This document shows positions 1 to 64,000 of a DNA stretch of 64,000 bases, one piece after another. A model generated the notes under the pieces. The model did not search any database. It worked only from the letters and a program-made list of their open reading frames with translations, and was not told the DNA's origin. Made by a program: the position numbers and the translations under genes. How positions within the stretch are numbered: position 1 is the stretch's first letter; every line of letters begins with the position of its first letter. Source of the stretch: Micromonosporaceae bacterium (GTDB taxonomy: Bacteria; Actinomycetota; Actinomycetes; Mycobacteriales; Micromonosporaceae); contig DASTMZ010000008.1 in the NCBI GenBank assembly GCA_035713725.1, forward strand, positions 8,280 to 72,279, read 5' to 3'.

Positions 1-217
1 ATGCGACCGGCGCCGCCACTCCCGCGCCGAGCGCCGCGCCGGCAACCGCGGCGCCACCGAAGCCGAGCAGCGCGCGACGGGAGGTACGTCGGACCGACGG
101 CGCCGCACCGTCGGCGGACCCATGGGTGTCGGCCTGCGCAGTGGCGCCAGCCGGCCAGGCGCCGTCGGCAGGCCCGGCGTCGGGCGGCGCGGCGCCGTCG
201 GCCGGTCCGGTGGTCAC
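1..217 (-). CDS. efeB: Dyp-type peroxidase EfeB, N-terminal fragment running off the window edge
   Basis: GTG at 217-215 directly follows the efeO stop. Translation VTTGPADG...TSRRALLGFGGAAVAGAALGAG carries a twin-arginine signal, as expected for Tat-exported EfeB. Position is downstream of efeU-efeO. Confidence 0.5.
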   Translation of the reverse strand, partial: MTTGPADGAAPPDAGPADGAWPAGATAQADTHGSADGAAPSVRRTSRRALLGFGGAAVAGAALGAGVAAPVA

Positions 218-1384
218 CTAGCCCGCCACCTTGGCGGCCACCTGGGACAGCGGCTCGGCGAGCGCGTCGACCTTCTGCGTCAGCACCCGACGCTGTGCTT
301 CGGTCACCGTCGAATAGTCGACGTAACCGGATCCGGCGTAGTCACCGCGATACGCGGTCAAGGCATCCTCGACGTCCGCGAAGCGCTGCGTGACCGTCGT
401 GTACAGCTGCGGATCCACCGTCTGCAGCGCCGGTCCGAGCAGCATGAACGCCTGCTTCGCACCGTCCACATTGGCCTCGAAGTCGGACAGGTCGGTGTGC
501 GAGTAGCGGTCTTCTTCACCGGTGATCTTGCTGGACGCCACCTCGTTGAGGAGCTCGGTGGCGCCGTTGGCCAGTTGCGCCGGCTGATATTTCGCGGTCT
601 TCACGAGCGCGACGAGCTTGGCCACATCGGCGTCGAGTTGGTTCGCGACCGGGGTCATGCCGTCCAGCGACTTGTCCTGCCACAGTGCCTTCTCGATGCG
701 GTGGAAACCGGTCCAGGCGTTCGGATCCTCGACGTCGCCGGCCCGCGCGTCGATGTCCGGGTCGAGGTCGCCGAAGCTCTCCGCCACTGGCTCGATGCGC
801 TCGTAGTAGGACCGAGCCGGTGCGTAGAGCCGTTGCGCGGCCGCGATATCGCCGCCCCGGACGGCGTCGGTGAACGCCGTCGTAGCCGGCCCGAGCTTGT
901 CGGCCTGGGCGAGCACGTACGTCTGGTATCCGGCGACCGCGGCGTTCAGCTTCGCGGCCACGGCCGGATCGGCGGCGGCTTGCGCCGTGCCACCGGTGAC
1001 GTGGAGCGGGAAGCTGTCGGTGGTCGCGCCCTCGCACTCGATCGTGTAGTCGCCCGCCTCGACCTTGAGCGAGAACGTCCCGGACAGCCCGGGCGTCAGG
1101 TTCTCCTTCTCACCGAGAATGGTGCCGCCGCGCTTCAGCTCGGCCTCGGACACCTTGTCGCCGGTCGTGTTCTTCACGGTGAACGTCACCGGACCGGCCG
1201 GCATGCTGGCCGGCGACGGCGCGCAGCCGTCGTTGGTGAGCGTGATGGTCACTTGCGTCGCGCCCGCGCTCGGGGAGCCGTTGGAACCGCTGCTGCACGC
1301 GCTGGCGCCGGCCGCGACGGCAACCAGGCCAGCTATCAGACCAGCGGCGCCGGCGACTCGTCGTGACCAACGGTTGAGATGCAT
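218..1384 (-). CDS. efeO: Iron uptake system component EfeO (cupredoxin N-domain plus imelysin/M75-like domain), lipoprotein
   Basis: 388 aa ORF. Signal peptide with lipobox AGASAC. The N-terminal cupredoxin-like segment (VTITLTNDGC...FTVKNTTGD...YTIECEG) and C-terminal imelysin-like region are typical of EfeO. AAGGAG RBS lies upstream of the ATG. Confidence 0.85.
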   Translation of the reverse strand: MHLNRWSRRVAGAAGLIAGLVAVAAGASACSSGSNGSPSAGATQVTITLTNDGCAPSPASMPAGPVTFTVKNTTGDKVSEAELKRGGTILGEKENLTPGLSGTFSLKVEAGDYTIECEGATTDSFPLHVTGGTAQAAADPAVAAKLNAAVAGYQTYVLAQADKLGPATTAFTDAVRGGDIAAAQRLYAPARSYYERIEPVAESFGDLDPDIDARAGDVEDPNAWTGFHRIEKALWQDKSLDGMTPVANQLDADVAKLVALVKTAKYQPAQLANGATELLNEVASSKITGEEDRYSHTDLSDFEANVDGAKQAFMLLGPALQTVDPQLYTTVTQRFADVEDALTAYRGDYAGSGYVDYSTVTEAQRRVLTQKVDALAEPLSQVAAKVAG

Positions 1385-1480
1385 GGTGTGGCACTCCTTC
1401 GACAGATCGGGCCGGGTGGACGCGGGGCACGCCGAGGTAGCGCCCGCGGTGCCGCGCCGGCCGGTCGGCCGTCGCTGACT

Positions 1481-1541
1481 TCGTGGGTACGGGTTTTCGT
1501 GGGTACGGGTTGAGGTGGGTACGGGTTGAGGTGGGTACCGG
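1481..1541. repeat. About 16 bp tandem repeat x4 (GTGGGTACGGGTT core) in the efeU-efeO intercistronic gap
   Basis: tcgtgggtacgggtt / tcgtgggtacgggtt / gaggtgggtacgggtt / gaggtgggtaccgg read directly. The array starts immediately after the efeU stop (1542-1544). Confidence 0.9.
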
Positions 1542-2441
1542 CTATGTGCCTGGGGCCTGGTGAGCGGGCGTGGAATCGCGCTGCTGATCGGCGGCTGTCG
1601 CGTTGGCGGCGGGCGCGCTCGCAGGAGCTGGTGGCGTCGGACGGCGCCGGGGCAACGCGACGAGCAACACCATCGGCACGGCGTAGAGCACCCAGGCGAT
1701 CATCTCGATCACGGTCGGATGCGCGGACAGGCCGAGCACGCCGGTGAGCAGCGAGGCCTGTACGGTGCCCGGCGCGACGAGCCAGCTCAGGTCCAGCGGG
1801 CTCGCCTGACCGATGTTCAGCCAGCCGGCCTCGTGTGCGGTGTGCAGGACGGTCATGGTGAGTCCGGCCGCGACGATCACCAGCACGATCCCGGTGATCT
1901 TGAAGAACCGTGCGAGGTTGAGGCGTACGCCGCCGCGATAGATGCCGTATCCGATGACGACCGCGACGGCGATGCCCAGCAGCGCGCCGGTGGCCGCGGC
2001 CGCCGTGTTCGAGGTGCCGTCCAAAACGGACACCAGGAATACCGAGGTCTCGAAACCCTCTCGGAGCACCGCGAGGAACGCCATGGCCACCAGAGCAACG
2101 GCAGAGCCTTGTGCGAGCGCGTTGGCCGCGGCGCCCTCCAACTCCTTCTTCATGGTCCGTGCGTGGCGGTTCATCCAGACGATCATCGTGGTCACCATGG
2201 CGACGGCGAGTGCGCCGATGACCGTCTCGAGGCCCTCCTGCGCCTGCTGCGGCAGATCCTCGGAGAGCCGGACCAACGTGATGCCGACGGCAACGCACAC
2301 CGCGATCGCGGCGAGGACACCGATCCACGTCGCGCGTAGCGCGTCGCGCCGCCCGTTGCGCGCCAGGAAGGAGGCGATGATGCCGACGATCAGGCTGGCT
2401 TCGAGACCCTCGCGCAGGCCGATCACGAGCGTGGGTATCAC
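1542..2441 (-). CDS. efeU: High-affinity iron permease EfeU (FTR1/OFeT family)
   Basis: Two REGxE motifs (GLREGLEASL, VLREGFETSV) and multiple TM helices. Start set to GTG at 2441-2439, which is preceded by AAGGAG. The ORF-track ATG at 2534 would add a non-membrane leader. Confidence 0.85.
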   Translation of the reverse strand: MIPTLVIGLREGLEASLIVGIIASFLARNGRRDALRATWIGVLAAIAVCVAVGITLVRLSEDLPQQAQEGLETVIGALAVAMVTTMIVWMNRHARTMKKELEGAAANALAQGSAVALVAMAFLAVLREGFETSVFLVSVLDGTSNTAAAATGALLGIAVAVVIGYGIYRGGVRLNLARFFKITGIVLVIVAAGLTMTVLHTAHEAGWLNIGQASPLDLSWLVAPGTVQASLLTGVLGLSAHPTVIEMIAWVLYAVPMVLLVALPRRRPTPPAPASAPAANATAADQQRDSTPAHQAPGT

Positions 2442-2508
2442 GCGGGCTCCTTTCTCGTCGGTGCGTTTGGCCGTCGGTGCATTTGTTCGTCGAAGACGCG
2501 CTCGAAAG

Positions 2509-2527
2509 TCCGGTAAGGCTAACCTAA
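2509..2527. promoter_or_regulatory. IdeR/DtxR-type iron box 1 upstream of efeU
   Basis: TCCGGTAAGGCTAACCTAA matches the 19 bp iron-box consensus TTAGGTTAGGCTAACCTAA at 16/19 positions. It lies 68 bp upstream of the efeU start. Confidence 0.65.
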
Positions 2528-2537
2528 GACTCACGGC

Positions 2538-2556
2538 TTAGGCAAGGCGACCCTAA
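2538..2556. promoter_or_regulatory. IdeR/DtxR-type iron box 2 upstream of efeU
   Basis: TTAGGCAAGGCGACCCTAA matches the iron-box consensus at 15/19 positions. It lies 29 bp from box 1. Confidence 0.5.
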
Positions 2557-2607
2557 CTCACTGGATGTCGTACGTCTTCGTAACCCACAAACCGCGCGAC
2601 GACGCAC

Positions 2608-3303
2608 TCAGGGCAGACCGCGGCGGAGCAGCGTGTTTTCGCCGAGCGACCAGGCCGTGGTCGTCACCAGGTAGACGCTGGCCGCAAGCGGCAGCACCGC
2701 GACGGACACGAGCAGGAAGTACGGCGCGACTCGACTGACCGTGCCGAGCGCCCCTTCGGGTGTCGTGCCGTTGGTTCGCATCAGCATTGCCGTACGGCGT
2801 GCGTTCGCCCAGGCCAGCACGATCAGAGCGACAACGATCGCACCGAACACGGCCAGCCCACCGGCCGCGCCGACCGAGGCGAAGGCACCGATCGAGGCGA
2901 AGAGGTGAGCGGTGAGCGGCACGCCAAACGCGTGTGCCCGCGCGAGGTCGCCGTGGCTGGACGCGAAGACGCGGTAGAGCACGAATACAACCGGCGCCGG
3001 TACGAGCATCGGCAGCGCTCCGGCGTACGGGGAGATGCGTTCCGACCGGTAGAGCAGCTGGGTTTCCTCGACCAGCCGGCCCAGATTCGAGCCGTGGCGC
3101 TTGCGAAGTTCGGCGAGCCGGGGTGCCAGCCTCGCGCGAGCGCGCTCGCCACGGACCGCTGCCCGGGTGAGCGGATGCAGTGCAATGCGTACGACGACGG
3201 TGAGCAGCACGATCGCGGCGACCGTGCCGCCGACCGGATGGAGCGTGGTAGCGAGAGTGGTAAGCGCGGTGGACATCAGCGCCACCGGATTGACGGAAAG
3301 CAT
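2608..3303 (-). CDS. YidC/Oxa1-family membrane protein insertase (short actinobacterial type)
   Basis: TM1 is followed by an amphipathic PLTRAAVRGERARARLAPRLAELRKRHGSNLGRLVEETQLLYRSERISPYAGALPMLVPAPVVFVLY segment resembling the YidC C1 loop/TM2 signature. Start is taken at the internal ATG (MLSVNP); the ORF-track start is 3396. Confidence 0.65.
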   Translation of the reverse strand: MLSVNPVALMSTALTTLATTLHPVGGTVAAIVLLTVVVRIALHPLTRAAVRGERARARLAPRLAELRKRHGSNLGRLVEETQLLYRSERISPYAGALPMLVPAPVVFVLYRVFASSHGDLARAHAFGVPLTAHLFASIGAFASVGAAGGLAVFGAIVVALIVLAWANARRTAMLMRTNGTTPEGALGTVSRVAPYFLLVSVAVLPLAASVYLVTTTAWSLGENTLLRRGLP

Positions 3304-3607
3304 GGCGAGCCCCTCTGGCCTGGATGGATGCCAGGTCGGGTCGCGTCGGGTCGGACGGCTCAAGGGCGCTATGCGTACCGCGATCATGCGTACCACGATG
3401 TGGGCGCGCGGCCACGACCTGGGATGACAGGTGAGTGGCCAGGAGCAGCGGTCGGAGAGCCGGGGATCAGGCGTTACATCCGTGCTGAGCCATGGTGCCC
3501 GGAACGGATGACCCGTCGTCCCCGGAAGGGATTCGAGCCGATGTCGCTGAGGCGGCCATCACCAAGGCAGCGCCGGCAGACCAGGCCTCTCGCGGAACCG
3601 CGTGAGA

Positions 3608-3904
3608 TCAGTCGGCCGAGGGGAAGCGCCCGGGTGCCCGTGGCCGGGCGTGTCCCGGCGCGTCCGGGTCGCTGTGGCGGAGCGTGCCGCGCCCGACGGG
3701 GCCACGGCGTGGGTCGGTGACCCGGATCCGGACCGGCACGCGTGCGTCGCCTGCGTGGCGTCGCACCGCGACGGCGATGGCCAGCACGAGCGCCGCGACC
3801 GCGGCGCTGGCAATTGCACCGGACGGCCCAGCGAGCGCGGCCGCTGCCCAGACCACGGCCAACCCGACGAGCGCCGCCTTGAGATAGGCGTTGGTGGCCG
3901 ACAT
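3608..3904 (-). CDS. Small membrane protein, hypothetical
   Basis: 98 aa with two hydrophobic helices (ALVGLAVVWAAAALAG, AAVAALVLAIAVAV). It lies directly upstream of and co-oriented with the YidC-like gene. No family is recognised with certainty. Confidence 0.4.
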   Translation of the reverse strand: MSATNAYLKAALVGLAVVWAAAALAGPSGAIASAAVAALVLAIAVAVRRHAGDARVPVRIRVTDPRRGPVGRGTLRHSDPDAPGHARPRAPGRFPSAD

Positions 3905-4071
3905 GCCACCAGCCTAGTCCTTGTCGACCACCACCGCCCACGACGACCGAACAACGGGCCCGACCAGGACGCATACGCCGTGGCCTCGACATGATGTCGC
4001 GAACCACGGCAAGGAGTGTCCGAATCGGTGCGGGGTGTCACCGATCGACGGATACCGCGTAGGCTCACGCG

Positions 4072-4653
4072 ATGCACCGTGAATCGTTCTCGGCTCCGGG
4101 CCACCCAACGAACCAGTCGGCGCACATGGCCGATCGGCCGATCTATCAGGCGAGCGGATATCGGTCTAGCGATCGCTCCAGGGACGAATCGACGCAGCCC
4201 ATGGACTCTCAGTCGGGCGGGGAACGCCGCCGCGACATGCCCGGCGACGGTGTGGTCGACGTCCCGATCGAGGCGACCGAGACGATGCCCCACGTGCCGA
4301 CTCAGTCCGAGACCGCGGGCGGCGCGGCCGGCGGCGCGGTCTCCCTGCCGTACGGCATGGCGCTCCTGGTGGTCAGCCATGGCCCGAACATCGGTGCACG
4401 CTTCCTGCTCGACCGGGATCTGATCGTCGCCGGCCGCCACCCGGATTCGGACATCTTCCTGGACGACGTCACGGTGTCGCGGTCGCACGCGGAGTTCCGG
4501 CGCCTCGATGATCGGTTCGTGCTGGCCGATACGGGCAGCCTCAACGGCACGTACGTGAATCGGGAGCGAGTGCCGCAGGCCGAGCTGCGAAACGGCGACG
4601 AGATCCAGATCGGGAAGTTCCGGCTCACGTTCATCGAGTCCCAGCCGGGCTGA
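4072..4653 (+). CDS. garA: FHA-domain protein, GarA/OdhI family (2-oxoglutarate dehydrogenase regulator)
   Basis: The C-terminal 100 aa (ALLVVSHGPNIGARFLLDRDLIVAGRHPDSDIFLDDVTVSRSHAEF...GSLNGTYVNRE...GDEIQIGKFRLTF) is near-identical in pattern to mycobacterial GarA. The N-terminal tail carries a Thr-rich EATETM segment. An alternative start is at 4126. Confidence 0.85.
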   Translation: MHRESFSAPGHPTNQSAHMADRPIYQASGYRSSDRSRDESTQPMDSQSGGERRRDMPGDGVVDVPIEATETMPHVPTQSETAGGAAGGAVSLPYGMALLVVSHGPNIGARFLLDRDLIVAGRHPDSDIFLDDVTVSRSHAEFRRLDDRFVLADTGSLNGTYVNRERVPQAELRNGDEIQIGKFRLTFIESQPG

Positions 4654-5037
4654 CCGTTCGGCGAGCCACCCGCCACCCGAGCCATCGGGACTTGTCTTTG
4701 CCGAGCTCGCCAAGGCTGAGCCGGCACTCAGTAAGCCGGCCGACCAGGCGCGCGGTTGCCCAGGTCGCCCGGTCGCCGTGGCCAGCCACTTGGTCCGAGA
4801 ATCTTGCCTGCTCAGCCGGACGAACGGCGAATACGGTCCAATTCACCGCGCGTCGCCACGTCCCACAACGTAACGGTTAGGTGAACCAGCCACATATGCA
4901 CTTACGGTGGTGTAAAGGCGTGGGATAACGTCCCACGTCATCAAGACCAGTGTCACTGATCCGGCACTCGACGGCGCGTGCGGACCTGCCGCTCGCGGCC
5001 TCGGGATCTGGTTCATCTAACAGGAGGGGTCGGAGCC

Positions 5038-6228
5038 TTGAGGCAGGGACTCGTACGGTTGGTCGGCGGTGCCGCCATGCTGGCGCTCATCGGCGGCGCG
5101 GCCGCGTGCAACAGCACCAACAACAATTCCGCGGGTGGCGGTAGCACCAGCAACAGCAAGTGTGGCTATGAGATCGCGTTCTTTGGCGCGTTGACCGGCT
5201 CCGCGGCGAACCTGGGCGTCAACATCGAGCAGGGTGCAGAGCTTGCCGTTGATCAGTACAACGACAAGAACGGCGCGAACTGCATCACGATGAAGAAGTT
5301 CGACTCACAGGGCGACCCGGCGGTCGCGCCTGGCGTGGCGCGGCAGCTCATCCAGGACAAGAAGATCATCGGCATCGTCGGCCCGGCGTTCTCCGGTGAG
5401 TCGATCGCGGCGAACCCGATCTTCGACCAGGCGGGCATCCCGCTGATCACGCCGTCCGCGACGAACCCGGTGCTGGCCAGCGGTGGCAAGGCCGGCGGCA
5501 CGCCGTGGAAGGTGTTCCACCGCGCGGTCGCCAACGACGACGCGCAAGGCCCGGCGGCCGGCCTTTACATCAAGGAGATCCTTAAGCCGACGAAGGTGTT
5601 CGTCATCGACGACCAGTCCGCCTACGGTGCGGGCCTCGCCGACGCTGTCAAGCAGACGCTCGGCTCGCTCGTGGTCAACACCGACAAGGTCGCCGCGGAC
5701 GGCAAGCAGACCGACTTCTCGTCCAGCGTGACGAAGGTCGTGTCCAGTGGCGCGACAGTGCTGTTCTATGGCGGCTACTACCAGAACGCCGGTCTGCTGC
5801 GTAAGCAGCTCACCGCGGCGGGCTGGAAGGGCACGCTGGTGGCCGGCGACGGCGTCAACGACCCGGGCTACATCAAGGCGGCCGGCAACGCAGCGGCCCA
5901 GGGCACGGTCCTGACCTGCCCGTGTGCTCCGGCGTCGCAGGCGAGCGGCACGTTCGACCAGGACTACAAGGCGAAGTGGAACGTCGACGCCGGCACGTAC
6001 TCCGACGTGGCGTACGACGCGACGAACATCTTCTTGCAGGGCATCACGGCCGGTAACACCACCACCGCCAAGATGAACACCTACCTGTCGACTGTCGACT
6101 ACAAGGGCGTGGCGAACGAGTACAAGTTCCAGACCGACGGCGACCTGGACACCAGCCTGATCAAGGTCTGGGCGTTCAAGGTCGACAACGGCCAGGTCGT
6201 TCCTGACCAGGCCGCTCCGACGAGCTGA
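5038..6228 (+). CDS. Branched-chain amino acid ABC transporter substrate-binding lipoprotein (LivJ/K-like)
   Basis: Lipobox IGGAAAC and Leu/Ile/Val-binding family sequence (AFFGALTGSAANLG, IVGPAFSGES). TTG start at 5038 is preceded by AGGAGG; the ORF-track ATG is 4978. Confidence 0.85.
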   Translation: MRQGLVRLVGGAAMLALIGGAAACNSTNNNSAGGGSTSNSKCGYEIAFFGALTGSAANLGVNIEQGAELAVDQYNDKNGANCITMKKFDSQGDPAVAPGVARQLIQDKKIIGIVGPAFSGESIAANPIFDQAGIPLITPSATNPVLASGGKAGGTPWKVFHRAVANDDAQGPAAGLYIKEILKPTKVFVIDDQSAYGAGLADAVKQTLGSLVVNTDKVAADGKQTDFSSSVTKVVSSGATVLFYGGYYQNAGLLRKQLTAAGWKGTLVAGDGVNDPGYIKAAGNAAAQGTVLTCPCAPASQASGTFDQDYKAKWNVDAGTYSDVAYDATNIFLQGITAGNTTTAKMNTYLSTVDYKGVANEYKFQTDGDLDTSLIKVWAFKVDNGQVVPDQAAPTS

Positions 6229-6275
6229 CCGGACGATCTCTTTCGGGGACGCGCACTCGTCAGTAACTTCCTAGA

Positions 6276-6312
6276 CCGGTGCGGCCGGGGGCTTAGCCTC
6301 CGGCCGCACCGG
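6276..6312 (+). terminator. GC-rich hairpin between the binding-protein gene and livH (attenuator or partial terminator)
   Basis: A 13 bp perfect stem, CCGGTGCGGCCGG ... CCGGCCGCACCGG, with an 11 nt loop. No T-tract follows. Confidence 0.4.
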
Positions 6313-6335
6313 CGCAGTCGGCCATCGGAGCCCAT

Positions 6336-7301
6336 GTGGACTTTCACGCTCTCTTCAGCGACTTCGGCACCGAGACCACGACCGGGCTCGCGACGGGCGC
6401 GGTCTTCGCGTTGTTCGCGCTCGGTTACACGCTCGTCTACGGCGTGTTGCGGCTCATCAACTTCGCGCACTCCGAAGTCTTCATGCTCGGCACGTTCGCG
6501 GCGATCAGCATCTGGGGCGTGCTCGGATACACCGAGAACAGCGCCGCGCCAGGTGTCGGCATGCTCATCGTGCTGCTGGTGGCCGCGTTGGTCGCGGCGA
6601 TGCTCGCGTCCGGCACCACCGCGGTCCTGCTGGAATTGGTCGCCTACCGGCCGCTGCGACGTCGCAACGCACCGCCGCTCGCGTTCCTGATCACCGCGAT
6701 CGGCATGTCGACGATCCTGCAGGAGGCGGTCGGCGTCGGCGTTGGGCGCTACAGCACACACCGGAACCCGGTCGGCGCGCCGGTGCTCATCAAGCCCGCC
6801 GTGGTGCTTTCGTTCGGCAATACGAAGATCTACTCGTACCAGGTGCTGCTGGTCGTGACGGCGCTCGTGATGATGTACGCGCTGGACCGCTTCATCAACA
6901 CCACGCGGCTCGGCCGCGGCGTCCGCGCGGTCGCCCAGAACCCGGACGCGGCGGCGCTGATGGGCGTGAACAAGAACCGGGTGATCTCGCTTGTCTTCCT
7001 GCTCGGTGGCCTGATGGCCGGCATCGCCGCGGTGATGTACGTCATCAAGATCGGCAACACCAGCTACAACGCCGGCTTCCAACTCGGCATCGAAGCGTTC
7101 ACCGCCGCCGTGCTCGGCGGCATCGGCAATCTCCGCGGCGCTCTGCTCGGCGGATTCCTGCTGGGTGTGGTGGAAAACTACGGTGCCGCGCTGTTCGGCA
7201 CGCAGTACCACGACGTTGTCGCGTTCGTCATCCTCGTGCTGATCCTGATGTTCCGGCCGACCGGCCTGCTCGGCGAGTCGTTGGGGAGGACGCGGGCATG
7301 A
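6336..7301 (+). CDS. livH: Branched-chain amino acid ABC transporter permease LivH
   Basis: 321 aa polytopic protein with the LivH-type N-terminus (GLATGAVFALFALGYTLVYGVLRLINFAHSEVFMLG). Confidence 0.9.
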   Translation: MDFHALFSDFGTETTTGLATGAVFALFALGYTLVYGVLRLINFAHSEVFMLGTFAAISIWGVLGYTENSAAPGVGMLIVLLVAALVAAMLASGTTAVLLELVAYRPLRRRNAPPLAFLITAIGMSTILQEAVGVGVGRYSTHRNPVGAPVLIKPAVVLSFGNTKIYSYQVLLVVTALVMMYALDRFINTTRLGRGVRAVAQNPDAAALMGVNKNRVISLVFLLGGLMAGIAAVMYVIKIGNTSYNAGFQLGIEAFTAAVLGGIGNLRGALLGGFLLGVVENYGAALFGTQYHDVVAFVILVLILMFRPTGLLGESLGRTRA

Positions 7302-8407
7302 GGGAGTTCTTCCAGACCATCGGGCGGTCGTTCAGCCATGCTCGCGACTGGTACCACGCCCAGCCGTGGTGGGGTCGGCTGATCATCCTCGGACTAGTTT
7401 TCGTCGGCGCGGTGTTCCTGCCGTATCTCGGCAGCGTGCCCGGCATCGGCCCACAGATCATCACGCAGGGCACGGACTGGTATACCGCGCTGTTCCATAT
7501 GTCCTATTACGTGCTACTCGCGCTCGGACTCAACGTCGTGGTCGGCTACGCCGGGTTGCTCGACCTCGGGTACGTCGGCTTCTTCGCCGTCGGTACGTAC
7601 GCGATCGCGCTGCTCACCTCGCCGGACAGCGATCTCAACACGAACTGGCGGTGGCTTGCCGCGCTGCCGGTCGCGATCATGGCATCGGTGGTCAGCGGCG
7701 TGCTGTTCGGTTGGCCAACGCTCCGACTGCGCGGTGACTACCTAGCCATCGTGACGCTCGGCTTCGCGGAGATCATCCGTACCTTCGCGGATAGCACCAC
7801 GCTGCTGCGCGGCGACCGGGGTTTTTCGTCCGTACCGCACCCGCCGGGTACGAAGGGCAACGGGAAGCCGCTGTTCGGCGACATCGACGCTCGCCCGTAC
7901 TACTGGCTGGGGCTTGCCGTCATCGTGCTCGTCATCTTGGCGATCCGTAACCTCGACCGCAGCCGGGTCGGCCGCTCGTGGCTCGCGATCCGCGAGGACG
8001 AAGAGGCCGCCGAGATCATGGGCGTACGGACGGTGAAGTTCAAGCTGTGGGCGTTCGCGATCGGCGCGTTCGTCGGCGGCCTCGCCGGAGCGCTGTTCGC
8101 TGGCGAGAACGGCTTCGTCAACTCGTCGACATTCGTGCTGCAGTTCTCGATCCTGATCCTGGCGGCGGTCGTGATGGGTGGCGCCGGCAACATCCCCGGC
8201 GCAATCCTCGGCGGCATCCTGATCTCCTACATCCCGGACCGCCTGACCGGCATCAGTGTGTTCGGGATCGACGCCGCGCAGTACAAGTTCTTGCTGTTCG
8301 GCATACTGATTGTGGTGATCATGATCTTCCGGCCGCAGGGCCTCATCCCGAGTCGCCGGCGCGCGGCCGAACTCCGCGACCGCGAGAAGGAGGCGGCGCC
8401 ACAATGA
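7298..8407 (+). CDS. livM: Branched-chain amino acid ABC transporter permease LivM
   Basis: 369 aa polytopic protein with a LivM-type core (LGLNVVVGYAGLLDLGYVGFFAVGTY). ATGA overlap with livH. Confidence 0.9.
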   Translation: MREFFQTIGRSFSHARDWYHAQPWWGRLIILGLVFVGAVFLPYLGSVPGIGPQIITQGTDWYTALFHMSYYVLLALGLNVVVGYAGLLDLGYVGFFAVGTYAIALLTSPDSDLNTNWRWLAALPVAIMASVVSGVLFGWPTLRLRGDYLAIVTLGFAEIIRTFADSTTLLRGDRGFSSVPHPPGTKGNGKPLFGDIDARPYYWLGLAVIVLVILAIRNLDRSRVGRSWLAIREDEEAAEIMGVRTVKFKLWAFAIGAFVGGLAGALFAGENGFVNSSTFVLQFSILILAAVVMGGAGNIPGAILGGILISYIPDRLTGISVFGIDAAQYKFLLFGILIVVIMIFRPQGLIPSRRRAAELRDREKEAAPQ

Positions 8408-9294
8408 CCGATCCGAACGAGTGGACGGACGCGGTCGCCGGCACGCCGGAGGACCGACCGGTGCCGACCGGCGAGCCGACCGCGGCCGACGTCGCCGGGT
8501 ACGTCCCGCACGCACCGGATCCCGACGCGTTGCTCGAGGTGGACGACGTGACGTTGCGCTTTGGCGGCGTCGTGGCGCTCGATGCCGTGTCGTTCAGCCT
8601 GCGTCGTGGCGAGATCTTCGGCCTCATCGGACCCAACGGCGCCGGCAAGACCACCTGCTTCAACGCAATGACCGGCGTCTACCGACCGACGATTGGCGAG
8701 ATTCGGTTCAACGGACAGGTCATCACCGGCAAGAAGAAGCACCAGATCACGCACATGGGCATCGCGCGTACGTTCCAGAACATCCGGCTCTTCCCGGAGA
8801 TGACCGCGATCGAGAATGTGATGGTCGGCGCGGACGCGCACCACAAGACCAGCGTGCTCGGCGCGCTGTTCCGCGTGCCCCGCTTCTGGCGCGAAGAGCG
8901 CGACGGTCATCGGAAGGCGTTGGAGCTGCTCGACTTCGTGGGCATCGGCGGCCGAGGCAACGTGGTGGCGCGCAACCTCGCCTATGGCGAACAGCGCCGG
9001 CTCGAGATCGCGCGCGCCCTCGCGACGAATCCCACGCTGCTTTGTCTCGACGAGCCCGCGGCCGGCTTCAACCCGATCGAGAAGGACAGCCTGCTGGACC
9101 TGATCCGTCGCATCCGGGACATCGGGGTAACGATCCTGCTGATCGAGCACGACATGCGACTCGTCATGAACGTCTGCGAACGGATCGTGGTGCTGGAGTT
9201 CGGCAAGAAGATCGCCGAGGGTGTGCCGGCCGAGGTACGCGAGAACCCGCGCGTGATCAACGCCTACCTGGGGGTGCCGGCCGATGCCGCCTGA
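8404..9294 (+). CDS. livG: Branched-chain amino acid ABC transporter ATP-binding protein LivG
   Basis: Walker A GPNGAGKTT, signature YGEQRRLEIARAL, Walker B LLCLDEPAAG. Start ATG at 8404 overlaps the livM stop (ATGA). Confidence 0.9.
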   Translation: MTDPNEWTDAVAGTPEDRPVPTGEPTAADVAGYVPHAPDPDALLEVDDVTLRFGGVVALDAVSFSLRRGEIFGLIGPNGAGKTTCFNAMTGVYRPTIGEIRFNGQVITGKKKHQITHMGIARTFQNIRLFPEMTAIENVMVGADAHHKTSVLGALFRVPRFWREERDGHRKALELLDFVGIGGRGNVVARNLAYGEQRRLEIARALATNPTLLCLDEPAAGFNPIEKDSLLDLIRRIRDIGVTILLIEHDMRLVMNVCERIVVLEFGKKIAEGVPAEVRENPRVINAYLGVPADAA

Positions 9295-10036
9295 GTCGAC
9301 AACACCACCGTGGAACACCGGGGAGAAGCTGCTCGAGATCGACGACATCACGCTGCTCTACGGTCGCATCCAGGCGCTGCACGGCATCAGCCTGGAGGTC
9401 AACGCGGGGGAGATCGTGGCGCTGGTCGGCGCGAACGGCGCCGGCAAGACGACCACCATGCGCGCGGTGTCCGGGTTGCGGCCGATCGCCGCCGGGGCGG
9501 TCCGGTTCGAGGGCCGGGACATCACGAAGATGCGCGCCGACCTGCGTGTCGCGCTCGGGATCTGCCAGGCGCCCGAGGGCCGTGGCATCTTCCCGGGCAT
9601 GACCGTGCTGGAGAACCTCGAGATGGGTGCCTACATCCGCCGGGACGCCGCGGGAATCCGCGCCGATCTCGATCGGGTGTATTCGCTGTTCCCCCGGCTC
9701 GCCGAGCGCCAAAAGCAGGCCAGCGGCACGCTGTCCGGCGGCGAGCAGCAGATGCTCGCGGTCGGGCGGGCCTTGATGAGTCGACCGAAGCTGCTGCTCT
9801 TGGACGAACCGTCGATGGGGCTCGCGCCGATCTTGATCCAGCAGATCTTCTCGATCATCACCGAAATCAACCAGCAAGGCACCACGATCCTGGTCGTCGA
9901 ACAGAACGCACAGCAGGCGCTGTCTCGGGCACATCGCGCATACGTGCTGGAAACCGGCCGTATCGTCAAGAGCGGAACCGGTGCCGAATTGCTCCGGGAT
10001 CCGGCGGTGAAGGACGCCTACCTCGGCGTCGCCTGA
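9284..10036 (+). CDS. livF: Branched-chain amino acid ABC transporter ATP-binding protein LivF
   Basis: Walker A GANGAGKTT, signature LSGGEQQMLAVGRAL, Walker B LLLLDEPSMGL. Confidence 0.9.
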   Translation: MPPESTTPPWNTGEKLLEIDDITLLYGRIQALHGISLEVNAGEIVALVGANGAGKTTTMRAVSGLRPIAAGAVRFEGRDITKMRADLRVALGICQAPEGRGIFPGMTVLENLEMGAYIRRDAAGIRADLDRVYSLFPRLAERQKQASGTLSGGEQQMLAVGRALMSRPKLLLLDEPSMGLAPILIQQIFSIITEINQQGTTILVVEQNAQQALSRAHRAYVLETGRIVKSGTGAELLRDPAVKDAYLGVA

Positions 10037-10140
10037 CGTCCAGCCCGGCACCGGCGGGCGCGCTGACCGTCACGGTCGCACTGGGCGTCGACGACACCGA
10101 TCAGGCGTCGCGCAGGCCACGTCAACTCACGACTGAAGGA

Positions 10141-11052
10141 ATGATCCAGATGAAGCTCACTCGGAGTCGGGCGCTGATCAGCGTCGTCGGCACCATCGCC
10201 ATCGCGGCGTCGTTGGCGGCATGTGGCAGTTCGAACAATTCAAATGCGGGTGGCGCGAGCACGCCGACGATCGCGTCGTCGGTTGACCCGTCGCTCGCCG
10301 CGAAGGTGCCCGCGGCGATCAAGTCGAAGGGCACGATCCTCATCGGCACCGACTCGACCTACGCGCCGAGCGAGTTCCTCGCTCCCGATGGCAAGACCGT
10401 CGTCGGCTTCGACGTCGACCTGTTCAACGCGGTCGCGGGCAAACTCGGCCTGAAGACCCAGTGGCAATCGGCCAACTTCTCGGACATCATTCCCGGCGTG
10501 ACGTCCGGCAAGTACGACATCGGCGTCTCGTCGTTCACCATCAACGCCGAGCGCATGCAGCAGGTCACCATGGTGTCGTACTTCTCCGCCGGCACGCAGT
10601 GGGCGCAGCAGGCCGGTGGCTCGGTCGACCCGAACAACGCATGCGGCAAGAAGATTGCCGTGCAGACCGGCACGGTGCAGGTGGATGACATCACCGCACG
10701 CTCGAAGACCTGCACGACAGCCGGTAAGCCCGCGATCCACATCGACCAGTACCAGGCGCAGAGCGACGCGACCAATGCCGTCGTCACCGGAAAGGACGAC
10801 GCCATGCTCGCCGACTCTCCGGTGTCCGCGTACGCGGTCCAGAAGACCAACGGCCAGCTCGCGCTCCTCGGCACCATTTACGAATCGGCGCCGTACGGCT
10901 ACGTGTTGCCCAAGAACGAGACCGACTTCGGCAGCGCGATCGCAAGCGCCGTGCAGGCGCTCATCGCGGACGGTACGTACAACAAGATCCTCACGAAGTG
11001 GGGCGTGCAGGCCGGCGCGATCACCAATCCGACGGTAAACCCAACCCAGTGA
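10141..11052 (+). CDS. Polar amino acid ABC transporter substrate-binding lipoprotein (family 3)
   Basis: Lipobox SLAAC and family-3 SBP pattern (GTILIGTDSTYAPSEF...GFDVDLFNAVAGKLGL...SSFTINAERMQQV). An alternative ATG is at 10150. Confidence 0.85.
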   Translation: MIQMKLTRSRALISVVGTIAIAASLAACGSSNNSNAGGASTPTIASSVDPSLAAKVPAAIKSKGTILIGTDSTYAPSEFLAPDGKTVVGFDVDLFNAVAGKLGLKTQWQSANFSDIIPGVTSGKYDIGVSSFTINAERMQQVTMVSYFSAGTQWAQQAGGSVDPNNACGKKIAVQTGTVQVDDITARSKTCTTAGKPAIHIDQYQAQSDATNAVVTGKDDAMLADSPVSAYAVQKTNGQLALLGTIYESAPYGYVLPKNETDFGSAIASAVQALIADGTYNKILTKWGVQAGAITNPTVNPTQ

Positions 11053-11056
11053 TCTC

Positions 11057-12079
11057 ATGACCGCACCAACCTCGGAACGGGCACGGCCGGAAGCGATCAA
11101 GGCCGTGCCCGTTCGGCGCCCCTGGCGCTGGGTGGCGAGCGTCGTCGTGCTCGTGCTCGTCGCGATGTTCTTCCACATGATCTTCACGAACGATCACTTT
11201 GAGTGGAAGTTCATCTTCGTGAGTTCCGGCGAGGGGCAGCGGGGGGCGATGTTCACGCCGCCGGTGCTCGCTGGCCTCCGCGGCACGATCTACCTGACGA
11301 TCCTCGCGATGTTGATCGCTGTCGTGCTCGGCGTGATCCTCGCGATCATGCGACTGTCGCCCGGCCCGATCCTGAAGGGCGCGGCGTTCGTTTACATCTG
11401 GTTCTTCCGCGCCGTACCACTCATCGTGCTCGCCGTGCTCTTCGGCAACGTCGGCATCCTGTGGCGTCGATTCGGTCTGGGGCTACCGTTCGACCAACAG
11501 ATCGGCAACCTCTTCGGGGTGCACGACCTGAACGCGAAGTTCTACAGCCACTCGGCGATCGACCTGCTGTCCGGATTCATCGCCGGCATGCTCGCACTCG
11601 CGCTCTCCGAGGCCGCCTACATGGCAGAGATCGTCCGCGCGGGCATCCTGTCCGTCGACCCGGGTCAGACTGAGGCCGCCGCCGCGCTCGGCCTGTCCCG
11701 GCGGCAGACGCTGCGCCGCATCGTGTTGCCACAGGCGATGCGCGTCATCGTGCCGCCGACCGGCAACGAGACCATCGCGATGGTCAAAAACACCTCGTTG
11801 GTGGCGTACGTTCCGGTGAGCACGGAACTGTTCTTCCAGCTCCAGGCGATCGGCCACCGTACGTTCCAGGTGTTCCCCGTGCTGGTGGCGGCAGTAATCT
11901 GGTACCTGATCATTTGTACGATCCTGATGATCGCGCAGTATTACGTCGAGCGGTACTTCTCCCGCGGGTACGGCCAGAGCGGCCGCGGCCGACTCCACCT
12001 GCGCGATATCGCTGTCGAAAGCACCGGCCGAATCAGCGTGAAGCCGGCCGACGACACGGGCTCCGGAGGCAACACGTGA
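11057..12079 (+). CDS. Amino acid ABC transporter permease (HisM/GlnP type)
   Basis: EAA-type loop ([46 protein letters not shown]) and multiple TM helices. Confidence 0.9.
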
Positions 12080-12879
12080 GCGCGTCCGACATGATCGCGA
12101 TCCCCCCGCCGTCTAGCGACGGTCTGATGGTCCGCACGGATAACGTACACAAGTCGTTCGGGCACCTCGAGGTGCTGAAGGGCATCGATTTTGAGGTGCG
12201 GCCCGGCGAGGTGTCGGTCGTCGTCGGCCCGTCCGGCTCCGGCAAGTCGACATTCCTGCGATGCATCAACCACCTCGAAAAGATCAACGCCGGCCGCATC
12301 TGGGTGGACGGCGACCTGATCGGCTATCGCGAGCGCGGTGGCCGCCTGCACGAGATGCACGACAAGGACATTGCCTCGCAGCGGCGTGTGATCGGCATGG
12401 TGTTTCAGCGCTTTAATCTGTTCCCCCACATGACCGCGATGGGCAACGTCATGGAAGCCCCGTGCCGTGTGAAGCGGCTGTCCAAGTCGGACGCGCGTGA
12501 TCGCGCGACTGCGTTGTTGCGCCGCGTTGGGCTTGCCGACAAGATCGACACCTACCCCGGTCAACTGTCCGGCGGTCAGCAGCAGCGAGTGGCGATCGCG
12601 CGGGCACTCGCCATGGATCCGAAGCTGATGCTCTTCGACGAGCCGACGTCCGCGCTCGACCCCGAGCTGGTCGGCGAGGTGCTGGACGTAATGAAGGACT
12701 TGGCTCGCGAGGGCATGACGATGATCGTTGTCACCCATGAGATCGGCTTCGCCCGGGAGGTCGGCGAGAAGCTGACGTTCATGGACGACGGCGTAGTGGT
12801 GGAGTCCGGCCCGCCGCGCGACATCATCTCCAACCCGCAGCACGAGCGCACGAAGGCGTTCCTGTCCAAGGTCCTCTAG
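12076..12879 (+). CDS. Amino acid ABC transporter ATP-binding protein (GlnQ type)
   Basis: Walker [10 protein letters not shown], signature [15 protein letters not shown], Walker [16 protein letters not shown] at 12076 overlaps the permease stop (GTGA). Confidence 0.9.
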
Positions 12880-12897
12880 CGTTCCAAGGTCCTCTGA
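12863..12897 (+). repeat. 18 bp tandem duplication that includes the stop codon of the ABC ATPase gene
   Basis: TCCAAGGTCCTCTAG cgt TCCAAGGTCCTCTGA. Copy 1 ends in the real stop (TAG at 12877-12879) and copy 2 ends in TGA. Confidence 0.85.
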
Positions 12898-13122
12898 CCG
12901 ACGGCGGGACACGGTCGTTGGCCTGCGTGCCGTGCAGTGTTGTTTGTCTCAGGCGTTCGAGTCTCGCGCCCATGATCCGTTAAAATCGTTCGCGCGGCGG
13001 TGGGGCTCGCCGCGTCCGCTTCTTGCTCCGCGCACCGCGCGACCCGCGGCCGGCAGCGAATCGGACTAACCGCGACGCTTGCGCCAACGGTCCCTGCTGG
13101 ACCACACGGTAGGAGACCTCGC

Positions 13123-13800
13123 ATGGACGCCATGCCCGGCCGCCGGATGCGCGCGCGCCAATCGCCCGATGACCGCAACTTGGATGGGCGCACGGTGGAT
13201 CATCGCAAGCTGGACCGCCGCAAGCTGGATCATCGGATGCTGGATCACGGCATGCTGGATCACTACACGGTGAGTCCCGGTGGGCTGGATCACCGGCTGC
13301 CCACCGACTCGGACGTCGATCTTCACGTCGAGCGGCAGCGCTCCGAACTGCTGCGCGCTCCGTGGGCGGTGCTCACCGCCATCGCGGTCGGTGGCGCGCT
13401 CGGATCACTCGCACGGTATGGCCTCGCGGTCGCGTTTCCGCCACCGCCGGCCGGCTTTCCGTGGGCGACGTTCGCGGTGAACGTGTCCGGTGGCCTGCTG
13501 ATCGGGATCCTCATGGTGCTCGTGACCGACGTGTTCGACGCGCACCCGTTGGTCCGTCCACTGCTCGGGGTCGGCGTGCTCGGCGGCTTCACGACGTTCT
13601 CGACCTACGTCGTGGACATCCAACGCATCGTGAACGCCGGTGCGGCCGGGACCGCGCTCGCATACCTGCTTGGCACGCTCGTCGCTGCGCTCGCCGCGGT
13701 CTACCTAGGCATCGCCGTGACGCGGCGCGCGCTGCGCGGTCGCCCCTCCGAGGAACCCGACGTCGATTCGTTGCGCGTGGCCGAGGAGGTCCGGTCGTGA
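13123..13800 (+). CDS. crcB: Fluoride ion channel CrcB/FluC, subunit 1, with a repeat-containing N-terminal extension
   Basis: The C-terminal 130 aa is CrcB-like (GGALGSLARYG...WATFAVNVSGGLLIG...GVLGGFTTFSTY). ATG at 13123 is preceded by GGAG. The true start could lie later, near 13368, which would leave the repeats untranslated. Confidence 0.75.
   Translation: MDAMPGRRMRARQSPDDRNLDGRTVDHRKLDRRKLDHRMLDHGMLDHYTVSPGGLDHRLPTDSDVDLHVERQRSELLRAPWAVLTAIAVGGALGSLARYGLAVAFPPPPAGFPWATFAVNVSGGLLIGILMVLVTDVFDAHPLVRPLLGVGVLGGFTTFSTYVVDIQRIVNAGAAGTALAYLLGTLVAALAAVYLGIAVTRRALRGRPSEEPDVDSLRVAEEVRS
13177..13296 (+). repeat. 15 bp tandem repeat x8 (CTGGATCA core), in frame with the crcB 5' extension
   Basis: The hexamer (T/G/C)TGGA(T/C) recurs at 13180, 13195, 13210, 13225, 13240, 13255 and 13285, and a degenerate seventh unit at 13270 completes the 15 bp periodicity. 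It encodes xLDHx pentapeptides (KLDRR KLDHR MLDHG MLDHY). Confidence 0.9.
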
Positions 13801-14171
13801 CGGTGCTGCTCGTCGTGGTCGGCGCGATCGTGGGTGCGCCCATGCGCTACCTCACCGATCGCGCGGTCCAGGCACGCCACGACTCGGTCTTCCCGTGGGG
13901 CACGCTCGCGGTGAACGTAGCGGGCTCGTTCATCCTCGGGCTGCTGGTCGCCGGTGCGGCAACCCACGGGGTGTCGGCGCACGTCGTCGCATTGGTGGGT
14001 ATGGGATTCTGCGGCGCATTGACTACGTACTCGACGTTCAGCTACGAGACCGTACGGCTGGCGCAGGAGGGCGCGCGGTTCTACGCGGTCGCCAATGTGG
14101 TGGCGAGCGTGGTCGCCGGGCTGGGAGCGGCGTTCTTCGGTGCCGCGGTCGCGCAGGCGATCTGGGGCTGA
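13797..14171 (+). CDS. crcB: Fluoride ion channel CrcB/FluC, subunit 2
   Basis: 124 aa with the CrcB pattern (GAPMRYL...WGTLAVNVAGSFILG...GFCGALTTYSTFS). GTG at 13797 overlaps the upstream stop (GTGA). Confidence 0.9.
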   Translation: MTVLLVVVGAIVGAPMRYLTDRAVQARHDSVFPWGTLAVNVAGSFILGLLVAGAATHGVSAHVVALVGMGFCGALTTYSTFSYETVRLAQEGARFYAVANVVASVVAGLGAAFFGAAVAQAIWG

Positions 14172-14228
14172 GACCTATCTGGCCGAACGGCCGGCCGGGT
14201 CAGGTGGCCCGACCTCGGGCACCCGCGC

Positions 14229-15068
14229 GTGGCGAGGCATGATGGCACCATGCCGGCCACCGAACCCATCCCGACGCCGCCGATCCCGACACCCAGCGGC
14301 GGAGCGGATTTCACGACCGACGACTTTCTGGCGCGTGTTCCGGAAGCGCGTGCGCTGAAGCTTCGCGTCGTCGGTATCGAGGACACCGGTACGGCGACCC
14401 GCAGCGTCACCTTCGCCAGCGACGATCTCACCGGTTTCGGGTACGCGCCAGGGCAGGATCTGATGGTCCTCGTCGACACCAGTGGCGGGCGAATCATCCG
14501 CCGCCGCTACACCATCCGGCGCCTCGACGTCGCGGACAACGTGGTCGAGCTCGTCATGATCACCGACAGCGGTGGTCCCGGTGGCCGATGGGCCCGCGAA
14601 CTGCGGGTCGGTGACGACGTCGAGGGGATCGGACCACGTGGCAAGATCACACTGTCCGGCACTGCCGAGTGGCACTTGTTCATCGGAGACGACGTCGCGG
14701 TGCCTGCTTTCGGCGCGATGATCGAGGCGCTGCCGGCCGGTCGCCGCGCCATCTTGATCGCGGAGGTGGCGAGCGCGGGCGACGAATCCAAGATCGATCC
14801 AGCTCGCCCGATCGACCTCGACGTGATCTGGCACCACCGCGACGGCCGTGCGCCGGGCGACAGTCGGGCGCTGGTGGCCGCTGCCCGGGACGTGCCGCTG
14901 CCGGATGGTCCGGGTCATGGGTACGTGTTCGGGGAGACGTCGCTCGTCAGCGCCGTTCGCGATGTACTGATCTCGCGCGGACTAACCGCCGATCAGATAT
15001 CCGCGAAGGCGTACTGGGGGAAAGGCCGTGCCAACGCCAGCCACGGCGAGCCGTTGAAGGACCGGTGA
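14229..15068 (+). CDS. Siderophore-interacting protein (FAD-binding_9/SIP, ViuB-like ferric-siderophore reductase)
   Basis: RRYTIRR FAD-binding motif, GPGGRWA, FIGDDVAVPAF, and the C-terminal YWGKGR motif typical of SIP proteins. An alternative start is ATG at 14250. Confidence 0.8.
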   Translation: MARHDGTMPATEPIPTPPIPTPSGGADFTTDDFLARVPEARALKLRVVGIEDTGTATRSVTFASDDLTGFGYAPGQDLMVLVDTSGGRIIRRRYTIRRLDVADNVVELVMITDSGGPGGRWARELRVGDDVEGIGPRGKITLSGTAEWHLFIGDDVAVPAFGAMIEALPAGRRAILIAEVASAGDESKIDPARPIDLDVIWHHRDGRAPGDSRALVAAARDVPLPDGPGHGYVFGETSLVSAVRDVLISRGLTADQISAKAYWGKGRANASHGEPLKDR

Positions 15069-15132
15069 CACTGCTTCGCGACATTTGGTCGGTGACATTT
15101 GGTCGGTGACATTGCTCCGTGACATTGCTTCC
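15065..15132. repeat. 13-14 bp tandem repeat x5 (GTGACAT core) starting on the SIP stop codon
   Basis: GTGACActgcttc GCGACAtttggtcg GTGACAtttggtcg GTGACAttgctcc GTGACAttgcttcc. The unit length is not divisible by 3. The array ends 26 bp before the DUF2630 start. Confidence 0.9.
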
Positions 15133-15157
15133 CGGACGGCGCGACTTGGAGGTTGCC

Positions 15158-15403
15158 ATGCAGGACGGAACGATTCAGCAGCGCATCTCGGACCTGGTCG
15201 CCGAGGAGCACACGCTGCGCCGAGCGATGCAGGACGGCCAGATCAACACCGACACCGAGCATGCGCGGTTGCGCCAGCTCGAGGTCGAACTCGACCAGTG
15301 CTGGGACCTGCTGCGCCGTCGCCGAGCGGCCCGCGACAACCGGGAGAATCCGGACAGTGTCGCGGTACGGCCGGCAAGCGAGGTGGAGGGGTACCGCCAG
15401 TAG
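15158..15403 (+). CDS. DUF2630-family protein
   Basis: 81 aa, MQDGTIQQRISDLVAEEHTLR...HARLRQLEVELDQCWDLLRRRRA, typical of the small actinobacterial DUF2630 family. GGAGG RBS lies 6 nt upstream. Confidence 0.7.
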   Translation: MQDGTIQQRISDLVAEEHTLRRAMQDGQINTDTEHARLRQLEVELDQCWDLLRRRRAARDNRENPDSVAVRPASEVEGYRQ

Positions 15404-15607
15404 TGTTCCGCAACGACCGTCAATGGCGTCCTCGATTGATCATTGTATGACTGTGGTGGGGAGCGTTGGTGGTTGATCGAAAGCGCTGTCGATGATCAGC
15501 AGCGTTGCCGTTGATCAATTTCGCTCGATCCGCTCGCTGTAGTACGCCTGTGGTTGCGGTCACGCCGTAGGCGAACGGGGCGGGGGAACAACGCGGGGTC
15601 GCCCGGA

Positions 15608-15628
15608 CTTGAGCGTGAATGACTCAAG
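15608..15628. promoter_or_regulatory. HAIR (HspR-associated inverted repeat) operator upstream of lon
   Basis: CTTGAGC-N7-ACTCAAG versus the consensus CTTGAGT-N7-ACTCAAG. It lies 25 bp upstream of the lon ATG. Confidence 0.7.
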
Positions 15629-15652
15629 TTCTGACGATCGCTGAGGTGTTCC

Positions 15653-18025
15653 ATGGCTAACTTCCCCGTTCTCCCGCTCGTCGACCAGGTGCTGCTGCCG
15701 GGCATGGTGGTTCCGGTGACGCTGGACGGCGGCACCCAGGCGGCGATCGATGCCGCTCGGGCCAGCGCCGATAACACCGTGCTCGCGGTGCCTCGGTTGG
15801 ACGGCGAATACGGCTCGGTCGGCACGATCGCGAAGATCGAGCAGGTCGGGCGTTTGTCCAGCGGCGAGGCAGCCGCGGTGGTGCGCGGCGTGTCCCGTGC
15901 GCGGATCGGCTCCGGCGTGCCCGGACCCGGTGCTGCGCTCTGGGTCGAAGCGAATCCCATCGACGAGCCCGAACCGACCGGCCGCACCCGTGAGCTGGCT
16001 CGCGAATATCAGGCGCTGGTGACGTCCGTGCTGCAGAAGCGTGGCGCGTGGCAGGTCATCGACGCCGTCGAGCGGATGACCGACCTATCCGAGCTTGCGA
16101 ACTCCGCGGGCTACGCGCCATGGCTCACGCTCGCCCAGAAGGCCGAGTTGCTGAACACGGACGACCTCACCGAGCGGTTCGAAAAGCTCGTCGGCTGGGT
16201 GCGCGATCACGTGGCCGAGCAGGAGGTCAACGAAAAGATCACCGAGGACGTCAAGGAAGGCATCGAGAAGGGCCAGCGCGAGTTCCTGCTCCGCCAGCAG
16301 CTCGCCGCGATCCGCAAGGAGCTCGGCGAGGGCGAGCCGGACGGTGCGGACGACTACCGTACCCGCGTCGAGGCGGCCGATCTGCCGGACAACGTACGGG
16401 AGGCGGCGCTGCGCGAGGTGGGCCGGTTGGAGCGCGCCAGTGACGCGTCACCGGAGTCCGGCTGGATCCGCACCTGGCTCGACACGGTTCTCGAGATGCC
16501 GTGGACGACGCGTACCGAGGACAACACCGACCTGACCGAGGCGCGCTCGATTCTGGACGCCGACCACGCGGGCCTTGCCGACGTGAAGGACCGCATCCTC
16601 GAATACCTGGCGGTACGCAACCGCCGGGCGGCCCGTGGGCTGCACGTCGTCGGCGGCCGTGGCTCGGGTGCCGTGCTGGCGCTCGCCGGCCCGCCCGGCG
16701 TCGGCAAGACCAGCCTCGGCGAGTCCGTGGCACGCGCGCTCGGACGCAAGTTCGTGCGTGTCGCGCTCGGCGGCATCCGCGACGAGGCAGAGATTCGCGG
16801 ACACCGGCGCACGTACGTCGGCGCACTGCCCGGCCGCATCGTGCGCGCGATCCGGGAGGCCGGCTCGATGAATCCGGTGGTGCTGCTCGACGAGGTCGAC
16901 AAGGTCTCGCCGGGGTACGCCGGCGATCCGGCCGCAGCGCTGCTCGAGGTGCTGGACCCGGCGCAGAACCACACGTTCCGCGATCACTACCTCGAGGTCG
17001 ACCTCGACCTGTCGGACGTGCTGTTCCTGGCGACCGCGAACGTCGCGGAGAACATCCCCGGCCCGCTGCTGGACCGCATGGAACTGGTCGCACTCGACGG
17101 ATACACCGAGGACGAGAAGGTCGCGATCGCACGCGATCACCTGTGGCCGCGCCAGCTCGACCGTGCTGGTCTCGCGGACGGCGGCGTCACGATCGACGAC
17201 GAGGCGTTGCGCCGAATCGCGGCCGAATACACCCGCGAGGCAGGGGTGCGTCAGCTCGAACGCGCACTGGCACGAATCCTGCGCAAGGTCGCCGTGAAGC
17301 TCGCCGACGACCAGTCAACGGTGCAGATCGGCGGCGACGACCTGGTGCCGTATCTCGGCCGGCCGCGCTTCGAATTCGAGTCGGCGGAGCGGACCGCGGT
17401 GCCCGGCGTCGCGACCGGTCTCGCGGTCACCGGCGCCGGCGGCGACGTGCTCTTCATCGAGGCAACTGCGATGGAGGGCGAGGGTGGCCTCACGCTTACC
17501 GGCCAACTCGGTGACGTGATGAAGGAGTCGGCCCAGATCGCGCTGTCCTATCTGCGCTCGCACGGCGCGGAGCAGGGCATCGACGTGGGTACGCTGTCCG
17601 GCCGCCGGCTGCACGTCCACGTGCCGGCGGGCGCCGTGCCGAAGGACGGGCCGAGTGCGGGCATCACGATGGTCACGGCTCTCGCGTCGCTCGCGTCCGG
17701 CCGGCCGGTGCGACCGGAGGTCGGCATGACCGGCGAGGTCACGCTGTCGGGTCGGGTGCTCCCGATCGGTGGCGTGAAGCAGAAGCTGCTCGCCGCGCAC
17801 CGTGCCGGACTCACCGAGGTCATCATCCCGGCGCGCAACGAACCGGACCTGGACGACCTGCCGGAGGAGATCCGCGGCGAGCTGACCGTGCATCCGGTCC
17901 GCGAGGTCACCGAGGTGCTGGCGCTCGCGCTGCGGCCGGCCGGCGTCGGTGTCGATCCGGGCATCGTGCCGGACGACGCCCGCGACATTGCCGACGGACG
18001 TACGCCATTCGCGCCCGCCGCTTAG
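15653..18025 (+). CDS. lon: ATP-dependent Lon protease (endopeptidase La)
   Basis: 790 aa with the LON N-domain, AAA+ Walker [10 protein letters not shown], and a protease domain containing [15 protein letters not shown] (catalytic Ser). Confidence 0.97.
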
Positions 18026-18038
18026 GTGCCCGCGTTTC

Positions 18039-18055
18039 GGGCTGACCGTCAGCCC
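18039..18055 (+). terminator. Short hairpin after lon
   Basis: GGGCTGAC c GTCAGCCC palindrome 14 bp after the lon stop. No T-tract follows. Confidence 0.3.
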
Positions 18056-18073
18056 TGTCGGGCAAGCCACACA

Positions 18074-18110
18074 CGTACCGTTCATATAGAGCCGTACCGT
18101 TTATAGAGAG
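18074..18110. repeat. AT-rich direct repeat x2 (CGTACCGTTYATAKAGAG) downstream of lon
   Basis: cgtaccgttcatatagag / ccgtaccgtttatagagag. It is followed by a 12 bp-stem hairpin at 18114-18154. Confidence 0.7.
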
Positions 18111-18247
18111 AAGGCGAACGCCGCGCCGCCCGCAACGGGTGACGCGGCGTTCGCGTGCGTGGGGTTGACAGCCGTCCGGAGCGCCGACCACCCTGGCCCG
18201 AGGCCGCGTTGGTCCACGATGGACGACGCCGGACGGGGGAGGTGTCT

Positions 18248-18829
18248 GTGGGTCGCGCCGCGCAACGGGTCGGTGTATGTGTGGCGGCCGCCGGGATCTG
18301 CTTGATCGCCGCGTGTACGTCTCCGCCCGACACGTCGAAGCCGGTCTCGGTCGGCACCGGCGGCCCGAGTCCCAGCGTTGACCAGGCGAAGGTGCTCGCC
18401 GTGTTCGACGGCTTCATGAACACGTACGTCGGGGCATACGACAGCCCGGATCCGGCGAACGCCGAAGGGAAGCTGTCTGCGTTCGGTGGTGTCAGCGGCG
18501 GCGGTGTCGACGTCGGCCTGCAGAGCGCGTCGTCGGGACACGTGGCCGCGACCGGCAAACCGTCATGGACGACGCCGACCGTCAGCCTCGACCTGCCGCA
18601 CGGCCAGGCCACCGCGACGACCTGCTTCGACCCGGCCACGTGGCACACCGTCAACGCGCGGACACACCGACCGGCAAAGCCACCGGCCAGCGACGGTGAC
18701 GGGATGCCACGGCCGTCGTACCCGGGCGACGCCCCCGGCGCGTACGTGGTCGTGACGACGTTCTATCAGGACGACTCGGGCAACTGGTTCGTGTTCGCGA
18801 CCGTCGCGCACCGATCCGCGTCTTGCTGA
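18248..18829 (+). CDS. Hypothetical lipoprotein
   Basis: GTG is preceded by GGAGG. Signal peptide with lipobox LIAAC. No family is recognised. Confidence 0.6.
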   Translation: MGRAAQRVGVCVAAAGICLIAACTSPPDTSKPVSVGTGGPSPSVDQAKVLAVFDGFMNTYVGAYDSPDPANAEGKLSAFGGVSGGGVDVGLQSASSGHVAATGKPSWTTPTVSLDLPHGQATATTCFDPATWHTVNARTHRPAKPPASDGDGMPRPSYPGDAPGAYVVVTTFYQDDSGNWFVFATVAHRSASC

Positions 18830-18904
18830 GATTGTCGGCATCCGACCAATCCGTCGCCTCTGGACACGCACGTATTGATGCCAGACAATCGGTGTCGACT
18901 CCCA

Positions 18905-18922
18905 TTACTGACGAGTCAGTAA
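18905..18922. promoter_or_regulatory. Perfect 18 bp palindrome upstream of the SGNH hydrolase gene (candidate operator)
   Basis: TTACTGAC GA GTCAGTAA, 32 bp upstream of the GTG at 18954. Confidence 0.45.
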
Positions 18923-18953
18923 CGTCGCTTCGCCTACCCCCGAGGAGGACGAC

Positions 18954-19817
18954 GTGCGCAGATTGCGCTCGGTTTCAACTGCGTCTCGCGAGAAGCGCCG
19001 CGCCATGGTCACGGCGGCCCGCGGCAAGCGCCGCGCAGGAATCATCGTGTTCGTCGTGGCGCTCGGCGCCATCTTGTTCGCGGCCGCACCGGCGGATGCC
19101 GCGAGCAGTGTCCACTACGTAGCGCTCGGTGACTCGTACTCGTCGGGGCTCGGCGCCGGCAGCTTGATCGCATCGAGTGGGTCGTGCGACCGCAGCACGA
19201 AGGCCTACTCGGCGCTCTGGGCGGCGGCTCACGCGCCGGCGTCGTACGCGTCGGTCGCCTGCGCCGGTGCGACCACCACGAGCGTCAACTCCAGCCAGCT
19301 ATCCGCGCTCAGCACCGCGACGACGTTGGTGACCATCACGATCGGCGGCAACGACGTCGGGTTCACCAACATCATGGAGACGTGCGCGCTCGAGGGCACC
19401 GACGCCTGTGTGTCGGCCGTACAGTCCGCTGAGAACTTCGCGCAGACCACGCTGCCGGGCCTGCTGGACGCGACGTACAACGGGATCAGCGCGCATGCGC
19501 CGAACGCACACGTTGTGGTGCTCGACTATCCGGCGTTCTACCAGCTGCACACGTTCTGCATCGGCCTGTCGGCCACGTCGCACGCGAAGATCGACGAGGG
19601 CATCAACCTGCTCGATGGCGTGATCAGTGCGGCAGCGAGTCGGCACAGCTTCACGTTCGGCGACGTACGTTCCGCGTTCGTCGGGCACCAGCTGTGCAGC
19701 GGGGGTACGAAGTGGTTGCACTCCCTGAACATCACCGACATCAGCGAGTCCTACCACCCGACAGCGACCGGTCAGTCGAGCGGCTATTTACCGGCGATGA
19801 CCACCGCCGCCGGCTAG
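18954..19817 (+). CDS. Secreted SGNH/GDSL-family hydrolase (lipase/esterase)
   Basis: Signal peptide, block I YVALGDSYSSG, block III TITIGGNDVGF and conserved Cys pairs, as in Streptomyces-type SGNH esterases. GAGGAGG RBS. Confidence 0.85.
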   Translation: MRRLRSVSTASREKRRAMVTAARGKRRAGIIVFVVALGAILFAAAPADAASSVHYVALGDSYSSGLGAGSLIASSGSCDRSTKAYSALWAAAHAPASYASVACAGATTTSVNSSQLSALSTATTLVTITIGGNDVGFTNIMETCALEGTDACVSAVQSAENFAQTTLPGLLDATYNGISAHAPNAHVVVLDYPAFYQLHTFCIGLSATSHAKIDEGINLLDGVISAAASRHSFTFGDVRSAFVGHQLCSGGTKWLHSLNITDISESYHPTATGQSSGYLPAMTTAAG

Positions 19818-19862
19818 TGCCGGCGCGTCAGCGACGGTCGACGCCGGCCATCGCCGGATCCG

Positions 19863-20666
19863 TCACGATCTCGGGACTGCCTCGATGCCGGCGAGTCCGA
19901 GACGGACCGCGTTCGCACCGGCCTGGAACCGGCTGACGGCGTCGAGCCGGCGCATGATGTCGGCGATGTGGCGTCGGCACGTGCGCACCGACATGCCCAG
20001 CGCACGCGCGATCGTCTCGTCCTTCGCGCCGTCCGCGAGCAGTTGCACGATGCGTCGCTGGAGGGACCGGTGCGACGTGTCGGCAACGTCGACCGCCGCG
20101 ACCCGTGGCACCGCGGAACGAGGGACGGCGGAACGGGGCACCGCAGAACGGGGCACCGCGAATCTGGGTACGCCCGCTGCCGCTGCGAAAACCTCAGACT
20201 CGGAGCCGATCCGCATGGCGGTCGCACGTGACCACGCGACGTCGGCGAGACTGCGCAGCATCCGTACCACCTGGGGCTGGGTCACAACGGTGAGCTCGGC
20301 GGCGTCCGAGGGGAGCAGCGCCGTGGCATCGTCCACGGCCATCATGGTCTGCTCCGGCGTCCCACCGGCGCGCAGTTCGGCGCCGGCCTCGGTGGCCCGA
20401 TGGGCGAACAGACGTCCCGGCGTCGCGGACGGCCATCGACCGAACAGCACGCGCACCCGGCAGCCGCGCTGCAGCGCGCCGGTCACCAGCGGCGCGATGT
20501 CGATCGACCATGGCCATGGCCCCTTGCCACCGGGCTCGACCAGCAAGATCTCCGACTTGGCGTCGTTCAGCAGCTGCCCGAGCTCGATCGCGTCGCCCGA
20601 TGGCGGCGGAGTCTCGCCCCGCGTGTCGCGGTTAGTTGCGTCGCGGTTAGTTGCGTCGCCCCACAT
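19863..20666 (-). CDS. LuxR-family transcriptional regulator (unknown N-domain plus C-terminal HTH)
   Basis: The C-terminal SLQRRIVQLLADGAKDETIARALGMSVRTCRRHIADIMRRLDAVSRFQAG is a LuxR/GerE-type HTH. Start is uncertain (20666 or 20723). Confidence 0.75.
   Translation of the reverse strand: MWGDATNRDATNRDTRGETPPPSGDAIELGQLLNDAKSEILLVEPGGKGPWPWSIDIAPLVTGALQRGCRVRVLFGRWPSATPGRLFAHRATEAGAELRAGGTPEQTMMAVDDATALLPSDAAELTVVTQPQVVRMLRSLADVAWSRATAMRIGSESEVFAAAAGVPRFAVPRSAVPRSAVPRSAVPRVAAVDVADTSHRSLQRRIVQLLADGAKDETIARALGMSVRTCRRHIADIMRRLDAVSRFQAGANAVRLGLAGIEAVPRS
20107..20166 (-). repeat. 15 bp tandem repeat x4 in the LuxR linker (encodes AVPRS x4-5)
   Basis: ggcaccgcggaacga gggacggcggaacgg ggcaccgcagaacgg ggcaccgcgaatctg on the plus strand. 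In frame, immediately N-terminal of the HTH. Confidence 0.9.
20626..20655 (-). repeat. Perfect 15 bp tandem duplication at the LuxR 5' end (encodes ATNRD x2)
   Basis: gtcgcggttagttgc x2. Confidence 0.9.
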
Positions 20667-20791
20667 CTCGTCCACCTCGCCCGTCCGTGGCCGGTCCCGA
20701 CCCGACGCTTGAACAAATACCATTGAACGCGCACCCGCTCAACAGCCGCCACCCGGACAGCCGAAACTGGCCACGCACCGTGCCAAGGTCG

Positions 20792-21355
20792 CTACCGGCC
20801 GCTGCGGTAGAGATCACGCAACAGCGCTATCTCCGCGCCGTGGTGGGTCTGCTCGTCGATGAGGATCAGCAGCACCTCTCGCGCACTGCGCGGCCGGCCG
20901 AGATGGCTTGGCCGCGGCGCATCGAGATCACCGTCGTCGGCCTGCGACAGCCATTGCGTCACGGGCGCCCGGCTCGCCCGCCAGTCCTGCCGCGCCGATT
21001 CGGCGTCGGCCGGGATCTCGAGATCGATGAAGTTCCGCTGGCCGGGACCGAACGCGTGCTCCCAGTAGATCCAGTTGCCGTTCGCGAGATGTACGAGCCG
21101 CCAGGCGATCGTTGTCACCGGCGGCGGTTCCGGTGGCGGCCAGTCGTAGTCGATCCTCGCCCCGCCGTCGGCCGTCGGATGCACGGTCCACACCGCGGCG
21201 GCGGGCGCCCAGAAGAACTCCGCATCGGTCAAGCCGTCGAGCCGCTTATCCAGCCGATCCGCAGCGCCGCGCCACTGGTCGGCTAGGAGGTCGCAGGCAA
21301 CCCGCACCCGTCCGACGCTAGCGGAGCGCGGCCTCGTCGGCGACCGGTGCGCCAA
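20792..21355 (-). CDS. DinB-family protein
   Basis: 187 aa. Helical-bundle pattern with a conserved His-containing C-terminal (LIDEQTHHGAEIALLRDLY), typical of DinB_2/mycothiol-type DinB proteins. Confidence 0.65.
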   Translation of the reverse strand: MAHRSPTRPRSASVGRVRVACDLLADQWRGAADRLDKRLDGLTDAEFFWAPAAAVWTVHPTADGGARIDYDWPPPEPPPVTTIAWRLVHLANGNWIYWEHAFGPGQRNFIDLEIPADAESARQDWRASRAPVTQWLSQADDGDLDAPRPSHLGRPRSAREVLLILIDEQTHHGAEIALLRDLYRSGR

Positions 21356-21366
21356 GTGCCTGTGTG

Positions 21367-23112
21367 CTACCGGGCCGCGGGTGTGGCGTCCGACTCGAGC
21401 GCGTCAGCGGACGCGCCCCGCGGCTTGTCGGTGTGGACGTAGCGCGCGCCGCGCAACGCGGACGCGGCCGCCGCGGCAAGCGCCATCGTCGCCGCCGCGA
21501 TGAACACGATGACCAGGCCGTGGTGGAACGGACCAGAGATCAAGCTCGGGAAGAACTCGGGTCCGGTGAGATGCGCCGCGTTGGCCGGCGGCAAGGCGTT
21601 CAGCACGTTGTCGCCGAGCAAGTGGTGGATCGGGTTCGAACCGAGGAACGCGGCGAACAGCGTGCTCACCGGTGGCAGCGTCGCGACGTGCGATGCGGTG
21701 GCAGCCGGGACGCCCTGGGCGGTCAGGCCACTGGTCAGCGTGTGCGGCAACGACGTGGCGAGCCCCGCGATCATCAGCGAGAAGAAGACGCCGATGGACA
21801 GCGACGTACCCGAGTTCTGGCAGGTCGCGCGCATGCCCGACGCAACGCCGCGATCGCCCGGCGGCACGCTGCTCATGACCGACGAGGTGTTCGGCGCGGA
21901 GAACATGCCTTGGCCGATCCCGCAGGCGAACAGCATCGCGGCAAACTCCGGATATCGGAAGTTCACCGGGATCAGCAGGAGCCCGACGAACGCGGCGGCG
22001 GAGACGAGCAGACCGCTGGTAGCGAACAGTCGCGCGCCGAACCGGTCGGACAGATATCCCGAGACCGGTCCCGCGATCAGGAATCCGGCGGTCAGCGGCA
22101 AAAGATAGATGCCTGCCCACAACGGTGTGTCCGCGAAGTTGTACCCATGCAGCGGCAGCCAGATGCCCTGCAGCCAGATGATCAGCATGAACTGCAATCC
22201 GCCACGGGCGACCGAGGTGAGGAAGGTGGCTATGTTACCCGAGGTGAACGCTCGGATCCGGAATAGCGCGAGGTTGAACATCGGCTGCGCGACTCGCGTC
22301 TCGATCAGCACGAATGCGCTCAGCAGCGCGATGCCGCTGAGCAGGCCACCGAATACGAGCGGGTTCGTCCAATCGGTGGAGTGGCCGCCGTACGGCTGGA
22401 TGCCGTACGTCATCGCGGCCAGCACGAGCGCGGCGCCGAACGCGAAGGTCAGGTTGCCGAGCCAGTCCACTCGAGCTCGGTTTCGCGCGCTCGTCTCGCG
22501 CAGGCTGCGGTAGGACCAGATGGTGCCGAACACACCGATCGGCACGCTGACCCAGAACACCGCCCGCCAGTCGATCGCGGCGAGCAGCCCGCCGAGGACC
22601 AGGCCGAGAAACTGGCCGGCGAGCGCGGTGATCTGGTTGATGCCGAGCGCCGTGCCACGCTGGTTGGTCGGGAACGCGTCGGTGAGGATCGCCGCCGAAT
22701 TCGCCATCAGCATGGCGCCGCCGGTGGCCTGCACGACGCGCCACAGAATGAGCCACAGCGCGCCGCCGCGCGCATGGAACGGGTCGAACGACAACGCGAT
22801 CGATGCCGCGCTGAAGACGGCGAAGCCGAGGTTGTACATCCGCACCCGGCCGAACATGTCGCCCAGGCGGCCGAGCGAGACGACCAGCACCGCGGAGACC
22901 AGCAGGTAGCCGAGAATCATCCAGAGCAGGTAGCCGATGTTCGCCGGCGACAGCGGGTCGAGGCCGATGCCACGGAAGATCGCCGGCATTGCGATGATCA
23001 CGATAGAAATGTCGATCGTGACGATGAGCGTGCCGAGCGTCGTGTTGGACAGCGCCACCCACTTGTAGCGGTCGGCGGCGTCTTGGTCGGGACCGCCGCT
23101 CGCCCGGGTCAC
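21367..23112 (-). CDS. MFS transporter, DHA2/EmrB-like (14-TMS type)
   Basis: 581 aa with about 14 predicted TM helices and MFS motif A (GRLGDMFGRVRMY). GTG start overlaps the marR stop (GTGA). Confidence 0.85.
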   Translation of the reverse strand: MTRASGGPDQDAADRYKWVALSNTTLGTLIVTIDISIVIIAMPAIFRGIGLDPLSPANIGYLLWMILGYLLVSAVLVVSLGRLGDMFGRVRMYNLGFAVFSAASIALSFDPFHARGGALWLILWRVVQATGGAMLMANSAAILTDAFPTNQRGTALGINQITALAGQFLGLVLGGLLAAIDWRAVFWVSVPIGVFGTIWSYRSLRETSARNRARVDWLGNLTFAFGAALVLAAMTYGIQPYGGHSTDWTNPLVFGGLLSGIALLSAFVLIETRVAQPMFNLALFRIRAFTSGNIATFLTSVARGGLQFMLIIWLQGIWLPLHGYNFADTPLWAGIYLLPLTAGFLIAGPVSGYLSDRFGARLFATSGLLVSAAAFVGLLLIPVNFRYPEFAAMLFACGIGQGMFSAPNTSSVMSSVPPGDRGVASGMRATCQNSGTSLSIGVFFSLMIAGLATSLPHTLTSGLTAQGVPAATASHVATLPPVSTLFAAFLGSNPIHHLLGDNVLNALPPANAAHLTGPEFFPSLISGPFHHGLVIVFIAAATMALAAAAASALRGARYVHTDKPRGASADALESDATPAAR

Positions 23113-23594
23113 AGCATGCCTGCCAGCCGCTCCAGCAATGGGGTGGCGTCCGCGATGCGGCGCTGTTCGTCGGCCGTGAAGGCGGTGGCGAGTGCGCGCG
23201 CCATCCGCGCCGATTTGATGCCCCGGCGGTCCACGAGCAGCTGGCGGCCGCCCTCGGTGGCGGACATCAGCACACGGCGCCCGTCCGCCGGGTCGCGCGC
23301 GCGAGCCACCAGATCACGTCGCTCGAGAGCAGCGAGCGTTGCGCACATCGCTTGCGGGCGAACGCGTTCGGCGATCGCCAGCTCGCTTGGTGTCGCGGGT
23401 CCGCGCCGGTCCAGGTGCGAGAGCACGGAGGCCTCCGCGAGCGTGAGATCCCCGGGTACGTGTCCCTGACGCAACCGCCTCACGAGGCGTCCGATCGCCA
23501 CGTGGAGATCGGACGCGACCCGCGACGAGTCAACGGTGGCGTCGGTGGCTTCGGTGGCTTTGACCGGCGGCCTGGTCACGCTGATGTTCGCCAT
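23109..23594 (-). CDS. MarR-family transcriptional regulator
   Basis: Winged-helix core (LTLAEASVLSHLDRRGPATPSELAIAERVRPQAMCATLAALERRDLVARARDPADGRRVLMSATEGG). Start is taken at the internal ATG (MANISV) next to the AT-rich operator region. Confidence 0.85.
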   Translation of the reverse strand: MANISVTRPPVKATEATDATVDSSRVASDLHVAIGRLVRRLRQGHVPGDLTLAEASVLSHLDRRGPATPSELAIAERVRPQAMCATLAALERRDLVARARDPADGRRVLMSATEGGRQLLVDRRGIKSARMARALATAFTADEQRRIADATPLLERLAGML

Positions 23595-23640
23595 GATTAT
23601 CAACCTAGGTTTATCAATCTCGGTTGACAAGTCGGCTCGG
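23595..23640. promoter_or_regulatory. AT-rich promoter/operator region of marR-MFS with the 10 bp palindrome AACCTAGGTT
   Basis: gattatcAACCTAGGTTtatcaatctcggttgacaag. The palindrome sits at 23602-23611 and is flanked by TTATCAA direct repeats. Local AT content is far above the window background. Confidence 0.5.
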
Positions 23641-23766
23641 GAATCTGGGTCTTCGCCCACCGGCCGGCGGCATTGACCTGGGGCACACAGAGCGACGCCC
23701 AGCCTCCGTGACATTGGAGACTGGGCTTGGCGACTGGGCGTCGCTCTGCGCGCCGGTAGGGGGGAG

Positions 23767-24411
23767 CTACCAGCGGCGCAGCCAGTGGAAGTGATCGTTC
23801 AACCAGTTGTGCAACACGGCGATCTCGTCAGTCTTGTTGGACAGCCATGACACCGCGCCGGTCATCGCGAGGATGCTGAGCACGATCGCGACCAGACCGA
23901 ACAGCACGCCGAGACCGACCAGGCTGTGTCCGGTGACGCCGGGGCGGCGTACCTCGTAGAACGCCAGGACGCCGAGCAGCACGGCGATGACGCCGGCCAG
24001 CAAACCGATCGGGGCGAGCAGGCCGGTGAGTGTCGCGGTGATCGCGAGCGTGCCGGCGATCAGTGACAGCGTGGCCGCGGCGCCGACGCGGGTCCACCCG
24101 GTCGTGGTGGCGACCTGCGCGGCGGCCGTGTCGCCATCATCCGAGTCGCCGAAGAACGAGTCCGTGCGATCGCCAGTCATGATGCGCCGGCCGGTGGTCA
24201 TGTCCGACTCGCTGTCCCGGTCGATGACGGTGGTATTCCCGCGCCGCCCGGCGAAGACGCGACCGCGCGACGGCCGATGCGTCGCCGGCTCGGCGCGCAT
24301 CGCGCCATCTGTCTGCCGCTGCGCGTCCGCCGGACCCATGGCACGCTCGCCGCGGTCGTCGACGATGGTCGCGGTCGGCTCGGTGTCGGTCGAAGATTGT
24401 CTGCCTACCAT
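23767..24411 (-). CDS. Hypothetical membrane protein (hydrophilic N-terminus, three C-terminal TM helices)
   Basis: ATG at 24411 is preceded by AGGAGG. C-terminal helices are LSLIAGTLAITATLTGLLAPIGLLAGVIAVLLGVLAF and LVGLGVLFGLVAIVLSILAM. The ORF-track 5' extension to 24771 is rejected. Confidence 0.6.
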   Translation of the reverse strand: MVGRQSSTDTEPTATIVDDRGERAMGPADAQRQTDGAMRAEPATHRPSRGRVFAGRRGNTTVIDRDSESDMTTGRRIMTGDRTDSFFGDSDDGDTAAAQVATTTGWTRVGAAATLSLIAGTLAITATLTGLLAPIGLLAGVIAVLLGVLAFYEVRRPGVTGHSLVGLGVLFGLVAIVLSILAMTGAVSWLSNKTDEIAVLHNWLNDHFHWLRRW

Positions 24412-24640
24412 CGCCTGTCGCCTCCTGACGACTCTTGTCGCGAGAACATGTGTCGCGAGGTGGTCGTGTCGTACCCGCATCCGTGGCGTTTCAACCACCC
24501 ACATCGCCAGTCGGTGCAAGGCGCCCAAGTTGACGCAAGTCGCCCAGGTGACTCCGTCCGGCGCGTCGCCCGCCGCACGTATTGCTACCTGCGCACATAC
24601 GAATGTGGACGGGCGGCCGATCGTTAACGAGTGCAGGGAC

Positions 24641-27600
24641 GTGCCCGGATTGGAGACACTAGGTGGCGTGACTGTCGACCCCACCCTCAACGAGCGCCCG
24701 ACCGCGCAAGCCGCGGCGGTCGACGCGGCGAGGGTGTGGGCCGACTCGCTCATCGACAAAACCGGTCGCAACGAGCTGCTCTACTGCAAGGATCGCGGCA
24801 AGATCCGGTTGGACAACGCGGATCCGGTAGCGGTGACCCGTCTCGTGCACGGCGAGCCGGTGCGCCTGCGCCAGCTGTTCCGCGACGAGGCGGCATACCA
24901 GAATGTCGCGAAGACCGCCGAGTCGATCCGGCGGCGCATCAAGGAATACGACGAGGAGCGCGGCGTACGCATCGGACGCCTGGTGTACGGGTTCGCGACC
25001 TGGGACGTCCCGGCGCCAAAGCAACCGCGCGACGCCGGGCCGGTATCGCCGGCGCCGGCCACTCCTGAAGTTGATTCTGCCGAGGCCGCGATCTCGGATG
25101 GCGCGGCTTCTGCGGCCGCGATCTCGGCTGACGCCGGCTCTCCGGAGGCTGCCCTTGCCGAGCCGGCGTCTCCTGAGGCTTTCTCTCCTGAGGCCGCGGT
25201 GTCCGACGGCACCCCGTCCGACGGCACCCCGTCCGAGGGCACCCCGTCCGAGAGCACGCCGTTCGCCACGTGGCGCACCGACGGCGCCCGTCGCGAGGTG
25301 CGCGCGCCGGTGCTGCTACGCGACATCACCATCATGCATCGGCCCGGCCGGGACGACTTCGATCTGCGTGCCGACCGGGACGCCGAGATCAGTCCCGTGC
25401 TGCTGCACTACCTGCGCTCGACGTTTGGCGTCGACATCGACCCGGATCTGATCGCGGACCTCAACGACGTCGTCGACGACCCGGAGCGCATCACTGAGGC
25501 GCTCGACAAGCTTGCCGGCCTTCTGGTCGACGCGCCGGAGTTCCGGATCGTGCCCGGCATGCTCATCGGCACGTTCCACTACGCCAAGCTCGCGATGCAC
25601 CAGGATCTGCTGGACAACGCGCCCGTCTTCGCCGCCAACGGCCTCGTCAGCGCACTGGCCGGCGACCTCGGAGCGATCGAGCGCATCCGGCGGCCGGTCG
25701 GCGAGGTCACGATCGACCTGCCGGACCGTACGCCGCCGGCCGACGAGTTCCTGGTGCTCGACGCCGACCCGTCGCAGAACTACGTGGTCAACGCCGCGCT
25801 CGCCGGCCGCAGCCTCGTCGTCCAGGGTCCGCCCGGCACCGGAAAGTCGCAGACGATCAGCAACCTGATCGCGACGTTCGCGGCAAACGGTCGAAGCGTG
25901 CTGTTCGTCGCCGAGAAGCGCGCCGCGATCGACGCGGTTCTCGGTCGGCTGACCGAGGCGGGGCTCGACGATCTGGTTCTCGACCTGCACGTGACGACGG
26001 CGAACCGGTCGAAGGCGTACGAGCAGTTCCGTGGCGTGATCGAGCGCGCGCGAACGGTCGACGCCGTCGACGGCGCGCGGCTACACGCCCGTCTCGACCG
26101 TACGCGTGCTGCGTTGCTGGCCCACGACGAGGCGATGCACTCGGTGCGCAAGCCGTGGGGGTTGTCCGTGCACGACGTGCAGTCGGCGATGCTCGAGGCA
26201 CCACCGGAGGCCACCCCCGACCTTCGACTGACCGCGGCGACGCTCGACGGGCTCGGCGCCGATCGCGCCGACCAGGTGCGTGTCGCGCTCGCCGAGCTGA
26301 TCGCGCTCGGTGGTCTCGCACCCGCACAGTCTCGCGGGCCGTGGGCTAACGCGCAGTTCCAGTCGGACGCCGCGGCGACCCGGGCGCGCGAGGCCGTCGA
26401 CGAGACGCGTGGCTGGCTGCCGCAACTGCGCGAGCGTTCCGCCGAGGTGGCGCAGGCGCTCGGGTTCGCCGACCCGGCAACGCCTGCCGAGGCGGCCGCG
26501 ATGACGCAGATCTGTCTTCGCACCGCCGCGGCGGCTGCACGGTGGCGGCCGGAGATCTACGACGAGGATCTCGAGCGCCTCGTGGCGGCGGTCGGTGGTG
26601 CGCCGGCGACGCGACCCGGCGCGCGCATCGGCTGGTGGGAGCGCCGGCGGCTACGCAAGCGCGCCAAAGCGCTGCGCCTTCGTGGCATGCGTGGCGATCT
26701 CGCCGCCGAGCTCAAGGAGGTTGCGTCGGTCGCGGCCGAGTGGTGGCGCATTTCGCGGGTACGACCGCCGGCGCAGCCCGATCTGTCCGCCCTCGCGGCG
26801 GCGAACGACGCGATGCGTACGCTGCTCGTGGAGTTGGGCGGTCTCCTCGCGGCCGGAGATCTCGCGGCGCGCGACTGGTCGTCGCTGTCGACGATGCTCG
26901 ACGAGCTGGCGCGGTTCCCGAACGCCGCGCACGCCGCGGCGCGCATCAATCGGGTGACCGAGCAGCTTCGCGGTTCGGGCATGGGCGACCTGCTCGATTG
27001 GCTCGGCCGGGTCGCCCCGACGTGGCCCGAAGAACGTCGGACAGCCTTCGCCATCGCTGCGTTCGACCACGTCTGGCACCGTGCCGTGTTCGAGCGGGTG
27101 GCACTCGGCGACGCGCACCTCGCGTCGTTCGATGGCACGGCGCATTCGGCGATCGCCGACGACTTCATCGCGACGGATCACGCGCACGCACAGACAAACC
27201 GCGCACGCGTTCGTCGGCGCGTTGCCGAGCGCCTGACCGAGGTGCGTACGCAACACGTCGAGCAGGACATCTACCTGAGCCGGGAGCTCACCAAGAAGCG
27301 CCGTTTGAAGCCGTTGCGCGACCTGGTTCGAGACGCTCCCGAGGTGCTGCTCGCGGCGAAGCCGTGCTGGGCGATGTCACCACTGCTGGTCTCGCAGTTG
27401 CTCCCGCCGGGACAACTCTTCGACGTCGTGGTGTTCGACGAAGCGAGCCAGGTGCAGCCGGCCGAGGCGCTGCCGTCGATGGCAAGGGCTCGCGCCGCGG
27501 TGATCGCCGGCGACTCGAAACAGTTGCCGCCGACCGCGTTCTTTGAGGCCGCGGTCGACGTCGAGGACGAAGTCGACCGCGATCTGCTCACCCAGGACGC

Positions 27601-29266
27601 GGAGTCGCTGCTTGACGCGTTCAACCGGGCACTCGGACCGGAGCTGGCCAGCGAGTTCTACCTCGGCTGGCACTACCGCAGCCGCGATGCGCGCCTGATC
27701 GCGCCGTCGAACGCGTTCTTCTACGGCGGTCGAATGGTCACGTTCCCGGGCACCGCGGTGGAACCACCGATGCGGTTCGTCGAAGTGGTCGGCGCCGAGT
27801 CCGCTGAGGGTACGTCGGCCGCCGAGGTACGCCGTGTGGTGGACCTGATCATCGAACACGCGCGCGAACGTCCGAGCGAGTCGCTGGGTGTCATCACGAT
27901 GGGCATTACGCACGCGACCCGGATCGAAGACGCGCTGCATCAACGGCTTCGCACCGTGCCGGGGCTAGGCGACTGGTTCGACGGAGACGGGTTCGAGCCG
28001 TTCTTCGTGAAGAACCTGGAACGCGTACAAGGCGACGAACGCGACGCGATCATCCTCGCCATCGGATATGGCAAGAGCCAGGGCCGCATGATGCATCGGT
28101 TTGGCCCGCTGAACAACGCGGGCGGCGAGCGACGGTTGAACGTCGCAATCACGCGCGCCAAGCACCGGATGACGGTGGTCGCCGGCTTCCGTCCGGACGA
28201 GGTCGACCCGTCGAAGTTGCGGTCCGAGGGTGCGCAGCGGCTCGTCGACTTCCTTCGGTACGCGGCAAGCGGTGCGACCATGACGCCGACGGTCGCCGAC
28301 GCGGCCGGATCGCCGAGCCCTGCCGTGGCACCGGACGCATCGCCGGATCCGTCCGCGGCGACGGGTGTCACGGTGCCGGGTGCTGTGCTTCCGGGTGCTG
28401 TGCTGCCGGGTGCGGTGCTGCCGGGTGCGGTGCTGCCGGGTGCGGCAGCCGACGGCGCCGGGCTCACGCCGTTCGCCGCGGATGCGCGCCGCCGGCTGGC
28501 GGCGCTCGGCATCGACGTCGCGTGCCACGTCGGCGTCGCCGGCTACTTCGTCGAAGTTGCCGCATTGCATCCGACGAGTTCGGGCCGGATGGTCATGGCG
28601 ATCGAGAGCGACGGGCTGACCTACCACGGCGCACCGACCACGCGCTCGCGCGATCGGCTGCGCCCCGAACAGCTGGAACGGCTCGGCTGGCGGTTCCATC
28701 GCGTCTGGTCGACGGACTGGGTCCGCAATCCCGACCGTGAGCTCGCGAAGATCCGGGCCGCGTACGAGGAAGCGGTGTATGCCGCCGACCGTGCGGACGG
28801 TCGCGTTACGTCAGACACGTTCGCAACAACCGATGCCGCCACGGCAGCAACAACCGACGCCGCAACAACCGACGCCGCAACAACCGATCTAGCCGCAGCC
28901 GACACAGCCGCGACCGACACAGCCGCGACCGACGCTGCGACAACGGCGAACGGCGCAGGAGAGATCGACGCGCTGCCGCCCGAGGTCGACGTGCTGCCCT
29001 CAGTCCTGCGCGGTCCGCGACCGGCGGCCAGCTTCGGCGCGCCGATCACGGAGATCTCCGACGACGAACTCGTCGCGATCGTCGAATGGATCGAGTCGGA
29101 CGGTCAGCTGCGCACCGACGTCGAGCTCAAGCGCGAGGCGCGCGACGAGCTAGGTCTGCGCCGCAACGGCGCGCGGATCGAGCGCCGGCTCGCCGCCGCG
29201 ATCGAGACGGTTCACGCGCGACGCGCCGCCGCGGATACACAACCCGACGGTGATCCGCGTCCCTGA
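24641..29266 (+). CDS. Large DUF4011 / SF1 (Upf1/DNA2-like) helicase / Vsr-PD-(D/E)xK-like endonuclease / DUF3320 protein
   Basis: N-terminal DUF4011-like segment (WADSLIDKTGRNELLYCKD). Walker A VVQGPPGTGKSQT (about 25826), motif II VVFDEASQV (about 27437), GDSKQLPPT, and motif VI NVAITRAKHRMTVV. Endonuclease-like MVMAIESDGLTYHG...RDRLRPEQLERLGWRFHRVWSTDW. The C-terminal ISDDELVAIVEWIESDG...ELGLRRNGARIERRL is DUF3320-like. Start is one of GTG 24641, TTG 24650 or GTG 24668. Confidence 0.85.
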   Translation: MPGLETLGGVTVDPTLNERPTAQAAAVDAARVWADSLIDKTGRNELLYCKDRGKIRLDNADPVAVTRLVHGEPVRLRQLFRDEAAYQNVAKTAESIRRRIKEYDEERGVRIGRLVYGFATWDVPAPKQPRDAGPVSPAPATPEVDSAEAAISDGAASAAAISADAGSPEAALAEPASPEAFSPEAAVSDGTPSDGTPSEGTPSESTPFATWRTDGARREVRAPVLLRDITIMHRPGRDDFDLRADRDAEISPVLLHYLRSTFGVDIDPDLIADLNDVVDDPERITEALDKLAGLLVDAPEFRIVPGMLIGTFHYAKLAMHQDLLDNAPVFAANGLVSALAGDLGAIERIRRPVGEVTIDLPDRTPPADEFLVLDADPSQNYVVNAALAGRSLVVQGPPGTGKSQTISNLIATFAANGRSVLFVAEKRAAIDAVLGRLTEAGLDDLVLDLHVTTANRSKAYEQFRGVIERARTVDAVDGARLHARLDRTRAALLAHDEAMHSVRKPWGLSVHDVQSAMLEAPPEATPDLRLTAATLDGLGADRADQVRVALAELIALGGLAPAQSRGPWANAQFQSDAAATRAREAVDETRGWLPQLRERSAEVAQALGFADPATPAEAAAMTQICLRTAAAAARWRPEIYDEDLERLVAAVGGAPATRPGARIGWWERRRLRKRAKALRLRGMRGDLAAELKEVASVAAEWWRISRVRPPAQPDLSALAAANDAMRTLLVELGGLLAAGDLAARDWSSLSTMLDELARFPNAAHAAARINRVTEQLRGSGMGDLLDWLGRVAPTWPEERRTAFAIAAFDHVWHRAVFERVALGDAHLASFDGTAHSAIADDFIATDHAHAQTNRARVRRRVAERLTEVRTQHVEQDIYLSRELTKKRRLKPLRDLVRDAPEVLLAAKPCWAMSPLLVSQLLPPGQLFDVVVFDEASQVQPAEALPSMARARAAVIAGDSKQLPPTAFFEAAVDVEDEVDRDLLTQDAESLLDAFNRALGPELASEFYLGWHYRSRDARLIAPSNAFFYGGRMVTFPGTAVEPPMRFVEVVGAESAEGTSAAEVRRVVDLIIEHARERPSESLGVITMGITHATRIEDALHQRLRTVPGLGDWFDGDGFEPFFVKNLERVQGDERDAIILAIGYGKSQGRMMHRFGPLNNAGGERRLNVAITRAKHRMTVVAGFRPDEVDPSKLRSEGAQRLVDFLRYAASGATMTPTVADAAGSPSPAVAPDASPDPSAATGVTVPGAVLPGAVLPGAVLPGAVLPGAAADGAGLTPFAADARRRLAALGIDVACHVGVAGYFVEVAALHPTSSGRMVMAIESDGLTYHGAPTTRSRDRLRPEQLERLGWRFHRVWSTDWVRNPDRELAKIRAAYEEAVYAADRADGRVTSDTFATTDAATAATTDAATTDAATTDLAAADTAATDTAATDAATTANGAGEIDALPPEVDVLPSVLRGPRPAASFGAPITEISDDELVAIVEWIESDGQLRTDVELKREARDELGLRRNGARIERRLAAAIETVHARRAAADTQPDGDPRP
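25205..25264 (+). repeat. 15 bp tandem repeat x4 in the helicase N-terminal linker (DGTPS DGTPS EGTPS ESTPF)
   Basis: gacggcaccccgtcc x2, gagggcaccccgtcc, gagagcacgccgttc. It is embedded in a wider low-complexity A/S/P/E linker at about 25070-25265. Confidence 0.9.
28376..28450 (+). repeat. 15 bp tandem repeat x5 between the helicase core and nuclease domain (PGAVL x4-5)
   Basis: ccgggtgctgtgctt ccgggtgctgtgctg ccgggtgcggtgctg ccgggtgcggtgctg ccgggtgcggcagcc. Confidence 0.9.
28824..28945 (+). repeat. Degenerate 12-15 bp repeats encoding a (T/A/D) tract between the nuclease domain and DUF3320
   Basis: TDAATAATTDAATTDAATTDLAAADTAATDTAATDAATT. Repeated acaaccgacgccgca and gacacagccgcgacc units. 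Confidence 0.8.
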
Positions 29267-29268
29267 TC

Positions 29269-29314
29269 GTCAGCCGTTCGGCGGGTCAGGCGTTCGGCGG
29301 TCAGCCGTTCGGCG
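29269..29314. repeat. 15-16 bp tandem repeat x3, each copy carrying the VOC-gene stop codon
   Basis: gtcagccgttcggcgg gtcaggcgttcggcg gtcagccgttcggcg. On the minus strand each unit reads CCGAACGGCTGA (PNG-stop). The functional stop is the copy at 29301-29303. Confidence 0.9.
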
Positions 29315-29732
29315 ATTCGACGCCCTCGACGTAGCGCGGCTCCACCAACACCAGCCAGTTGCCGGAGTTGTCGCGCATCACGGCCTCGACGCCGTACGGC
29401 CGGTCGGCCGGCGTCTGCAGGAACGTGACGCCGTTGGCGGACAGTTCCTCGTAGGTCTTGTGACAGTCGTCCACACGGAGGCCGAGTCCGCCCATCTGCC
29501 CCTTCTCGAGCTGTTCGCGCACGTGCGCGGCGAACTCCGGATCCAGCGGTGGGCCGGGTTCCATCAGCGTGACTTGCAACTCGGGCTGACTCGGATGGTT
29601 GACGGTGACCCACCGGAAGTCGCCCATGGTGGCATCCGTGTTCGCGACGAAACCCAGGTTGTCGACGTAGAAGTCGCGCGACGCGTCTTGATCGAGGCAG
29701 TAGACCGTGACGAGCGAAACATTTGTGATCAT
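29301..29732 (-). CDS. VOC-family (glyoxalase/bleomycin-resistance/dioxygenase fold) protein
   Basis: 143 aa from the internal ATG (MITNVSLVTVYCLDQDASRDFYVDNLGF...), the typical VOC beta-alpha-beta-beta-beta module. Confidence 0.8.
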   Translation of the reverse strand: MITNVSLVTVYCLDQDASRDFYVDNLGFVANTDATMGDFRWVTVNHPSQPELQVTLMEPGPPLDPEFAAHVREQLEKGQMGGLGLRVDDCHKTYEELSANGVTFLQTPADRPYGVEAVMRDNSGNWLVLVEPRYVEGVESPNG

Positions 29733-29737
29733 GTGAT

Positions 29738-30298
29738 TCAGCGTAGGCGCTGCCGTGCACCGCGGGCTTCTTCCAGATTGGTGGATTGCTGCTCGTTGGG
29801 TTGCGGTGCTCCGGACATGCCGCCGTGATCCCACACGCCACGCATGAAGATGTAGCAGCCGGGCACGCGCGACCGGCCACGCGACGCCCACCGGTTGCGA
29901 TACTCCGTCGGCGGCTCACCGACAAGCTGCGCGAACTTCGTCGAGAACGAGCCGAGGCTTGCGTACCCGACGAGCATGCATACCTCTGTCACGGTCACGT
30001 TCGCGTTGCGCAGCAGATCCTGGGCCCGCTCGATGCGGCGCCTCGTGAGGTAGCGCATCGGTGTCTCGCCGTACGTTGCCTCGAAGCATCGCGAGAAGTG
30101 GTACTTCGACACACCCGCCACGCGGGCGATCTGCTCCAGATCGAGTTCGTCGCGGTAGTGCCGATCCATGTGGTCCCGCGCGCGACGGAGGTGGGCCAGC
30201 AACCCGGCCGACACCGTACCGGTCGACGCCGTACCCGCCGACACCGTACCGGCCGACACCGTAGGCCCCGACACCGTGCGCGCCGACGCCGTACCCAC
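29738..30298 (-). CDS. AraC-family transcriptional regulator (HTH-only type)
   Basis: Dual HTH: LDLEQIARVAGVSKYHFSRCFEATYGETPMRYLTRRRIERAQDLL...VTEVCMLVGYASLGSFSTKFAQLVGEPPTEY. Start is uncertain because the 5' end lies within a repeat array. Confidence 0.85.
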   Translation of the reverse strand: MGTASARTVSGPTVSAGTVSAGTASTGTVSAGLLAHLRRARDHMDRHYRDELDLEQIARVAGVSKYHFSRCFEATYGETPMRYLTRRRIERAQDLLRNANVTVTEVCMLVGYASLGSFSTKFAQLVGEPPTEYRNRWASRGRSRVPGCYIFMRGVWDHGGMSGAPQPNEQQSTNLEEARGARQRLR

Positions 30299-30299
30299 G
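30210..30299 (-). repeat. 15 bp tandem repeat x6 at the araC-like 5' end (GTVSA-type units, each with an in-frame GTG)
   Basis: gacaccgtaccggtc gacgccgtacccgcc gacaccgtaccggcc gacaccgtaggcccc gacaccgtgcgcgcc gacgccgtacccacg on the plus strand. Confidence 0.9.
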
Positions 30300-30357
30300 G
30301 GCCGACGATACGCCGCGCGACCGCCGCTCCGAACACCCGTCCGCGTAGGGTCGTGGC

Positions 30358-30771
30358 ATGGCGACGTGGGAGGACGTACGCGCGCTTGCGCTGGCCCTGC
30401 CGGAAACGATCGAGCGATCCGGCCGCGACGGACTGCGTGACTGGCGTGTGAAGGACAAGGGATTCGTCTGGGAACGCCCGCTGCGCAAGGCGGATCTCGT
30501 CACGCTCGGCGACGCGGCGCCAACCGGTGCGATCCTCGGCGCCCGCCTGCCCGACGTCGGCGCCAAGGCCGCGCTCATCGCCGACGACCCGGACGTGTAC
30601 TTCACCACGCCGCACTTCGATGGCTACCCGGCGATCCTGGTGCAGCTCGACCACATCGGTCGCGACGATCTCGAGGAGCTCGTCGTCGAGGCGTGGCTCG
30701 TCCAGGCGCCGAAGACAGTCGCCAAGGCGTACCTCGCGGCACGTGACCTGACCGACGATCCGGATCGCTAA
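30358..30771 (+). CDS. MmcQ/YjbR-family protein
   Basis: 137 aa, MATWEDVRALALALPETIE...FTTPHFDGYPAILVQL, typical of the YjbR-like fold family. Confidence 0.7.
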   Translation: MATWEDVRALALALPETIERSGRDGLRDWRVKDKGFVWERPLRKADLVTLGDAAPTGAILGARLPDVGAKAALIADDPDVYFTTPHFDGYPAILVQLDHIGRDDLEELVVEAWLVQAPKTVAKAYLAARDLTDDPDR

Positions 30772-31727
30772 CCCGAAGCGGCTAGCCGGAAGTCGCTGAT
30801 CGCTTCGGTGACCGCACGTCGACCGATCTCGGCGAGCATCGGGTTCGTCGAGCGATACACGTGCAGCGCACCGAGTCCGAGGCACAGCCCCCAGCCGCGG
30901 CCGCGCACCCACGTCGCGTCGTCCACGTCCGCCTCGGCCCGGAACGACTCGCGCGTGTCGGCGGTCAGCAACGTCCATGCGGGCAACATGTCGCATGCGG
31001 GGTCGCCGACGCCAAGCCCGCCGAAGTCGATGACGGCGGTGAGCCGACCATCTCGTACCAGCAAATTGGCCGGATGCAGATCGGCGTGCACCCACACCGG
31101 CGGCCCCGGCCACGACGGTGCGGTTAGCGCGGTCTGCCATGCCGCGTCGACAACGTCGACCGCATCGGATCCGCGCAGCGGTTCGATCTCCCGGAAAGCG
31201 CCGGACGAGGCGAGTCCGTGCACCGCCGACCGGACCTCCGTGTCGCGCGTGGCCACATGGCCGCCGCGAAACGACGGCGGTCCGTCCGCCGGCTCGCAGC
31301 CACGCAACGCACGAACGAACTGGCCGAGCCGCACGGCCGCGGCGTCCAGGTCTGTGATCGAGCCGTCCATCGCGTTGACGCCGTCGATCCACCGGCAGAC
31401 CGCCCATGGGTACGGGAATCCGTCAGCCGCCGTACCCGCGGCGATCGGTGCCGGGATCGCGAGCGGCAGTCGCGGCGCGAGTCGCGGCAACCACCGGCTC
31501 TCCTTGTCGATATCGCGCGTTGCGCCGGGGTTTCGAGGCAGCCGGACGACAAGCTCGTCGCCGAGCCGGAACAACGCGTTGTCGGTGCCGGCCGACCGAA
31601 CTTGCGTGACCGGCAGATCCGCCCAACGCGGGAACTGCGCGGCGATCAGGCCGGCGACCATCGGCCCGTCCACGCCGTGTTCGTCGGCGGATTGGGCGGC
31701 ACCGCGGAAGTCGTTCGTATCGCTCAT
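30768..31727 (-). CDS. Aminoglycoside phosphotransferase (APH)-family kinase
   Basis: Brenner/catalytic motif VHADLHPANLLV plus VIDFGGLGVGDPACDM. Start at the internal ATG (MSDTNDF). Confidence 0.8.
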   Translation of the reverse strand: MSDTNDFRGAAQSADEHGVDGPMVAGLIAAQFPRWADLPVTQVRSAGTDNALFRLGDELVVRLPRNPGATRDIDKESRWLPRLAPRLPLAIPAPIAAGTAADGFPYPWAVCRWIDGVNAMDGSITDLDAAAVRLGQFVRALRGCEPADGPPSFRGGHVATRDTEVRSAVHGLASSGAFREIEPLRGSDAVDVVDAAWQTALTAPSWPGPPVWVHADLHPANLLVRDGRLTAVIDFGGLGVGDPACDMLPAWTLLTADTRESFRAEADVDDATWVRGRGWGLCLGLGALHVYRSTNPMLAEIGRRAVTEAISDFRLAASG

Positions 31728-31750
31728 GATTCCCGTCGCATGCGCCGTGA

Positions 31751-32599
31751 CTACCGGCCCGCCGCGATCGGACGCCGCCCCACGACGACGGTGCCGCCGA
31801 TCTCTGGCGCGCTCGCGATCCGTGGAATGAGCCCGGCCCGCGCCATCGCGTCCGCCATGTGGGGCGCCTGGCGGTCGCTCGTCTCGACGAGAAGATGCCC
31901 GCTCGGCGCGAGCCACTCCGTCGCCTCCGCCGTAACCCGGCGCAGCACGTCGAGCCCGTCCGCGCCACCGTCCAACGCGATCCGCGATTCGTGCAGCCTT
32001 GCCTCGGGCGGCAACAGACCGATGGAATCCGTGGGTACGTAGGGCGCGTTCGCAATCAGCACGCTCACCCGGCCACGGAGCGCGGCCGGCAACGGTTCGT
32101 AAAGGTCGCCTTCGTACACGTAAGTTCCGACGGCGGCCCCTTCGAGGGCGAACAGATTGCGCCGCGCGCACCGTGCGGCGACCGGGTCGAGGTCGACGGC
32201 GTGCAGCTCTGCCGGGTGGGCATCGGCCGTAACGCTGGTGACGACGGCAAGACCGATCGCGCCGGATCCGCAACACAGGTCGACGACGATCGGCCGGAGC
32301 CGCGACTCCGTCGAAAGGCGGATCGCCTCTCGGACCACCAGTTCGGTCCGGCGGCGCGGTACGAAGACGCCCGGCTCGACCGAGATGCGCCGGCCGCAGA
32401 ATTCAGCCCAGCCGAGGACGTATTCCAGCGGCTCGCCCGCGGCTCGTCGGTCGACCATCGCGGCGAGGTCGCGACCGGCGCCGGCGGCATCGACGAGCAA
32501 CCGTGCCTCGTCCTCAGCGAACACGCAGCCGGCCGCGCGAAGCCGCACCACGATGGCCGACTCGTCGGGCGGATCGATCCGCGAGGTCCGGTCGATCAC
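31751..32599 (-). CDS. PrmC/HemK-related protein N5-glutamine-type methyltransferase (unknown substrate)
   Basis: EPLEYVLGWAEFCG, SAM motif VVDLCCGSGAIG, and substrate motif NAPYVP in place of NPPY. GTG at 32599 overlaps the DUF1295 stop (GTGA). Confidence 0.75.
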   Translation of the reverse strand: MIDRTSRIDPPDESAIVVRLRAAGCVFAEDEARLLVDAAGAGRDLAAMVDRRAAGEPLEYVLGWAEFCGRRISVEPGVFVPRRRTELVVREAIRLSTESRLRPIVVDLCCGSGAIGLAVVTSVTADAHPAELHAVDLDPVAARCARRNLFALEGAAVGTYVYEGDLYEPLPAALRGRVSVLIANAPYVPTDSIGLLPPEARLHESRIALDGGADGLDVLRRVTAEATEWLAPSGHLLVETSDRQAPHMADAMARAGLIPRIASAPEIGGTVVVGRRPIAAGR

Positions 32600-33444
32600 G
32601 CCGGCTTGGTTGCCTCGTCGGGCTGTGTTGCCTCGCCCGGTGTCGACCGCGGGAACCATGGCACGACGGCGGACGTCGCCTCTTGATAGTCGGCGTATTC
32701 GGGATAGCGCGACAACGAGATGCTCTCAGTGAAGCGGGTCGATCCGACGAACAGCAGGGTCAACAAGACCGGGCCGAGCACCGTCCACTGCAGCACGGAA
32801 CCGGCCGCGATGGCGCCGAACGCGAAGACGACCCACCACTGCGCCTGTTCGAAGAAGAAGTTGGGATGCCGTGAGTAGCGGAACAGTCCGGTCGTGACGA
32901 AGCGCGCCGTCGGCTCGCGGCCGGCCGCAATCTCATCGCGTTTCCACGTCTGGAACTCCCACTGCTGCTGGTCGGCAACCGTCTCGCCGGCCAGGCAGCC
33001 GACGAACACCACGGTCGCCACCACGTCCAGCACACCGAAGCCACCGCGGTGTCGGAACGCGGTGTACGCCGGCAACGTGATCAACAACAGCAACAGGTTC
33101 TGGTAGATCGTGATGAAGAACAGGTTGAACACCCGGAACCGCCACGGCGTCATGCGGCCGCGCAGGATCGCCCATCGATAGTCCTCGCCGCCCGGTGCGT
33201 AGCCGCCCTTACGCGCGAAGTTGAAGGTGAGCCGAGCGCCCCACAGTGCGACGAGCACGAACATCGTGTCCAGTCGAGCGTCGGCAAAGCCGGCAGCCGC
33301 GGCGAACACCGCGACGTACGCGATTGGGATGATCGACCAGATGCGATCGACCCAGGAGTGTTCGTTTGTGACGAGCGACGTGATCCATACCGCTGCGCAC
33401 GCGCCAACGAAGATCCACACGCATGTGACCAGAGCGGCATTCAT
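32596..33444 (-). CDS. DUF1295-family membrane protein (steroid 5-alpha-reductase / ICMT-like fold)
   Basis: 282 aa polytopic protein with WSVDRIW-like HSWVDRIWSIIP, GLFRYSRHPNFFFEQAQWW. Confidence 0.8.
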   Translation of the reverse strand: MNAALVTCVWIFVGACAAVWITSLVTNEHSWVDRIWSIIPIAYVAVFAAAAGFADARLDTMFVLVALWGARLTFNFARKGGYAPGGEDYRWAILRGRMTPWRFRVFNLFFITIYQNLLLLLITLPAYTAFRHRGGFGVLDVVATVVFVGCLAGETVADQQQWEFQTWKRDEIAAGREPTARFVTTGLFRYSRHPNFFFEQAQWWVVFAFGAIAAGSVLQWTVLGPVLLTLLFVGSTRFTESISLSRYPEYADYQEATSAVVPWFPRSTPGEATQPDEATKPA

Positions 33445-33473
33445 GAGCGCACTCTAACCGGGCGCAGCGGCGA

Positions 33474-34259
33474 TCATCGACCCGCGCGCGCGTCATCGAT
33501 ATGCAGCGCGCTCAGTGCGCCGTACAGGACCACGATGATCGCCGCGGTGAGGCTGATCGCGACCGTGTCGAGGATTGCGTCGACCACGATTTCGATCCAC
33601 ATCGGCGGGTGCGCGCCATGTAGCGCCTCGGCGATCTGGTCCGCCACGGCGGACGGCACGAGCGCCGTCGTGGTGAGCGCGGCGACCTTCCAGAAGTGCC
33701 CACGTACGAGCGAAACGCTGGCTCGCAGGGAGTCCCGTACGCCTCGGCCCTCGACGAGCGCAACGGTGCAAGCGAGCGACAGCCACGCAAAGACTGCGAG
33801 ACCGGGCAGCAGCAGAAGGAGCACCCCGATCGCGACCGAGACGCCGATGATCACCGCGAGCACGGTCAGCCGGATGACGGGGAGGCGACGTACCGTCGCC
33901 CACAACGACAGTCGCTCGTGTCGGGGGCCTTCCGCCGCGCCGTGGTGCAGGATGTCCTCGGCGATGCCGGCACAGAGCGCTTCGCCGAACGCCGCGGCGG
34001 CCACGCCGAACACCGAGGCGATCGCCACGGCGGTGACCGTCGACGTACCGACCCATTCGTCGAGCAACTCGGCGAGGATCAGTAGCGGAGCGACGATCGC
34101 CACCGCGATCGGAACGAACGCCGCGAGGTGCGCCCGCCACAGCCGCCATGCGCGGCGCACCGCCGGTAGGTAAGCGAGTGGCCGGTCGGCGCCCGCTGTG
34201 GTGTCGGCAGTGTTCCCGGCGGTGTTCCCAGCACTGGCGTCAGCAGCGGGGGTCACCAT
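33474..34259 (-). CDS. Hypothetical polytopic membrane protein
   Basis: 262 aa from the internal ATG (MVTPAADAS) with about 6 hydrophobic helices. The upstream 238 codons of the ORF-track call overlap the plus-strand DinB gene and are Arg-rich, so they are rejected. Confidence 0.55.
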   Translation of the reverse strand: MVTPAADASAGNTAGNTADTTAGADRPLAYLPAVRRAWRLWRAHLAAFVPIAVAIVAPLLILAELLDEWVGTSTVTAVAIASVFGVAAAAFGEALCAGIAEDILHHGAAEGPRHERLSLWATVRRLPVIRLTVLAVIIGVSVAIGVLLLLLPGLAVFAWLSLACTVALVEGRGVRDSLRASVSLVRGHFWKVAALTTTALVPSAVADQIAEALHGAHPPMWIEIVVDAILDTVAISLTAAIIVVLYGALSALHIDDARAGR

Positions 34260-34361
34260 GGTGGTCAGACAACCACGGGGCGTCGGACCGCGCGGTCGGT
34301 AGCCGAAACTCGCAGACGCTGACCGCGCTCGTCCGGGGCGGCGGTGACGAAGGGGTCGGGA

Positions 34362-34865
34362 ATGCACGAGCGCGACGTGTTGATCGAGGGATTCGGGCGG
34401 CTTCCGGCGCTTGTCATGTCGGCGGTCAACGGTCTGACCGCGGAGCAGCTTCGGTGGACGCCCGCGCCGGGCGCGAACAGCATCGGCTGGCTCGTCTGGC
34501 ATCTCGCTCGTGTCCAGGATGATCACGTCGCCGAGCTGGTCGGCGACGAACAGCTGTGGGTGTCCGGTCGCTGGGCGCCGCGATTCGGTCTCCCGGGCAA
34601 CGTCATGGACACCGGATACGGCCATTCGGCCGCCGACGTCGACCGCATCCGACCGGACGGCCCGGCCGCGCTGATCGAGTATTACGACGCGGTGGCCAGG
34701 CGTACCAATGAGTTGCTGGACCGAGTGACGGCCGACGAGCTGGACCGGGTGGTCGACGAACGCTGGTCGCCGCCGGTCACGCTCGGCGTACGTCTGATCA
34801 GCGTGCTCGGCGACGACCTGCAGCATGCCGGACAAGCGGCGTACGTGCGCGGGCTGCTGCCATGA
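34362..34865 (+). CDS. DinB-family / DUF664 (mycothiol-transferase-like) protein
   Basis: GWLVWHLARVQDDH ... LGDDLQHAGQAAYVRG His-triad pattern of the DinB superfamily. Confidence 0.7.
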   Translation: MHERDVLIEGFGRLPALVMSAVNGLTAEQLRWTPAPGANSIGWLVWHLARVQDDHVAELVGDEQLWVSGRWAPRFGLPGNVMDTGYGHSAADVDRIRPDGPAALIEYYDAVARRTNELLDRVTADELDRVVDERWSPPVTLGVRLISVLGDDLQHAGQAAYVRGLLP

Positions 34866-35617
34866 TCTTGGTCGGTACGTCCGGCTGGCAGTACCGCGAC
34901 TGGCGCGGAAGCGTCTATCCGGCCGATCTGCCCGCGCGACGGTGGCTGGAGAACTACGCCGAGCGGTTCGCAACCGTCGAGGTGAACAACGCGTTCTACC
35001 GACTACCGGAACGCGACACGTTCGCCCAGTGGCGTTCGCGGACCCCGGCGGGCTTCCGCATCGCGGTGAAGATGAGCCGCTATCTCACGCACATCAAGCG
35101 GCTCAAGGATCCCGCCGAGCCGGTGGCGCGCTTCCTAGACCGTGCGCAGGCGCTCGGGGACCGGCTGGGACCGGTGCTGCTGCAGCTTCCGCCGACGCTG
35201 CGCGCCGACGCCGATCTCCTCGACGCTGCGCTGTCCCGGTTCCCGGCCGGCGTTCGGGTCGCCGTCGAACCGCGGCACGCGTCGTGGTGGACCCCCGAGA
35301 TCAGATCGGTTCTCGAGCGCCGTGCCGCCGCGCTGTCGTGGGCGGATCGCCGTGGTCGTCCGGTGACGCCGACGTGGCGTACCACCGATTGGGGCTATCT
35401 GCGCATGCACGAAGGCGCCGCACGGCCCCGACCGAGCTATGGCCGGGCGGCGCTGGCGTCCTGGCTGGACCGCGTGGCAAGCGCTTTCGCGCTCGGGAGA
35501 GACGAGGTGTACGTGTATTTCAACAACGACCACGGCGGTGCGGCCGTGCGTGATGCGATCGCGTTCGCGACGCTAGTGCGCGGACGCGACCTCGGAGTGA
35601 GCCGCACGTCGGATTGA
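34862..35617 (+). CDS. DUF72-family protein
   Basis: MILVGTSGWQYRDWRGSVYP...YAERFATVEVNNAFYRLP...LGPVLLQLPP...VYVYFNND, the canonical DUF72 pattern. ATGA overlap with the upstream gene. Confidence 0.85.
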   Translation: MILVGTSGWQYRDWRGSVYPADLPARRWLENYAERFATVEVNNAFYRLPERDTFAQWRSRTPAGFRIAVKMSRYLTHIKRLKDPAEPVARFLDRAQALGDRLGPVLLQLPPTLRADADLLDAALSRFPAGVRVAVEPRHASWWTPEIRSVLERRAAALSWADRRGRPVTPTWRTTDWGYLRMHEGAARPRPSYGRAALASWLDRVASAFALGRDEVYVYFNNDHGGAAVRDAIAFATLVRGRDLGVSRTSD

Positions 35618-35623
35618 ATTCGC

Positions 35624-37042
35624 TCAAGCTGGCGTCTGGTGTGGGTGCGGGTCCGGTGGCTCAGTCGACGCGGTGTCCGCGGATGGCTTGGGCGTAAGTC
35701 GGATCGTTGCGACGTGCGCGACAACCACCGCGACGATGACGATGGGCATGACGGATACGCCGTCGCTGCCGAGGAACAACGTCGTCAGCAGGACCGCGGT
35801 GAACGGGAGACGCAGCATGCCGGCCGTCATTGCACCGATCCCCATCGCCGCCGCCGGCACGACCGAGAGGCCTGGCAGGTGGGACATCGCGATGCCGCCG
35901 ACCGCGCCGATGAACATGCCGGGAAACGTCGGGCCGCCGCGGAAACCGACGAGGCTGCCCGCGTACGCGAGGCCCTTGCACGCGACCAGCAACAGCAGCG
36001 CGCCGACCGAGTAGCCGGCGGCGTGTTCCATCAGCACCGGCAGCTGCGCCTGGCCGGAGAACAGTACGTCGGCGTTCGGATGGTCGGTCGCCTCGACATA
36101 GGCGATGGCGAGCCCGGCGATGGCGAGACCGATCGCGCCGGTGACGAGCACCGTCCAGCGTTCCACCACGCCGCGGATCGCGGTCGCGCCACGGCGCAGC
36201 AACCAACATGCCGCCGCCGCGAGCAAGCCGATCACGATCGCCCAGCCGAACTCCGCGACGGTCGGGCGCCCGACGTGGGGCAGATTCGGGATGGCTAGGG
36301 AGAACGTGCCCTGACCGGTCAGCGCGTCGAGGCCGGTGAAGACGAGCGCGCCGATGCCGGCGCCGAGCAGCCCGGGCACGAGCACGACCGACCCGATCGC
36401 GCCGGCGAGCCCGGACGCCTCGATGATCAGGAATGCACCGGTGAGCGGCGAGCCGAGCAACGTAGAGACCGCGGCGAAGCTACCCATCGCCGCCATGATG
36501 GCGGCGGCCTGCAGCGGCAGGTCGCGTTTCACGAGGCGTACGATCCAGACGGCCACCCCGCCGCCGAGCGCGATCAGCGGCGCCTCTGGACCGACGACCG
36601 CGCCGAGCGAGATGCTGGCCAGCGCCGCGATCGCGATGCCGGGCAGCTGCGCGCCCGGTGCCACGCCACCCACGTGCAAACCATCCACGGGTACGTGTCC
36701 GCCGGTACCGGGCAGGTAGCGTACCGTCGCGCCGACGACGAGACCGGCGACCACCATCGGGAGGATCGGCCACCACACCGGCTGCGCCGAGAAGCCGAGA
36801 CCATGCGGCAGGTTCGTGTAGACCCAACCCTGGATCGACGTCGTCAGACGCAGAAACCCGTACGCCGCCGCGGTTATGGGTACGCCGAGCACCGCCGCGA
36901 GGATCAGCAGGACGACGTACCGTCGCGAACGTAGGAACGACTCGGCGCGTGCGTTTGCGGCGGCCGATTGCGGCGGGATGGCATCGGCGGATCCGGCGCC
37001 GGATCCCTCAGACTCGTGCACGGCCGCCACAACGCAGGGCAC
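35624..37042 (-). CDS. ClC-family voltage-gated chloride channel / H+ antiporter protein
   Basis: 472 aa with at least 10 TM helices and ClC selectivity-region-like motifs (GAVVGPEAPLIALGG, GGPTFPGMFIGA). Confidence 0.8.
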   Translation of the reverse strand: MPCVVAAVHESEGSGAGSADAIPPQSAAANARAESFLRSRRYVVLLILAAVLGVPITAAAYGFLRLTTSIQGWVYTNLPHGLGFSAQPVWWPILPMVVAGLVVGATVRYLPGTGGHVPVDGLHVGGVAPGAQLPGIAIAALASISLGAVVGPEAPLIALGGGVAVWIVRLVKRDLPLQAAAIMAAMGSFAAVSTLLGSPLTGAFLIIEASGLAGAIGSVVLVPGLLGAGIGALVFTGLDALTGQGTFSLAIPNLPHVGRPTVAEFGWAIVIGLLAAAACWLLRRGATAIRGVVERWTVLVTGAIGLAIAGLAIAYVEATDHPNADVLFSGQAQLPVLMEHAAGYSVGALLLLVACKGLAYAGSLVGFRGGPTFPGMFIGAVGGIAMSHLPGLSVVPAAAMGIGAMTAGMLRLPFTAVLLTTLFLGSDGVSVMPIVIVAVVVAHVATIRLTPKPSADTASTEPPDPHPHQTPA

Positions 37043-37228
37043 ATAACGGTACGTTCACCGGCTTAGCATGTCAGATCCGGGCGAAGTGGATACGCTGACG
37101 GAGTTGTTCCGGCGGTCCCGCGGCGGTGTCGTGGGTCGTGATCGGGGGCGGGCGCGGTCGCGGTGACGGCAGTTCAGGTCCACATCGATCAGATCCAGAT
37201 CGGCGTCCTCCTGCCGGGGATGGCGCCG

Positions 37229-37759
37229 TCAGCCGCAGCGCGACGCGACCGCCTGCTGCAGCGAGTTATACGCGGCCAGGACACCGGTCGCGGCGGTCGT
37301 GATCGCACCGACGCTGTTGGAACCGGGACTGGCGCTCGCCGACGCCACCGCCGACTTCAGATTTGCCAGCGCGCTGCGCATCTGGGCGACCTGCGGGGCG
37401 AACTGTGTCTGTGCGGCCGCGGCGAACTCGTTCAGGCTGGCCTGAATGTTGTCGATGGCGGCCTGCACGCCCGGCAGCCCGGCGGACGGATCGAGCGACG
37501 TGAGGTTCTGCACCGACGCCTTGAGCTTCGCCGCCGCGTTGCACAATGCCGCGGCGGTGCCAGTGGGCTGTGGGCTGGACGGGGCGACCGACGGCGATGT
37601 GGTGGCAGGACTCGGCGACGGATTGCCGCCACCGTTGTTCGAGCAGGCGGCGATCGCCGCGCCGAGGCAGAGCAGCACGACTGGGACAGCCGCACGCCAC
37701 CGTTGGCGCGGCAAACGGCTCTGCCGTGGAGTGTGGCCGTGCGGTCGGCGGCTCTGCAT
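37229..37759 (-). CDS. Hypothetical lipoprotein
   Basis: Internal ATG (MQSRRPHG), signal peptide with lipobox AIAAC, S/P-rich linker and a helical A/Q-rich C-domain. The ORF-track 5' extension is rejected. Confidence 0.55.
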   Translation of the reverse strand: MQSRRPHGHTPRQSRLPRQRWRAAVPVVLLCLGAAIAACSNNGGGNPSPSPATTSPSVAPSSPQPTGTAAALCNAAAKLKASVQNLTSLDPSAGLPGVQAAIDNIQASLNEFAAAAQTQFAPQVAQMRSALANLKSAVASASASPGSNSVGAITTAATGVLAAYNSLQQAVASRCG

Positions 37760-37859
37760 GGGCTCTTCATACCGCCGCGGCCGGGCGCGTCGTCGCGGAT
37801 CCGGCGACATCGTTATGAGCGCCGTCCTGACGAGGCGCTGATGCGGGCGGCGGTGCGCC

Positions 37860-38708
37860 GTGACTCGTGACGACGAGCCCAACGGCGAGCCCGACAGCGA
37901 GACCGACAGGAAAGCCGGCAGCGAACCCGACGGCGAGCCCGGCAGCGAGCCCGGCAGCGGCGAGGCAGGGCGCAGACTGGGCGACGAGCCGGAACGTGGA
38001 TCGCGGGAAAGTCGACGGCGCTTCTCGGCGGCCGACGACATTCTCCGCGGCTTCAGCCGTGGCGGCCGACCGACCGGATATCGCGCCTTCTTCGCGACCA
38101 CGATCGCGGCGTCGTTGCTCATCTGGGATCTGGCATTCGCGCTCGGCGCCTATCACACGGTGTTCTACTACCGGCTGTTCCAGATCTTCGTCGTCTCGAC
38201 CGTGCTGTTGCTGGGTTCCATCGTGTTGCGGCGCGAGATGCGCGTCTGGTGGTGGACGCGCGTGGTGCTGTGCATTCCGGTGTTGTGGTTCGTACTCCGT
38301 GGCATCGCACCCATCTACCGATCCACCGGCCCGCTACACGTCATCGAACAAACGTTGACCTGGCTCACCCTGGCAACCGTGCCGTTGACGTTGTGGGCAC
38401 TCGTCCGCGTGATGGCACCCGGCCTATTCGAGATGCGCGCGCGGCGGGTCCGGGCGCTCGTGATCGTGATCATTTCAGTCGTAGCGATCGCCGGATTCGT
38501 CGTCGGCCAGTTCAACAGCCACTTCACGAACTGTCGCGACTACGTGGTCGCGGGCGACGACGAGCCGAGCCACTGCCGGCCCACACCGGGTACCCCGGCG
38601 CCCAGCCCACCGTCGCCCAGCCCACGGTCGCCCAGCCCACGGTCGCCCAGCCCTCCGTCGCCCAGCCCACCGTCGCCCAGCCCTCCGTCGCCCAGCCCCC
38701 AGCGATAA
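37860..38708 (+). CDS. Hypothetical membrane protein with repeat tracts at both termini
   Basis: 282 aa with about 5 TM helices in the core (LLIWDLAFALGAY, IFVVSTVLLLGSIVL, VVLCIPVLWFVL ...). The core is flanked by an acidic EPxG repeat and a C-terminal SPSPP repeat. Confidence 0.6.
   Translation: MTRDDEPNGEPDSETDRKAGSEPDGEPGSEPGSGEAGRRLGDEPERGSRESRRRFSAADDILRGFSRGGRPTGYRAFFATTIAASLLIWDLAFALGAYHTVFYYRLFQIFVVSTVLLLGSIVLRREMRVWWWTRVVLCIPVLWFVLRGIAPIYRSTGPLHVIEQTLTWLTLATVPLTLWALVRVMAPGLFEMRARRVRALVIVIISVVAIAGFVVGQFNSHFTNCRDYVVAGDDEPSHCRPTPGTPAPSPPSPSPRSPSPRSPSPPSPSPPSPSPPSPSPQR
37875..37958 (+). repeat. 12 bp tandem repeat x7 (EPNG EPDS ETDR KAGS EPDG EPGS EPGS)
   Basis: gagcccaacggc gagcccgacagc gagaccgacagg aaagccggcagc gaacccgacggc gagcccggcagc gagcccggcagc. 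Confidence 0.85.
38600..38704 (+). repeat. 15 bp tandem repeat x7 (SPSPP/SPSPR units) ending at the stop codon
   Basis: gcccagcccaccgtc / gcccagcccacggtc x2 / gcccagccctccgtc / gcccagcccaccgtc / gcccagccctccgtc / gcccagcccccagcg. Confidence 0.9.
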
Positions 38709-38846
38709 CTGCTACGCGGCGTCTCGGCAGCTTTGCCGGAGACACGACGCCAGAAAGGGCGATGGTGATGACTCTCCGCGTCGTCACACCTTCGGCGGCG
38801 TCCGTCAAGCGGCACGTCGGTGCGGTAGCCGCCCGATAGGGGGCTG

Positions 38847-38875
38847 ATCCGACATTTTCCAAAAAATGTTCGGAT
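38847..38875. promoter_or_regulatory. AT-rich imperfect palindrome upstream of ndh (candidate operator of the ndh-cyd operon)
   Basis: ATCCGACATTTT CCAA AAAATGTTCGGAT (one-base indel between arms), about 195 bp upstream of the ndh ATG. It is the most AT-rich spot in the region. Confidence 0.45.
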
Positions 38876-39069
38876 TCTCTGTAATGTGATCTTTGCGAAG
38901 GTCACCCTGGCTGTTCCTGGTGTCACGGTTCGCGTCGCATCGCACGAGCCGCTAGCGAGCCCGACGGCCGACCGTCGGCCTCGATGGATGACCGGGCACG
39001 GCCGGAGCGCGCCGTCGTACGCGATCTTTCAGATGTTGTGGGCTTGCAGATGTTCTGGGGGCGCTCCAC

Positions 39070-40398
39070 ATGACCGGTTCGCAACCCGTACACATCATCA
39101 TCGTCGGCGGCGGCTTCGGCGGCGTCGCCTGTGCGAAGCGCCTCGCGGGTGATCCGCAAGCGCAGGTGACGCTCTTCGACAACAACGGCTTCCACCAGTT
39201 CCAGCCACTGCTCTACCAGGTCGCGACCGCCGAGTTGACGCCGGCAGACATCGCGTTCGATCTCGAGGAGATCTTCAAGCACCACGACAACGTCACGGCG
39301 CGCATGGCGGAGGCCACCGCGATCGACCCACAGGCTCGCTCCGTGACGCTCGCCGATGGGGACACGCTCACGGCTGACTTTCTCGTCCTGGCGGCCGGCG
39401 CACAGCCGAACTTCTTCAACACCACCGGCGCCGAGGAACATGCGTTCCCGCTCTACTCGCTGCGGGATGCCAAGCGCGTCCGATCTCGCGTCCTGCAGCT
39501 GTTCGAGGATGTCGCGAAACAGCCGCGCCTCATCGACGACGGCGCGTTGAACTTCGTGATCGTCGGCGCCGGACCGACCGGCGTAGAGATTGCTGGCGCT
39601 CTTTCCGAGTTGATCCACGACGTCATGCCGCACCGGTATCCGGACATGGCGATCGACGCGGCGAGGATCATTCTCGTCGACATGGGTAACGCGCCGCTGG
39701 GCGCTTTCTCCGACGCGGCCCATGGGTACGCCACAAAGCAGCTGAAGCATCGCGGCGTGGAACTGATGCTCGGCACCGGCGTGACGGAAGTTGCCCGCGA
39801 CCACGTGACGCTTCGCGACGGTACGACGATCCCTACGCACCTCACGATCTGGGGCGGCGGCGAAAAGGCGTCACCAGTTGTCGAGGCATCCAGTGTCGAC
39901 GTTGGACATGGCGGCCGCGTCACCGTGAACGCCGACTTGACCGTCGAGGACTATCCCGGCGTGTACGCGGTCGGCGACGCGGCCAACATCCCCGGCCCGG
40001 ACGGCGAGATCCTGCCTCAGCTCGGCAGCGTGGCGCAGCAATCCGGCGACTGGGCCGGTCGCAACATCTCGGCCGAGATGGCCGGCGTCAAGCGGGAGCC
40101 GTTCGAATACCACGACAAGGGAATCATGGCGATGATCGGCCGGCGAGCGGCAGTAGCCGAGCTTGGTGAACATCGTCACGAGCTGCACGGCCGGGTCGCG
40201 TTCGCGGCGTGGCTCGGTGTGCACGCCCAATTGCTCGCGAACACCGGCGCCGAGATCCGTGCGTTCATGCAGTGGGCCGAGGACTTCTACGTGCGGCCGC
40301 ACCACCGGTCGGCAGAACTGCTGGCCGCCTCGCACATCGACACGCCTCGCATTCATTGGCACGAGGCCCGACAAACCATCGACGACCAAAAGGACTGA
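39070..40398 (+). CDS. ndh: Type II NADH:quinone oxidoreductase (NDH-2)
   Basis: Two dinucleotide-binding motifs ([22 protein letters not shown]) and [11 protein letters not shown]...PQLGSVAQQ, typical of NDH-2. Confidence 0.85.
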
Positions 40399-40399
40399 C

Positions 40400-41809
40400 A
40401 TGGCTGACCATCACGCCACCAACGCGCAACCAGCCGACGTGTTTGTCATCTTCGGCATCACCGGCGATCTAGCGAAGGTGATGACGTTCGATTCGCTGTA
40501 CCGGCTGGAGAAACGCGGTCTGTTGGACTGCCCCATCGTCGGCGTCGCCGTGCAGGACTGGACGGACAAGCATCTCCGGGACCACGCCCGCCAGTGCATC
40601 GAGGCGAACGGCGAGAAGATCGACGAGGCGGTGTTCAAGCGGTTCGCCGACCGCTTGTCGTACGTGTCGGGCGACTTTACCGACGCGGGTACCTACCACG
40701 ATGTCGCGAACAAGATGCGTGGCGCCACCATGCCCGTGTTCTACCTGGAGATCCCGCCGTCGCTCTTCGGTACGGTGGTCGGCAACCTGACGCACGCCGG
40801 CCTGACGAAGACCGGACGCGTCGTTGTGGAGAAGCCATTCGGCCACGACATGGCTTCCGCGCAGGCGCTCGCCGACGAGATCCACCAGTACATCGACGAG
40901 TCGCAGCTTTATCGGATCGACCACTTCCTCGGCAAGATGGGCAGTGAGGAGCTGCTCTACTTCCGGTTCGCGAACACGATGATCGAGCCGGTGTGGAACC
41001 GCAACTACGTCGAGTGCGTACAGATCACGATGGCCGAGAGCTTCGGCGTCGAGGACCGCGGCCACTTCTACGATCCGGTCGGCGCGCTGCGCGACGTCGT
41101 CGTCAATCACCTCATGCAACTCGTCGCGCTCGGTGGCATGGAACCGCCGGCCGGCCGCGACCCGAATACGCTCAACAACGCCAAGGATGCGCTGTGGCAG
41201 GCGGTGGTCAGCGCGGACCCGGCGAACTATGTGCGCGGCCAGTACGACGGCTACCAGAAGATCGACGGCGTCGCACCTAACTCCACCACCGAGACATCCG
41301 TGGCGCTACGACTCGACATCGACAACTGGCGCTGGTCGGGCGTGCCGTTCTTCATCCGTACCGGCAAGAAGCTGAAGGCAACGCAGACCGAGTTCCGGCT
41401 GGTGTTCAAGGAGCCGCCTCGGCTCGGCCTGCGAATGGCGGGCGAACAGCGTCCGGAGGCAAACCAGCTCGTCATCAAGCTTGACCCGAGCACTGGCATC
41501 CGCTTCGATCTCGAGGCCAAGCGCGCCGGACAGATACAGCCGGAGCCGATCGACCTCGAGATGGAGTTCGCTCAGGAGGGTGGCGAGGGACCGACGCCGT
41601 ACGAGGTGCTGCTGCACGCCGCGCTCGTCGGCAACAGCGCGCGCTTCACCCGACAGGACGGCATCGAGGACGAGTGGCGGGTCATGCAGCCCCTGCTTGA
41701 CAAGCCGCCGAAGGTACATCCGTACAAGCCCGGCACGTGGGGACCGAAGGAAGCCGACAAGATCACCGCCGAATTCGGCGGTTGGCGAGAACCGTGGGTG
41801 ACGTCATGA
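40400..41809 (+). CDS. zwf: Glucose-6-phosphate dehydrogenase
   Basis: [14 protein letters not shown] (NADP site), active-site [18 protein letters not shown]. The ATG lies 1 nt after the ndh stop. Confidence 0.92.
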
Positions 41810-43728
41810 CCACAACGCTCGATCGTCCGGGAACCGATCAGCAGCAACCGGTAGGTTCGCTCCCTACGGCCGCGGCGGTCTCGCCATATGCGCCGATTGC
41901 GGACTACGCGTTCCTGTCCGACTGCCACACCAGCGCGCTGATCGCGCCGGACGGCTCGGTCGACTGGCTCTGCGTGCCGGCGTTCGATTCGCCGAGCATC
42001 TTTGGCAGCCTCCTCGATCGCCAGGCCGGCAGCTTCCGCGTCGGGCCGTACGGCATCGTGCACCCGAGCGCACGTCGGTATGTGCCCGGCACGAACGTGA
42101 TGGAGACGACGTGGCGGACGCGGACCGGGTGGTTGATCGTTCACGACGCGATCGTCATGGGACCGATCGGTCACGACGATGTCGTCACGCCACACACCCG
42201 CCCGCCAGCCGACGCGGACGCCCGGCACATGCTGGTGCGCACCGTCGAGTGCACATCGGGACACGTCGAGGTCGAGATGGTCTGCGAACCGCTCTTCGAC
42301 TACGGCCGCGCCACCGCGGAGTGGTCGATGCAGGACGACGAGCGGCACGTCGTCGACGCGACCGGCGCCGGCGTCCGGATCCGGCTTCGGTCCGATCTCG
42401 CGCTGGGCATCGAGGCCGGCCGCGCGCGCGGTCGGCGGACCCTGACCACGGGCGACCGCATGTACTGCGTGTTGTCCTGGAACCACGATCTCGCCACCCC
42501 GGAGACGTTCGATGAGGCGAGAGCGATGATCAACGAGACGTCCGACTTCTGGCGCACCTGGCTGGAGAACTCACGCATGCCGGACCACCGGTGGCGTGAA
42601 CACTTGCAGCGCTCGGCGCTGGCCATCAAGGGACTGTCCTACATGCCGACCGGCGCAACGCTCGCGGCGTCGACGACGTCCCTTCCCGAGACGCCGGGCG
42701 GCGAGCGCAACTGGGATTACCGGTTCACCTGGATGCGAGACTCGACATTCACACTCCGCGCGCTGCATTACCTCCTGCTCGACTGGGAGGCGGACGAGTT
42801 CATGCAATTCGTCGCAGATGTCGAACCGACGGAGGATGGCTCGCTGCAGATCATGTACGGCATCGACGGTCGCCGCGACCTGACCGAGGAGACGCGCGAC
42901 GAGCTGTCCGGATACGAGGGCGCACATCCGGTCCGGGTCGGCAACGGAGCGTGGAACCAGAAGCAGAACGACGTATTCGGCGCCGTTCTCGATTCGATCC
43001 TGCTGCATGTCAAGCACAGCAACCGGCTGCCGCGGCGGCTGTGGCCGATCGTGGAATCGCAGGCGGCGTGCGCGACTCGCGTATGGAAGGAACCCGACCA
43101 GGGCATCTGGGAGGCGCGTGGCGCACCGAAACACTACGTGTCGTCGAAGCTGATGTGTTGGGTCGCCATGGATCGCGCGGCCAAGCTCGCCGCGGTCGCT
43201 GGTGAGGACGCGAAGGGTACGGCCTGGCGCCAGACGGCAGACGAAATCAAGGCGGACATCCTCGCGCGCGGTGTCAGTGACCGTGGCGTGCTACGCCAGC
43301 ACTATGACACCGACGCGCTGGACGCGTCCACGTTGCTCGCCGTCATGTTCGGCCTCCTTCCGCAGGACGATGAGCGGTTGCGTAAGACGGTGGACGCGAT
43401 CTCCGACGAGTTGACCGAGAACGGGTTCGTGCTGCGCTACGACACGAGCGAGACCGACGATGGCATGAGCGGCAAGGAAGGCACGTTCCTCATCTGCTCA
43501 TTCTGGCTCGTGTCGGCACTAGCCATGGTGGGCGAGATGGCTCGAGCTCGCGATCTCATGGAGAAGCTGCTCCGCGTGGCGTCGCCGCTCGGCCTCTACG
43601 CCGAGGAGTTCGAGCCCGATACCGGTCGCCATCTCGGCAACTTCCCGCAGGCGTTCTCGCATCTCGCGTTGATCGACGCGGCGAGCCGCATCATCGTCGC
43701 CGAAATACTTCCGGAGCAGATGTCATGA
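41806..43728 (+). CDS. Glycoside hydrolase family 15 protein (glucoamylase/trehalase type)
   Basis: [42 protein letters not shown]-domain and (alpha/alpha)6 region with [16 protein letters not shown] overlap with zwf. Confidence 0.85.
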
Positions 43729-45332
43729 CCAACGGAGATATCCCATCCGCGTTCGACGTCATCATCATCGGTACCGGCGCCGGCGGCGGTACGCTCGCTC
43801 GCCATTTGGCGCCGTCCGGCAAGCGGATCCTGTTGCTGGAACGCGGTGGCTATCTACCGCGGGAACCGGAGAACTGGGACACCGGCGATGTGTTCGTCGA
43901 CGGCCGCTACATCTCGAAGGACAGCTGGACAGACCACAAGGGCAAGGCGTTCCAGCCGCAGGTGCACTACTTCGTGGGCGGCGCTACGAAGATGTACGGC
44001 GCCGCGCTGTACCGGTTGCGGGAGCGCGACTTCGGCGAGCTTCGGCACCACGACGGGATCTCGCCGGCGTGGCCGATCTCGTACTTCGACATGGAGCCTT
44101 ACTACTCGGCGGCCGAACAGATGTACGCGGTGCACGGCGTACACGGCGAAGACCCGACCGAGGGCCCGTCCGGCACTCCGTATCCGTTCGGGCCGGTATC
44201 GCATGAGCCGCGCATCCAGCAGTTGTCCGACGACCTCGCGGCGGCCGGCTATCACCCGTTCCACGCGCCGTGTGGCGTGCGGCTCAACGAGGCGAACATG
44301 CCGTATAGCATCTGTGTGAAATGCAATTCGTGCGACGGCTTCCCATGTCCGCTGCACGCCAAGTCGGACGCCGAGGTGATGGGTGTCCGGCCGGCACTCA
44401 AGTTCGACAACGTCACGCTCCTGACCGATGCGATGGCGGTCCGGCTGGAGACGAACGGACCGGGCAACGAGGTCACGAAGGTCATCGTTGACCACGACGG
44501 CCATCAGGAGTCGTATGCCGCGAACATCGTCGTGGTCGCGTGCGGCGCGGCCAACACGGCGAAGCTGCTGCTGAGCTCGGCCACCGACAAGCACCCCAAC
44601 GGCCTCGCGAACGGCTCGGACCAGGTCGGGCGCAACTTCATGTTCCACGACAGCCAGGCCATCCTGGCCTTGTCCAAGGAACCAAACCCGACGATCTTCC
44701 AGAAGACGCTCGGGGTCAATGACTTCTACTTCGAGGGACCGGACTTCCCGTACCCGATGGGCAACATCCAGATGATCGGCAAGTCGCAGCCAGAGCACTA
44801 CCGTGGCGAGAAGTCGATCGCGAAGCTGGCACCGATGTTCTCGTTGGAGGACATCGCGAAGCATGCCGTTGACTTCTGGCTGTCCACGGAGGATCTGCCG
44901 AGGCCGGACAACCGGGTCACGCTCGACAGTGACGACAACATCCGGCTCGCCTACGAACCGAGCAACCCGACCGCCGCCGACCGCCTCTACAAGCAGTTCA
45001 AGTCGATGCTCGGCGGTCTCGGTATGCATGAAGACCATGCCGTCCACCGTTTCGCATACATGAAGACCACCATCCCGATCGCCGGGTGCGCGCACCAGGC
45101 CGGCACCGCACGGATGGGCATCGACCCGGCGACATCGGTGGTTAACGCGGACTGCCAAGCGCACGAGGTCGACAACCTGTACGTGGTCGACACGAGCGTG
45201 TTCCCGGCCATCGGCGCGGTCAACCCGGCGCTGACCGCGATGGCGAATGCAATTCGGGTCGGTGACCATCTGCTCGGTCGGATGGGCGCCACCGTCACCG
45301 CCGGCACGCGGCCGACCGCGTCATCCGGCTAA
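43725..45332 (+). CDS. GMC-family FAD-dependent oxidoreductase
   Basis: N-terminal FDVIIIGTGAGGGTLA FAD motif and C-terminal GMC signature region (AGCAHQAGTARMG...NLYVVDTSVFP). ATGA overlap with the GH15 gene. Confidence 0.8.
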   Translation: MTNGDIPSAFDVIIIGTGAGGGTLARHLAPSGKRILLLERGGYLPREPENWDTGDVFVDGRYISKDSWTDHKGKAFQPQVHYFVGGATKMYGAALYRLRERDFGELRHHDGISPAWPISYFDMEPYYSAAEQMYAVHGVHGEDPTEGPSGTPYPFGPVSHEPRIQQLSDDLAAAGYHPFHAPCGVRLNEANMPYSICVKCNSCDGFPCPLHAKSDAEVMGVRPALKFDNVTLLTDAMAVRLETNGPGNEVTKVIVDHDGHQESYAANIVVVACGAANTAKLLLSSATDKHPNGLANGSDQVGRNFMFHDSQAILALSKEPNPTIFQKTLGVNDFYFEGPDFPYPMGNIQMIGKSQPEHYRGEKSIAKLAPMFSLEDIAKHAVDFWLSTEDLPRPDNRVTLDSDDNIRLAYEPSNPTAADRLYKQFKSMLGGLGMHEDHAVHRFAYMKTTIPIAGCAHQAGTARMGIDPATSVVNADCQAHEVDNLYVVDTSVFPAIGAVNPALTAMANAIRVGDHLLGRMGATVTAGTRPTASSG

Positions 45333-45341
45333 GGCGCCAAC

Positions 45342-46898
45342 ATGAACTCTGCCTGGATGATCCTCGCATCCGGGCCGGTGCAGTTGACGCCGGCTCGGTC
45401 GCAGATGGGCTTCACTCTCGGGTTCCACATCCTGCTGGTACCGCTCGGTGTGGCGCTGCCGACGCTGATGCTGATCGCGAACTACAAGGGTCTGAAGCGC
45501 GGTGACGCGGCGGCGTTGAGTCTCGCGCGTCGATGGTCGCACGCGGCGGGTCTGACGTTCGCGGTCGGAGCGGTAACCGGGACCGTGTTGTCGTTCGAGT
45601 TTGGCTTGCTGTGGCCGGGTTTCGTCAAAACGTTCGGCGACGTCTTCGGCCTGCCATTCGCGATCGAAGGCATCTCGTTCTTTCTCGAGGCGCTGCTCGT
45701 GGCGATCTACATCTACGGCTGGCGGCGCATGAAGCCGTGGACACACTTCTGGTTCGGCTTCCCGATCCCGTTTGTGGCCATCATCGGTGCGCTTTCCATT
45801 ATCTCGGTCAACTCGTGGATGAACGCACCGGCCGGCTTCACCATCGGCTCGGATGGGCGCCCGACAAAGGTCGATCCGTTTAACGTCATCTTCAACAAGG
45901 CGTTGCCGTGGGAGCTGACGCATTTCCTCATCGCCGCGTATATGGCGGCCACGTTCATGGTCGCGTCCGTGTACGTGGTCGGTTGGCTGCGCGGGCGCCG
46001 CGACCGGTACCACCGGCTCGGCATCCTGATCCCGTTCACGATCGGTGCCATCCTCGCGCCGATCCAGGCCCTGGTCGGCGATCAGATCGCACGTTGGGTC
46101 TATCAGAACCAGCCGGCCAAGTTCGCGGCGATGGAGATAGTGACGAATTCCGGTACGCATCAACCCGAATACCTGTTCGGCATTTACCACCCGTCAACGA
46201 ACACCGTGACCGGCGGGATCAAGATTCCGGGCCTCGACTCGTGGTTAGCCGGCGGGAGCACAAGCACGTTTGTCCAAGGCATGAACTCGATCCCGCCGCA
46301 GAATCGCGCATCGAACCCGACGCTCGTACATTTCGCGTTCGACGTCATGGTCGGGATCGGCACACTGCTCCCGTTGGTGGCGCTCTACTACGCGATCGCG
46401 TATTGGCGCCGACGCAACGTGCCGCACGGACGGATATTCCTCTGGGTCGCCGCGGCCTGCGGCGTGCTGGCCTACATCGCGATCGAGGCGGGGTGGATCA
46501 CCACCGAGGTCGGCCGGCAGCCGTGGATCGTCTGGAACATCGCGCGAACATCCGGCGCGGTGACCACTGCGCAAAGCGTCACCGTGACGATGATCGTCAT
46601 CTACGTCCTCTACGCGTTGCTCGGCATCGCCACGATCGCCGTACTGCGCGCGATGGCCACGCGATGGCGCATCAAACCGGTTATCGACGACGACGAGACG
46701 TCGCCCTACGGTCCACGGCCGGACGCGGTGGCGGCGATGGCGGGCGAGACGGCGGAGGCCGGGGCATTGGCCGAGTCCGGCGTCGATGGCGCGGCAGGCC
46801 GTCGGTCCACATCCGCGACCGAAACCGCGACCGATACCGCGACCGATACCGGGGCGGACAGCGCGACCGAATCCCGCGACCGGAGACCGAAGTCGTGA
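45342..46898 (+). CDS. cydA: Cytochrome bd ubiquinol/menaquinol oxidase subunit I, with a C-terminal hydrophilic extension
   Basis: CydA pattern (RSQMGFTLGFHILLVPLGVALP, GWITTEVGRQPWIV). About 70 extra C-terminal residues contain the AT(E/D)T repeat. Confidence 0.9.
   Translation: MNSAWMILASGPVQLTPARSQMGFTLGFHILLVPLGVALPTLMLIANYKGLKRGDAAALSLARRWSHAAGLTFAVGAVTGTVLSFEFGLLWPGFVKTFGDVFGLPFAIEGISFFLEALLVAIYIYGWRRMKPWTHFWFGFPIPFVAIIGALSIISVNSWMNAPAGFTIGSDGRPTKVDPFNVIFNKALPWELTHFLIAAYMAATFMVASVYVVGWLRGRRDRYHRLGILIPFTIGAILAPIQALVGDQIARWVYQNQPAKFAAMEIVTNSGTHQPEYLFGIYHPSTNTVTGGIKIPGLDSWLAGGSTSTFVQGMNSIPPQNRASNPTLVHFAFDVMVGIGTLLPLVALYYAIAYWRRRNVPHGRIFLWVAAACGVLAYIAIEAGWITTEVGRQPWIVWNIARTSGAVTTAQSVTVTMIVIYVLYALLGIATIAVLRAMATRWRIKPVIDDDETSPYGPRPDAVAAMAGETAEAGALAESGVDGAAGRRSTSATETATDTATDTGADSATESRDRRPKS
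46815..46874 (+). repeat. 12 bp tandem repeat x5 in the cydA 3' tail (ATET ATDT ATDT GADS ATES)
   Basis: gcgaccgaaacc gcgaccgatacc gcgaccgatacc ggggcggacagc gcgaccgaatcc. Confidence 0.85.
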
Positions 46899-48187
46899 CG
46901 GCCGCAAACCTCGTCGCCGGAGTCATTGTCATCGGCATCACGCTCTATGCCTGGTCCGGCATCGCGGACTTCGGCGCGGGTTTCTGGGATCTGATCGCCG
47001 GCAACAAGGCGCAAGGTCTCCGCGCTCGGTCGCTGATCGACGAGGTCATTACGCCGGTGTGGGAGGCCAACCACGTCTGGCTCATCTACATCCTGGTCGT
47101 GACGTGGACGGCGTTCGGCGGCGCGTTCGGATCGATCATGACCGCGCTTTTCGTCCCGCTGGCGCTCGCCGCGCTCGGAATCGTGTTGCGCGGTGCGAAC
47201 TTCGCGCTGCGCAAGGACGCTGCGCGGTCCGGCGCGCGGCAGTGGTCCGGCTGGCTGTTCGGCATCGGCGCGGTTATGACGCCGTTCTTTCTTGGCACGG
47301 CGGTCGGCGCAATCATGTCGGGCCGCGTACCACCGAACGGCGTCGGCAATCCCGTGAACGCGTGGGTGAACGCGGTGTCCATCACGACCGGACTGCTGAC
47401 CGTGGCGGTCGGTGCGTTTACTTCCGCCTGCTACCTCGTCGTCGAATGCGCTCGCCGGGGGGTTCCGGAGCTGCGCGAGTATTTCCGCATTCGCGCGTTG
47501 ATCGCGGGCGTCGTGGCGCTGCTGTGCGGCGTCGGCGTGGCGATCGCGCTGCGCGTCCAAGAGCGATCCATGTTCAACCGGCTCACCAGCCGCAGCATCC
47601 CGCTGATCGTGCTCGGCGTGGTCGCGCTCATCGCCGCGTTCGTGATGGCCCGTCGAGGTGTGGCACGTGGCCTGCGGGTGGTTGCCGCGGTGGGCGTCGG
47701 AGCGCTCGTTTGGGCATGGGCGGTCGCGCAATATCCGTATCTGCTGCCGTTCCGGCTGACCATCTCGGATGGCGCCGGCTCGACGACATCGATGAAGTGG
47801 CTGTTGGCTTGGTTCGTCGTGGCGCTCGTCACGGTGGTCCCGATGTTGATCGTGCTGTACACCCTGGACCAGCGTGGCCACCTCGGCGAGGATCCGAGAA
47901 CGTCGCGCCTCGAACCCGCGGGTGCTGGTCAAGTGCCGGCCGGTGAAGTGGCGGCGGCATCGGGGATGGCCGCGGAGTCCGGGCGGAAGGATCAGCGCGT
48001 CGACGAGCAGGCCGACCAGCGCTCCGACCAGCAACGCCCTACGCAACAGTCCGAGCCGCAATCGGGGCAGCAATCCGAACAGCAATCCGGGCAGCAGTCC
48101 GGGCAGCGCACCGATCGGGCCGGCGAGAAGCCGACCGGACCTCGCCACCGGGCGATCCGACCGCCGCGCCGCCGAAAGGACACCTGA
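46895..48187 (+). CDS. cydB: Cytochrome bd oxidase subunit II, with a C-terminal extension of about 90 aa rich in Gln/Ser/Glu
   Basis: CydB-like N-terminus (ITLYAWSGIADFGAGFWDL..., WEANHVWLIY) and 8-9 TM helices. GTG at 46895 overlaps the cydA stop (GTGA). Confidence 0.85.
   Translation: MTAANLVAGVIVIGITLYAWSGIADFGAGFWDLIAGNKAQGLRARSLIDEVITPVWEANHVWLIYILVVTWTAFGGAFGSIMTALFVPLALAALGIVLRGANFALRKDAARSGARQWSGWLFGIGAVMTPFFLGTAVGAIMSGRVPPNGVGNPVNAWVNAVSITTGLLTVAVGAFTSACYLVVECARRGVPELREYFRIRALIAGVVALLCGVGVAIALRVQERSMFNRLTSRSIPLIVLGVVALIAAFVMARRGVARGLRVVAAVGVGALVWAWAVAQYPYLLPFRLTISDGAGSTTSMKWLLAWFVVALVTVVPMLIVLYTLDQRGHLGEDPRTSRLEPAGAGQVPAGEVAAASGMAAESGRKDQRVDEQADQRSDQQRPTQQSEPQSGQQSEQQSGQQSGQRTDRAGEKPTGPRHRAIRPPRRRKDT
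48047..48106 (+). repeat. 12 bp tandem repeat x5 in the cydB 3' tail (QSGQ QSEQ QSGQ QSGQ)
   Basis: caatcggggcag caatccgaacag caatccgggcag cagtccgggcag, preceded by cagtccgagccg. Confidence 0.85.
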
Positions 48188-48240
48188 TCGAGCCGCACCT
48201 TATCGGGCCGCACCTGATCTGGGCGCACCTGGTCTGGCAC
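48181..48240. repeat. 15 bp tandem repeat x4 starting on the cydB stop codon
   Basis: cacctgatcgagccg caccttatcgggccg cacctgatctgggcg cacctggtctggcac. The stop TGA at 48185-48187 lies inside unit 1, and unit 3 also contains TGA. Confidence 0.9.
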
Positions 48241-48278
48241 TGCCCCGCCGGTCCACGGTCGCGCGTCCGGGGTGACGT

Positions 48279-48947
48279 ATGGTCATCGGCGTGAACGAGT
48301 CGGCCGCTCCGATGCGACCACGCAACCTCGCGGTCACTCATCTGGTCGGCGCCGCCATACCCGGTGTGGTCATCGCCGTCGTCGTCGCCTTCTTCGTACC
48401 GATCGATGTGGCGCTGCTGATCGGCTGGGACGTTGCGGCGGCCGTCTTTCTGGCCGGGACGTGGCTGACCGTGCACGGCCTTGACGGGCCGGCGACCAAG
48501 GTGCACGCGGTTCGCGACGACCCGACCAGGACCGCTTCCGATCTGACCGTGCTGCTCGCGAGCGCCGCGAGTCTCGCGGCGGTGGCGACACTCATCATCC
48601 GGGCCAGCAACGCGCACGGCGCGGGCCGCGTATGGGAGGCGGCGCTCGGTGTCGGCAGCGTCGTGATGGCCTGGCTCGTCGTGCACGCGACCTACATGCT
48701 GCGGTACGCCACGATCTACCACACCGGCGGCGAAGGCGGCGTCGACTTCAACCAGACGAGTCCGCCGCGCTACACCGACTTCGCCTATCTGGCGTTCACG
48801 ATCGGCATGACGTTCCAGGTGTCCGACACGACGCTCACGTCGTCCGAGATGCGCGCAAACGCGCTGCGCCACGCATTGCTGTCCTATCTCTACGGCACGG
48901 TCATCATCGCCGCGACGATCAACCTGATCGCCGGTCTCAATCGCTGA
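48279..48947 (+). CDS. DUF1345-family membrane protein
   Basis: 222 aa. The C-terminal FNQTSPPRYTDFAYLAFTIGMTFQVSDT...LLSYLYGTVIIAATINL is characteristic of DUF1345. Confidence 0.75.
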   Translation: MVIGVNESAAPMRPRNLAVTHLVGAAIPGVVIAVVVAFFVPIDVALLIGWDVAAAVFLAGTWLTVHGLDGPATKVHAVRDDPTRTASDLTVLLASAASLAAVATLIIRASNAHGAGRVWEAALGVGSVVMAWLVVHATYMLRYATIYHTGGEGGVDFNQTSPPRYTDFAYLAFTIGMTFQVSDTTLTSSEMRANALRHALLSYLYGTVIIAATINLIAGLNR

Positions 48948-48956
48948 GGTGCACCG

Positions 48957-49913
48957 ATGACGGAAGGCTCGAGTGGATCGGTTGGCGTGCCGCATGGCGT
49001 GGGTCATGGCGGGGGTCACGGCGTGTACGTACCCGATCTGATCGCCGCCCAGCGCACGATCGGCACTCGCACATTCGACTTCGATCGGCAGGTCGCCGTG
49101 ATGGCGATCGTCAACCGGACGCCGGACTCTTTCCACGACCGCGGCGCATCGTACGCGCTGGATCATGCCGTGTACGCGGTCGGTGCGGCGGTCTCCGACG
49201 GCGCCGATTGGGTGGACATCGGCGGGGTACCGTTCGGGCTCCACGCCGGCGAGGTCAGCGAATCGGAGGAGATCGATCGCGTCGTACCGGTCGTGACCGC
49301 GGCTCGTCAGGCGTCCGATGTCGTGCTGTCGGTGGACACGTACCGCCCGGAGGTCGCGCGTCGGGTGATCTCGGCCGGTGCAGACGTCATCAATGACACG
49401 TCCGGACTTTACGATCCGGGGCTCGCGGACATCGTCGCCGAATCGGGTACGACGCTGGTCATCACGCACAGCTTGGCGCGCCCACCGCGTACCCCCGTAG
49501 TGCGGCCCACCTACCGCGACGTGGTCGCGGAGGTCGCGGCGTTCCTCGCGGACCGCGTGAGCGTGGCGCTCGACCACGGCGTGCGTCCGGAGCAGATCGT
49601 CATCGACCCCGGCCACGACCTGAACAAGAACACCCACCACTCGCTGGAGCTCACGCGCCGGTTGGCCGACATCACATCGCTCGGCTACCCGACGCTAGTG
49701 GCGTTGTCGAACAAGGACTTCATCGGCGAGGCACTCGGCCGACCGCAACACGAGCGCCTCGTCGGCACGATTGCCTCGAACGTCGCCGCGATGTTGCAGG
49801 GTGCCAGGATCGTTCGCGTTCATGACGTTCGAGCCGCGGTCGACTCGGTGCACATGGTGGCGGCGATCCTTGGCTGGCAAGAGCCGGTGGAGGTCCGCCA
49901 CAACGTCGATTAG
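48957..49913 (+). CDS. folP: Dihydropteroate synthase-family protein
   Basis: Pterin-binding domain pattern (VMAIVNRTPDSFHDRG, DWVDIGG, SVDTYRPEVARRVISAGADVINDTSG, IDPGHDLNKN, RVHDV). Whether it is the housekeeping or a folP2-type paralog cannot be told from sequence alone. Confidence 0.8.
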   Translation: MTEGSSGSVGVPHGVGHGGGHGVYVPDLIAAQRTIGTRTFDFDRQVAVMAIVNRTPDSFHDRGASYALDHAVYAVGAAVSDGADWVDIGGVPFGLHAGEVSESEEIDRVVPVVTAARQASDVVLSVDTYRPEVARRVISAGADVINDTSGLYDPGLADIVAESGTTLVITHSLARPPRTPVVRPTYRDVVAEVAAFLADRVSVALDHGVRPEQIVIDPGHDLNKNTHHSLELTRRLADITSLGYPTLVALSNKDFIGEALGRPQHERLVGTIASNVAAMLQGARIVRVHDVRAAVDSVHMVAAILGWQEPVEVRHNVD

Positions 49914-49922
49914 TGGCCGGCG

Positions 49923-50777
49923 TTATCTCGGCCGCTCACTGACGCGGTACCGCAGGAATAGGAAGCCGTCGCTGGCGGCGAGGACGCTCGCGACCTCGAG
50001 ATCGCGCACCGTGCTGACCGGCCCGGCAGTGATGCGACCCGCGCCCGGGCCGAGAAGGCGTGGCGACACGGTCAGGCACAATTCGTCGACCGCGTCCGCG
50101 GCGGTCAGCGCACCGAGCACATGCGGGCCGCCTTCACACAGCACATGTGGGTACCCAGCATCGACGAGCGCGGCGCGCGCGGCGCGGAAGTCGATCGCCT
50201 CGCGCCCGCAGACGACCACCTCGGCAACCTCGCTGAGTGCCTTACGTCGACCGGCCGGAGCGCCGTCATGGGTCAACACGAACGGTCGGACCGGTGCCTC
50301 GCGGAACATCGGGTGCGCTGGGTCGAGATCAAGCCGTCCGGATATCACGACGAGCGCGGGTTGTGGTTCGCGACCACTTCGCCGTCGCAACTCCCGATGA
50401 CGATCGTCGACCGTCATGGCGCCGTACCCCTCGATGCGCAACGTTCCGGCGCCCACCATGACCGCGTCGCACTGCACCCGCAGCAGGTCGAAGATGCGCT
50501 TGTCGGCCGGCCCGCCGAGACCGCCCGACTTTCCGTCGGCGGTGACGGCACCGTCGACGCTCGCGACGAAGTTCGCCCGCATCAACGGTTCGTCACCGAC
50601 CGGGTACGCACGGAGCAACGCGTCGTCGTCGAGCGGCTGGGTGTCCGGACTCGGCCAGACGGCGCGCACCTCCGGTGATGGCTCCGGAGTCGATGGCGCC
50701 GGGGTGGATGGCTCCGTTTCTGGCACGGTTTCGAGCCTCGCACACCCGGGCTCGCGCGGCGTGCCGAACGGCCGCAT
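49923..50777 (-). CDS. RibD C-terminal-domain (pyrimidine/dihydrofolate reductase-like) family protein
   Basis: MRANFVASVDGAVTADGKSGGLGGPADKRIFDLLRVQCDAVMVGAGTLR...LCEGGPHVLGAL. Start is uncertain, but the 13 bp non-triplet repeat at 50821 argues that coding starts at or below 50777. Confidence 0.75.
   Translation of the reverse strand: MRPFGTPREPGCARLETVPETEPSTPAPSTPEPSPEVRAVWPSPDTQPLDDDALLRAYPVGDEPLMRANFVASVDGAVTADGKSGGLGGPADKRIFDLLRVQCDAVMVGAGTLRIEGYGAMTVDDRHRELRRRSGREPQPALVVISGRLDLDPAHPMFREAPVRPFVLTHDGAPAGRRKALSEVAEVVVCGREAIDFRAARAALVDAGYPHVLCEGGPHVLGALTAADAVDELCLTVSPRLLGPGAGRITAGPVSTVRDLEVASVLAASDGFLFLRYRVSERPR
50674..50718 (-). repeat. 15 bp tandem repeat x3 in the reductase 5' tail (EPSTP APSTP EPSPE)
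   Basis: ggtgatggctccgga gtcgatggcgccggg gtggatggctccgtt on the plus strand. Confidence 0.8.
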
Positions 50778-50820
50778 CCGCGGGTGCTTCGGCGCGCGTC
50801 GAGTGCGTTGGTCGTGCGGA

Positions 50821-50859
50821 TCGATGGTTCGGATCGATGGTTCGGATCGAGGGTGCGGC
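50821..50859. repeat. 13 bp tandem repeat x3
   Basis: tcgatggttcgga tcgatggttcgga tcgagggtgcggc. Confidence 0.85.
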
Positions 50860-50964
50860 GGTGTAGAGCTGAGGTTGTCGGGGGATGGCGATAGCGTCAC
50901 GACGTTGGTGCGGGCGGCCGTATTCGTCACGGGGCTGTGTCTCGGGATGGGCCGCAGCGTGCTA

Positions 50965-51080
50965 TGAACCATGGCTTTTGTTGAACCACAGCTTGCTATG
51001 AACTACGGCTTGCGTTTGAACCACGGCTTGCGTTTGAACCACAGCTTGCTTTTGAACCACGGCTTGCGTTGAACCACAAC
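50965..51080. repeat. 17-18 bp tandem repeat x7 (TGAACCACRGCTTGCKTT), relatively AT-rich, in the divergent intergenic region
   Basis: TGAACC/TGAACT recurs at 50965, 50982, 50999, 51017, 51035, 51053 and 51070. The array ends 44 bp before the DUF885 ATG. Confidence 0.92.
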
Positions 51081-51123
51081 ACGTGGGCACCAGAGCCCGC
51101 GGACGAACAGATCGGCAACAGGG

Positions 51124-52842
51124 ATGGGGAGTGGCATGAGTGCGGTGAACGACCTCGCGGACGAGATGCTCGATGCAATATTCGACGCATACCCAGCGAT
51201 CGCCACGCTGTTGGGATTCGCCGGACCGCGCGATCGACTCCTCACTGACCATCGCGAGTCCGCCGAGCAAGCTATGGATGCGCGGGTCGCGGCAATCGGC
51301 GCCCGCGCGGCCGCGCTCGATCCGGCCGACCTGATGCCCGACGAGCGGGTCACCCGTGCCGTCGTCATGCGACAGTCCGACGACCTGCGGGCCGGTTGGC
51401 AAGGCCATCTGACCGAGTTCTCCATCTGCGACTCGTTCACCGCGCCCGCGGCGGACATCTTGTTCACGCTGCCGATGATCACGATCTCCACGGCCGAGCA
51501 GGCCGATGCGTATGTCGACCGGCTCGCGGCCATTCCGCGCACGCTCGAGGCGCTGGCCGACCGGCATCGGGCGGGCATCGCGGCCGGCCGCGTTCCGGTG
51601 CGGCATCTCGTCGAGGCGGCCGCCGATCACGTCGACCGCTATCTGGCCAACCGCGACGACCCGCTGGCCAAACCGACGCCCGCCGATCATGCCGGAGTGA
51701 CCGGCGGTCCTATGGACGTTCCTGCGTTCCACGCACGCCGTGACGAGGTGCTGCGTACGGCGGTCCGACCGGCGTTCGCGGCCTACCGCGACGTGCTCCG
51801 CAATGAAGTCGCACCGCACGGTCGCGATCGGGAGCATCCCGGGCTGACGTGGCTGCCGGGCGGCGACGAGATCTACGCGCGGATGATCGCGATGCACACC
51901 ACGACCGGGCGCACCGCGGACGAGATCCACCAGACCGGTCTCGACGTGATCGCCCGGCTCGCGGACGAATATCGCGAGGTCGGCGGCCGCGTGTTCGGCA
52001 CGACCGATCTCGCCGAGATCTTCGAACGGTTGCGGACGGATCCGGCGCTGCGGTGGCGCGACGGCGATGAGTTGCTCGAGGCGGCGCGGGCCGCGGTCGC
52101 CCGTGCCGATGCGGCCGCGCCCGCGTGGTTCGGCCGGCTGCCAAGCCAGGGGTGCGAAGTGCGCGCCGTTCCCGACGACGAGGCGCCCGGCGCCGCGGGT
52201 GCGTATTACACCCAGCCGGCCATGGACGGCAGCCGGCCGGGCATCTACTTCGCCAACACGTACGAAGCGACGGAACGCGACCGGACGCAGTGCGAGTCGA
52301 CCGCGTTCCACGAGGCGATCCCGGGTCACCACTTCCAGACCACGATTGCGATGGAGCTGGCCGACCTGCCGATGTTGCGTCGGCTCGCGCCGTTCACGGC
52401 GTACGGCGAGGGGTGGGGCCTCTACTGCGAGCGGCTGGCGCACGAGATGGGGCTCTACTCGGACGACATCGCGTTGCTCGGGATGCTCAGCACCGACTCG
52501 CTGCGGGCGGCGCGTCTCGTGGTTGATACCGGCATGCATGCGAAGGGTTGGAGTCGCGAGCAAGCGGTGCGTTACATGATGGAGCAGACGCCAGTCATGC
52601 CGCTGGAGATCGAGAGTGAGATCGACCGGTACATCGCCACGCCCGGCCAGGCATTGGCGTACATGATCGGTCGACTGGAGATCCAGCGGATCCGTGCCGA
52701 GGCGGAGCGCGCACTCGGGTCGGCGTTCGACATCCGCGGCTTCCACGACACCGTGCTAGGCAGCGGCGCGTTGCCACTGAGCGTGCTCGCCGAGGTCGTC
52801 GACGCGTGGGTGGCACTACGCACCGCAGAGCCATCCGTGTAA
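51124..52842 (+). CDS. DUF885-family protein (putative metallopeptidase-like)
   Basis: 572 aa. The C-terminal region with [11 protein letters not shown] (HExxH-like context), [12 protein letters not shown] and [16 protein letters not shown] is typical of DUF885. An alternative ATG is at 51136. Confidence 0.8.
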
Positions 52843-52893
52843 CTAGTCCGTGTAACTAGGTCCGCGTCACCAGGTCCGCGTCAGTAGGTCCGC
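52837..52893. repeat. 13-14 bp tandem repeat x4 that begins on the DUF885 stop codon
   Basis: gtgTAActagtcc gtgTAActaggtccgc gtcaccaggtccgc gtcagtaggtccgc. The stop TAA at 52840-52842 is duplicated in unit 2. Confidence 0.88.
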
Positions 52894-52921
52894 GCATCGG
52901 AGCGCAACATCGGCGTCGCGC

Positions 52922-52952
52922 AACCTTGGCGTCTCGAAACCTTGGCGTCTCG
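52922..52952. repeat. 16 bp tandem duplication
   Basis: aaccttggcgtctcg a aaccttggcgtctcg. Confidence 0.88.
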
Positions 52953-53006
52953 ACACGCGGTGCCGACCGCGTCTCTACGCGGCCCGTCAACGCGTCGACA
53001 GGGCGT

Positions 53007-53093
53007 AGCGACCCGATACCGTGCAGCGACCCGATACCGTGCAGCGTCCCGATGCGGCGCATCGTCCCGATACCCCATCCCCGATACCCCATC
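53007..53093. repeat. Composite array of 5 units with a CCCGATRC core (period 18, 18, 18, 14)
   Basis: agcgacccgataccgtgc x2, agcgtcccgatgcggcgc, atcgtcccgataccccat, ccccgataccccatc. Confidence 0.88.
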
Positions 53094-53438
53094 GACGCGT
53101 CTCCACACGGCACTGTCAAGGCGTTCACACAGCGTCGACAGCCACTCGACACGGCAGTGTCACATGGTCCGAGACGGCGCTCGGCAGCGCCCTGATGCGA
53201 CGACGGACAATGGCTCGGCCCGAGCTCTCCGGACGTCAGATACGCGGCGTAGTCCCAAGTAGACGGGCTGCGGTCGTCGTTACCGAGCCGTAATGGCGGC
53301 CTTGTTGATCTGTACCTTGTATACAGGATACGTTCGGGTTCCGGAACGGACCGGGAGGACCCGATGCCGCGTAAATTCCCAACCCCTCGACTCGATAACC
53401 CCCAACTCCATTTGCTTGAGCCGGGTCAGGGCACCCGG

Positions 53439-55070
53439 ATGACCCGAGGCGGGACCTTTAGAAGCCGGGCGATCAGAAGCATTGTCGTTCTCGCGACCCT
53501 TACCCTCGCGATGGCCGGATGCAGCTCCATTTCCTCGGGGTCAGGCAACTCCTCGTCCAACAACAACAAGGCAGCCAAGGCGGGCGGCACGCTCACCGTC
53601 GCGCTTGCGGGCGAGCCGGACGCGCTCGACCCGACCACCGGCCGTACGCTGGTCGGCCGCAGCGTCTTTACGTCTATTTGCGAGAAGCTCTACGACGTCG
53701 ACAGCAAGCTCGCGGTCGTGCCGCAGCTCGCGGCATCGTTGCCACAGTTCTCTTCGGACGGACTGACCGTCACGATCAAGCTGCGCTCCGGCGTCAAGTT
53801 CGCCGACGGCACGCCGATGGATGCCACCGCGGTCAAGACGAGCCTCGACCGTGATATGACATTGCCCGGCTCCGCGCGCCAGAGCGAACTCACCAGCATC
53901 GACAATGTGTCGGTGGCCGACCCGACCACCGTGACCATCAAGCTCAAGCAGCCGTTCACGCCGTTGACCGCGATCCTGGCCGACCGCGCCGGCATGGTGA
54001 TGTCGCCGACCGCGCTGCAGTCCGAGGGCGCGAACTTTGGCGAGCACCCGGTCTGCGTCGGCCCGTTCAAGTTCTCCACTCGCGTCGCGCAGGACCGCAT
54101 TGAGGTCGTCAAGGACCCGAACTACTACGACGCCAGCAAGGTCCTGCTGGACAAGATCGTTTACAAGATCATTGCCGACCCGGAGACCCGGTTCAACAAC
54201 TTGCAGTCCGGTGACGTCCAGGTGCTCGACACCGTGGCGGCCACCGATGTCGACGCGTTGAAAGCGGACTCGAAGCTCGAGTTGCTGAGCTCCGACTCGC
54301 TCGGCTATCAGGGCATCACGATCAACATCGGAAATGTCGACGGCGTCGGCAAGCCCGGTCGGGCGCTGCCAGCGAAGTTGGCCAGCCCGATGTCGGCGAA
54401 CGCTCAGGTGCGCCAGGCGTTCGAGCTGAGCCTCGACCGCGACGCGATCAACAAGGTCGTGTTCCGCGGTGAGTTCAGCCCGGCTTGTGGACCGATCAGC
54501 CCGGCGAGCCCATTCTCCACTCCGGAAGCTCAGGTGTGCCCGAAGCACGACCCGACCGCGGCGAAGGCGCTGTTGGCCTCGGCCGGCGTTTCGACGCCGG
54601 TGAAGGTCAGCATGATCATTGGCAACACGCCGGATGCGGAGCGATTGGGCCAGGCGATTCAGGCACAGGTGAAGGACGGCGGCTTCGACCTTCAGCTGGT
54701 GCCGGTCGAGTTCGCGGCATCGTTGGACCAGACCGACGCCGGTCAGTACCAGCTGTTCCAGATCGGTTGGTCGGGCCGCGTCGACCCGGACGGCAACATT
54801 GCGAACTTCGTCAGCACGCTCGGCTCGCAGAACAACGACGGCTACACCAACCCGTCCGTTGACACGCTGCTCGAGCAGGCGCGGTCGCAAGCCGATGTGG
54901 CCGCGCGCGCGAAGATCTACGGCCAGGTGATCACTCAGCTGCACCAGGACGTACCGATCATCTACCTGTACCGGCAGAAGAACTTCACCGGTGTTTCCCG
55001 CACGGTCGTGGGGGTTCAGGTGTTCGGCGACGGCCTGCTCCGATTCAAGACCGCGGGCTTCGCGGCCTGA
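53439..55070 (+). CDS. Peptide/nickel-type ABC transporter substrate-binding lipoprotein (family 5, DppA/OppA/GsiB-like)
   Basis: Signal peptide with lipobox AMAGC and family-5 SBP pattern (GGTLTVALAGEPDALDP..., LVPQLA, DPNYYD, GWSGRVDPDGN). The ORF-track start is 53364. Confidence 0.88.
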   Translation: MTRGGTFRSRAIRSIVVLATLTLAMAGCSSISSGSGNSSSNNNKAAKAGGTLTVALAGEPDALDPTTGRTLVGRSVFTSICEKLYDVDSKLAVVPQLAASLPQFSSDGLTVTIKLRSGVKFADGTPMDATAVKTSLDRDMTLPGSARQSELTSIDNVSVADPTTVTIKLKQPFTPLTAILADRAGMVMSPTALQSEGANFGEHPVCVGPFKFSTRVAQDRIEVVKDPNYYDASKVLLDKIVYKIIADPETRFNNLQSGDVQVLDTVAATDVDALKADSKLELLSSDSLGYQGITINIGNVDGVGKPGRALPAKLASPMSANAQVRQAFELSLDRDAINKVVFRGEFSPACGPISPASPFSTPEAQVCPKHDPTAAKALLASAGVSTPVKVSMIIGNTPDAERLGQAIQAQVKDGGFDLQLVPVEFAASLDQTDAGQYQLFQIGWSGRVDPDGNIANFVSTLGSQNNDGYTNPSVDTLLEQARSQADVAARAKIYGQVITQLHQDVPIIYLYRQKNFTGVSRTVVGVQVFGDGLLRFKTAGFAA

Positions 55071-55085
55071 TCGCATCGCCGGGGT

Positions 55086-55116
55086 GGTGGTCGCGAGCCC
55101 CGGGCTCGCGACCACC
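55086..55116 (+). terminator. Perfect 15 bp-arm palindrome after the binding-protein gene (attenuator/terminator hairpin)
   Basis: GGTGGTCGCGAGCCC c GGGCTCGCGACCACC, 16 bp after the stop. No T-tract follows. Confidence 0.5.
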
Positions 55117-55178
55117 ATCGGTTAGCTGGCAGATCGGTTAGCTGGCAGATCGGTCGCTGGCAGATCGGTCGCTGATAG
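55117..55178. repeat. 15-16 bp tandem repeat x4 between the binding-protein and permease genes
   Basis: atcggttagctggcag x2, atcggtcgctggcag, atcggtcgctgatag. It immediately follows the hairpin. Confidence 0.92.
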
Positions 55179-55217
55179 CACGGCTCGTGAACGAGGTGGG
55201 GGTCGGAGAGGAGGCCG

Positions 55218-56174
55218 ATGGGCCGGTACGTGCTGCGTCGCCTCCTCGAGTCGGCGGTCACGTTCGTTCTTGTGACGATCGTGGTGTTCGTCGGTGTCCG
55301 CGCACTGCCCGGCGACCCGGCGCGAGCGCTTGCCGGCGAGGAGAGTGATCCGGCGTCGCTGGCACAGATCCGCAAGTCCTTCGGGCTCGACGAGCCGATT
55401 CCGCTGCAGTACGTCCACTATGTCGGCAACGCGCTGCACGGCGATCTCGGCCGGTCGTCGCGCACCGGGCTGCCGGTTGCTACCACGATTCGCCAGGCGC
55501 TGCCGGTCACGTTGCAACTGGCTATCTTCGCCGTTGTCATCGCGGCGCTGATCGGGCTCATCGCCGGTGTGGTTGCCGCCGTACGCCGGCGCAGCGCGGC
55601 CGAGTGGGCGGCGAACAGTGTGGCGTTGCTTGGCCTGTCCGTACCGAGCTTCTGGTTCGGGCTGATGGCGGTGCTAGTGTTCGCGATCGCGTACCCGATC
55701 CTGCCGGCATCCGGCTTCGTGTCGGTGTTCTCCGATCCGTGGCAGAGCTTCCGCCATTTGCTGATGCCGGCCGTGGTGCTCGGTTCCGCCCTCGCCGCCG
55801 TCATCATGCGGCAGACCAGGTCCGCGATGATCGAGGCGATGAGTACGGACTACATCCGGACCGCTCGGGCCAAGGGTCTCGGCGGCCGGCAGGTCATCTT
55901 CGGGCACGCGTTGCGCAACAGCCTGATCGTGGTCACAACGATCGTCGGTCTGCAGCTTGGCGCGCTGATCTCCGGTGCCGTGGTCACCGAGCAGATCTTC
56001 GTCCTACCCGGTTTCGGCAAGCTCACCATCGACGCCGTGTTCACGCGTGACTACCCGATGATCCAGGGCGTCGTACTCGTGACCGCGACCGCCTACATCG
56101 GCATCAACCTGCTCGTCGATCTGCTGTATAGCGTGATCGACCCGCGTGTCCGGGTGGGCGGTGCTGCGGTGTGA
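55218..56174 (+). CDS. Peptide ABC transporter permease (DppB/OppB type)
   Basis: MGRYVLRRLLESAVTFVLVTIVVF N-terminus and an EAA-like loop (DYIRTARAKGLGGRQVIFGHALRNSL). GAGGAGG RBS. Confidence 0.9.
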   Translation: MGRYVLRRLLESAVTFVLVTIVVFVGVRALPGDPARALAGEESDPASLAQIRKSFGLDEPIPLQYVHYVGNALHGDLGRSSRTGLPVATTIRQALPVTLQLAIFAVVIAALIGLIAGVVAAVRRRSAAEWAANSVALLGLSVPSFWFGLMAVLVFAIAYPILPASGFVSVFSDPWQSFRHLLMPAVVLGSALAAVIMRQTRSAMIEAMSTDYIRTARAKGLGGRQVIFGHALRNSLIVVTTIVGLQLGALISGAVVTEQIFVLPGFGKLTIDAVFTRDYPMIQGVVLVTATAYIGINLLVDLLYSVIDPRVRVGGAAV

Positions 56175-57061
56175 CGACCTTCGAACTTGTGACGCTCGAC
56201 GAGACCGCGGCCCGTCCGCAGGCCCTCGGTGGTCGGCGGGTGCTGCGCCGTCTGAGGCGCAACCCACTCGCGCTGGCCGGCCTTATCGTCGTCGTGGTCG
56301 CGGTCATCCTGGCGATCTTCGCGAATCAGATCGCACCGTTCGCGCCGGATCACACGAACTTCTCGGCTGCGCTGACACCGCCGTCTGCGAGGCACTGGTT
56401 CGGCACCGACGAGCTCGGTCGCGACCAGCTGTCCCGGGTGTTGTTCGGCCTGCGCGTCTCGCTGTCGGTCGCGGCGCTGTCGGTGGCGCTGTCGCTGGTC
56501 GTCGGCGTGCCACTCGGGCTGGCCGCGGGGTTCTACGGATTCCTCGACCCGCTCGTGTCGCGGGTCGCGGACACGCTGCTCGCATTCCCGTTCCTCATCC
56601 TCGCGGTCGGGCTCGCCGCGATTCTTGGCCCGTCGCTCGGTACGGCAACCATCGCGATCGGCGTCGGCAACGTACCCGCGATCATCCGCATCACGCGCAG
56701 CGAAGCATTGCGTCTGAGAGGCCTGGACTTCGTGGCGGCCGCGGTCGCGGACGGCGCGAGCGACTTTGTCGTGCTGCGACGCCACATCCTGCCCAACGCG
56801 GTGAACACACTGATCGTGCAGGCAACCGTGGCGGCACCGGCGGCGATCATCGGCGAGGCCGTACTGTCGTTCCTCGGTCTCGGCATCCGGCCGCCGAATC
56901 CGTCGCTCGGTGTGATGCTCGCCAGCGCGCAACCGTTGTTCCGTGACGGCCCTTGGCTCGCCGTGCTGCCCGGCATCTGCATCGTTATCGTCACGCTCGG
57001 CCTGAATCTGTTGGGCGATGGGCTGCGCGACGCCCTCGATCCGCGGGAGTCGCCGCGATGA
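56171..57061 (+). CDS. Peptide ABC transporter permease (DppC/OppC type)
   Basis: HWFGTDELGRDQLSRV motif and an EAA-like loop (DFVAAAVADGASDFVVLRRHILPNAV). Overlaps the upstream stop. Confidence 0.9.
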   Translation: MTTFELVTLDETAARPQALGGRRVLRRLRRNPLALAGLIVVVVAVILAIFANQIAPFAPDHTNFSAALTPPSARHWFGTDELGRDQLSRVLFGLRVSLSVAALSVALSLVVGVPLGLAAGFYGFLDPLVSRVADTLLAFPFLILAVGLAAILGPSLGTATIAIGVGNVPAIIRITRSEALRLRGLDFVAAAVADGASDFVVLRRHILPNAVNTLIVQATVAAPAAIIGEAVLSFLGLGIRPPNPSLGVMLASAQPLFRDGPWLAVLPGICIVIVTLGLNLLGDGLRDALDPRESPR

Positions 57062-58212
57062 CCGCCGGCAACGGAGTGCCCGAGCAATCGGCTCGAGACT
57101 GGACCATCGAGAGCGTGCCGTCCGTGGAGAGCGTGCCGTCCGCGGAAAGCGTGCCGTCCGCGGAAAGCGTGCCGTCCGTCGGGCGCGTGCCGTCTGTGGA
57201 GAGCGTGCCGTCGAGCCTGTCCGGGCGCGAGACATTACTCTCGGTACGGGACCTGTCAGTGCGGTTCCGGACCGAAGACGGTCCGGTGCTCGCCGTCGAC
57301 GCGGTGTCCTTCGACGTCGGTCAACGAGAGGTGCTTGCGTTGGTCGGCGAGTCGGGCTGCGGCAAGAGCGTGACGGCGATGGCGCTCACACGTCTGCTGC
57401 CGAGCAACGCCAACATCTCCGGTGCGGTGAAGCTCGGCAGCCGATCGTTGCTCGATCTGTCCGAGCCGGACCTTCGGGACGTACGCGGTAAAGACATCGC
57501 GTACGTCTTCCAGGAGCCGATGACGTCACTGAACCCGGTGCTCACCGTCGGGCGTCAGATCGGCGAGGTGCTGCGTCGACACCAGCAGATGCGCGGAGCG
57601 GCGGTGATTCGTCGGGCTACCGAACTGCTGGACCTGGTCGGGATCCCGCTGCCGGACCGTCGCGTACGGGAATATCCACACCAGCTGTCCGGCGGCATGC
57701 GGCAGCGCGTGATGATCGCGATGGCGGTCGCGTGCCGACCGAAGCTGCTGGTCGCAGACGAGCCGACCACCGCCCTCGACGTGACCGTACAGGCGGGCAT
57801 CCTCGACGTCCTGCGTGATCTGCGCGCCGAGATCGGCACGGCGGTGCTGCTCATCACGCACGACCTGGGAGTCGTTGCCGACCTCGCGGATCGCGTCGTG
57901 GTCATGTACGCCGGCCGCACCATCGAGGAGGCCGGCACCGACGTGTTGTTCGCCCGCCACAGCCATCCGTACACCCGCGGGCTGCTGGAGGCCGTGCCGA
58001 ACCCACAGCGACGCGCAGACGGTGGCCTGCGGGAGATCCCTGGTCGCGTGCCGACCATGCGCAACTCGCCGGCCGCGTGCACATTCGCGGCACGGTGCGA
58101 GTTCGCCGACGAGCAATGCAGTCGCGAACGGCCGGCGTTGCTGCCCGGACCGGCCGGCCATCCGGTGCGCTGCTTCCATCCGTTGCCGGCGACCGCGGAA
58201 GCCCTGACATGA
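57058..58212 (+). CDS. Peptide ABC transporter ATP-binding protein (DppD/OppD type) with a repeat-bearing N-terminal leader
   Basis: Walker A GESGCGKSV, signature LSGGMRQRVMIAMAV, Walker B LLVADEPTTALD and an oligopeptide C-terminal domain (HPYTRGLL). ATGA overlap with the permease. The repeat frame has GC at every third position, which supports translation. Confidence 0.88.
   Translation: MTAGNGVPEQSARDWTIESVPSVESVPSAESVPSAESVPSVGRVPSVESVPSSLSGRETLLSVRDLSVRFRTEDGPVLAVDAVSFDVGQREVLALVGESGCGKSVTAMALTRLLPSNANISGAVKLGSRSLLDLSEPDLRDVRGKDIAYVFQEPMTSLNPVLTVGRQIGEVLRRHQQMRGAAVIRRATELLDLVGIPLPDRRVREYPHQLSGGMRQRVMIAMAVACRPKLLVADEPTTALDVTVQAGILDVLRDLRAEIGTAVLLITHDLGVVADLADRVVVMYAGRTIEEAGTDVLFARHSHPYTRGLLEAVPNPQRRADGGLREIPGRVPTMRNSPAACTFAARCEFADEQCSRERPALLPGPAGHPVRCFHPLPATAEALT
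57106..57213 (+). repeat. 18 bp tandem repeat x6 in the dppD-like 5' region (ESVPSV ESVPSA ESVPSA ESVPSV GRVPSV ESVPSS)
   Basis: atcgagagcgtgccgtcc gtggagagcgtgccgtcc gcggaaagcgtgccgtcc x2 gtcgggcgcgtgccgtct gtggagagcgtgccgtcg. Confidence 0.92.
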
Positions 58213-58298
58213 GCGGCCGTGACATGAGTGGCACTGACATGAGTGGCCGTGACATGAGTGGCACTGACATGAGTGGCACTGACATGAACGGCCGTGAA
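58209..58298 (+). repeat. 15 bp tandem repeat x6, each unit beginning with an in-frame ATG (MSGRD MSGTD MSGRD MSGTD MSGTD MNGRE)
   Basis: atgagcggccgtgac atgagtggcactgac atgagtggccgtgac atgagtggcactgac atgagtggcactgac atgaacggccgtgaa. Unit 1 carries the ATGA stop/start overlap. Confidence 0.95.
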
Positions 58299-59267
58299 GC
58301 GAAGACCGTGCTTGAGGTCGTCGACCTCGTCAAACACTTCGGTCCGGTGCGAGCCGTGGACGGCGTCAGCCTGACCGTCGCGGAGGGCGAGGTGGTCGGC
58401 CTCGTGGGGGAGTCCGGCAGCGGCAAGAGCACGCTCGGCCGCTGCGTGACGCGGCTCGTCCCGGTCACCGCCGGAGAAGTGCACATCAACGGTACGGACA
58501 TCTCCCGCCTCAGCCGTCACCGCCTGCGGCCGTTGCGCCGTGACTTCAACATCGTGTTCCAGGATCCGGCGTCGTCGTTGAATCCGCGGATGACGGTCGG
58601 CGACATCATCTCGGAGCCGTTGCGGCTGCACCGGGTCGGCACGCGCGTGACGCAGGAGCAGCGCGTCACGGAGCTGCTCGACCAGGTCGGCCTGCAGGCA
58701 GAGGTGTCGCGTCGGTATCCCCACGAGCTGTCTGGTGGGCAACGTCAGCGGGTGAGCCTCGCTCGGGCACTCTCGGCCGGGCCATCGCTGCTGGTGGCCG
58801 ACGAGCCGACGTCGGCGCTGGACGTCTCGGTGCAGGCCGCCGTGCTGAACCTGATCGGTCGATTGCAAGCCGACCTCGGCTTCGCGTGCCTGTTCGTGAC
58901 GCACGACCTTGCCGCTGTCGAATTTCTCGCACAACGCGTAGCCGTGATGTATCTCGGCGTACTCGTCGAGGTCGCCGACCGTGAGGCGCTGTTCGCGGCG
59001 CCGCGGCATCCGTACACTCAGGCGTTGTTGTCGGCGGCGCCGATTCCGGACCCGGTGGTTCAGCGCGGCCGTCAGCGGATTGTGCTGTCCGGCGAGGTAC
59101 CCAGCCCGATCGACCCGCCGTCCGGTTGCCGCTTCCACCCGCGGTGCCCCGTCGCGGTACCGGAGTGTGCAACCGTTGTTCCGGCCTTGCGCCCGGTCGG
59201 ACCGTCTGGTGAACTCGTCGCCTGCCACCTTGTGAACGACGACGGGACCGGCCCACGGCTAACCTAG
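58209..59267 (+). CDS. Peptide ABC transporter ATP-binding protein (DppF/OppF type) with a repeat-bearing N-terminal leader
   Basis: Walker A GESGSGKST, signature LSGGQRQRVSLARAL, Walker [25 protein letters not shown] overlap with the upstream gene. The true start may be any of six in-frame ATGs. Confidence 0.88.
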   Translation: MSGRDMSGTDMSGRDMSGTDMSGTDMNGREAKTVLEVVDLVKHFGPVRAVDGVSLTVAEGEVVGLVGESGSGKSTLGRCVTRLVPVTAGEVHINGTDISRLSRHRLRPLRRDFNIVFQDPASSLNPRMTVGDIISEPLRLHRVGTRVTQEQRVTELLDQVGLQAEVSRRYPHELSGGQRQRVSLARALSAGPSLLVADEPTSALDVSVQAAVLNLIGRLQADLGFACLFVTHDLAAVEFLAQRVAVMYLGVLVEVADREALFAAPRHPYTQALLSAAPIPDPVVQRGRQRIVLSGEVPSPIDPPSGCRFHPRCPVAVPECATVVPALRPVGPSGELVACHLVNDDGTGPRLT

Positions 59268-59294
59268 ACGACTGCGGGGTGATCGACCGTGGGC

Positions 59295-59370
59295 GATCGA
59301 TGGTGTGTGCTGGATCGTGGTGTGTGCTGGATCGTGGTGTTGGCTGGATCGCGGGGTTGAGCTGGATCGG
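59295..59370. repeat. 17-18 bp tandem repeat, about 4.5 copies (GGATCGTGGTGTGTGCT core), downstream of the dppF-like gene
   Basis: GGATCG recurs at 59312, 59329, 59346 and 59364, with a degenerate first copy at 59295. Confidence 0.88.
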
Positions 59371-59427
59371 CTAGCGGGCAGCATCGCAGGCCATGCCGGA
59401 CAGCCGGGGCTGGCGGGTGTGGGGAAC

Positions 59428-59500
59428 ATGGGCCGTGGGTGTATGGGCCGTGGGTATGTGAGCCGTGGGTATGTGAGCCGTGGGTATATGAGCCGTGGGA
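59428..59500. repeat. 13-15 bp tandem repeat x5 (ATGKGMGCCGTGGGT) just upstream of ggt
   Basis: atgggccgtgggtgt atgggccgtgggt atgtgagccgtgggt atgtgagccgtgggt atatgagccgtggga. It ends 5 bp before the GAGGAG RBS of ggt. Confidence 0.92.
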
Positions 59501-59519
59501 AATTGAGGAGAGCGAACCG

Positions 59520-61370
59520 ATGAACCCGACCAGACCGCAGCTAGCGGGGACGTTCGGAATGGTCGCATCGTCGCACTGGTTGGCGTCCGCGGCCGGCATG
59601 GCGGAACTTGAGCAGGGCGGCAACGCGTTCGACGCGGTCGTCGCAGCCGGGTTCACCCTTCAGGTCGTCGAGCCGCATCTGAACGGTCCGGGCGGAGAGG
59701 TGCCGATCATCTTCGCGCGGTCCGACGATGACGCGCCGACCGTGCTATGTGGGCAGGGTCCGGCGCCGAGCGGCGCGACCATCGCGCACTACCGCGACCT
59801 CGGCCTCGAGCTGATCCCCGGCGCCGGCCCGCTTGCGGCCGCGGTTCCCGGCGCGGTCGAGGCGTGGCTCACGTTATTGCGCGATCACGGTACGCGGCGG
59901 CTCGCGGACGTACTCGCGTATGCGATCTCGTATGCAGACCGCGGTCATCCACTGCTGCCACGCGCCGCCGGCGCGATCAACCAGGTCGCGAAGTTGTTCG
60001 CGAACGACTGGACGACGTCGGCCGAAGTGTTCCTGGCCGGTGACGCGGCACCCGGCCCCGGCACGCTGTTCCGCAATCCTGCGCTAGCCGAGACGTACCG
60101 GCGTCTGGTCGCGGCCGAGACAGCGGCGAGCGGCGGTCGCGAGGCGGGCATCGACGCGGCCCGACGGGCATGGCGCGAGGGCTTCGTCGCGGAGGCGGTC
60201 GACGCGTTCGCCCAACGCCCGTTCCGGCACCCGCACGGCGGGCACCACACCGCCGTGATCGGTGGCGCCGATCTGGCCGCGTTCACCGCCGAATACGAAG
60301 CGACGACGTCGCACCCGTTCAGGGATGTGGTCGTACACAAGACGTCCGGTTGGGGACAAGGCCCGGTTCTGTTGCAACAGCTCGCGATGCTGGACGGGTA
60401 CGACGACGCGGCGATAGATCCGAGTACGCCGGACGGCGTGCACGTCGCGGTCGAGGTAACCAAGCTCTCGTTCGCTGACCGTGACGCGTGGTACGGCGAC
60501 GCCGTACCGCCGCCTCTGCACGCCTTGCTGGACAAGGGGTATACGGAATCGCGCCGTGCTCTCGTCGGAGACGACGCGAGCCTCGTACTCCGTCCCGGCG
60601 CACCCGACGGACAATCGCCGCGTCTGCCCGCGCTGCTTGCGCACATGCTCAATGCCCCGAACCCCTCCGAGGCAGCCCCCGATCCGGCGGTCACTGAGCC
60701 AGCCGAACGTCCGACGCCCGAGGCTGCGGTCCCGACGCAGGGGACACTCGGCGAGCCGACCGTGGAGCGCGACGGTATTGCGCGCGGCGACACGTGCCAT
60801 GTCGACGTCGTCGACCGCTGGGGCAACATCGTGTCCGCGACACCGAGCGGCGGTTGGTTGCAGAGCTCGCCGGTGATTCCGCCGTTGGGCTTCCCGCTGG
60901 GTACGCGTCTGCAGATGTGTTGGCTCGAGGAGGGACTGCCGGCGAGCCTGACGCCTGGCCGGCGGCCGCGCACCACGCTCAGCCCGACGATGATCTACCG
61001 TGACGGGCGGCCAGCGATCGCCTGCGGTACGCCCGGCGGCGACCAACAAGATCAGTGGCAGCTCGTGTTCCTGTTGTCGCATCTGGTTCGCAGACTGCCG
61101 CTCCAGGCCGCCATCGAGGCGCCGAGTTGGCATAGCAACGCGGTGGCAAGCTCCTTCTTCCCACGGGACTCGCGGCCCGGCGAACTCGTCATGGAGGGTC
61201 GATGGGGCGGTCCCGCCGTGGACGCGCTGCGGCGCCGTGGACACCGTGTGGTCGTCGCGGAGCCGTGGTCCCTTGGACGCCTGGCCGCCGTGAGCCGAGA
61301 CCCGGACACCGGCCTGATGCAAGCGGCCGCGGATCCGCGCGGCCGGCAGGCGTACGCCGTCGGACGCTAG
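59520..61370 (+). CDS. ggt: Gamma-glutamyltransferase-family protein
   Basis: 616 aa. N-terminal GMVASSHWLASAAGMAELEQGGNAFDAVVAAGFTLQVVEPHLNGPGG and a nucleophile region GDTCHVDVVDRWGN (Thr). GAGGAG RBS lies 9 nt upstream. Confidence 0.88.
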   Translation: MNPTRPQLAGTFGMVASSHWLASAAGMAELEQGGNAFDAVVAAGFTLQVVEPHLNGPGGEVPIIFARSDDDAPTVLCGQGPAPSGATIAHYRDLGLELIPGAGPLAAAVPGAVEAWLTLLRDHGTRRLADVLAYAISYADRGHPLLPRAAGAINQVAKLFANDWTTSAEVFLAGDAAPGPGTLFRNPALAETYRRLVAAETAASGGREAGIDAARRAWREGFVAEAVDAFAQRPFRHPHGGHHTAVIGGADLAAFTAEYEATTSHPFRDVVVHKTSGWGQGPVLLQQLAMLDGYDDAAIDPSTPDGVHVAVEVTKLSFADRDAWYGDAVPPPLHALLDKGYTESRRALVGDDASLVLRPGAPDGQSPRLPALLAHMLNAPNPSEAAPDPAVTEPAERPTPEAAVPTQGTLGEPTVERDGIARGDTCHVDVVDRWGNIVSATPSGGWLQSSPVIPPLGFPLGTRLQMCWLEEGLPASLTPGRRPRTTLSPTMIYRDGRPAIACGTPGGDQQDQWQLVFLLSHLVRRLPLQAAIEAPSWHSNAVASSFFPRDSRPGELVMEGRWGGPAVDALRRRGHRVVVAEPWSLGRLAAVSRDPDTGLMQAAADPRGRQAYAVGR

Positions 61371-61426
61371 CGCTGCGCCCCAAGCCTGCTGAGCGCTGAG
61401 CCTTCGGATCGGAACCCGGGAGTGTC

Positions 61427-62545
61427 CTACGCCTTCCGAGTCACGAGGTGCCGTGCGCCGTTGGACCGCGCGCCGGAACTGACCGAGCTGCGCAGGCGGT
61501 GGTCATCGACCGCGTCCCGATCAATCACGTCCGGATCAACCGTGTCCCGAGCGGCTGCGGATTGGTCGAAGGACGGACCGTCGGCACCAGCGTTCGAATG
61601 GTCGGCTGCATAGCTCAACGCGATCTGTCGGGCCGCCCACACATGCGTGTGCGCGGCGTGGCCGGCTGCTTCCGCGTCGCCGGCACTGATCGCGATCGCC
61701 AGCGCCTCGTGCTCTCGCCAGGAGTGCGGTGCGCGGCGTAGCGCAGTTTGCCGGTAGACCCACTCCAAGCGGTCGTGCAGCGAATCCATCATGCTGACCA
61801 GCAGCGCGTTGCCGGACATGCGGCAGACTTCGGCGTGGAACGCGGTGTTCAACCTCGCGAGCTCGGTCACCGACGCTGTTAGACCTGACGGCGTAAGACC
61901 TGACGGCGCAACACCTGACGACTCGGCAGCCGATTTCCCAGCGGCAGCCGACTTCCCAGCGACGTCCGAGTGCGCTCTGCCGGTCGAGTGCGCTCTGCCG
62001 GTCGAGTGCGGTCTGCCGGCCGAGTGCGCTCTCGGTGACGCAGTGGGCGCCGCGGCATCGGATACGCCGTTCTCAAGGGCTGCGAGACTGCCGGTCTCGG
62101 TCGCAGCGGTTTCGGCGACGATGCTCTGCAGCCGCGCGGCGCCGGCGGCGTCGATGCGCTGCGCGGCGAGTTGCGCGCTCAACACCTCAAGCGCGAGTCG
62201 CACCTCGAACAGGTTCTCGACGTCCTGCGTGGAAATGCTTGCCACCACGGCACCGCGTCGCGCGTGGGCGATCAGGAAACCCTCGCGCTCGAGTACGCGA
62301 ATCGCCTCGCGCACCGGGTTTCGGGACACGCCGAAGTCCAGCGCGAGCCGATCCTCGGTCAGACGGTGCCCTGGCGGGTATTCGCACTCGATGATCCGCC
62401 GACGCAGCTCCGCCACGACCTTGTCGCGCAGCGGCAAATGGTCCGCGCCGATCGTCGCGTTTTGGGGCATCGTTGCATTTTGGGGCGTTGCATTTTGGGG
62501 CGTTGCATCTTGGGGCACTGTCGCCTGGGGCACCACAGTCACCAC
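61427..62545 (-). CDS. GntR-family transcriptional regulator (FadR/FCD type) carrying repeat insertions
   Basis: Winged HTH (LTEDRLALDFGVSRNPVREAIRVLEREGFL) and FCD helices (ENLFEVRLALEVLSAQLAA ... FHAEVCRMSGNALLVSMMDSLHDRL) split by a repeat tract of about 70 aa. An alternative start is ATG at 62470. Confidence 0.85.
   Translation of the reverse strand: MVTVVPQATVPQDATPQNATPQNATMPQNATIGADHLPLRDKVVAELRRRIIECEYPPGHRLTEDRLALDFGVSRNPVREAIRVLEREGFLIAHARRGAVVASISTQDVENLFEVRLALEVLSAQLAAQRIDAAGAARLQSIVAETAATETGSLAALENGVSDAAAPTASPRAHSAGRPHSTGRAHSTGRAHSDVAGKSAAAGKSAAESSGVAPSGLTPSGLTASVTELARLNTAFHAEVCRMSGNALLVSMMDSLHDRLEWVYRQTALRRAPHSWREHEALAIAISAGDAEAAGHAAHTHVWAARQIALSYAADHSNAGADGPSFDQSAAARDTVDPDVIDRDAVDDHRLRSSVSSGARSNGARHLVTRKA
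61878..62035 (-). repeat. Three adjacent tandem arrays (15 bp x3, 18 bp x2, 18 bp x4) inserted inside the FCD domain coding region
   Basis: gttagacctgacggc gtaagacctgacggc gcaacacctgacgac; tcggcagccgatttccca gcggcagccgacttccca; four cgagtgcgctctgccggt-type units. These encode SGLTP SGLTP, AGKSAA x2 and HSTGRA x3-4. Confidence 0.9.
62454..62531 (-). repeat. 15 bp tandem repeat x5 at the gntR 5' end (PQNAT units)
   Basis: gttgcattttggggc x2, gttgcatcttggggc, actgtcgcctggggc, preceded by gtcgcgttttggggc. Confidence 0.9.
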
Positions 62546-62677
62546 TCACCTACCCAACGTGTCGTGCCTACCCTAGCGGTGGTGGCTGAAAAGTCGCTGG
62601 ACGCTCGGTAAGAGTCGCCGGACCCGCGACATCCGTTGACCGAGACGGCGAGGCAGAGCACTTGGTATCGCTGACGC

Positions 62678-63931
62678 CTATCTGCGGGGATGGTACGGAT
62701 TCCGTCGCGGTCGCTGCGCCGGGTCGACGTGCGGAGGCGGTACGAATTCGGGGTGTTTGTCCGGTGCCAGCCGCACGGCCCAGCCGCCGTGGTGGACGAT
62801 GCGGTGATGGTAGTTGCAGAGCGCTACGCCGTTGTCGCGGTCGGTGCTGCCGCCGTCGACCCAGTGCTGGATGTGGTGGATCGTGGTCCAGCGCTGTGGT
62901 CGATCGCAGCCTGGGAACGCGCAGCCGTGATCGCGCAGCAGCACCGCCTGCCGGATGGCGCCGGTGAACAATCGGCGAGTCCGGCCGAGATTGATCGGCA
63001 CGCCGGCTCCACCCAGCACCGCCGGGAGGATCTGCGCGTCGCAGGCGAGTCGGCGTACGGCATCGGGCGACAACATCGCACCGGTATCCAGCTGACCGAC
63101 AGCGACGTCGCGACGCAGCGCCTCCCAATCCACGGTGACGGTGATCTGCGGCGGTGTGCCGCCGTTCTGCGGTAGGCCACCGCTCGCGAGTGTCATTCGG
63201 CACACCTCGACGAGTGCGTCAGCGCGGCGGGCCGCCGGCAAGCGCAAATCGGGCCCATCCTCGCCCCGCAGCGGCTTCGCGAGCGGGTCGATGGCGGCGG
63301 TCACGATCGCCGCGCCCTCGGCATCGAGAACGCCCGACAGCCGGATCCCGCCCAGTCCGTCGGCCGACAGTGTGAAGCCGCGGCGTTCCCACGCGTGGCG
63401 CTCCTCGCGCTCGAGGCGTTCGCGCAACCGCCGGTCGGCGAGATCGGGATCGATGTGCGCGATGATGCGCTCACTAAGCCGCTGCAACAACGTTGGTTCG
63501 AACTGCGAGGCGCACTCAACGAGCTGCGCCTCGACCTTGTCCACCAACGCCGGGTCGTCGGCCGGGATCGCGGCGAGCACCCGTCCGGCGGCCGCGGCCT
63601 GTCCGGCGTTGACCGTCCCCGACGCCATCGCGTCGGCGAGCACCGGCCGCGCGTCAAGCACCTCGCCGAGCGTGACGAGCTGGCGTGCGTCGCGCGCCGC
63701 GATGCGCAGCACGTCCCGCAACCATGCCACGGTCGACGTCGCCGCTTGACTGCGTGGCAGATCGCGACCGCGCGCCTCGTGAACCAGAGTGGCGAGCACG
63801 CCGGTCGCACGGGAGACCAACCCGGCGAGGTCGACCGTGGCGGCCACGAGCTCCTCGTCGGAGAACGCAAAGCCGGGCCGAGCCGCGAACGCGTCGACGC
63901 CGTCGACCGCCCGTGCCAGCTCGTCGTCCAT
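62678..63931 (-). CDS. DUF222 / HNH endonuclease-domain protein (mycobacterial 13E12-repeat-like family)
   Basis: The N-terminal DUF222-like helical region and a C-terminal HNH motif (CAFPGCDRPQRWTTIHHIQHWVDGGSTDRDNGVALCNYHHRIVHHGGW). The ORF-track ATG lies at the very window edge (64000); the internal ATG at 63931 (MDDELARAV) is preferred. Confidence 0.85.
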   Translation of the reverse strand: MDDELARAVDGVDAFAARPGFAFSDEELVAATVDLAGLVSRATGVLATLVHEARGRDLPRSQAATSTVAWLRDVLRIAARDARQLVTLGEVLDARPVLADAMASGTVNAGQAAAAGRVLAAIPADDPALVDKVEAQLVECASQFEPTLLQRLSERIIAHIDPDLADRRLRERLEREERHAWERRGFTLSADGLGGIRLSGVLDAEGAAIVTAAIDPLAKPLRGEDGPDLRLPAARRADALVEVCRMTLASGGLPQNGGTPPQITVTVDWEALRRDVAVGQLDTGAMLSPDAVRRLACDAQILPAVLGGAGVPINLGRTRRLFTGAIRQAVLLRDHGCAFPGCDRPQRWTTIHHIQHWVDGGSTDRDNGVALCNYHHRIVHHGGWAVRLAPDKHPEFVPPPHVDPAQRPRRNPYHPRR

Positions 63932-64000
63932 GCATCGATTCTCGTACACGTGTACGACGATTTCGCGCCGCCGATCGGACAGCGGTCCACTGTGGCACAT

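Follow-up and report, generated by a model that had tools for sequence, protein, structure and literature searches.

In the 64-kb stretch of actinobacterial DNA analysed here (hereafter the window), a ladder of six 15-bp units, each headed by an in-frame ATG, lies where the two ATPase genes of an Opp/Dpp-type importer meet. Our results indicate that the ladder is probably an in-frame minisatellite, which arose by repeated tandem duplication across the ATGA stop/start overlap of the two genes and which is tolerated as a likely near-neutral element.

Six in-frame units span the dppD and dppF junction

According to their Pfam domains, the genes surrounding the ladder form an Opp/Dpp-type ABC importer operon comprising SBP_bac_5, two BPD_transp_1 permeases and two ABC_tran plus oligo_HPY ATPases. 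A gamma-glutamyltranspeptidase gene is located downstream of the dppF-like gene. The dppD and dppF partners are the two ATPase subunits of one importer, and the structures of E. coli DppBCDF and OppBCDF show that the homologous ATPase pair is a heterodimer. With genes for Lon, G6PD, cytochrome bd and transporters, the window (68% GC) looks like part of a bacterial chromosome, and its nearest relatives are actinobacterial MAGs. The genes of the operon are as follows:

53364-55070: family-5 solute-binding protein gene (Pfam SBP_bac_5)
55218-56174 and 56171-57061: two permease genes (Pfam BPD_transp_1)
57058..58212, + strand: dppD-like ATPase gene, 384 aa, with a start that overlaps the dppC stop (ATGA); ABC_tran and oligo_HPY
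58209..59267, + strand: dppF-like ATPase ORF from the first ATG, 352 aa, the start favoured here; ABC_tran and oligo_HPY

Direct reading of the sequence showed that six head-to-tail units fill positions 58209-58298 of the + strand and that all their ATGs are in the frame of the dppF-like gene, where they translate as MSGRD MSGTD MSGRD MSGTD MSGTD MNGRE. The features of the junction are:

58197..58201, + strand: GGAAG, 7 nt ahead of the first ATG, a weak Shine-Dalgarno-like motif that does not exceed background
58201..58208, + strand: partial leading unit GCCCTGAC, within the last dppD codons
58209, + strand: start of ladder unit 1, ATGAGCGGCCGTGAC
58210..58212, + strand: TGA that terminates dppD, forming an ATGA overlap with the first ATG of the ladder
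58224, + strand: start of ladder unit 2, ATGAGTGGCACTGAC
58239, + strand: start of ladder unit 3, ATGAGTGGCCGTGAC
58254, + strand: start of ladder unit 4, ATGAGTGGCACTGAC
58269, + strand: start of ladder unit 5, ATGAGTGGCACTGAC
58284, + strand: start of ladder unit 6, ATGAACGGCCGTGAA, the most diverged of the six
58284..58286, + strand: last ladder ATG, the start picked by automatic gene callers, giving the 327-aa product P0001
58299..58301, + strand: GCG in place of the ancestral start codon, which is still ATG in the sister contigs (ATGAAGACCGTGCTCGAG)

The six units, their peptides and the ATGA overlap were all as described in a first-pass annotation of this DNA. The extent given there (58209-58298) was accurate for the six units, but the array detected by TRF begins 8 nt earlier, at 58201, because GCCCTGAC at the 3′ end of dppD is a partial unit. 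The presence of this partial unit within dppD indicates that the duplicated segment covered both the dppD 3′ end and the beginning of dppF; the dppD tail (...EALT*) is also similar to the unit-encoded VALT*. With a period of 15, TRF reported an array at 58201-58297 with 5.8 copies, 88% matches and a score of 132, while a period of 30 gave 94% matches and a score of 147 (overall TRF scores of 132-152). Each unit also contains a TGA in both remaining frames of the + strand, which creates a stop ladder beside the start ladder and leaves the dppF frame as the only one open. Two further claims of the annotation agreed with our analysis: changes in copy number never break the frame, since the unit length is divisible by 3, and the ATPase core, placed from about 58300, corresponds to the point where homology to relatives begins (residues 32-35, VLEVVDL, approximately 58302-58311).

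The unit is 15 nt long, occurs in four sequence variants and does not constitute a homogeneous short tract (about 1-8 nt). No second copy of it was found in the 64-kb window at up to 3 mismatches, and a dispersed mobile element was rejected because the unit is unique within the window. The ladder cannot be attributed to chance either, as Markov-shuffled versions of the window yielded just 1.55 arrays with a score of at least 50 per 64 kb.

The number of units differs between lineages

Comparison of the junction across related lineages revealed alleles with 0, 1 and 6 units, in line with the copy-number change envisaged in the annotation. The closest matches in the genome-contig scan were MAGs at 82-84% protein identity (L001-L003), which presented a single ATGA or GTGA overlap located 3-4 residues before the conserved LEVVDL. 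A single ATGA was also present in L089 and L088 (92% and 97% protein identity, with the N-termini MTAVLE and MKAVLE, respectively). The sister lineage (L085, L086 and L087; GCA_035263025.1, labelled 'Micromonosporaceae bacterium' at NCBI), which is about 95% identical to the window at the DNA level, had a single additional 15-bp unit, ATGAGCGGCCCTGCG, after which comes the ancestral ATGAAG of ATGAAGACCGTGCTCGAG. Six units were found in the window and in L081-L084, and pairwise alignment of the window with the sister lineage produced a clean gap of 75 nt (5 x 15) at the junction. The most parsimonious order of events would be from 0 to 1 to 6 units. An exact scan of metagenome contigs with the 3′ flank GGCCGTGAAGCGAAGACCGTGCT returned only an unrelated chance match (L091) and no further alleles.

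In every allele of the series, the first start codon was located within a 4-nt ATGA or GTGA overlap with the dppD stop. The annotation had proposed that a change in copy number would alter the spacing of the coupling site and the ATPase core, as well as the number of candidate starts. Copy number does differ between lineages, but the coupling site has not moved relative to the first usable start: as ATGA is kept in every allele, copy number leaves the distance between both constant. In place of a fixed start downstream of an array of invariant length, we found that the ancestral ATG has become GCG in the window and that the number of units changes from one lineage to another.

To follow the ladder over shorter distances, we used four contigs from four other JGI samples that are ~99.9% identical to the window and that were found via protein P0001. 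This lookup was unbiased for copy number because the last-ATG call is independent of the number of upstream units. Exactly six identical units were present in all four contigs, so that no variation in the tract length of the ladder was detected in this small sample (0/4), while two adjacent non-coding arrays varied. The only indels found in these contigs were single-unit changes in the following arrays:

59295..59369, + strand: 17-bp intergenic array, with one unit more in three near-identical contigs
59428..59499, + strand: 15-bp array located shortly before the gamma-glutamyltranspeptidase start, with one unit less in one near-identical contig

These changes in two neighbouring arrays demonstrate that arrays of this organism do change on short timescales. 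The invariance of the ladder beside its drifting neighbours could reflect selection for six copies and not neutrality. The ladder evolves in copy number, yet nothing here suggests phase variation. The phase-variable element put forward in the annotation found no support, since a 15-bp in-frame unit cannot switch the gene on and off and the ladder was invariant in the four near-identical contigs.

The first ATG is the most likely start of DppF

The position of the array raises the question of which ATG starts DppF. No ATG was found downstream of the array, where GCG replaces the ancestral one, and initiation therefore occurs almost certainly at a ladder ATG. Having lost the ancestral ATG, the gene depends on the array as its only source of ATGs, and the array is no longer dispensable. 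The in-frame GTG located at 58308 is not the start site of any homologue, and its use would remove part of the conserved N-terminus. A start at the upstream GTG 58077 was rejected because it would overlap dppD by 135 nt and no homologue reaches that position.

The ladder ATGs are located at -4, +11, +26, +41, +56 and +71 nt from the dppD stop. For none of the six did the Shine-Dalgarno match exceed background: pairing with the 16S tail yielded duplex energies of -3.0 to -3.8 kcal/mol, while the background averaged -4.5. Values of -6.9 to -15.8 kcal/mol were obtained for the other four operon starts that were scored at the start codon. According to reporter studies in E. coli and Haloferax volcanii, reinitiation requires an overlap or a very short distance and is nearly abolished at ~20 nt (PMC10666635), which makes units 3-6 unlikely as extra coupled starts. 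The conserved overlap, this distance dependence and the lack of Shine-Dalgarno support at the ladder ATGs favour the first ATG (58209), from which DppF is most likely produced by a predicted termination-reinitiation event, and the second ladder ATG is a possible minor start site. From the ATGA overlap, the weak internal Shine-Dalgarno matches and the reinitiation distance (PMC10666635), we infer that the array is translated as a 25-residue extension. With six ATGs in near-identical contexts separated by 15-nt steps, the ladder provides a natural test piece for the choice of start codons after termination.

As judged from composition alone, the extension would be disordered. An AlphaFold2 model built with a 26-sequence alignment was unusable (mean pLDDT of 38 and pTM of 0.32). 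In the protein collection, no protein covered the ladder and the top query coverage was 94%. DppF homologues differ at the N-terminus. In addition, the OppD (Rv1281c) and DppD (Rv3663c) proteins of M. tuberculosis are fused double ATPases and, as a consequence of the fusion, they present extra sequence, of some 50 residues in the case of Rv1281c, ahead of the second ATPase domain. Nature thus tolerates additional sequence at this position.

A promoter and terminator scan of positions 57000-59700 found nothing, and an internal promoter derived from the repeated TGACA was rejected on this basis. RNA folding of positions 58180-58330 gave a z value of -2.0, with 10 out of 200 shuffles folding equally well, which is too weak to propose a structure.

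The window is rich in short tandem arrays

A genomic view showed that the ladder is one among many arrays. We listed 42 merged arrays with a TRF score of at least 50 in the 64-kb window, which corresponds to 0.66 arrays/kb and 3.9% of the bases. Half of them had a period of 15, which was the mode, and 93% had periods of 12-19 bp. For comparison, GC-rich loci of other taxa that surround homologous operons (411 kb) contained 0.13 arrays/kb, 45% of which were in the 12-19 bp range. Relative to these loci, the array density of the window was about 5 times higher, and that of arrays with at least 3 copies, 24 times higher. Among related contigs, for which the comparison spans just 5-21 kb per relative, the array densities were:

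Window: 0.66/kb
Sister contigs L085 and L094: 0.58-0.99/kb
Next relatives L089 and L092: 0.24-0.32/kb
Allorhizocola L093: 0.06/kb

The units of different arrays in the window are unrelated to one another and most of the 42 arrays are far from any start codon. Genic arrays encode S/T/P/D/G-rich peptides in protein ends and linkers, and all of them have a period divisible by 3 (22/22), compared with 9 of the 20 located in non-coding DNA (Fisher p = 4e-5). The predominance of 15 would be explained if arrays were generated around 15-16 bp and then filtered by reading frame. We counted 8-9 indels over 5-7 kb between the window and the sister lineage. All of them occurred at tandem arrays, in both directions, and their lengths were close to one or more units. 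Where the window was compared with related contigs, short tandem arrays account for nearly all changes in length in this lineage. The neighbouring ATPase gene contains an array that seems to have originated in the same way as the ladder:

57109..57212, + strand: 18-bp array with 5.8 copies, encoding (ESVPSV)n in the DppD N-terminus and 54-60 nt shorter in sister lineages

Our literature search on repeat-rich lineages of Micromonosporaceae or Actinomycetota, whose coverage was partial and leaves novelty unproven, found no description of such a pattern. In our opinion, this lineage-wide richness in repeats is more interesting than the ladder itself and constitutes the part most worth following.

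Proposed tandem duplication across the overlap and its alternatives

Considering these results, we propose that a 15-bp segment over the 4-nt stop/start overlap (ATGA) of the two ATPase genes was repeatedly duplicated in tandem. As this segment includes both the stop of dppD and the start of dppF, every copy of it provides dppF with an in-frame ATG and dppD with an in-frame TGA. Translation of dppD still ends at the first TGA, which leaves the DppD protein unchanged. DppF would be initiated at the first ATG through termination-reinitiation and the five extra units would be translated into a hydrophilic (MSG[R/T]D)n stretch of 25 residues, placed ahead of the first ATPase beta-strand, where additional sequence is tolerated. 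The array would be one outcome of the readiness with which tandem repeats of 12-19 bp form and change size throughout this lineage; such repeats may last where they are harmless, that is, in protein ends, linkers and non-coding DNA. The ladder would probably be neutral or nearly so. A tandem duplication over an ATGA overlap could thus leave the upstream protein untouched while adding a harmless N-terminal extension to the downstream one. The abundance of methionine codons counts against the minisatellite view, as they are unusual in amino-acid tandem repeats and, in the repeats of Borgs, few codons are as depleted as ATG (PMC9879509).

The same duplication origin is compatible with a DppF that starts at the last ATG (58284), in which case units 1-5 would form an untranslated spacer of 72 nt and the coupling with dppD would have been lost or replaced by independent initiation. 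We consider this unlikely, even though annotation pipelines called the 327-aa product in the window and in four other contigs, and the last unit is the most diverged and occupies the position of the sole unit in the sister lineage. Initiation without a strong Shine-Dalgarno sequence is common among actinobacterial genes, which also favours the last ATG. However, the Shine-Dalgarno match of this ATG is no better than that of the other ATGs (-3.7 versus the background mean of -4.5), and the callers split on identical junction DNA, with 327 aa in L085 and 322 aa in L086; the ladder misleads automatic gene callers. Moreover, the 4-nt overlap is uniform in relatives, suggesting that coupling matters for this subunit pair. 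A unit divisible by 3 and a dppF frame free of stops would be needed only if the upstream ATGs were used, although the weight of this argument is low because 15 bp is also the commonest non-coding period. An assembly or sequencing artefact that inflated a single junction into a repeat is extremely improbable. Metagenome assemblies can mis-resolve repeats, and in some related contigs the sequence breaks off at or close to another array, but the identical 90-bp array was recovered in four independent assemblies from four other samples, and sister-lineage assemblies from JGI, ENA and NCBI contain orthologous arrays with differing copy numbers. The array is also shorter than a typical short read, which counts against an artefact.

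The expression-tuning role suggested in the first-pass annotation would require ribosomes that have finished dppD to restart at any of the six ATGs, so that the copy number would set the DppF:DppD ratio or the mix of N-termini and slippage would provide heritable tuning. Several observations are in its favour: the six ATGs share a near-identical context and directly follow the stop codon, lineages differ in copy number, single-unit changes of arrays do occur between near-identical contigs, and initiation must use the ladder since the ancestral ATG is gone. The six units were also held while their neighbours drifted, which is compatible with selection on copy number. In contrast, the first ATG lies in the ATGA overlap throughout the alleles, which makes the coupling geometry independent of copy number; units 3-6, at 26-71 nt, are beyond the ~20 nt at which reinitiation is almost nil (PMC10666635), and the internal ATGs lack Shine-Dalgarno support. 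On/off switching is impossible for a 15-bp in-frame unit, none of the four near-identical contigs varied, and the genome-wide excess of arrays, of which the ladder is one of 42, accounts for it without any function. Expression tuning was thus not borne out and appears improbable, more so than a start at the last ATG. A tolerated in-frame minisatellite, translated from the first ATG, is the explanation that we favour.

Comparison with known systems

The ladder belongs to the in-frame coding minisatellites, also known as VNTRs or amino-acid tandem repeats. It shares with them head-to-tail units divisible by 3 that keep the frame, a copy number that varies by lineage, a location at a permissive protein end and a presumed origin by slippage or tandem duplication. 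It differs from them in that its unit spans a stop/start overlap and therefore repeats starts in one frame and stops in two, and in that its host is a cytoplasmic ATPase and not a surface protein, with a translation that is deduced from sequence features. Several ATGs also precede the CAAT tract of Haemophilus influenzae lic1, where the 4-nt unit shifts the frame and selects the ATG, producing on, weak and off states. Both loci combine several candidate starts with a slippage-prone repeat at the 5′ end of a gene, but the 15-nt unit of the ladder never alters the frame.

MIRUs are repeats of 40-100 bp that belong to one sequence family, are dispersed over ~40-50 loci and may have arisen by insertion (PMC3184786). 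The ends of MIRU ORFs overlap adjacent genes in mycobacterial operons, such as senX3-regX3, and the polycistronic reading is kept (Supply et al. 1997, via PMC3184786). They are the closest specific analogue of the ladder, both being variable-number tandem repeats between co-transcribed actinobacterial genes. The ladder lacks the defining MIRU features, as its unit is 15 bp long, unique to this locus in the window and derived from the local junction. Unit 1 of the ladder overlaps the dppD stop, but the units run on into dppF instead of forming separate small ORFs.

The junction also has the hallmarks of coupling through ATGA overlaps (PMC6728339, PMC10666635), namely a 4-nt overlap of co-directional genes that encode subunits of one complex and that is kept in relatives. 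In contrast to the known cases, the overlap motif is copied six times in the ladder, and our literature search for a multiplied ATGA overlap motif found no described case.

Regarding the genome-wide pattern, the closest parallel is provided by the Borg repeats (PMC9879509). In both systems, many independent and unrelated arrays occur in and between genes, the genic ones all have units divisible by 3 while the intergenic ones mostly do not, copy numbers turn over within populations, the encoded peptides are hydrophilic and disordered-looking, and relatives contain far fewer arrays. Borgs differ in being AT-rich archaeal extrachromosomal elements, whereas the window is bacterial DNA with 68% GC and housekeeping-type genes, and ATG is strongly depleted in Borg repeats while it heads every unit of the ladder (PMC9879509). 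We tentatively suggest, as a possibility that we rate below even, that an uncultured soil lineage of actinobacteria has its own active tandem-duplication process (12-19 bp, mode 15, ~0.6-1 array/kb), of which the ladder is one visible outcome. This process would be remodelling the ends and linkers of proteins as well as intergenic DNA on the chromosome, as a bacterial counterpart of the Borg repeats. The array would have replaced the ancestral start and would supply all DppF ATGs, and a distinct peculiarity of replication or repair might lie behind the narrow unit size. If length change through short tandem arrays is the rule genome-wide, the lineage would offer a tractable bacterial case to study how repeats arise and create disordered protein segments.

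Tandem arrays in the window and its relatives

The whole window holds 42 short tandem arrays in its 64 kb, a strikingly high density. The unit measures 12-19 bp in 93% of the arrays of the window, with a mode of 15. High array density was common to the window and the sister lineage (contigs L085, L086 and L094), and far fewer tandem arrays were present in distant relatives than in either. Between related contigs, all indels were located at tandem arrays and their size corresponded to approximately one or more units.

Arrays within coding or putative coding sequences

The arrays discussed in this section belong to the following features:

57109-57212, (ESVPSV)n-coding array, 18 bp x 5.8, at the DppD N-terminus
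61427-62545, minus strand, GntR/FCD regulator gene with five arrays
23960-29266, gene whose 1768-aa product combines helicase domains (AAA_11/AAA_12) with a nuclease domain (REase_MTES_1575)
37842-38708, putative gene, an ORF with arrays at both ends

The DppD array lies about 50 nt past the dppD start, which overlaps the preceding stop codon as ATGA, and its region is 54-60 nt shorter in the sister contigs. Both transporter ATPases therefore carry N-terminal repeat extensions. In the GntR/FCD regulator, a (PQNAT)n array occupies the N-terminus (62471-62516) and three adjoining arrays are found between the DNA-binding and FCD domains, an inter-domain region from which 81 nt are absent in the sister lineage. 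Three separate 15-bp arrays were found within the helicase/nuclease gene. The putative gene, whose predicted product gave no Pfam match, has a 12 bp x 7.2 array close to the N-terminus, and a proline/serine repeat of 15 bp x 6.9 lies near the C-terminus.

Probable effects on gene calling and possible effects on assembly

Automatic gene calls differed on identical junction DNA, giving 327 aa in L085 (at 1159) and 322 aa in L086 (at 3001), and the automatic start in the window was placed at 58284, the last of the six ATGs of the dppD/dppF ladder (six 15-bp units, each with an in-frame ATG). Among the database proteins of this lineage, N-termini are probably misplaced systematically at arrays. 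Assemblies may also break at them:

55107-55174, 15/16-bp array between dppA and dppB

The metagenome contigs L096 and L097 terminate at or inside this array, and such breaks possibly result from length differences within one sample.

Intergenic elements of the transporter locus

55083-55118, perfect GC-rich hairpin of 14 bp (GGTGGTCGCGAGCC...GGCTCGCGACCACC)
59295-59369, 17-bp array between dppF and the gamma-glutamyltranspeptidase gene
59428-59499, 15-bp array 5′ of the gamma-glutamyltranspeptidase gene

The hairpin is located 3′ of the stop codon of the binding-protein gene, just before a tandem array. By stabilising the mRNA or by attenuation, it may determine how much binding protein is made relative to transporter. 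Downstream of dppF, the 17-bp array is longer by one unit in three contigs that are ~99.9% identical to the window, and the 15-bp array is shorter by one unit in a single near-identical contig. Several units of the latter array contain ATGTGA start-stop pairs. Its 3′ end lies some 20 nt before the start codon of the gamma-glutamyltranspeptidase gene (ATG at 59520, preceded by GAGGAG), and the array is a better candidate than the ladder for an effect on expression.
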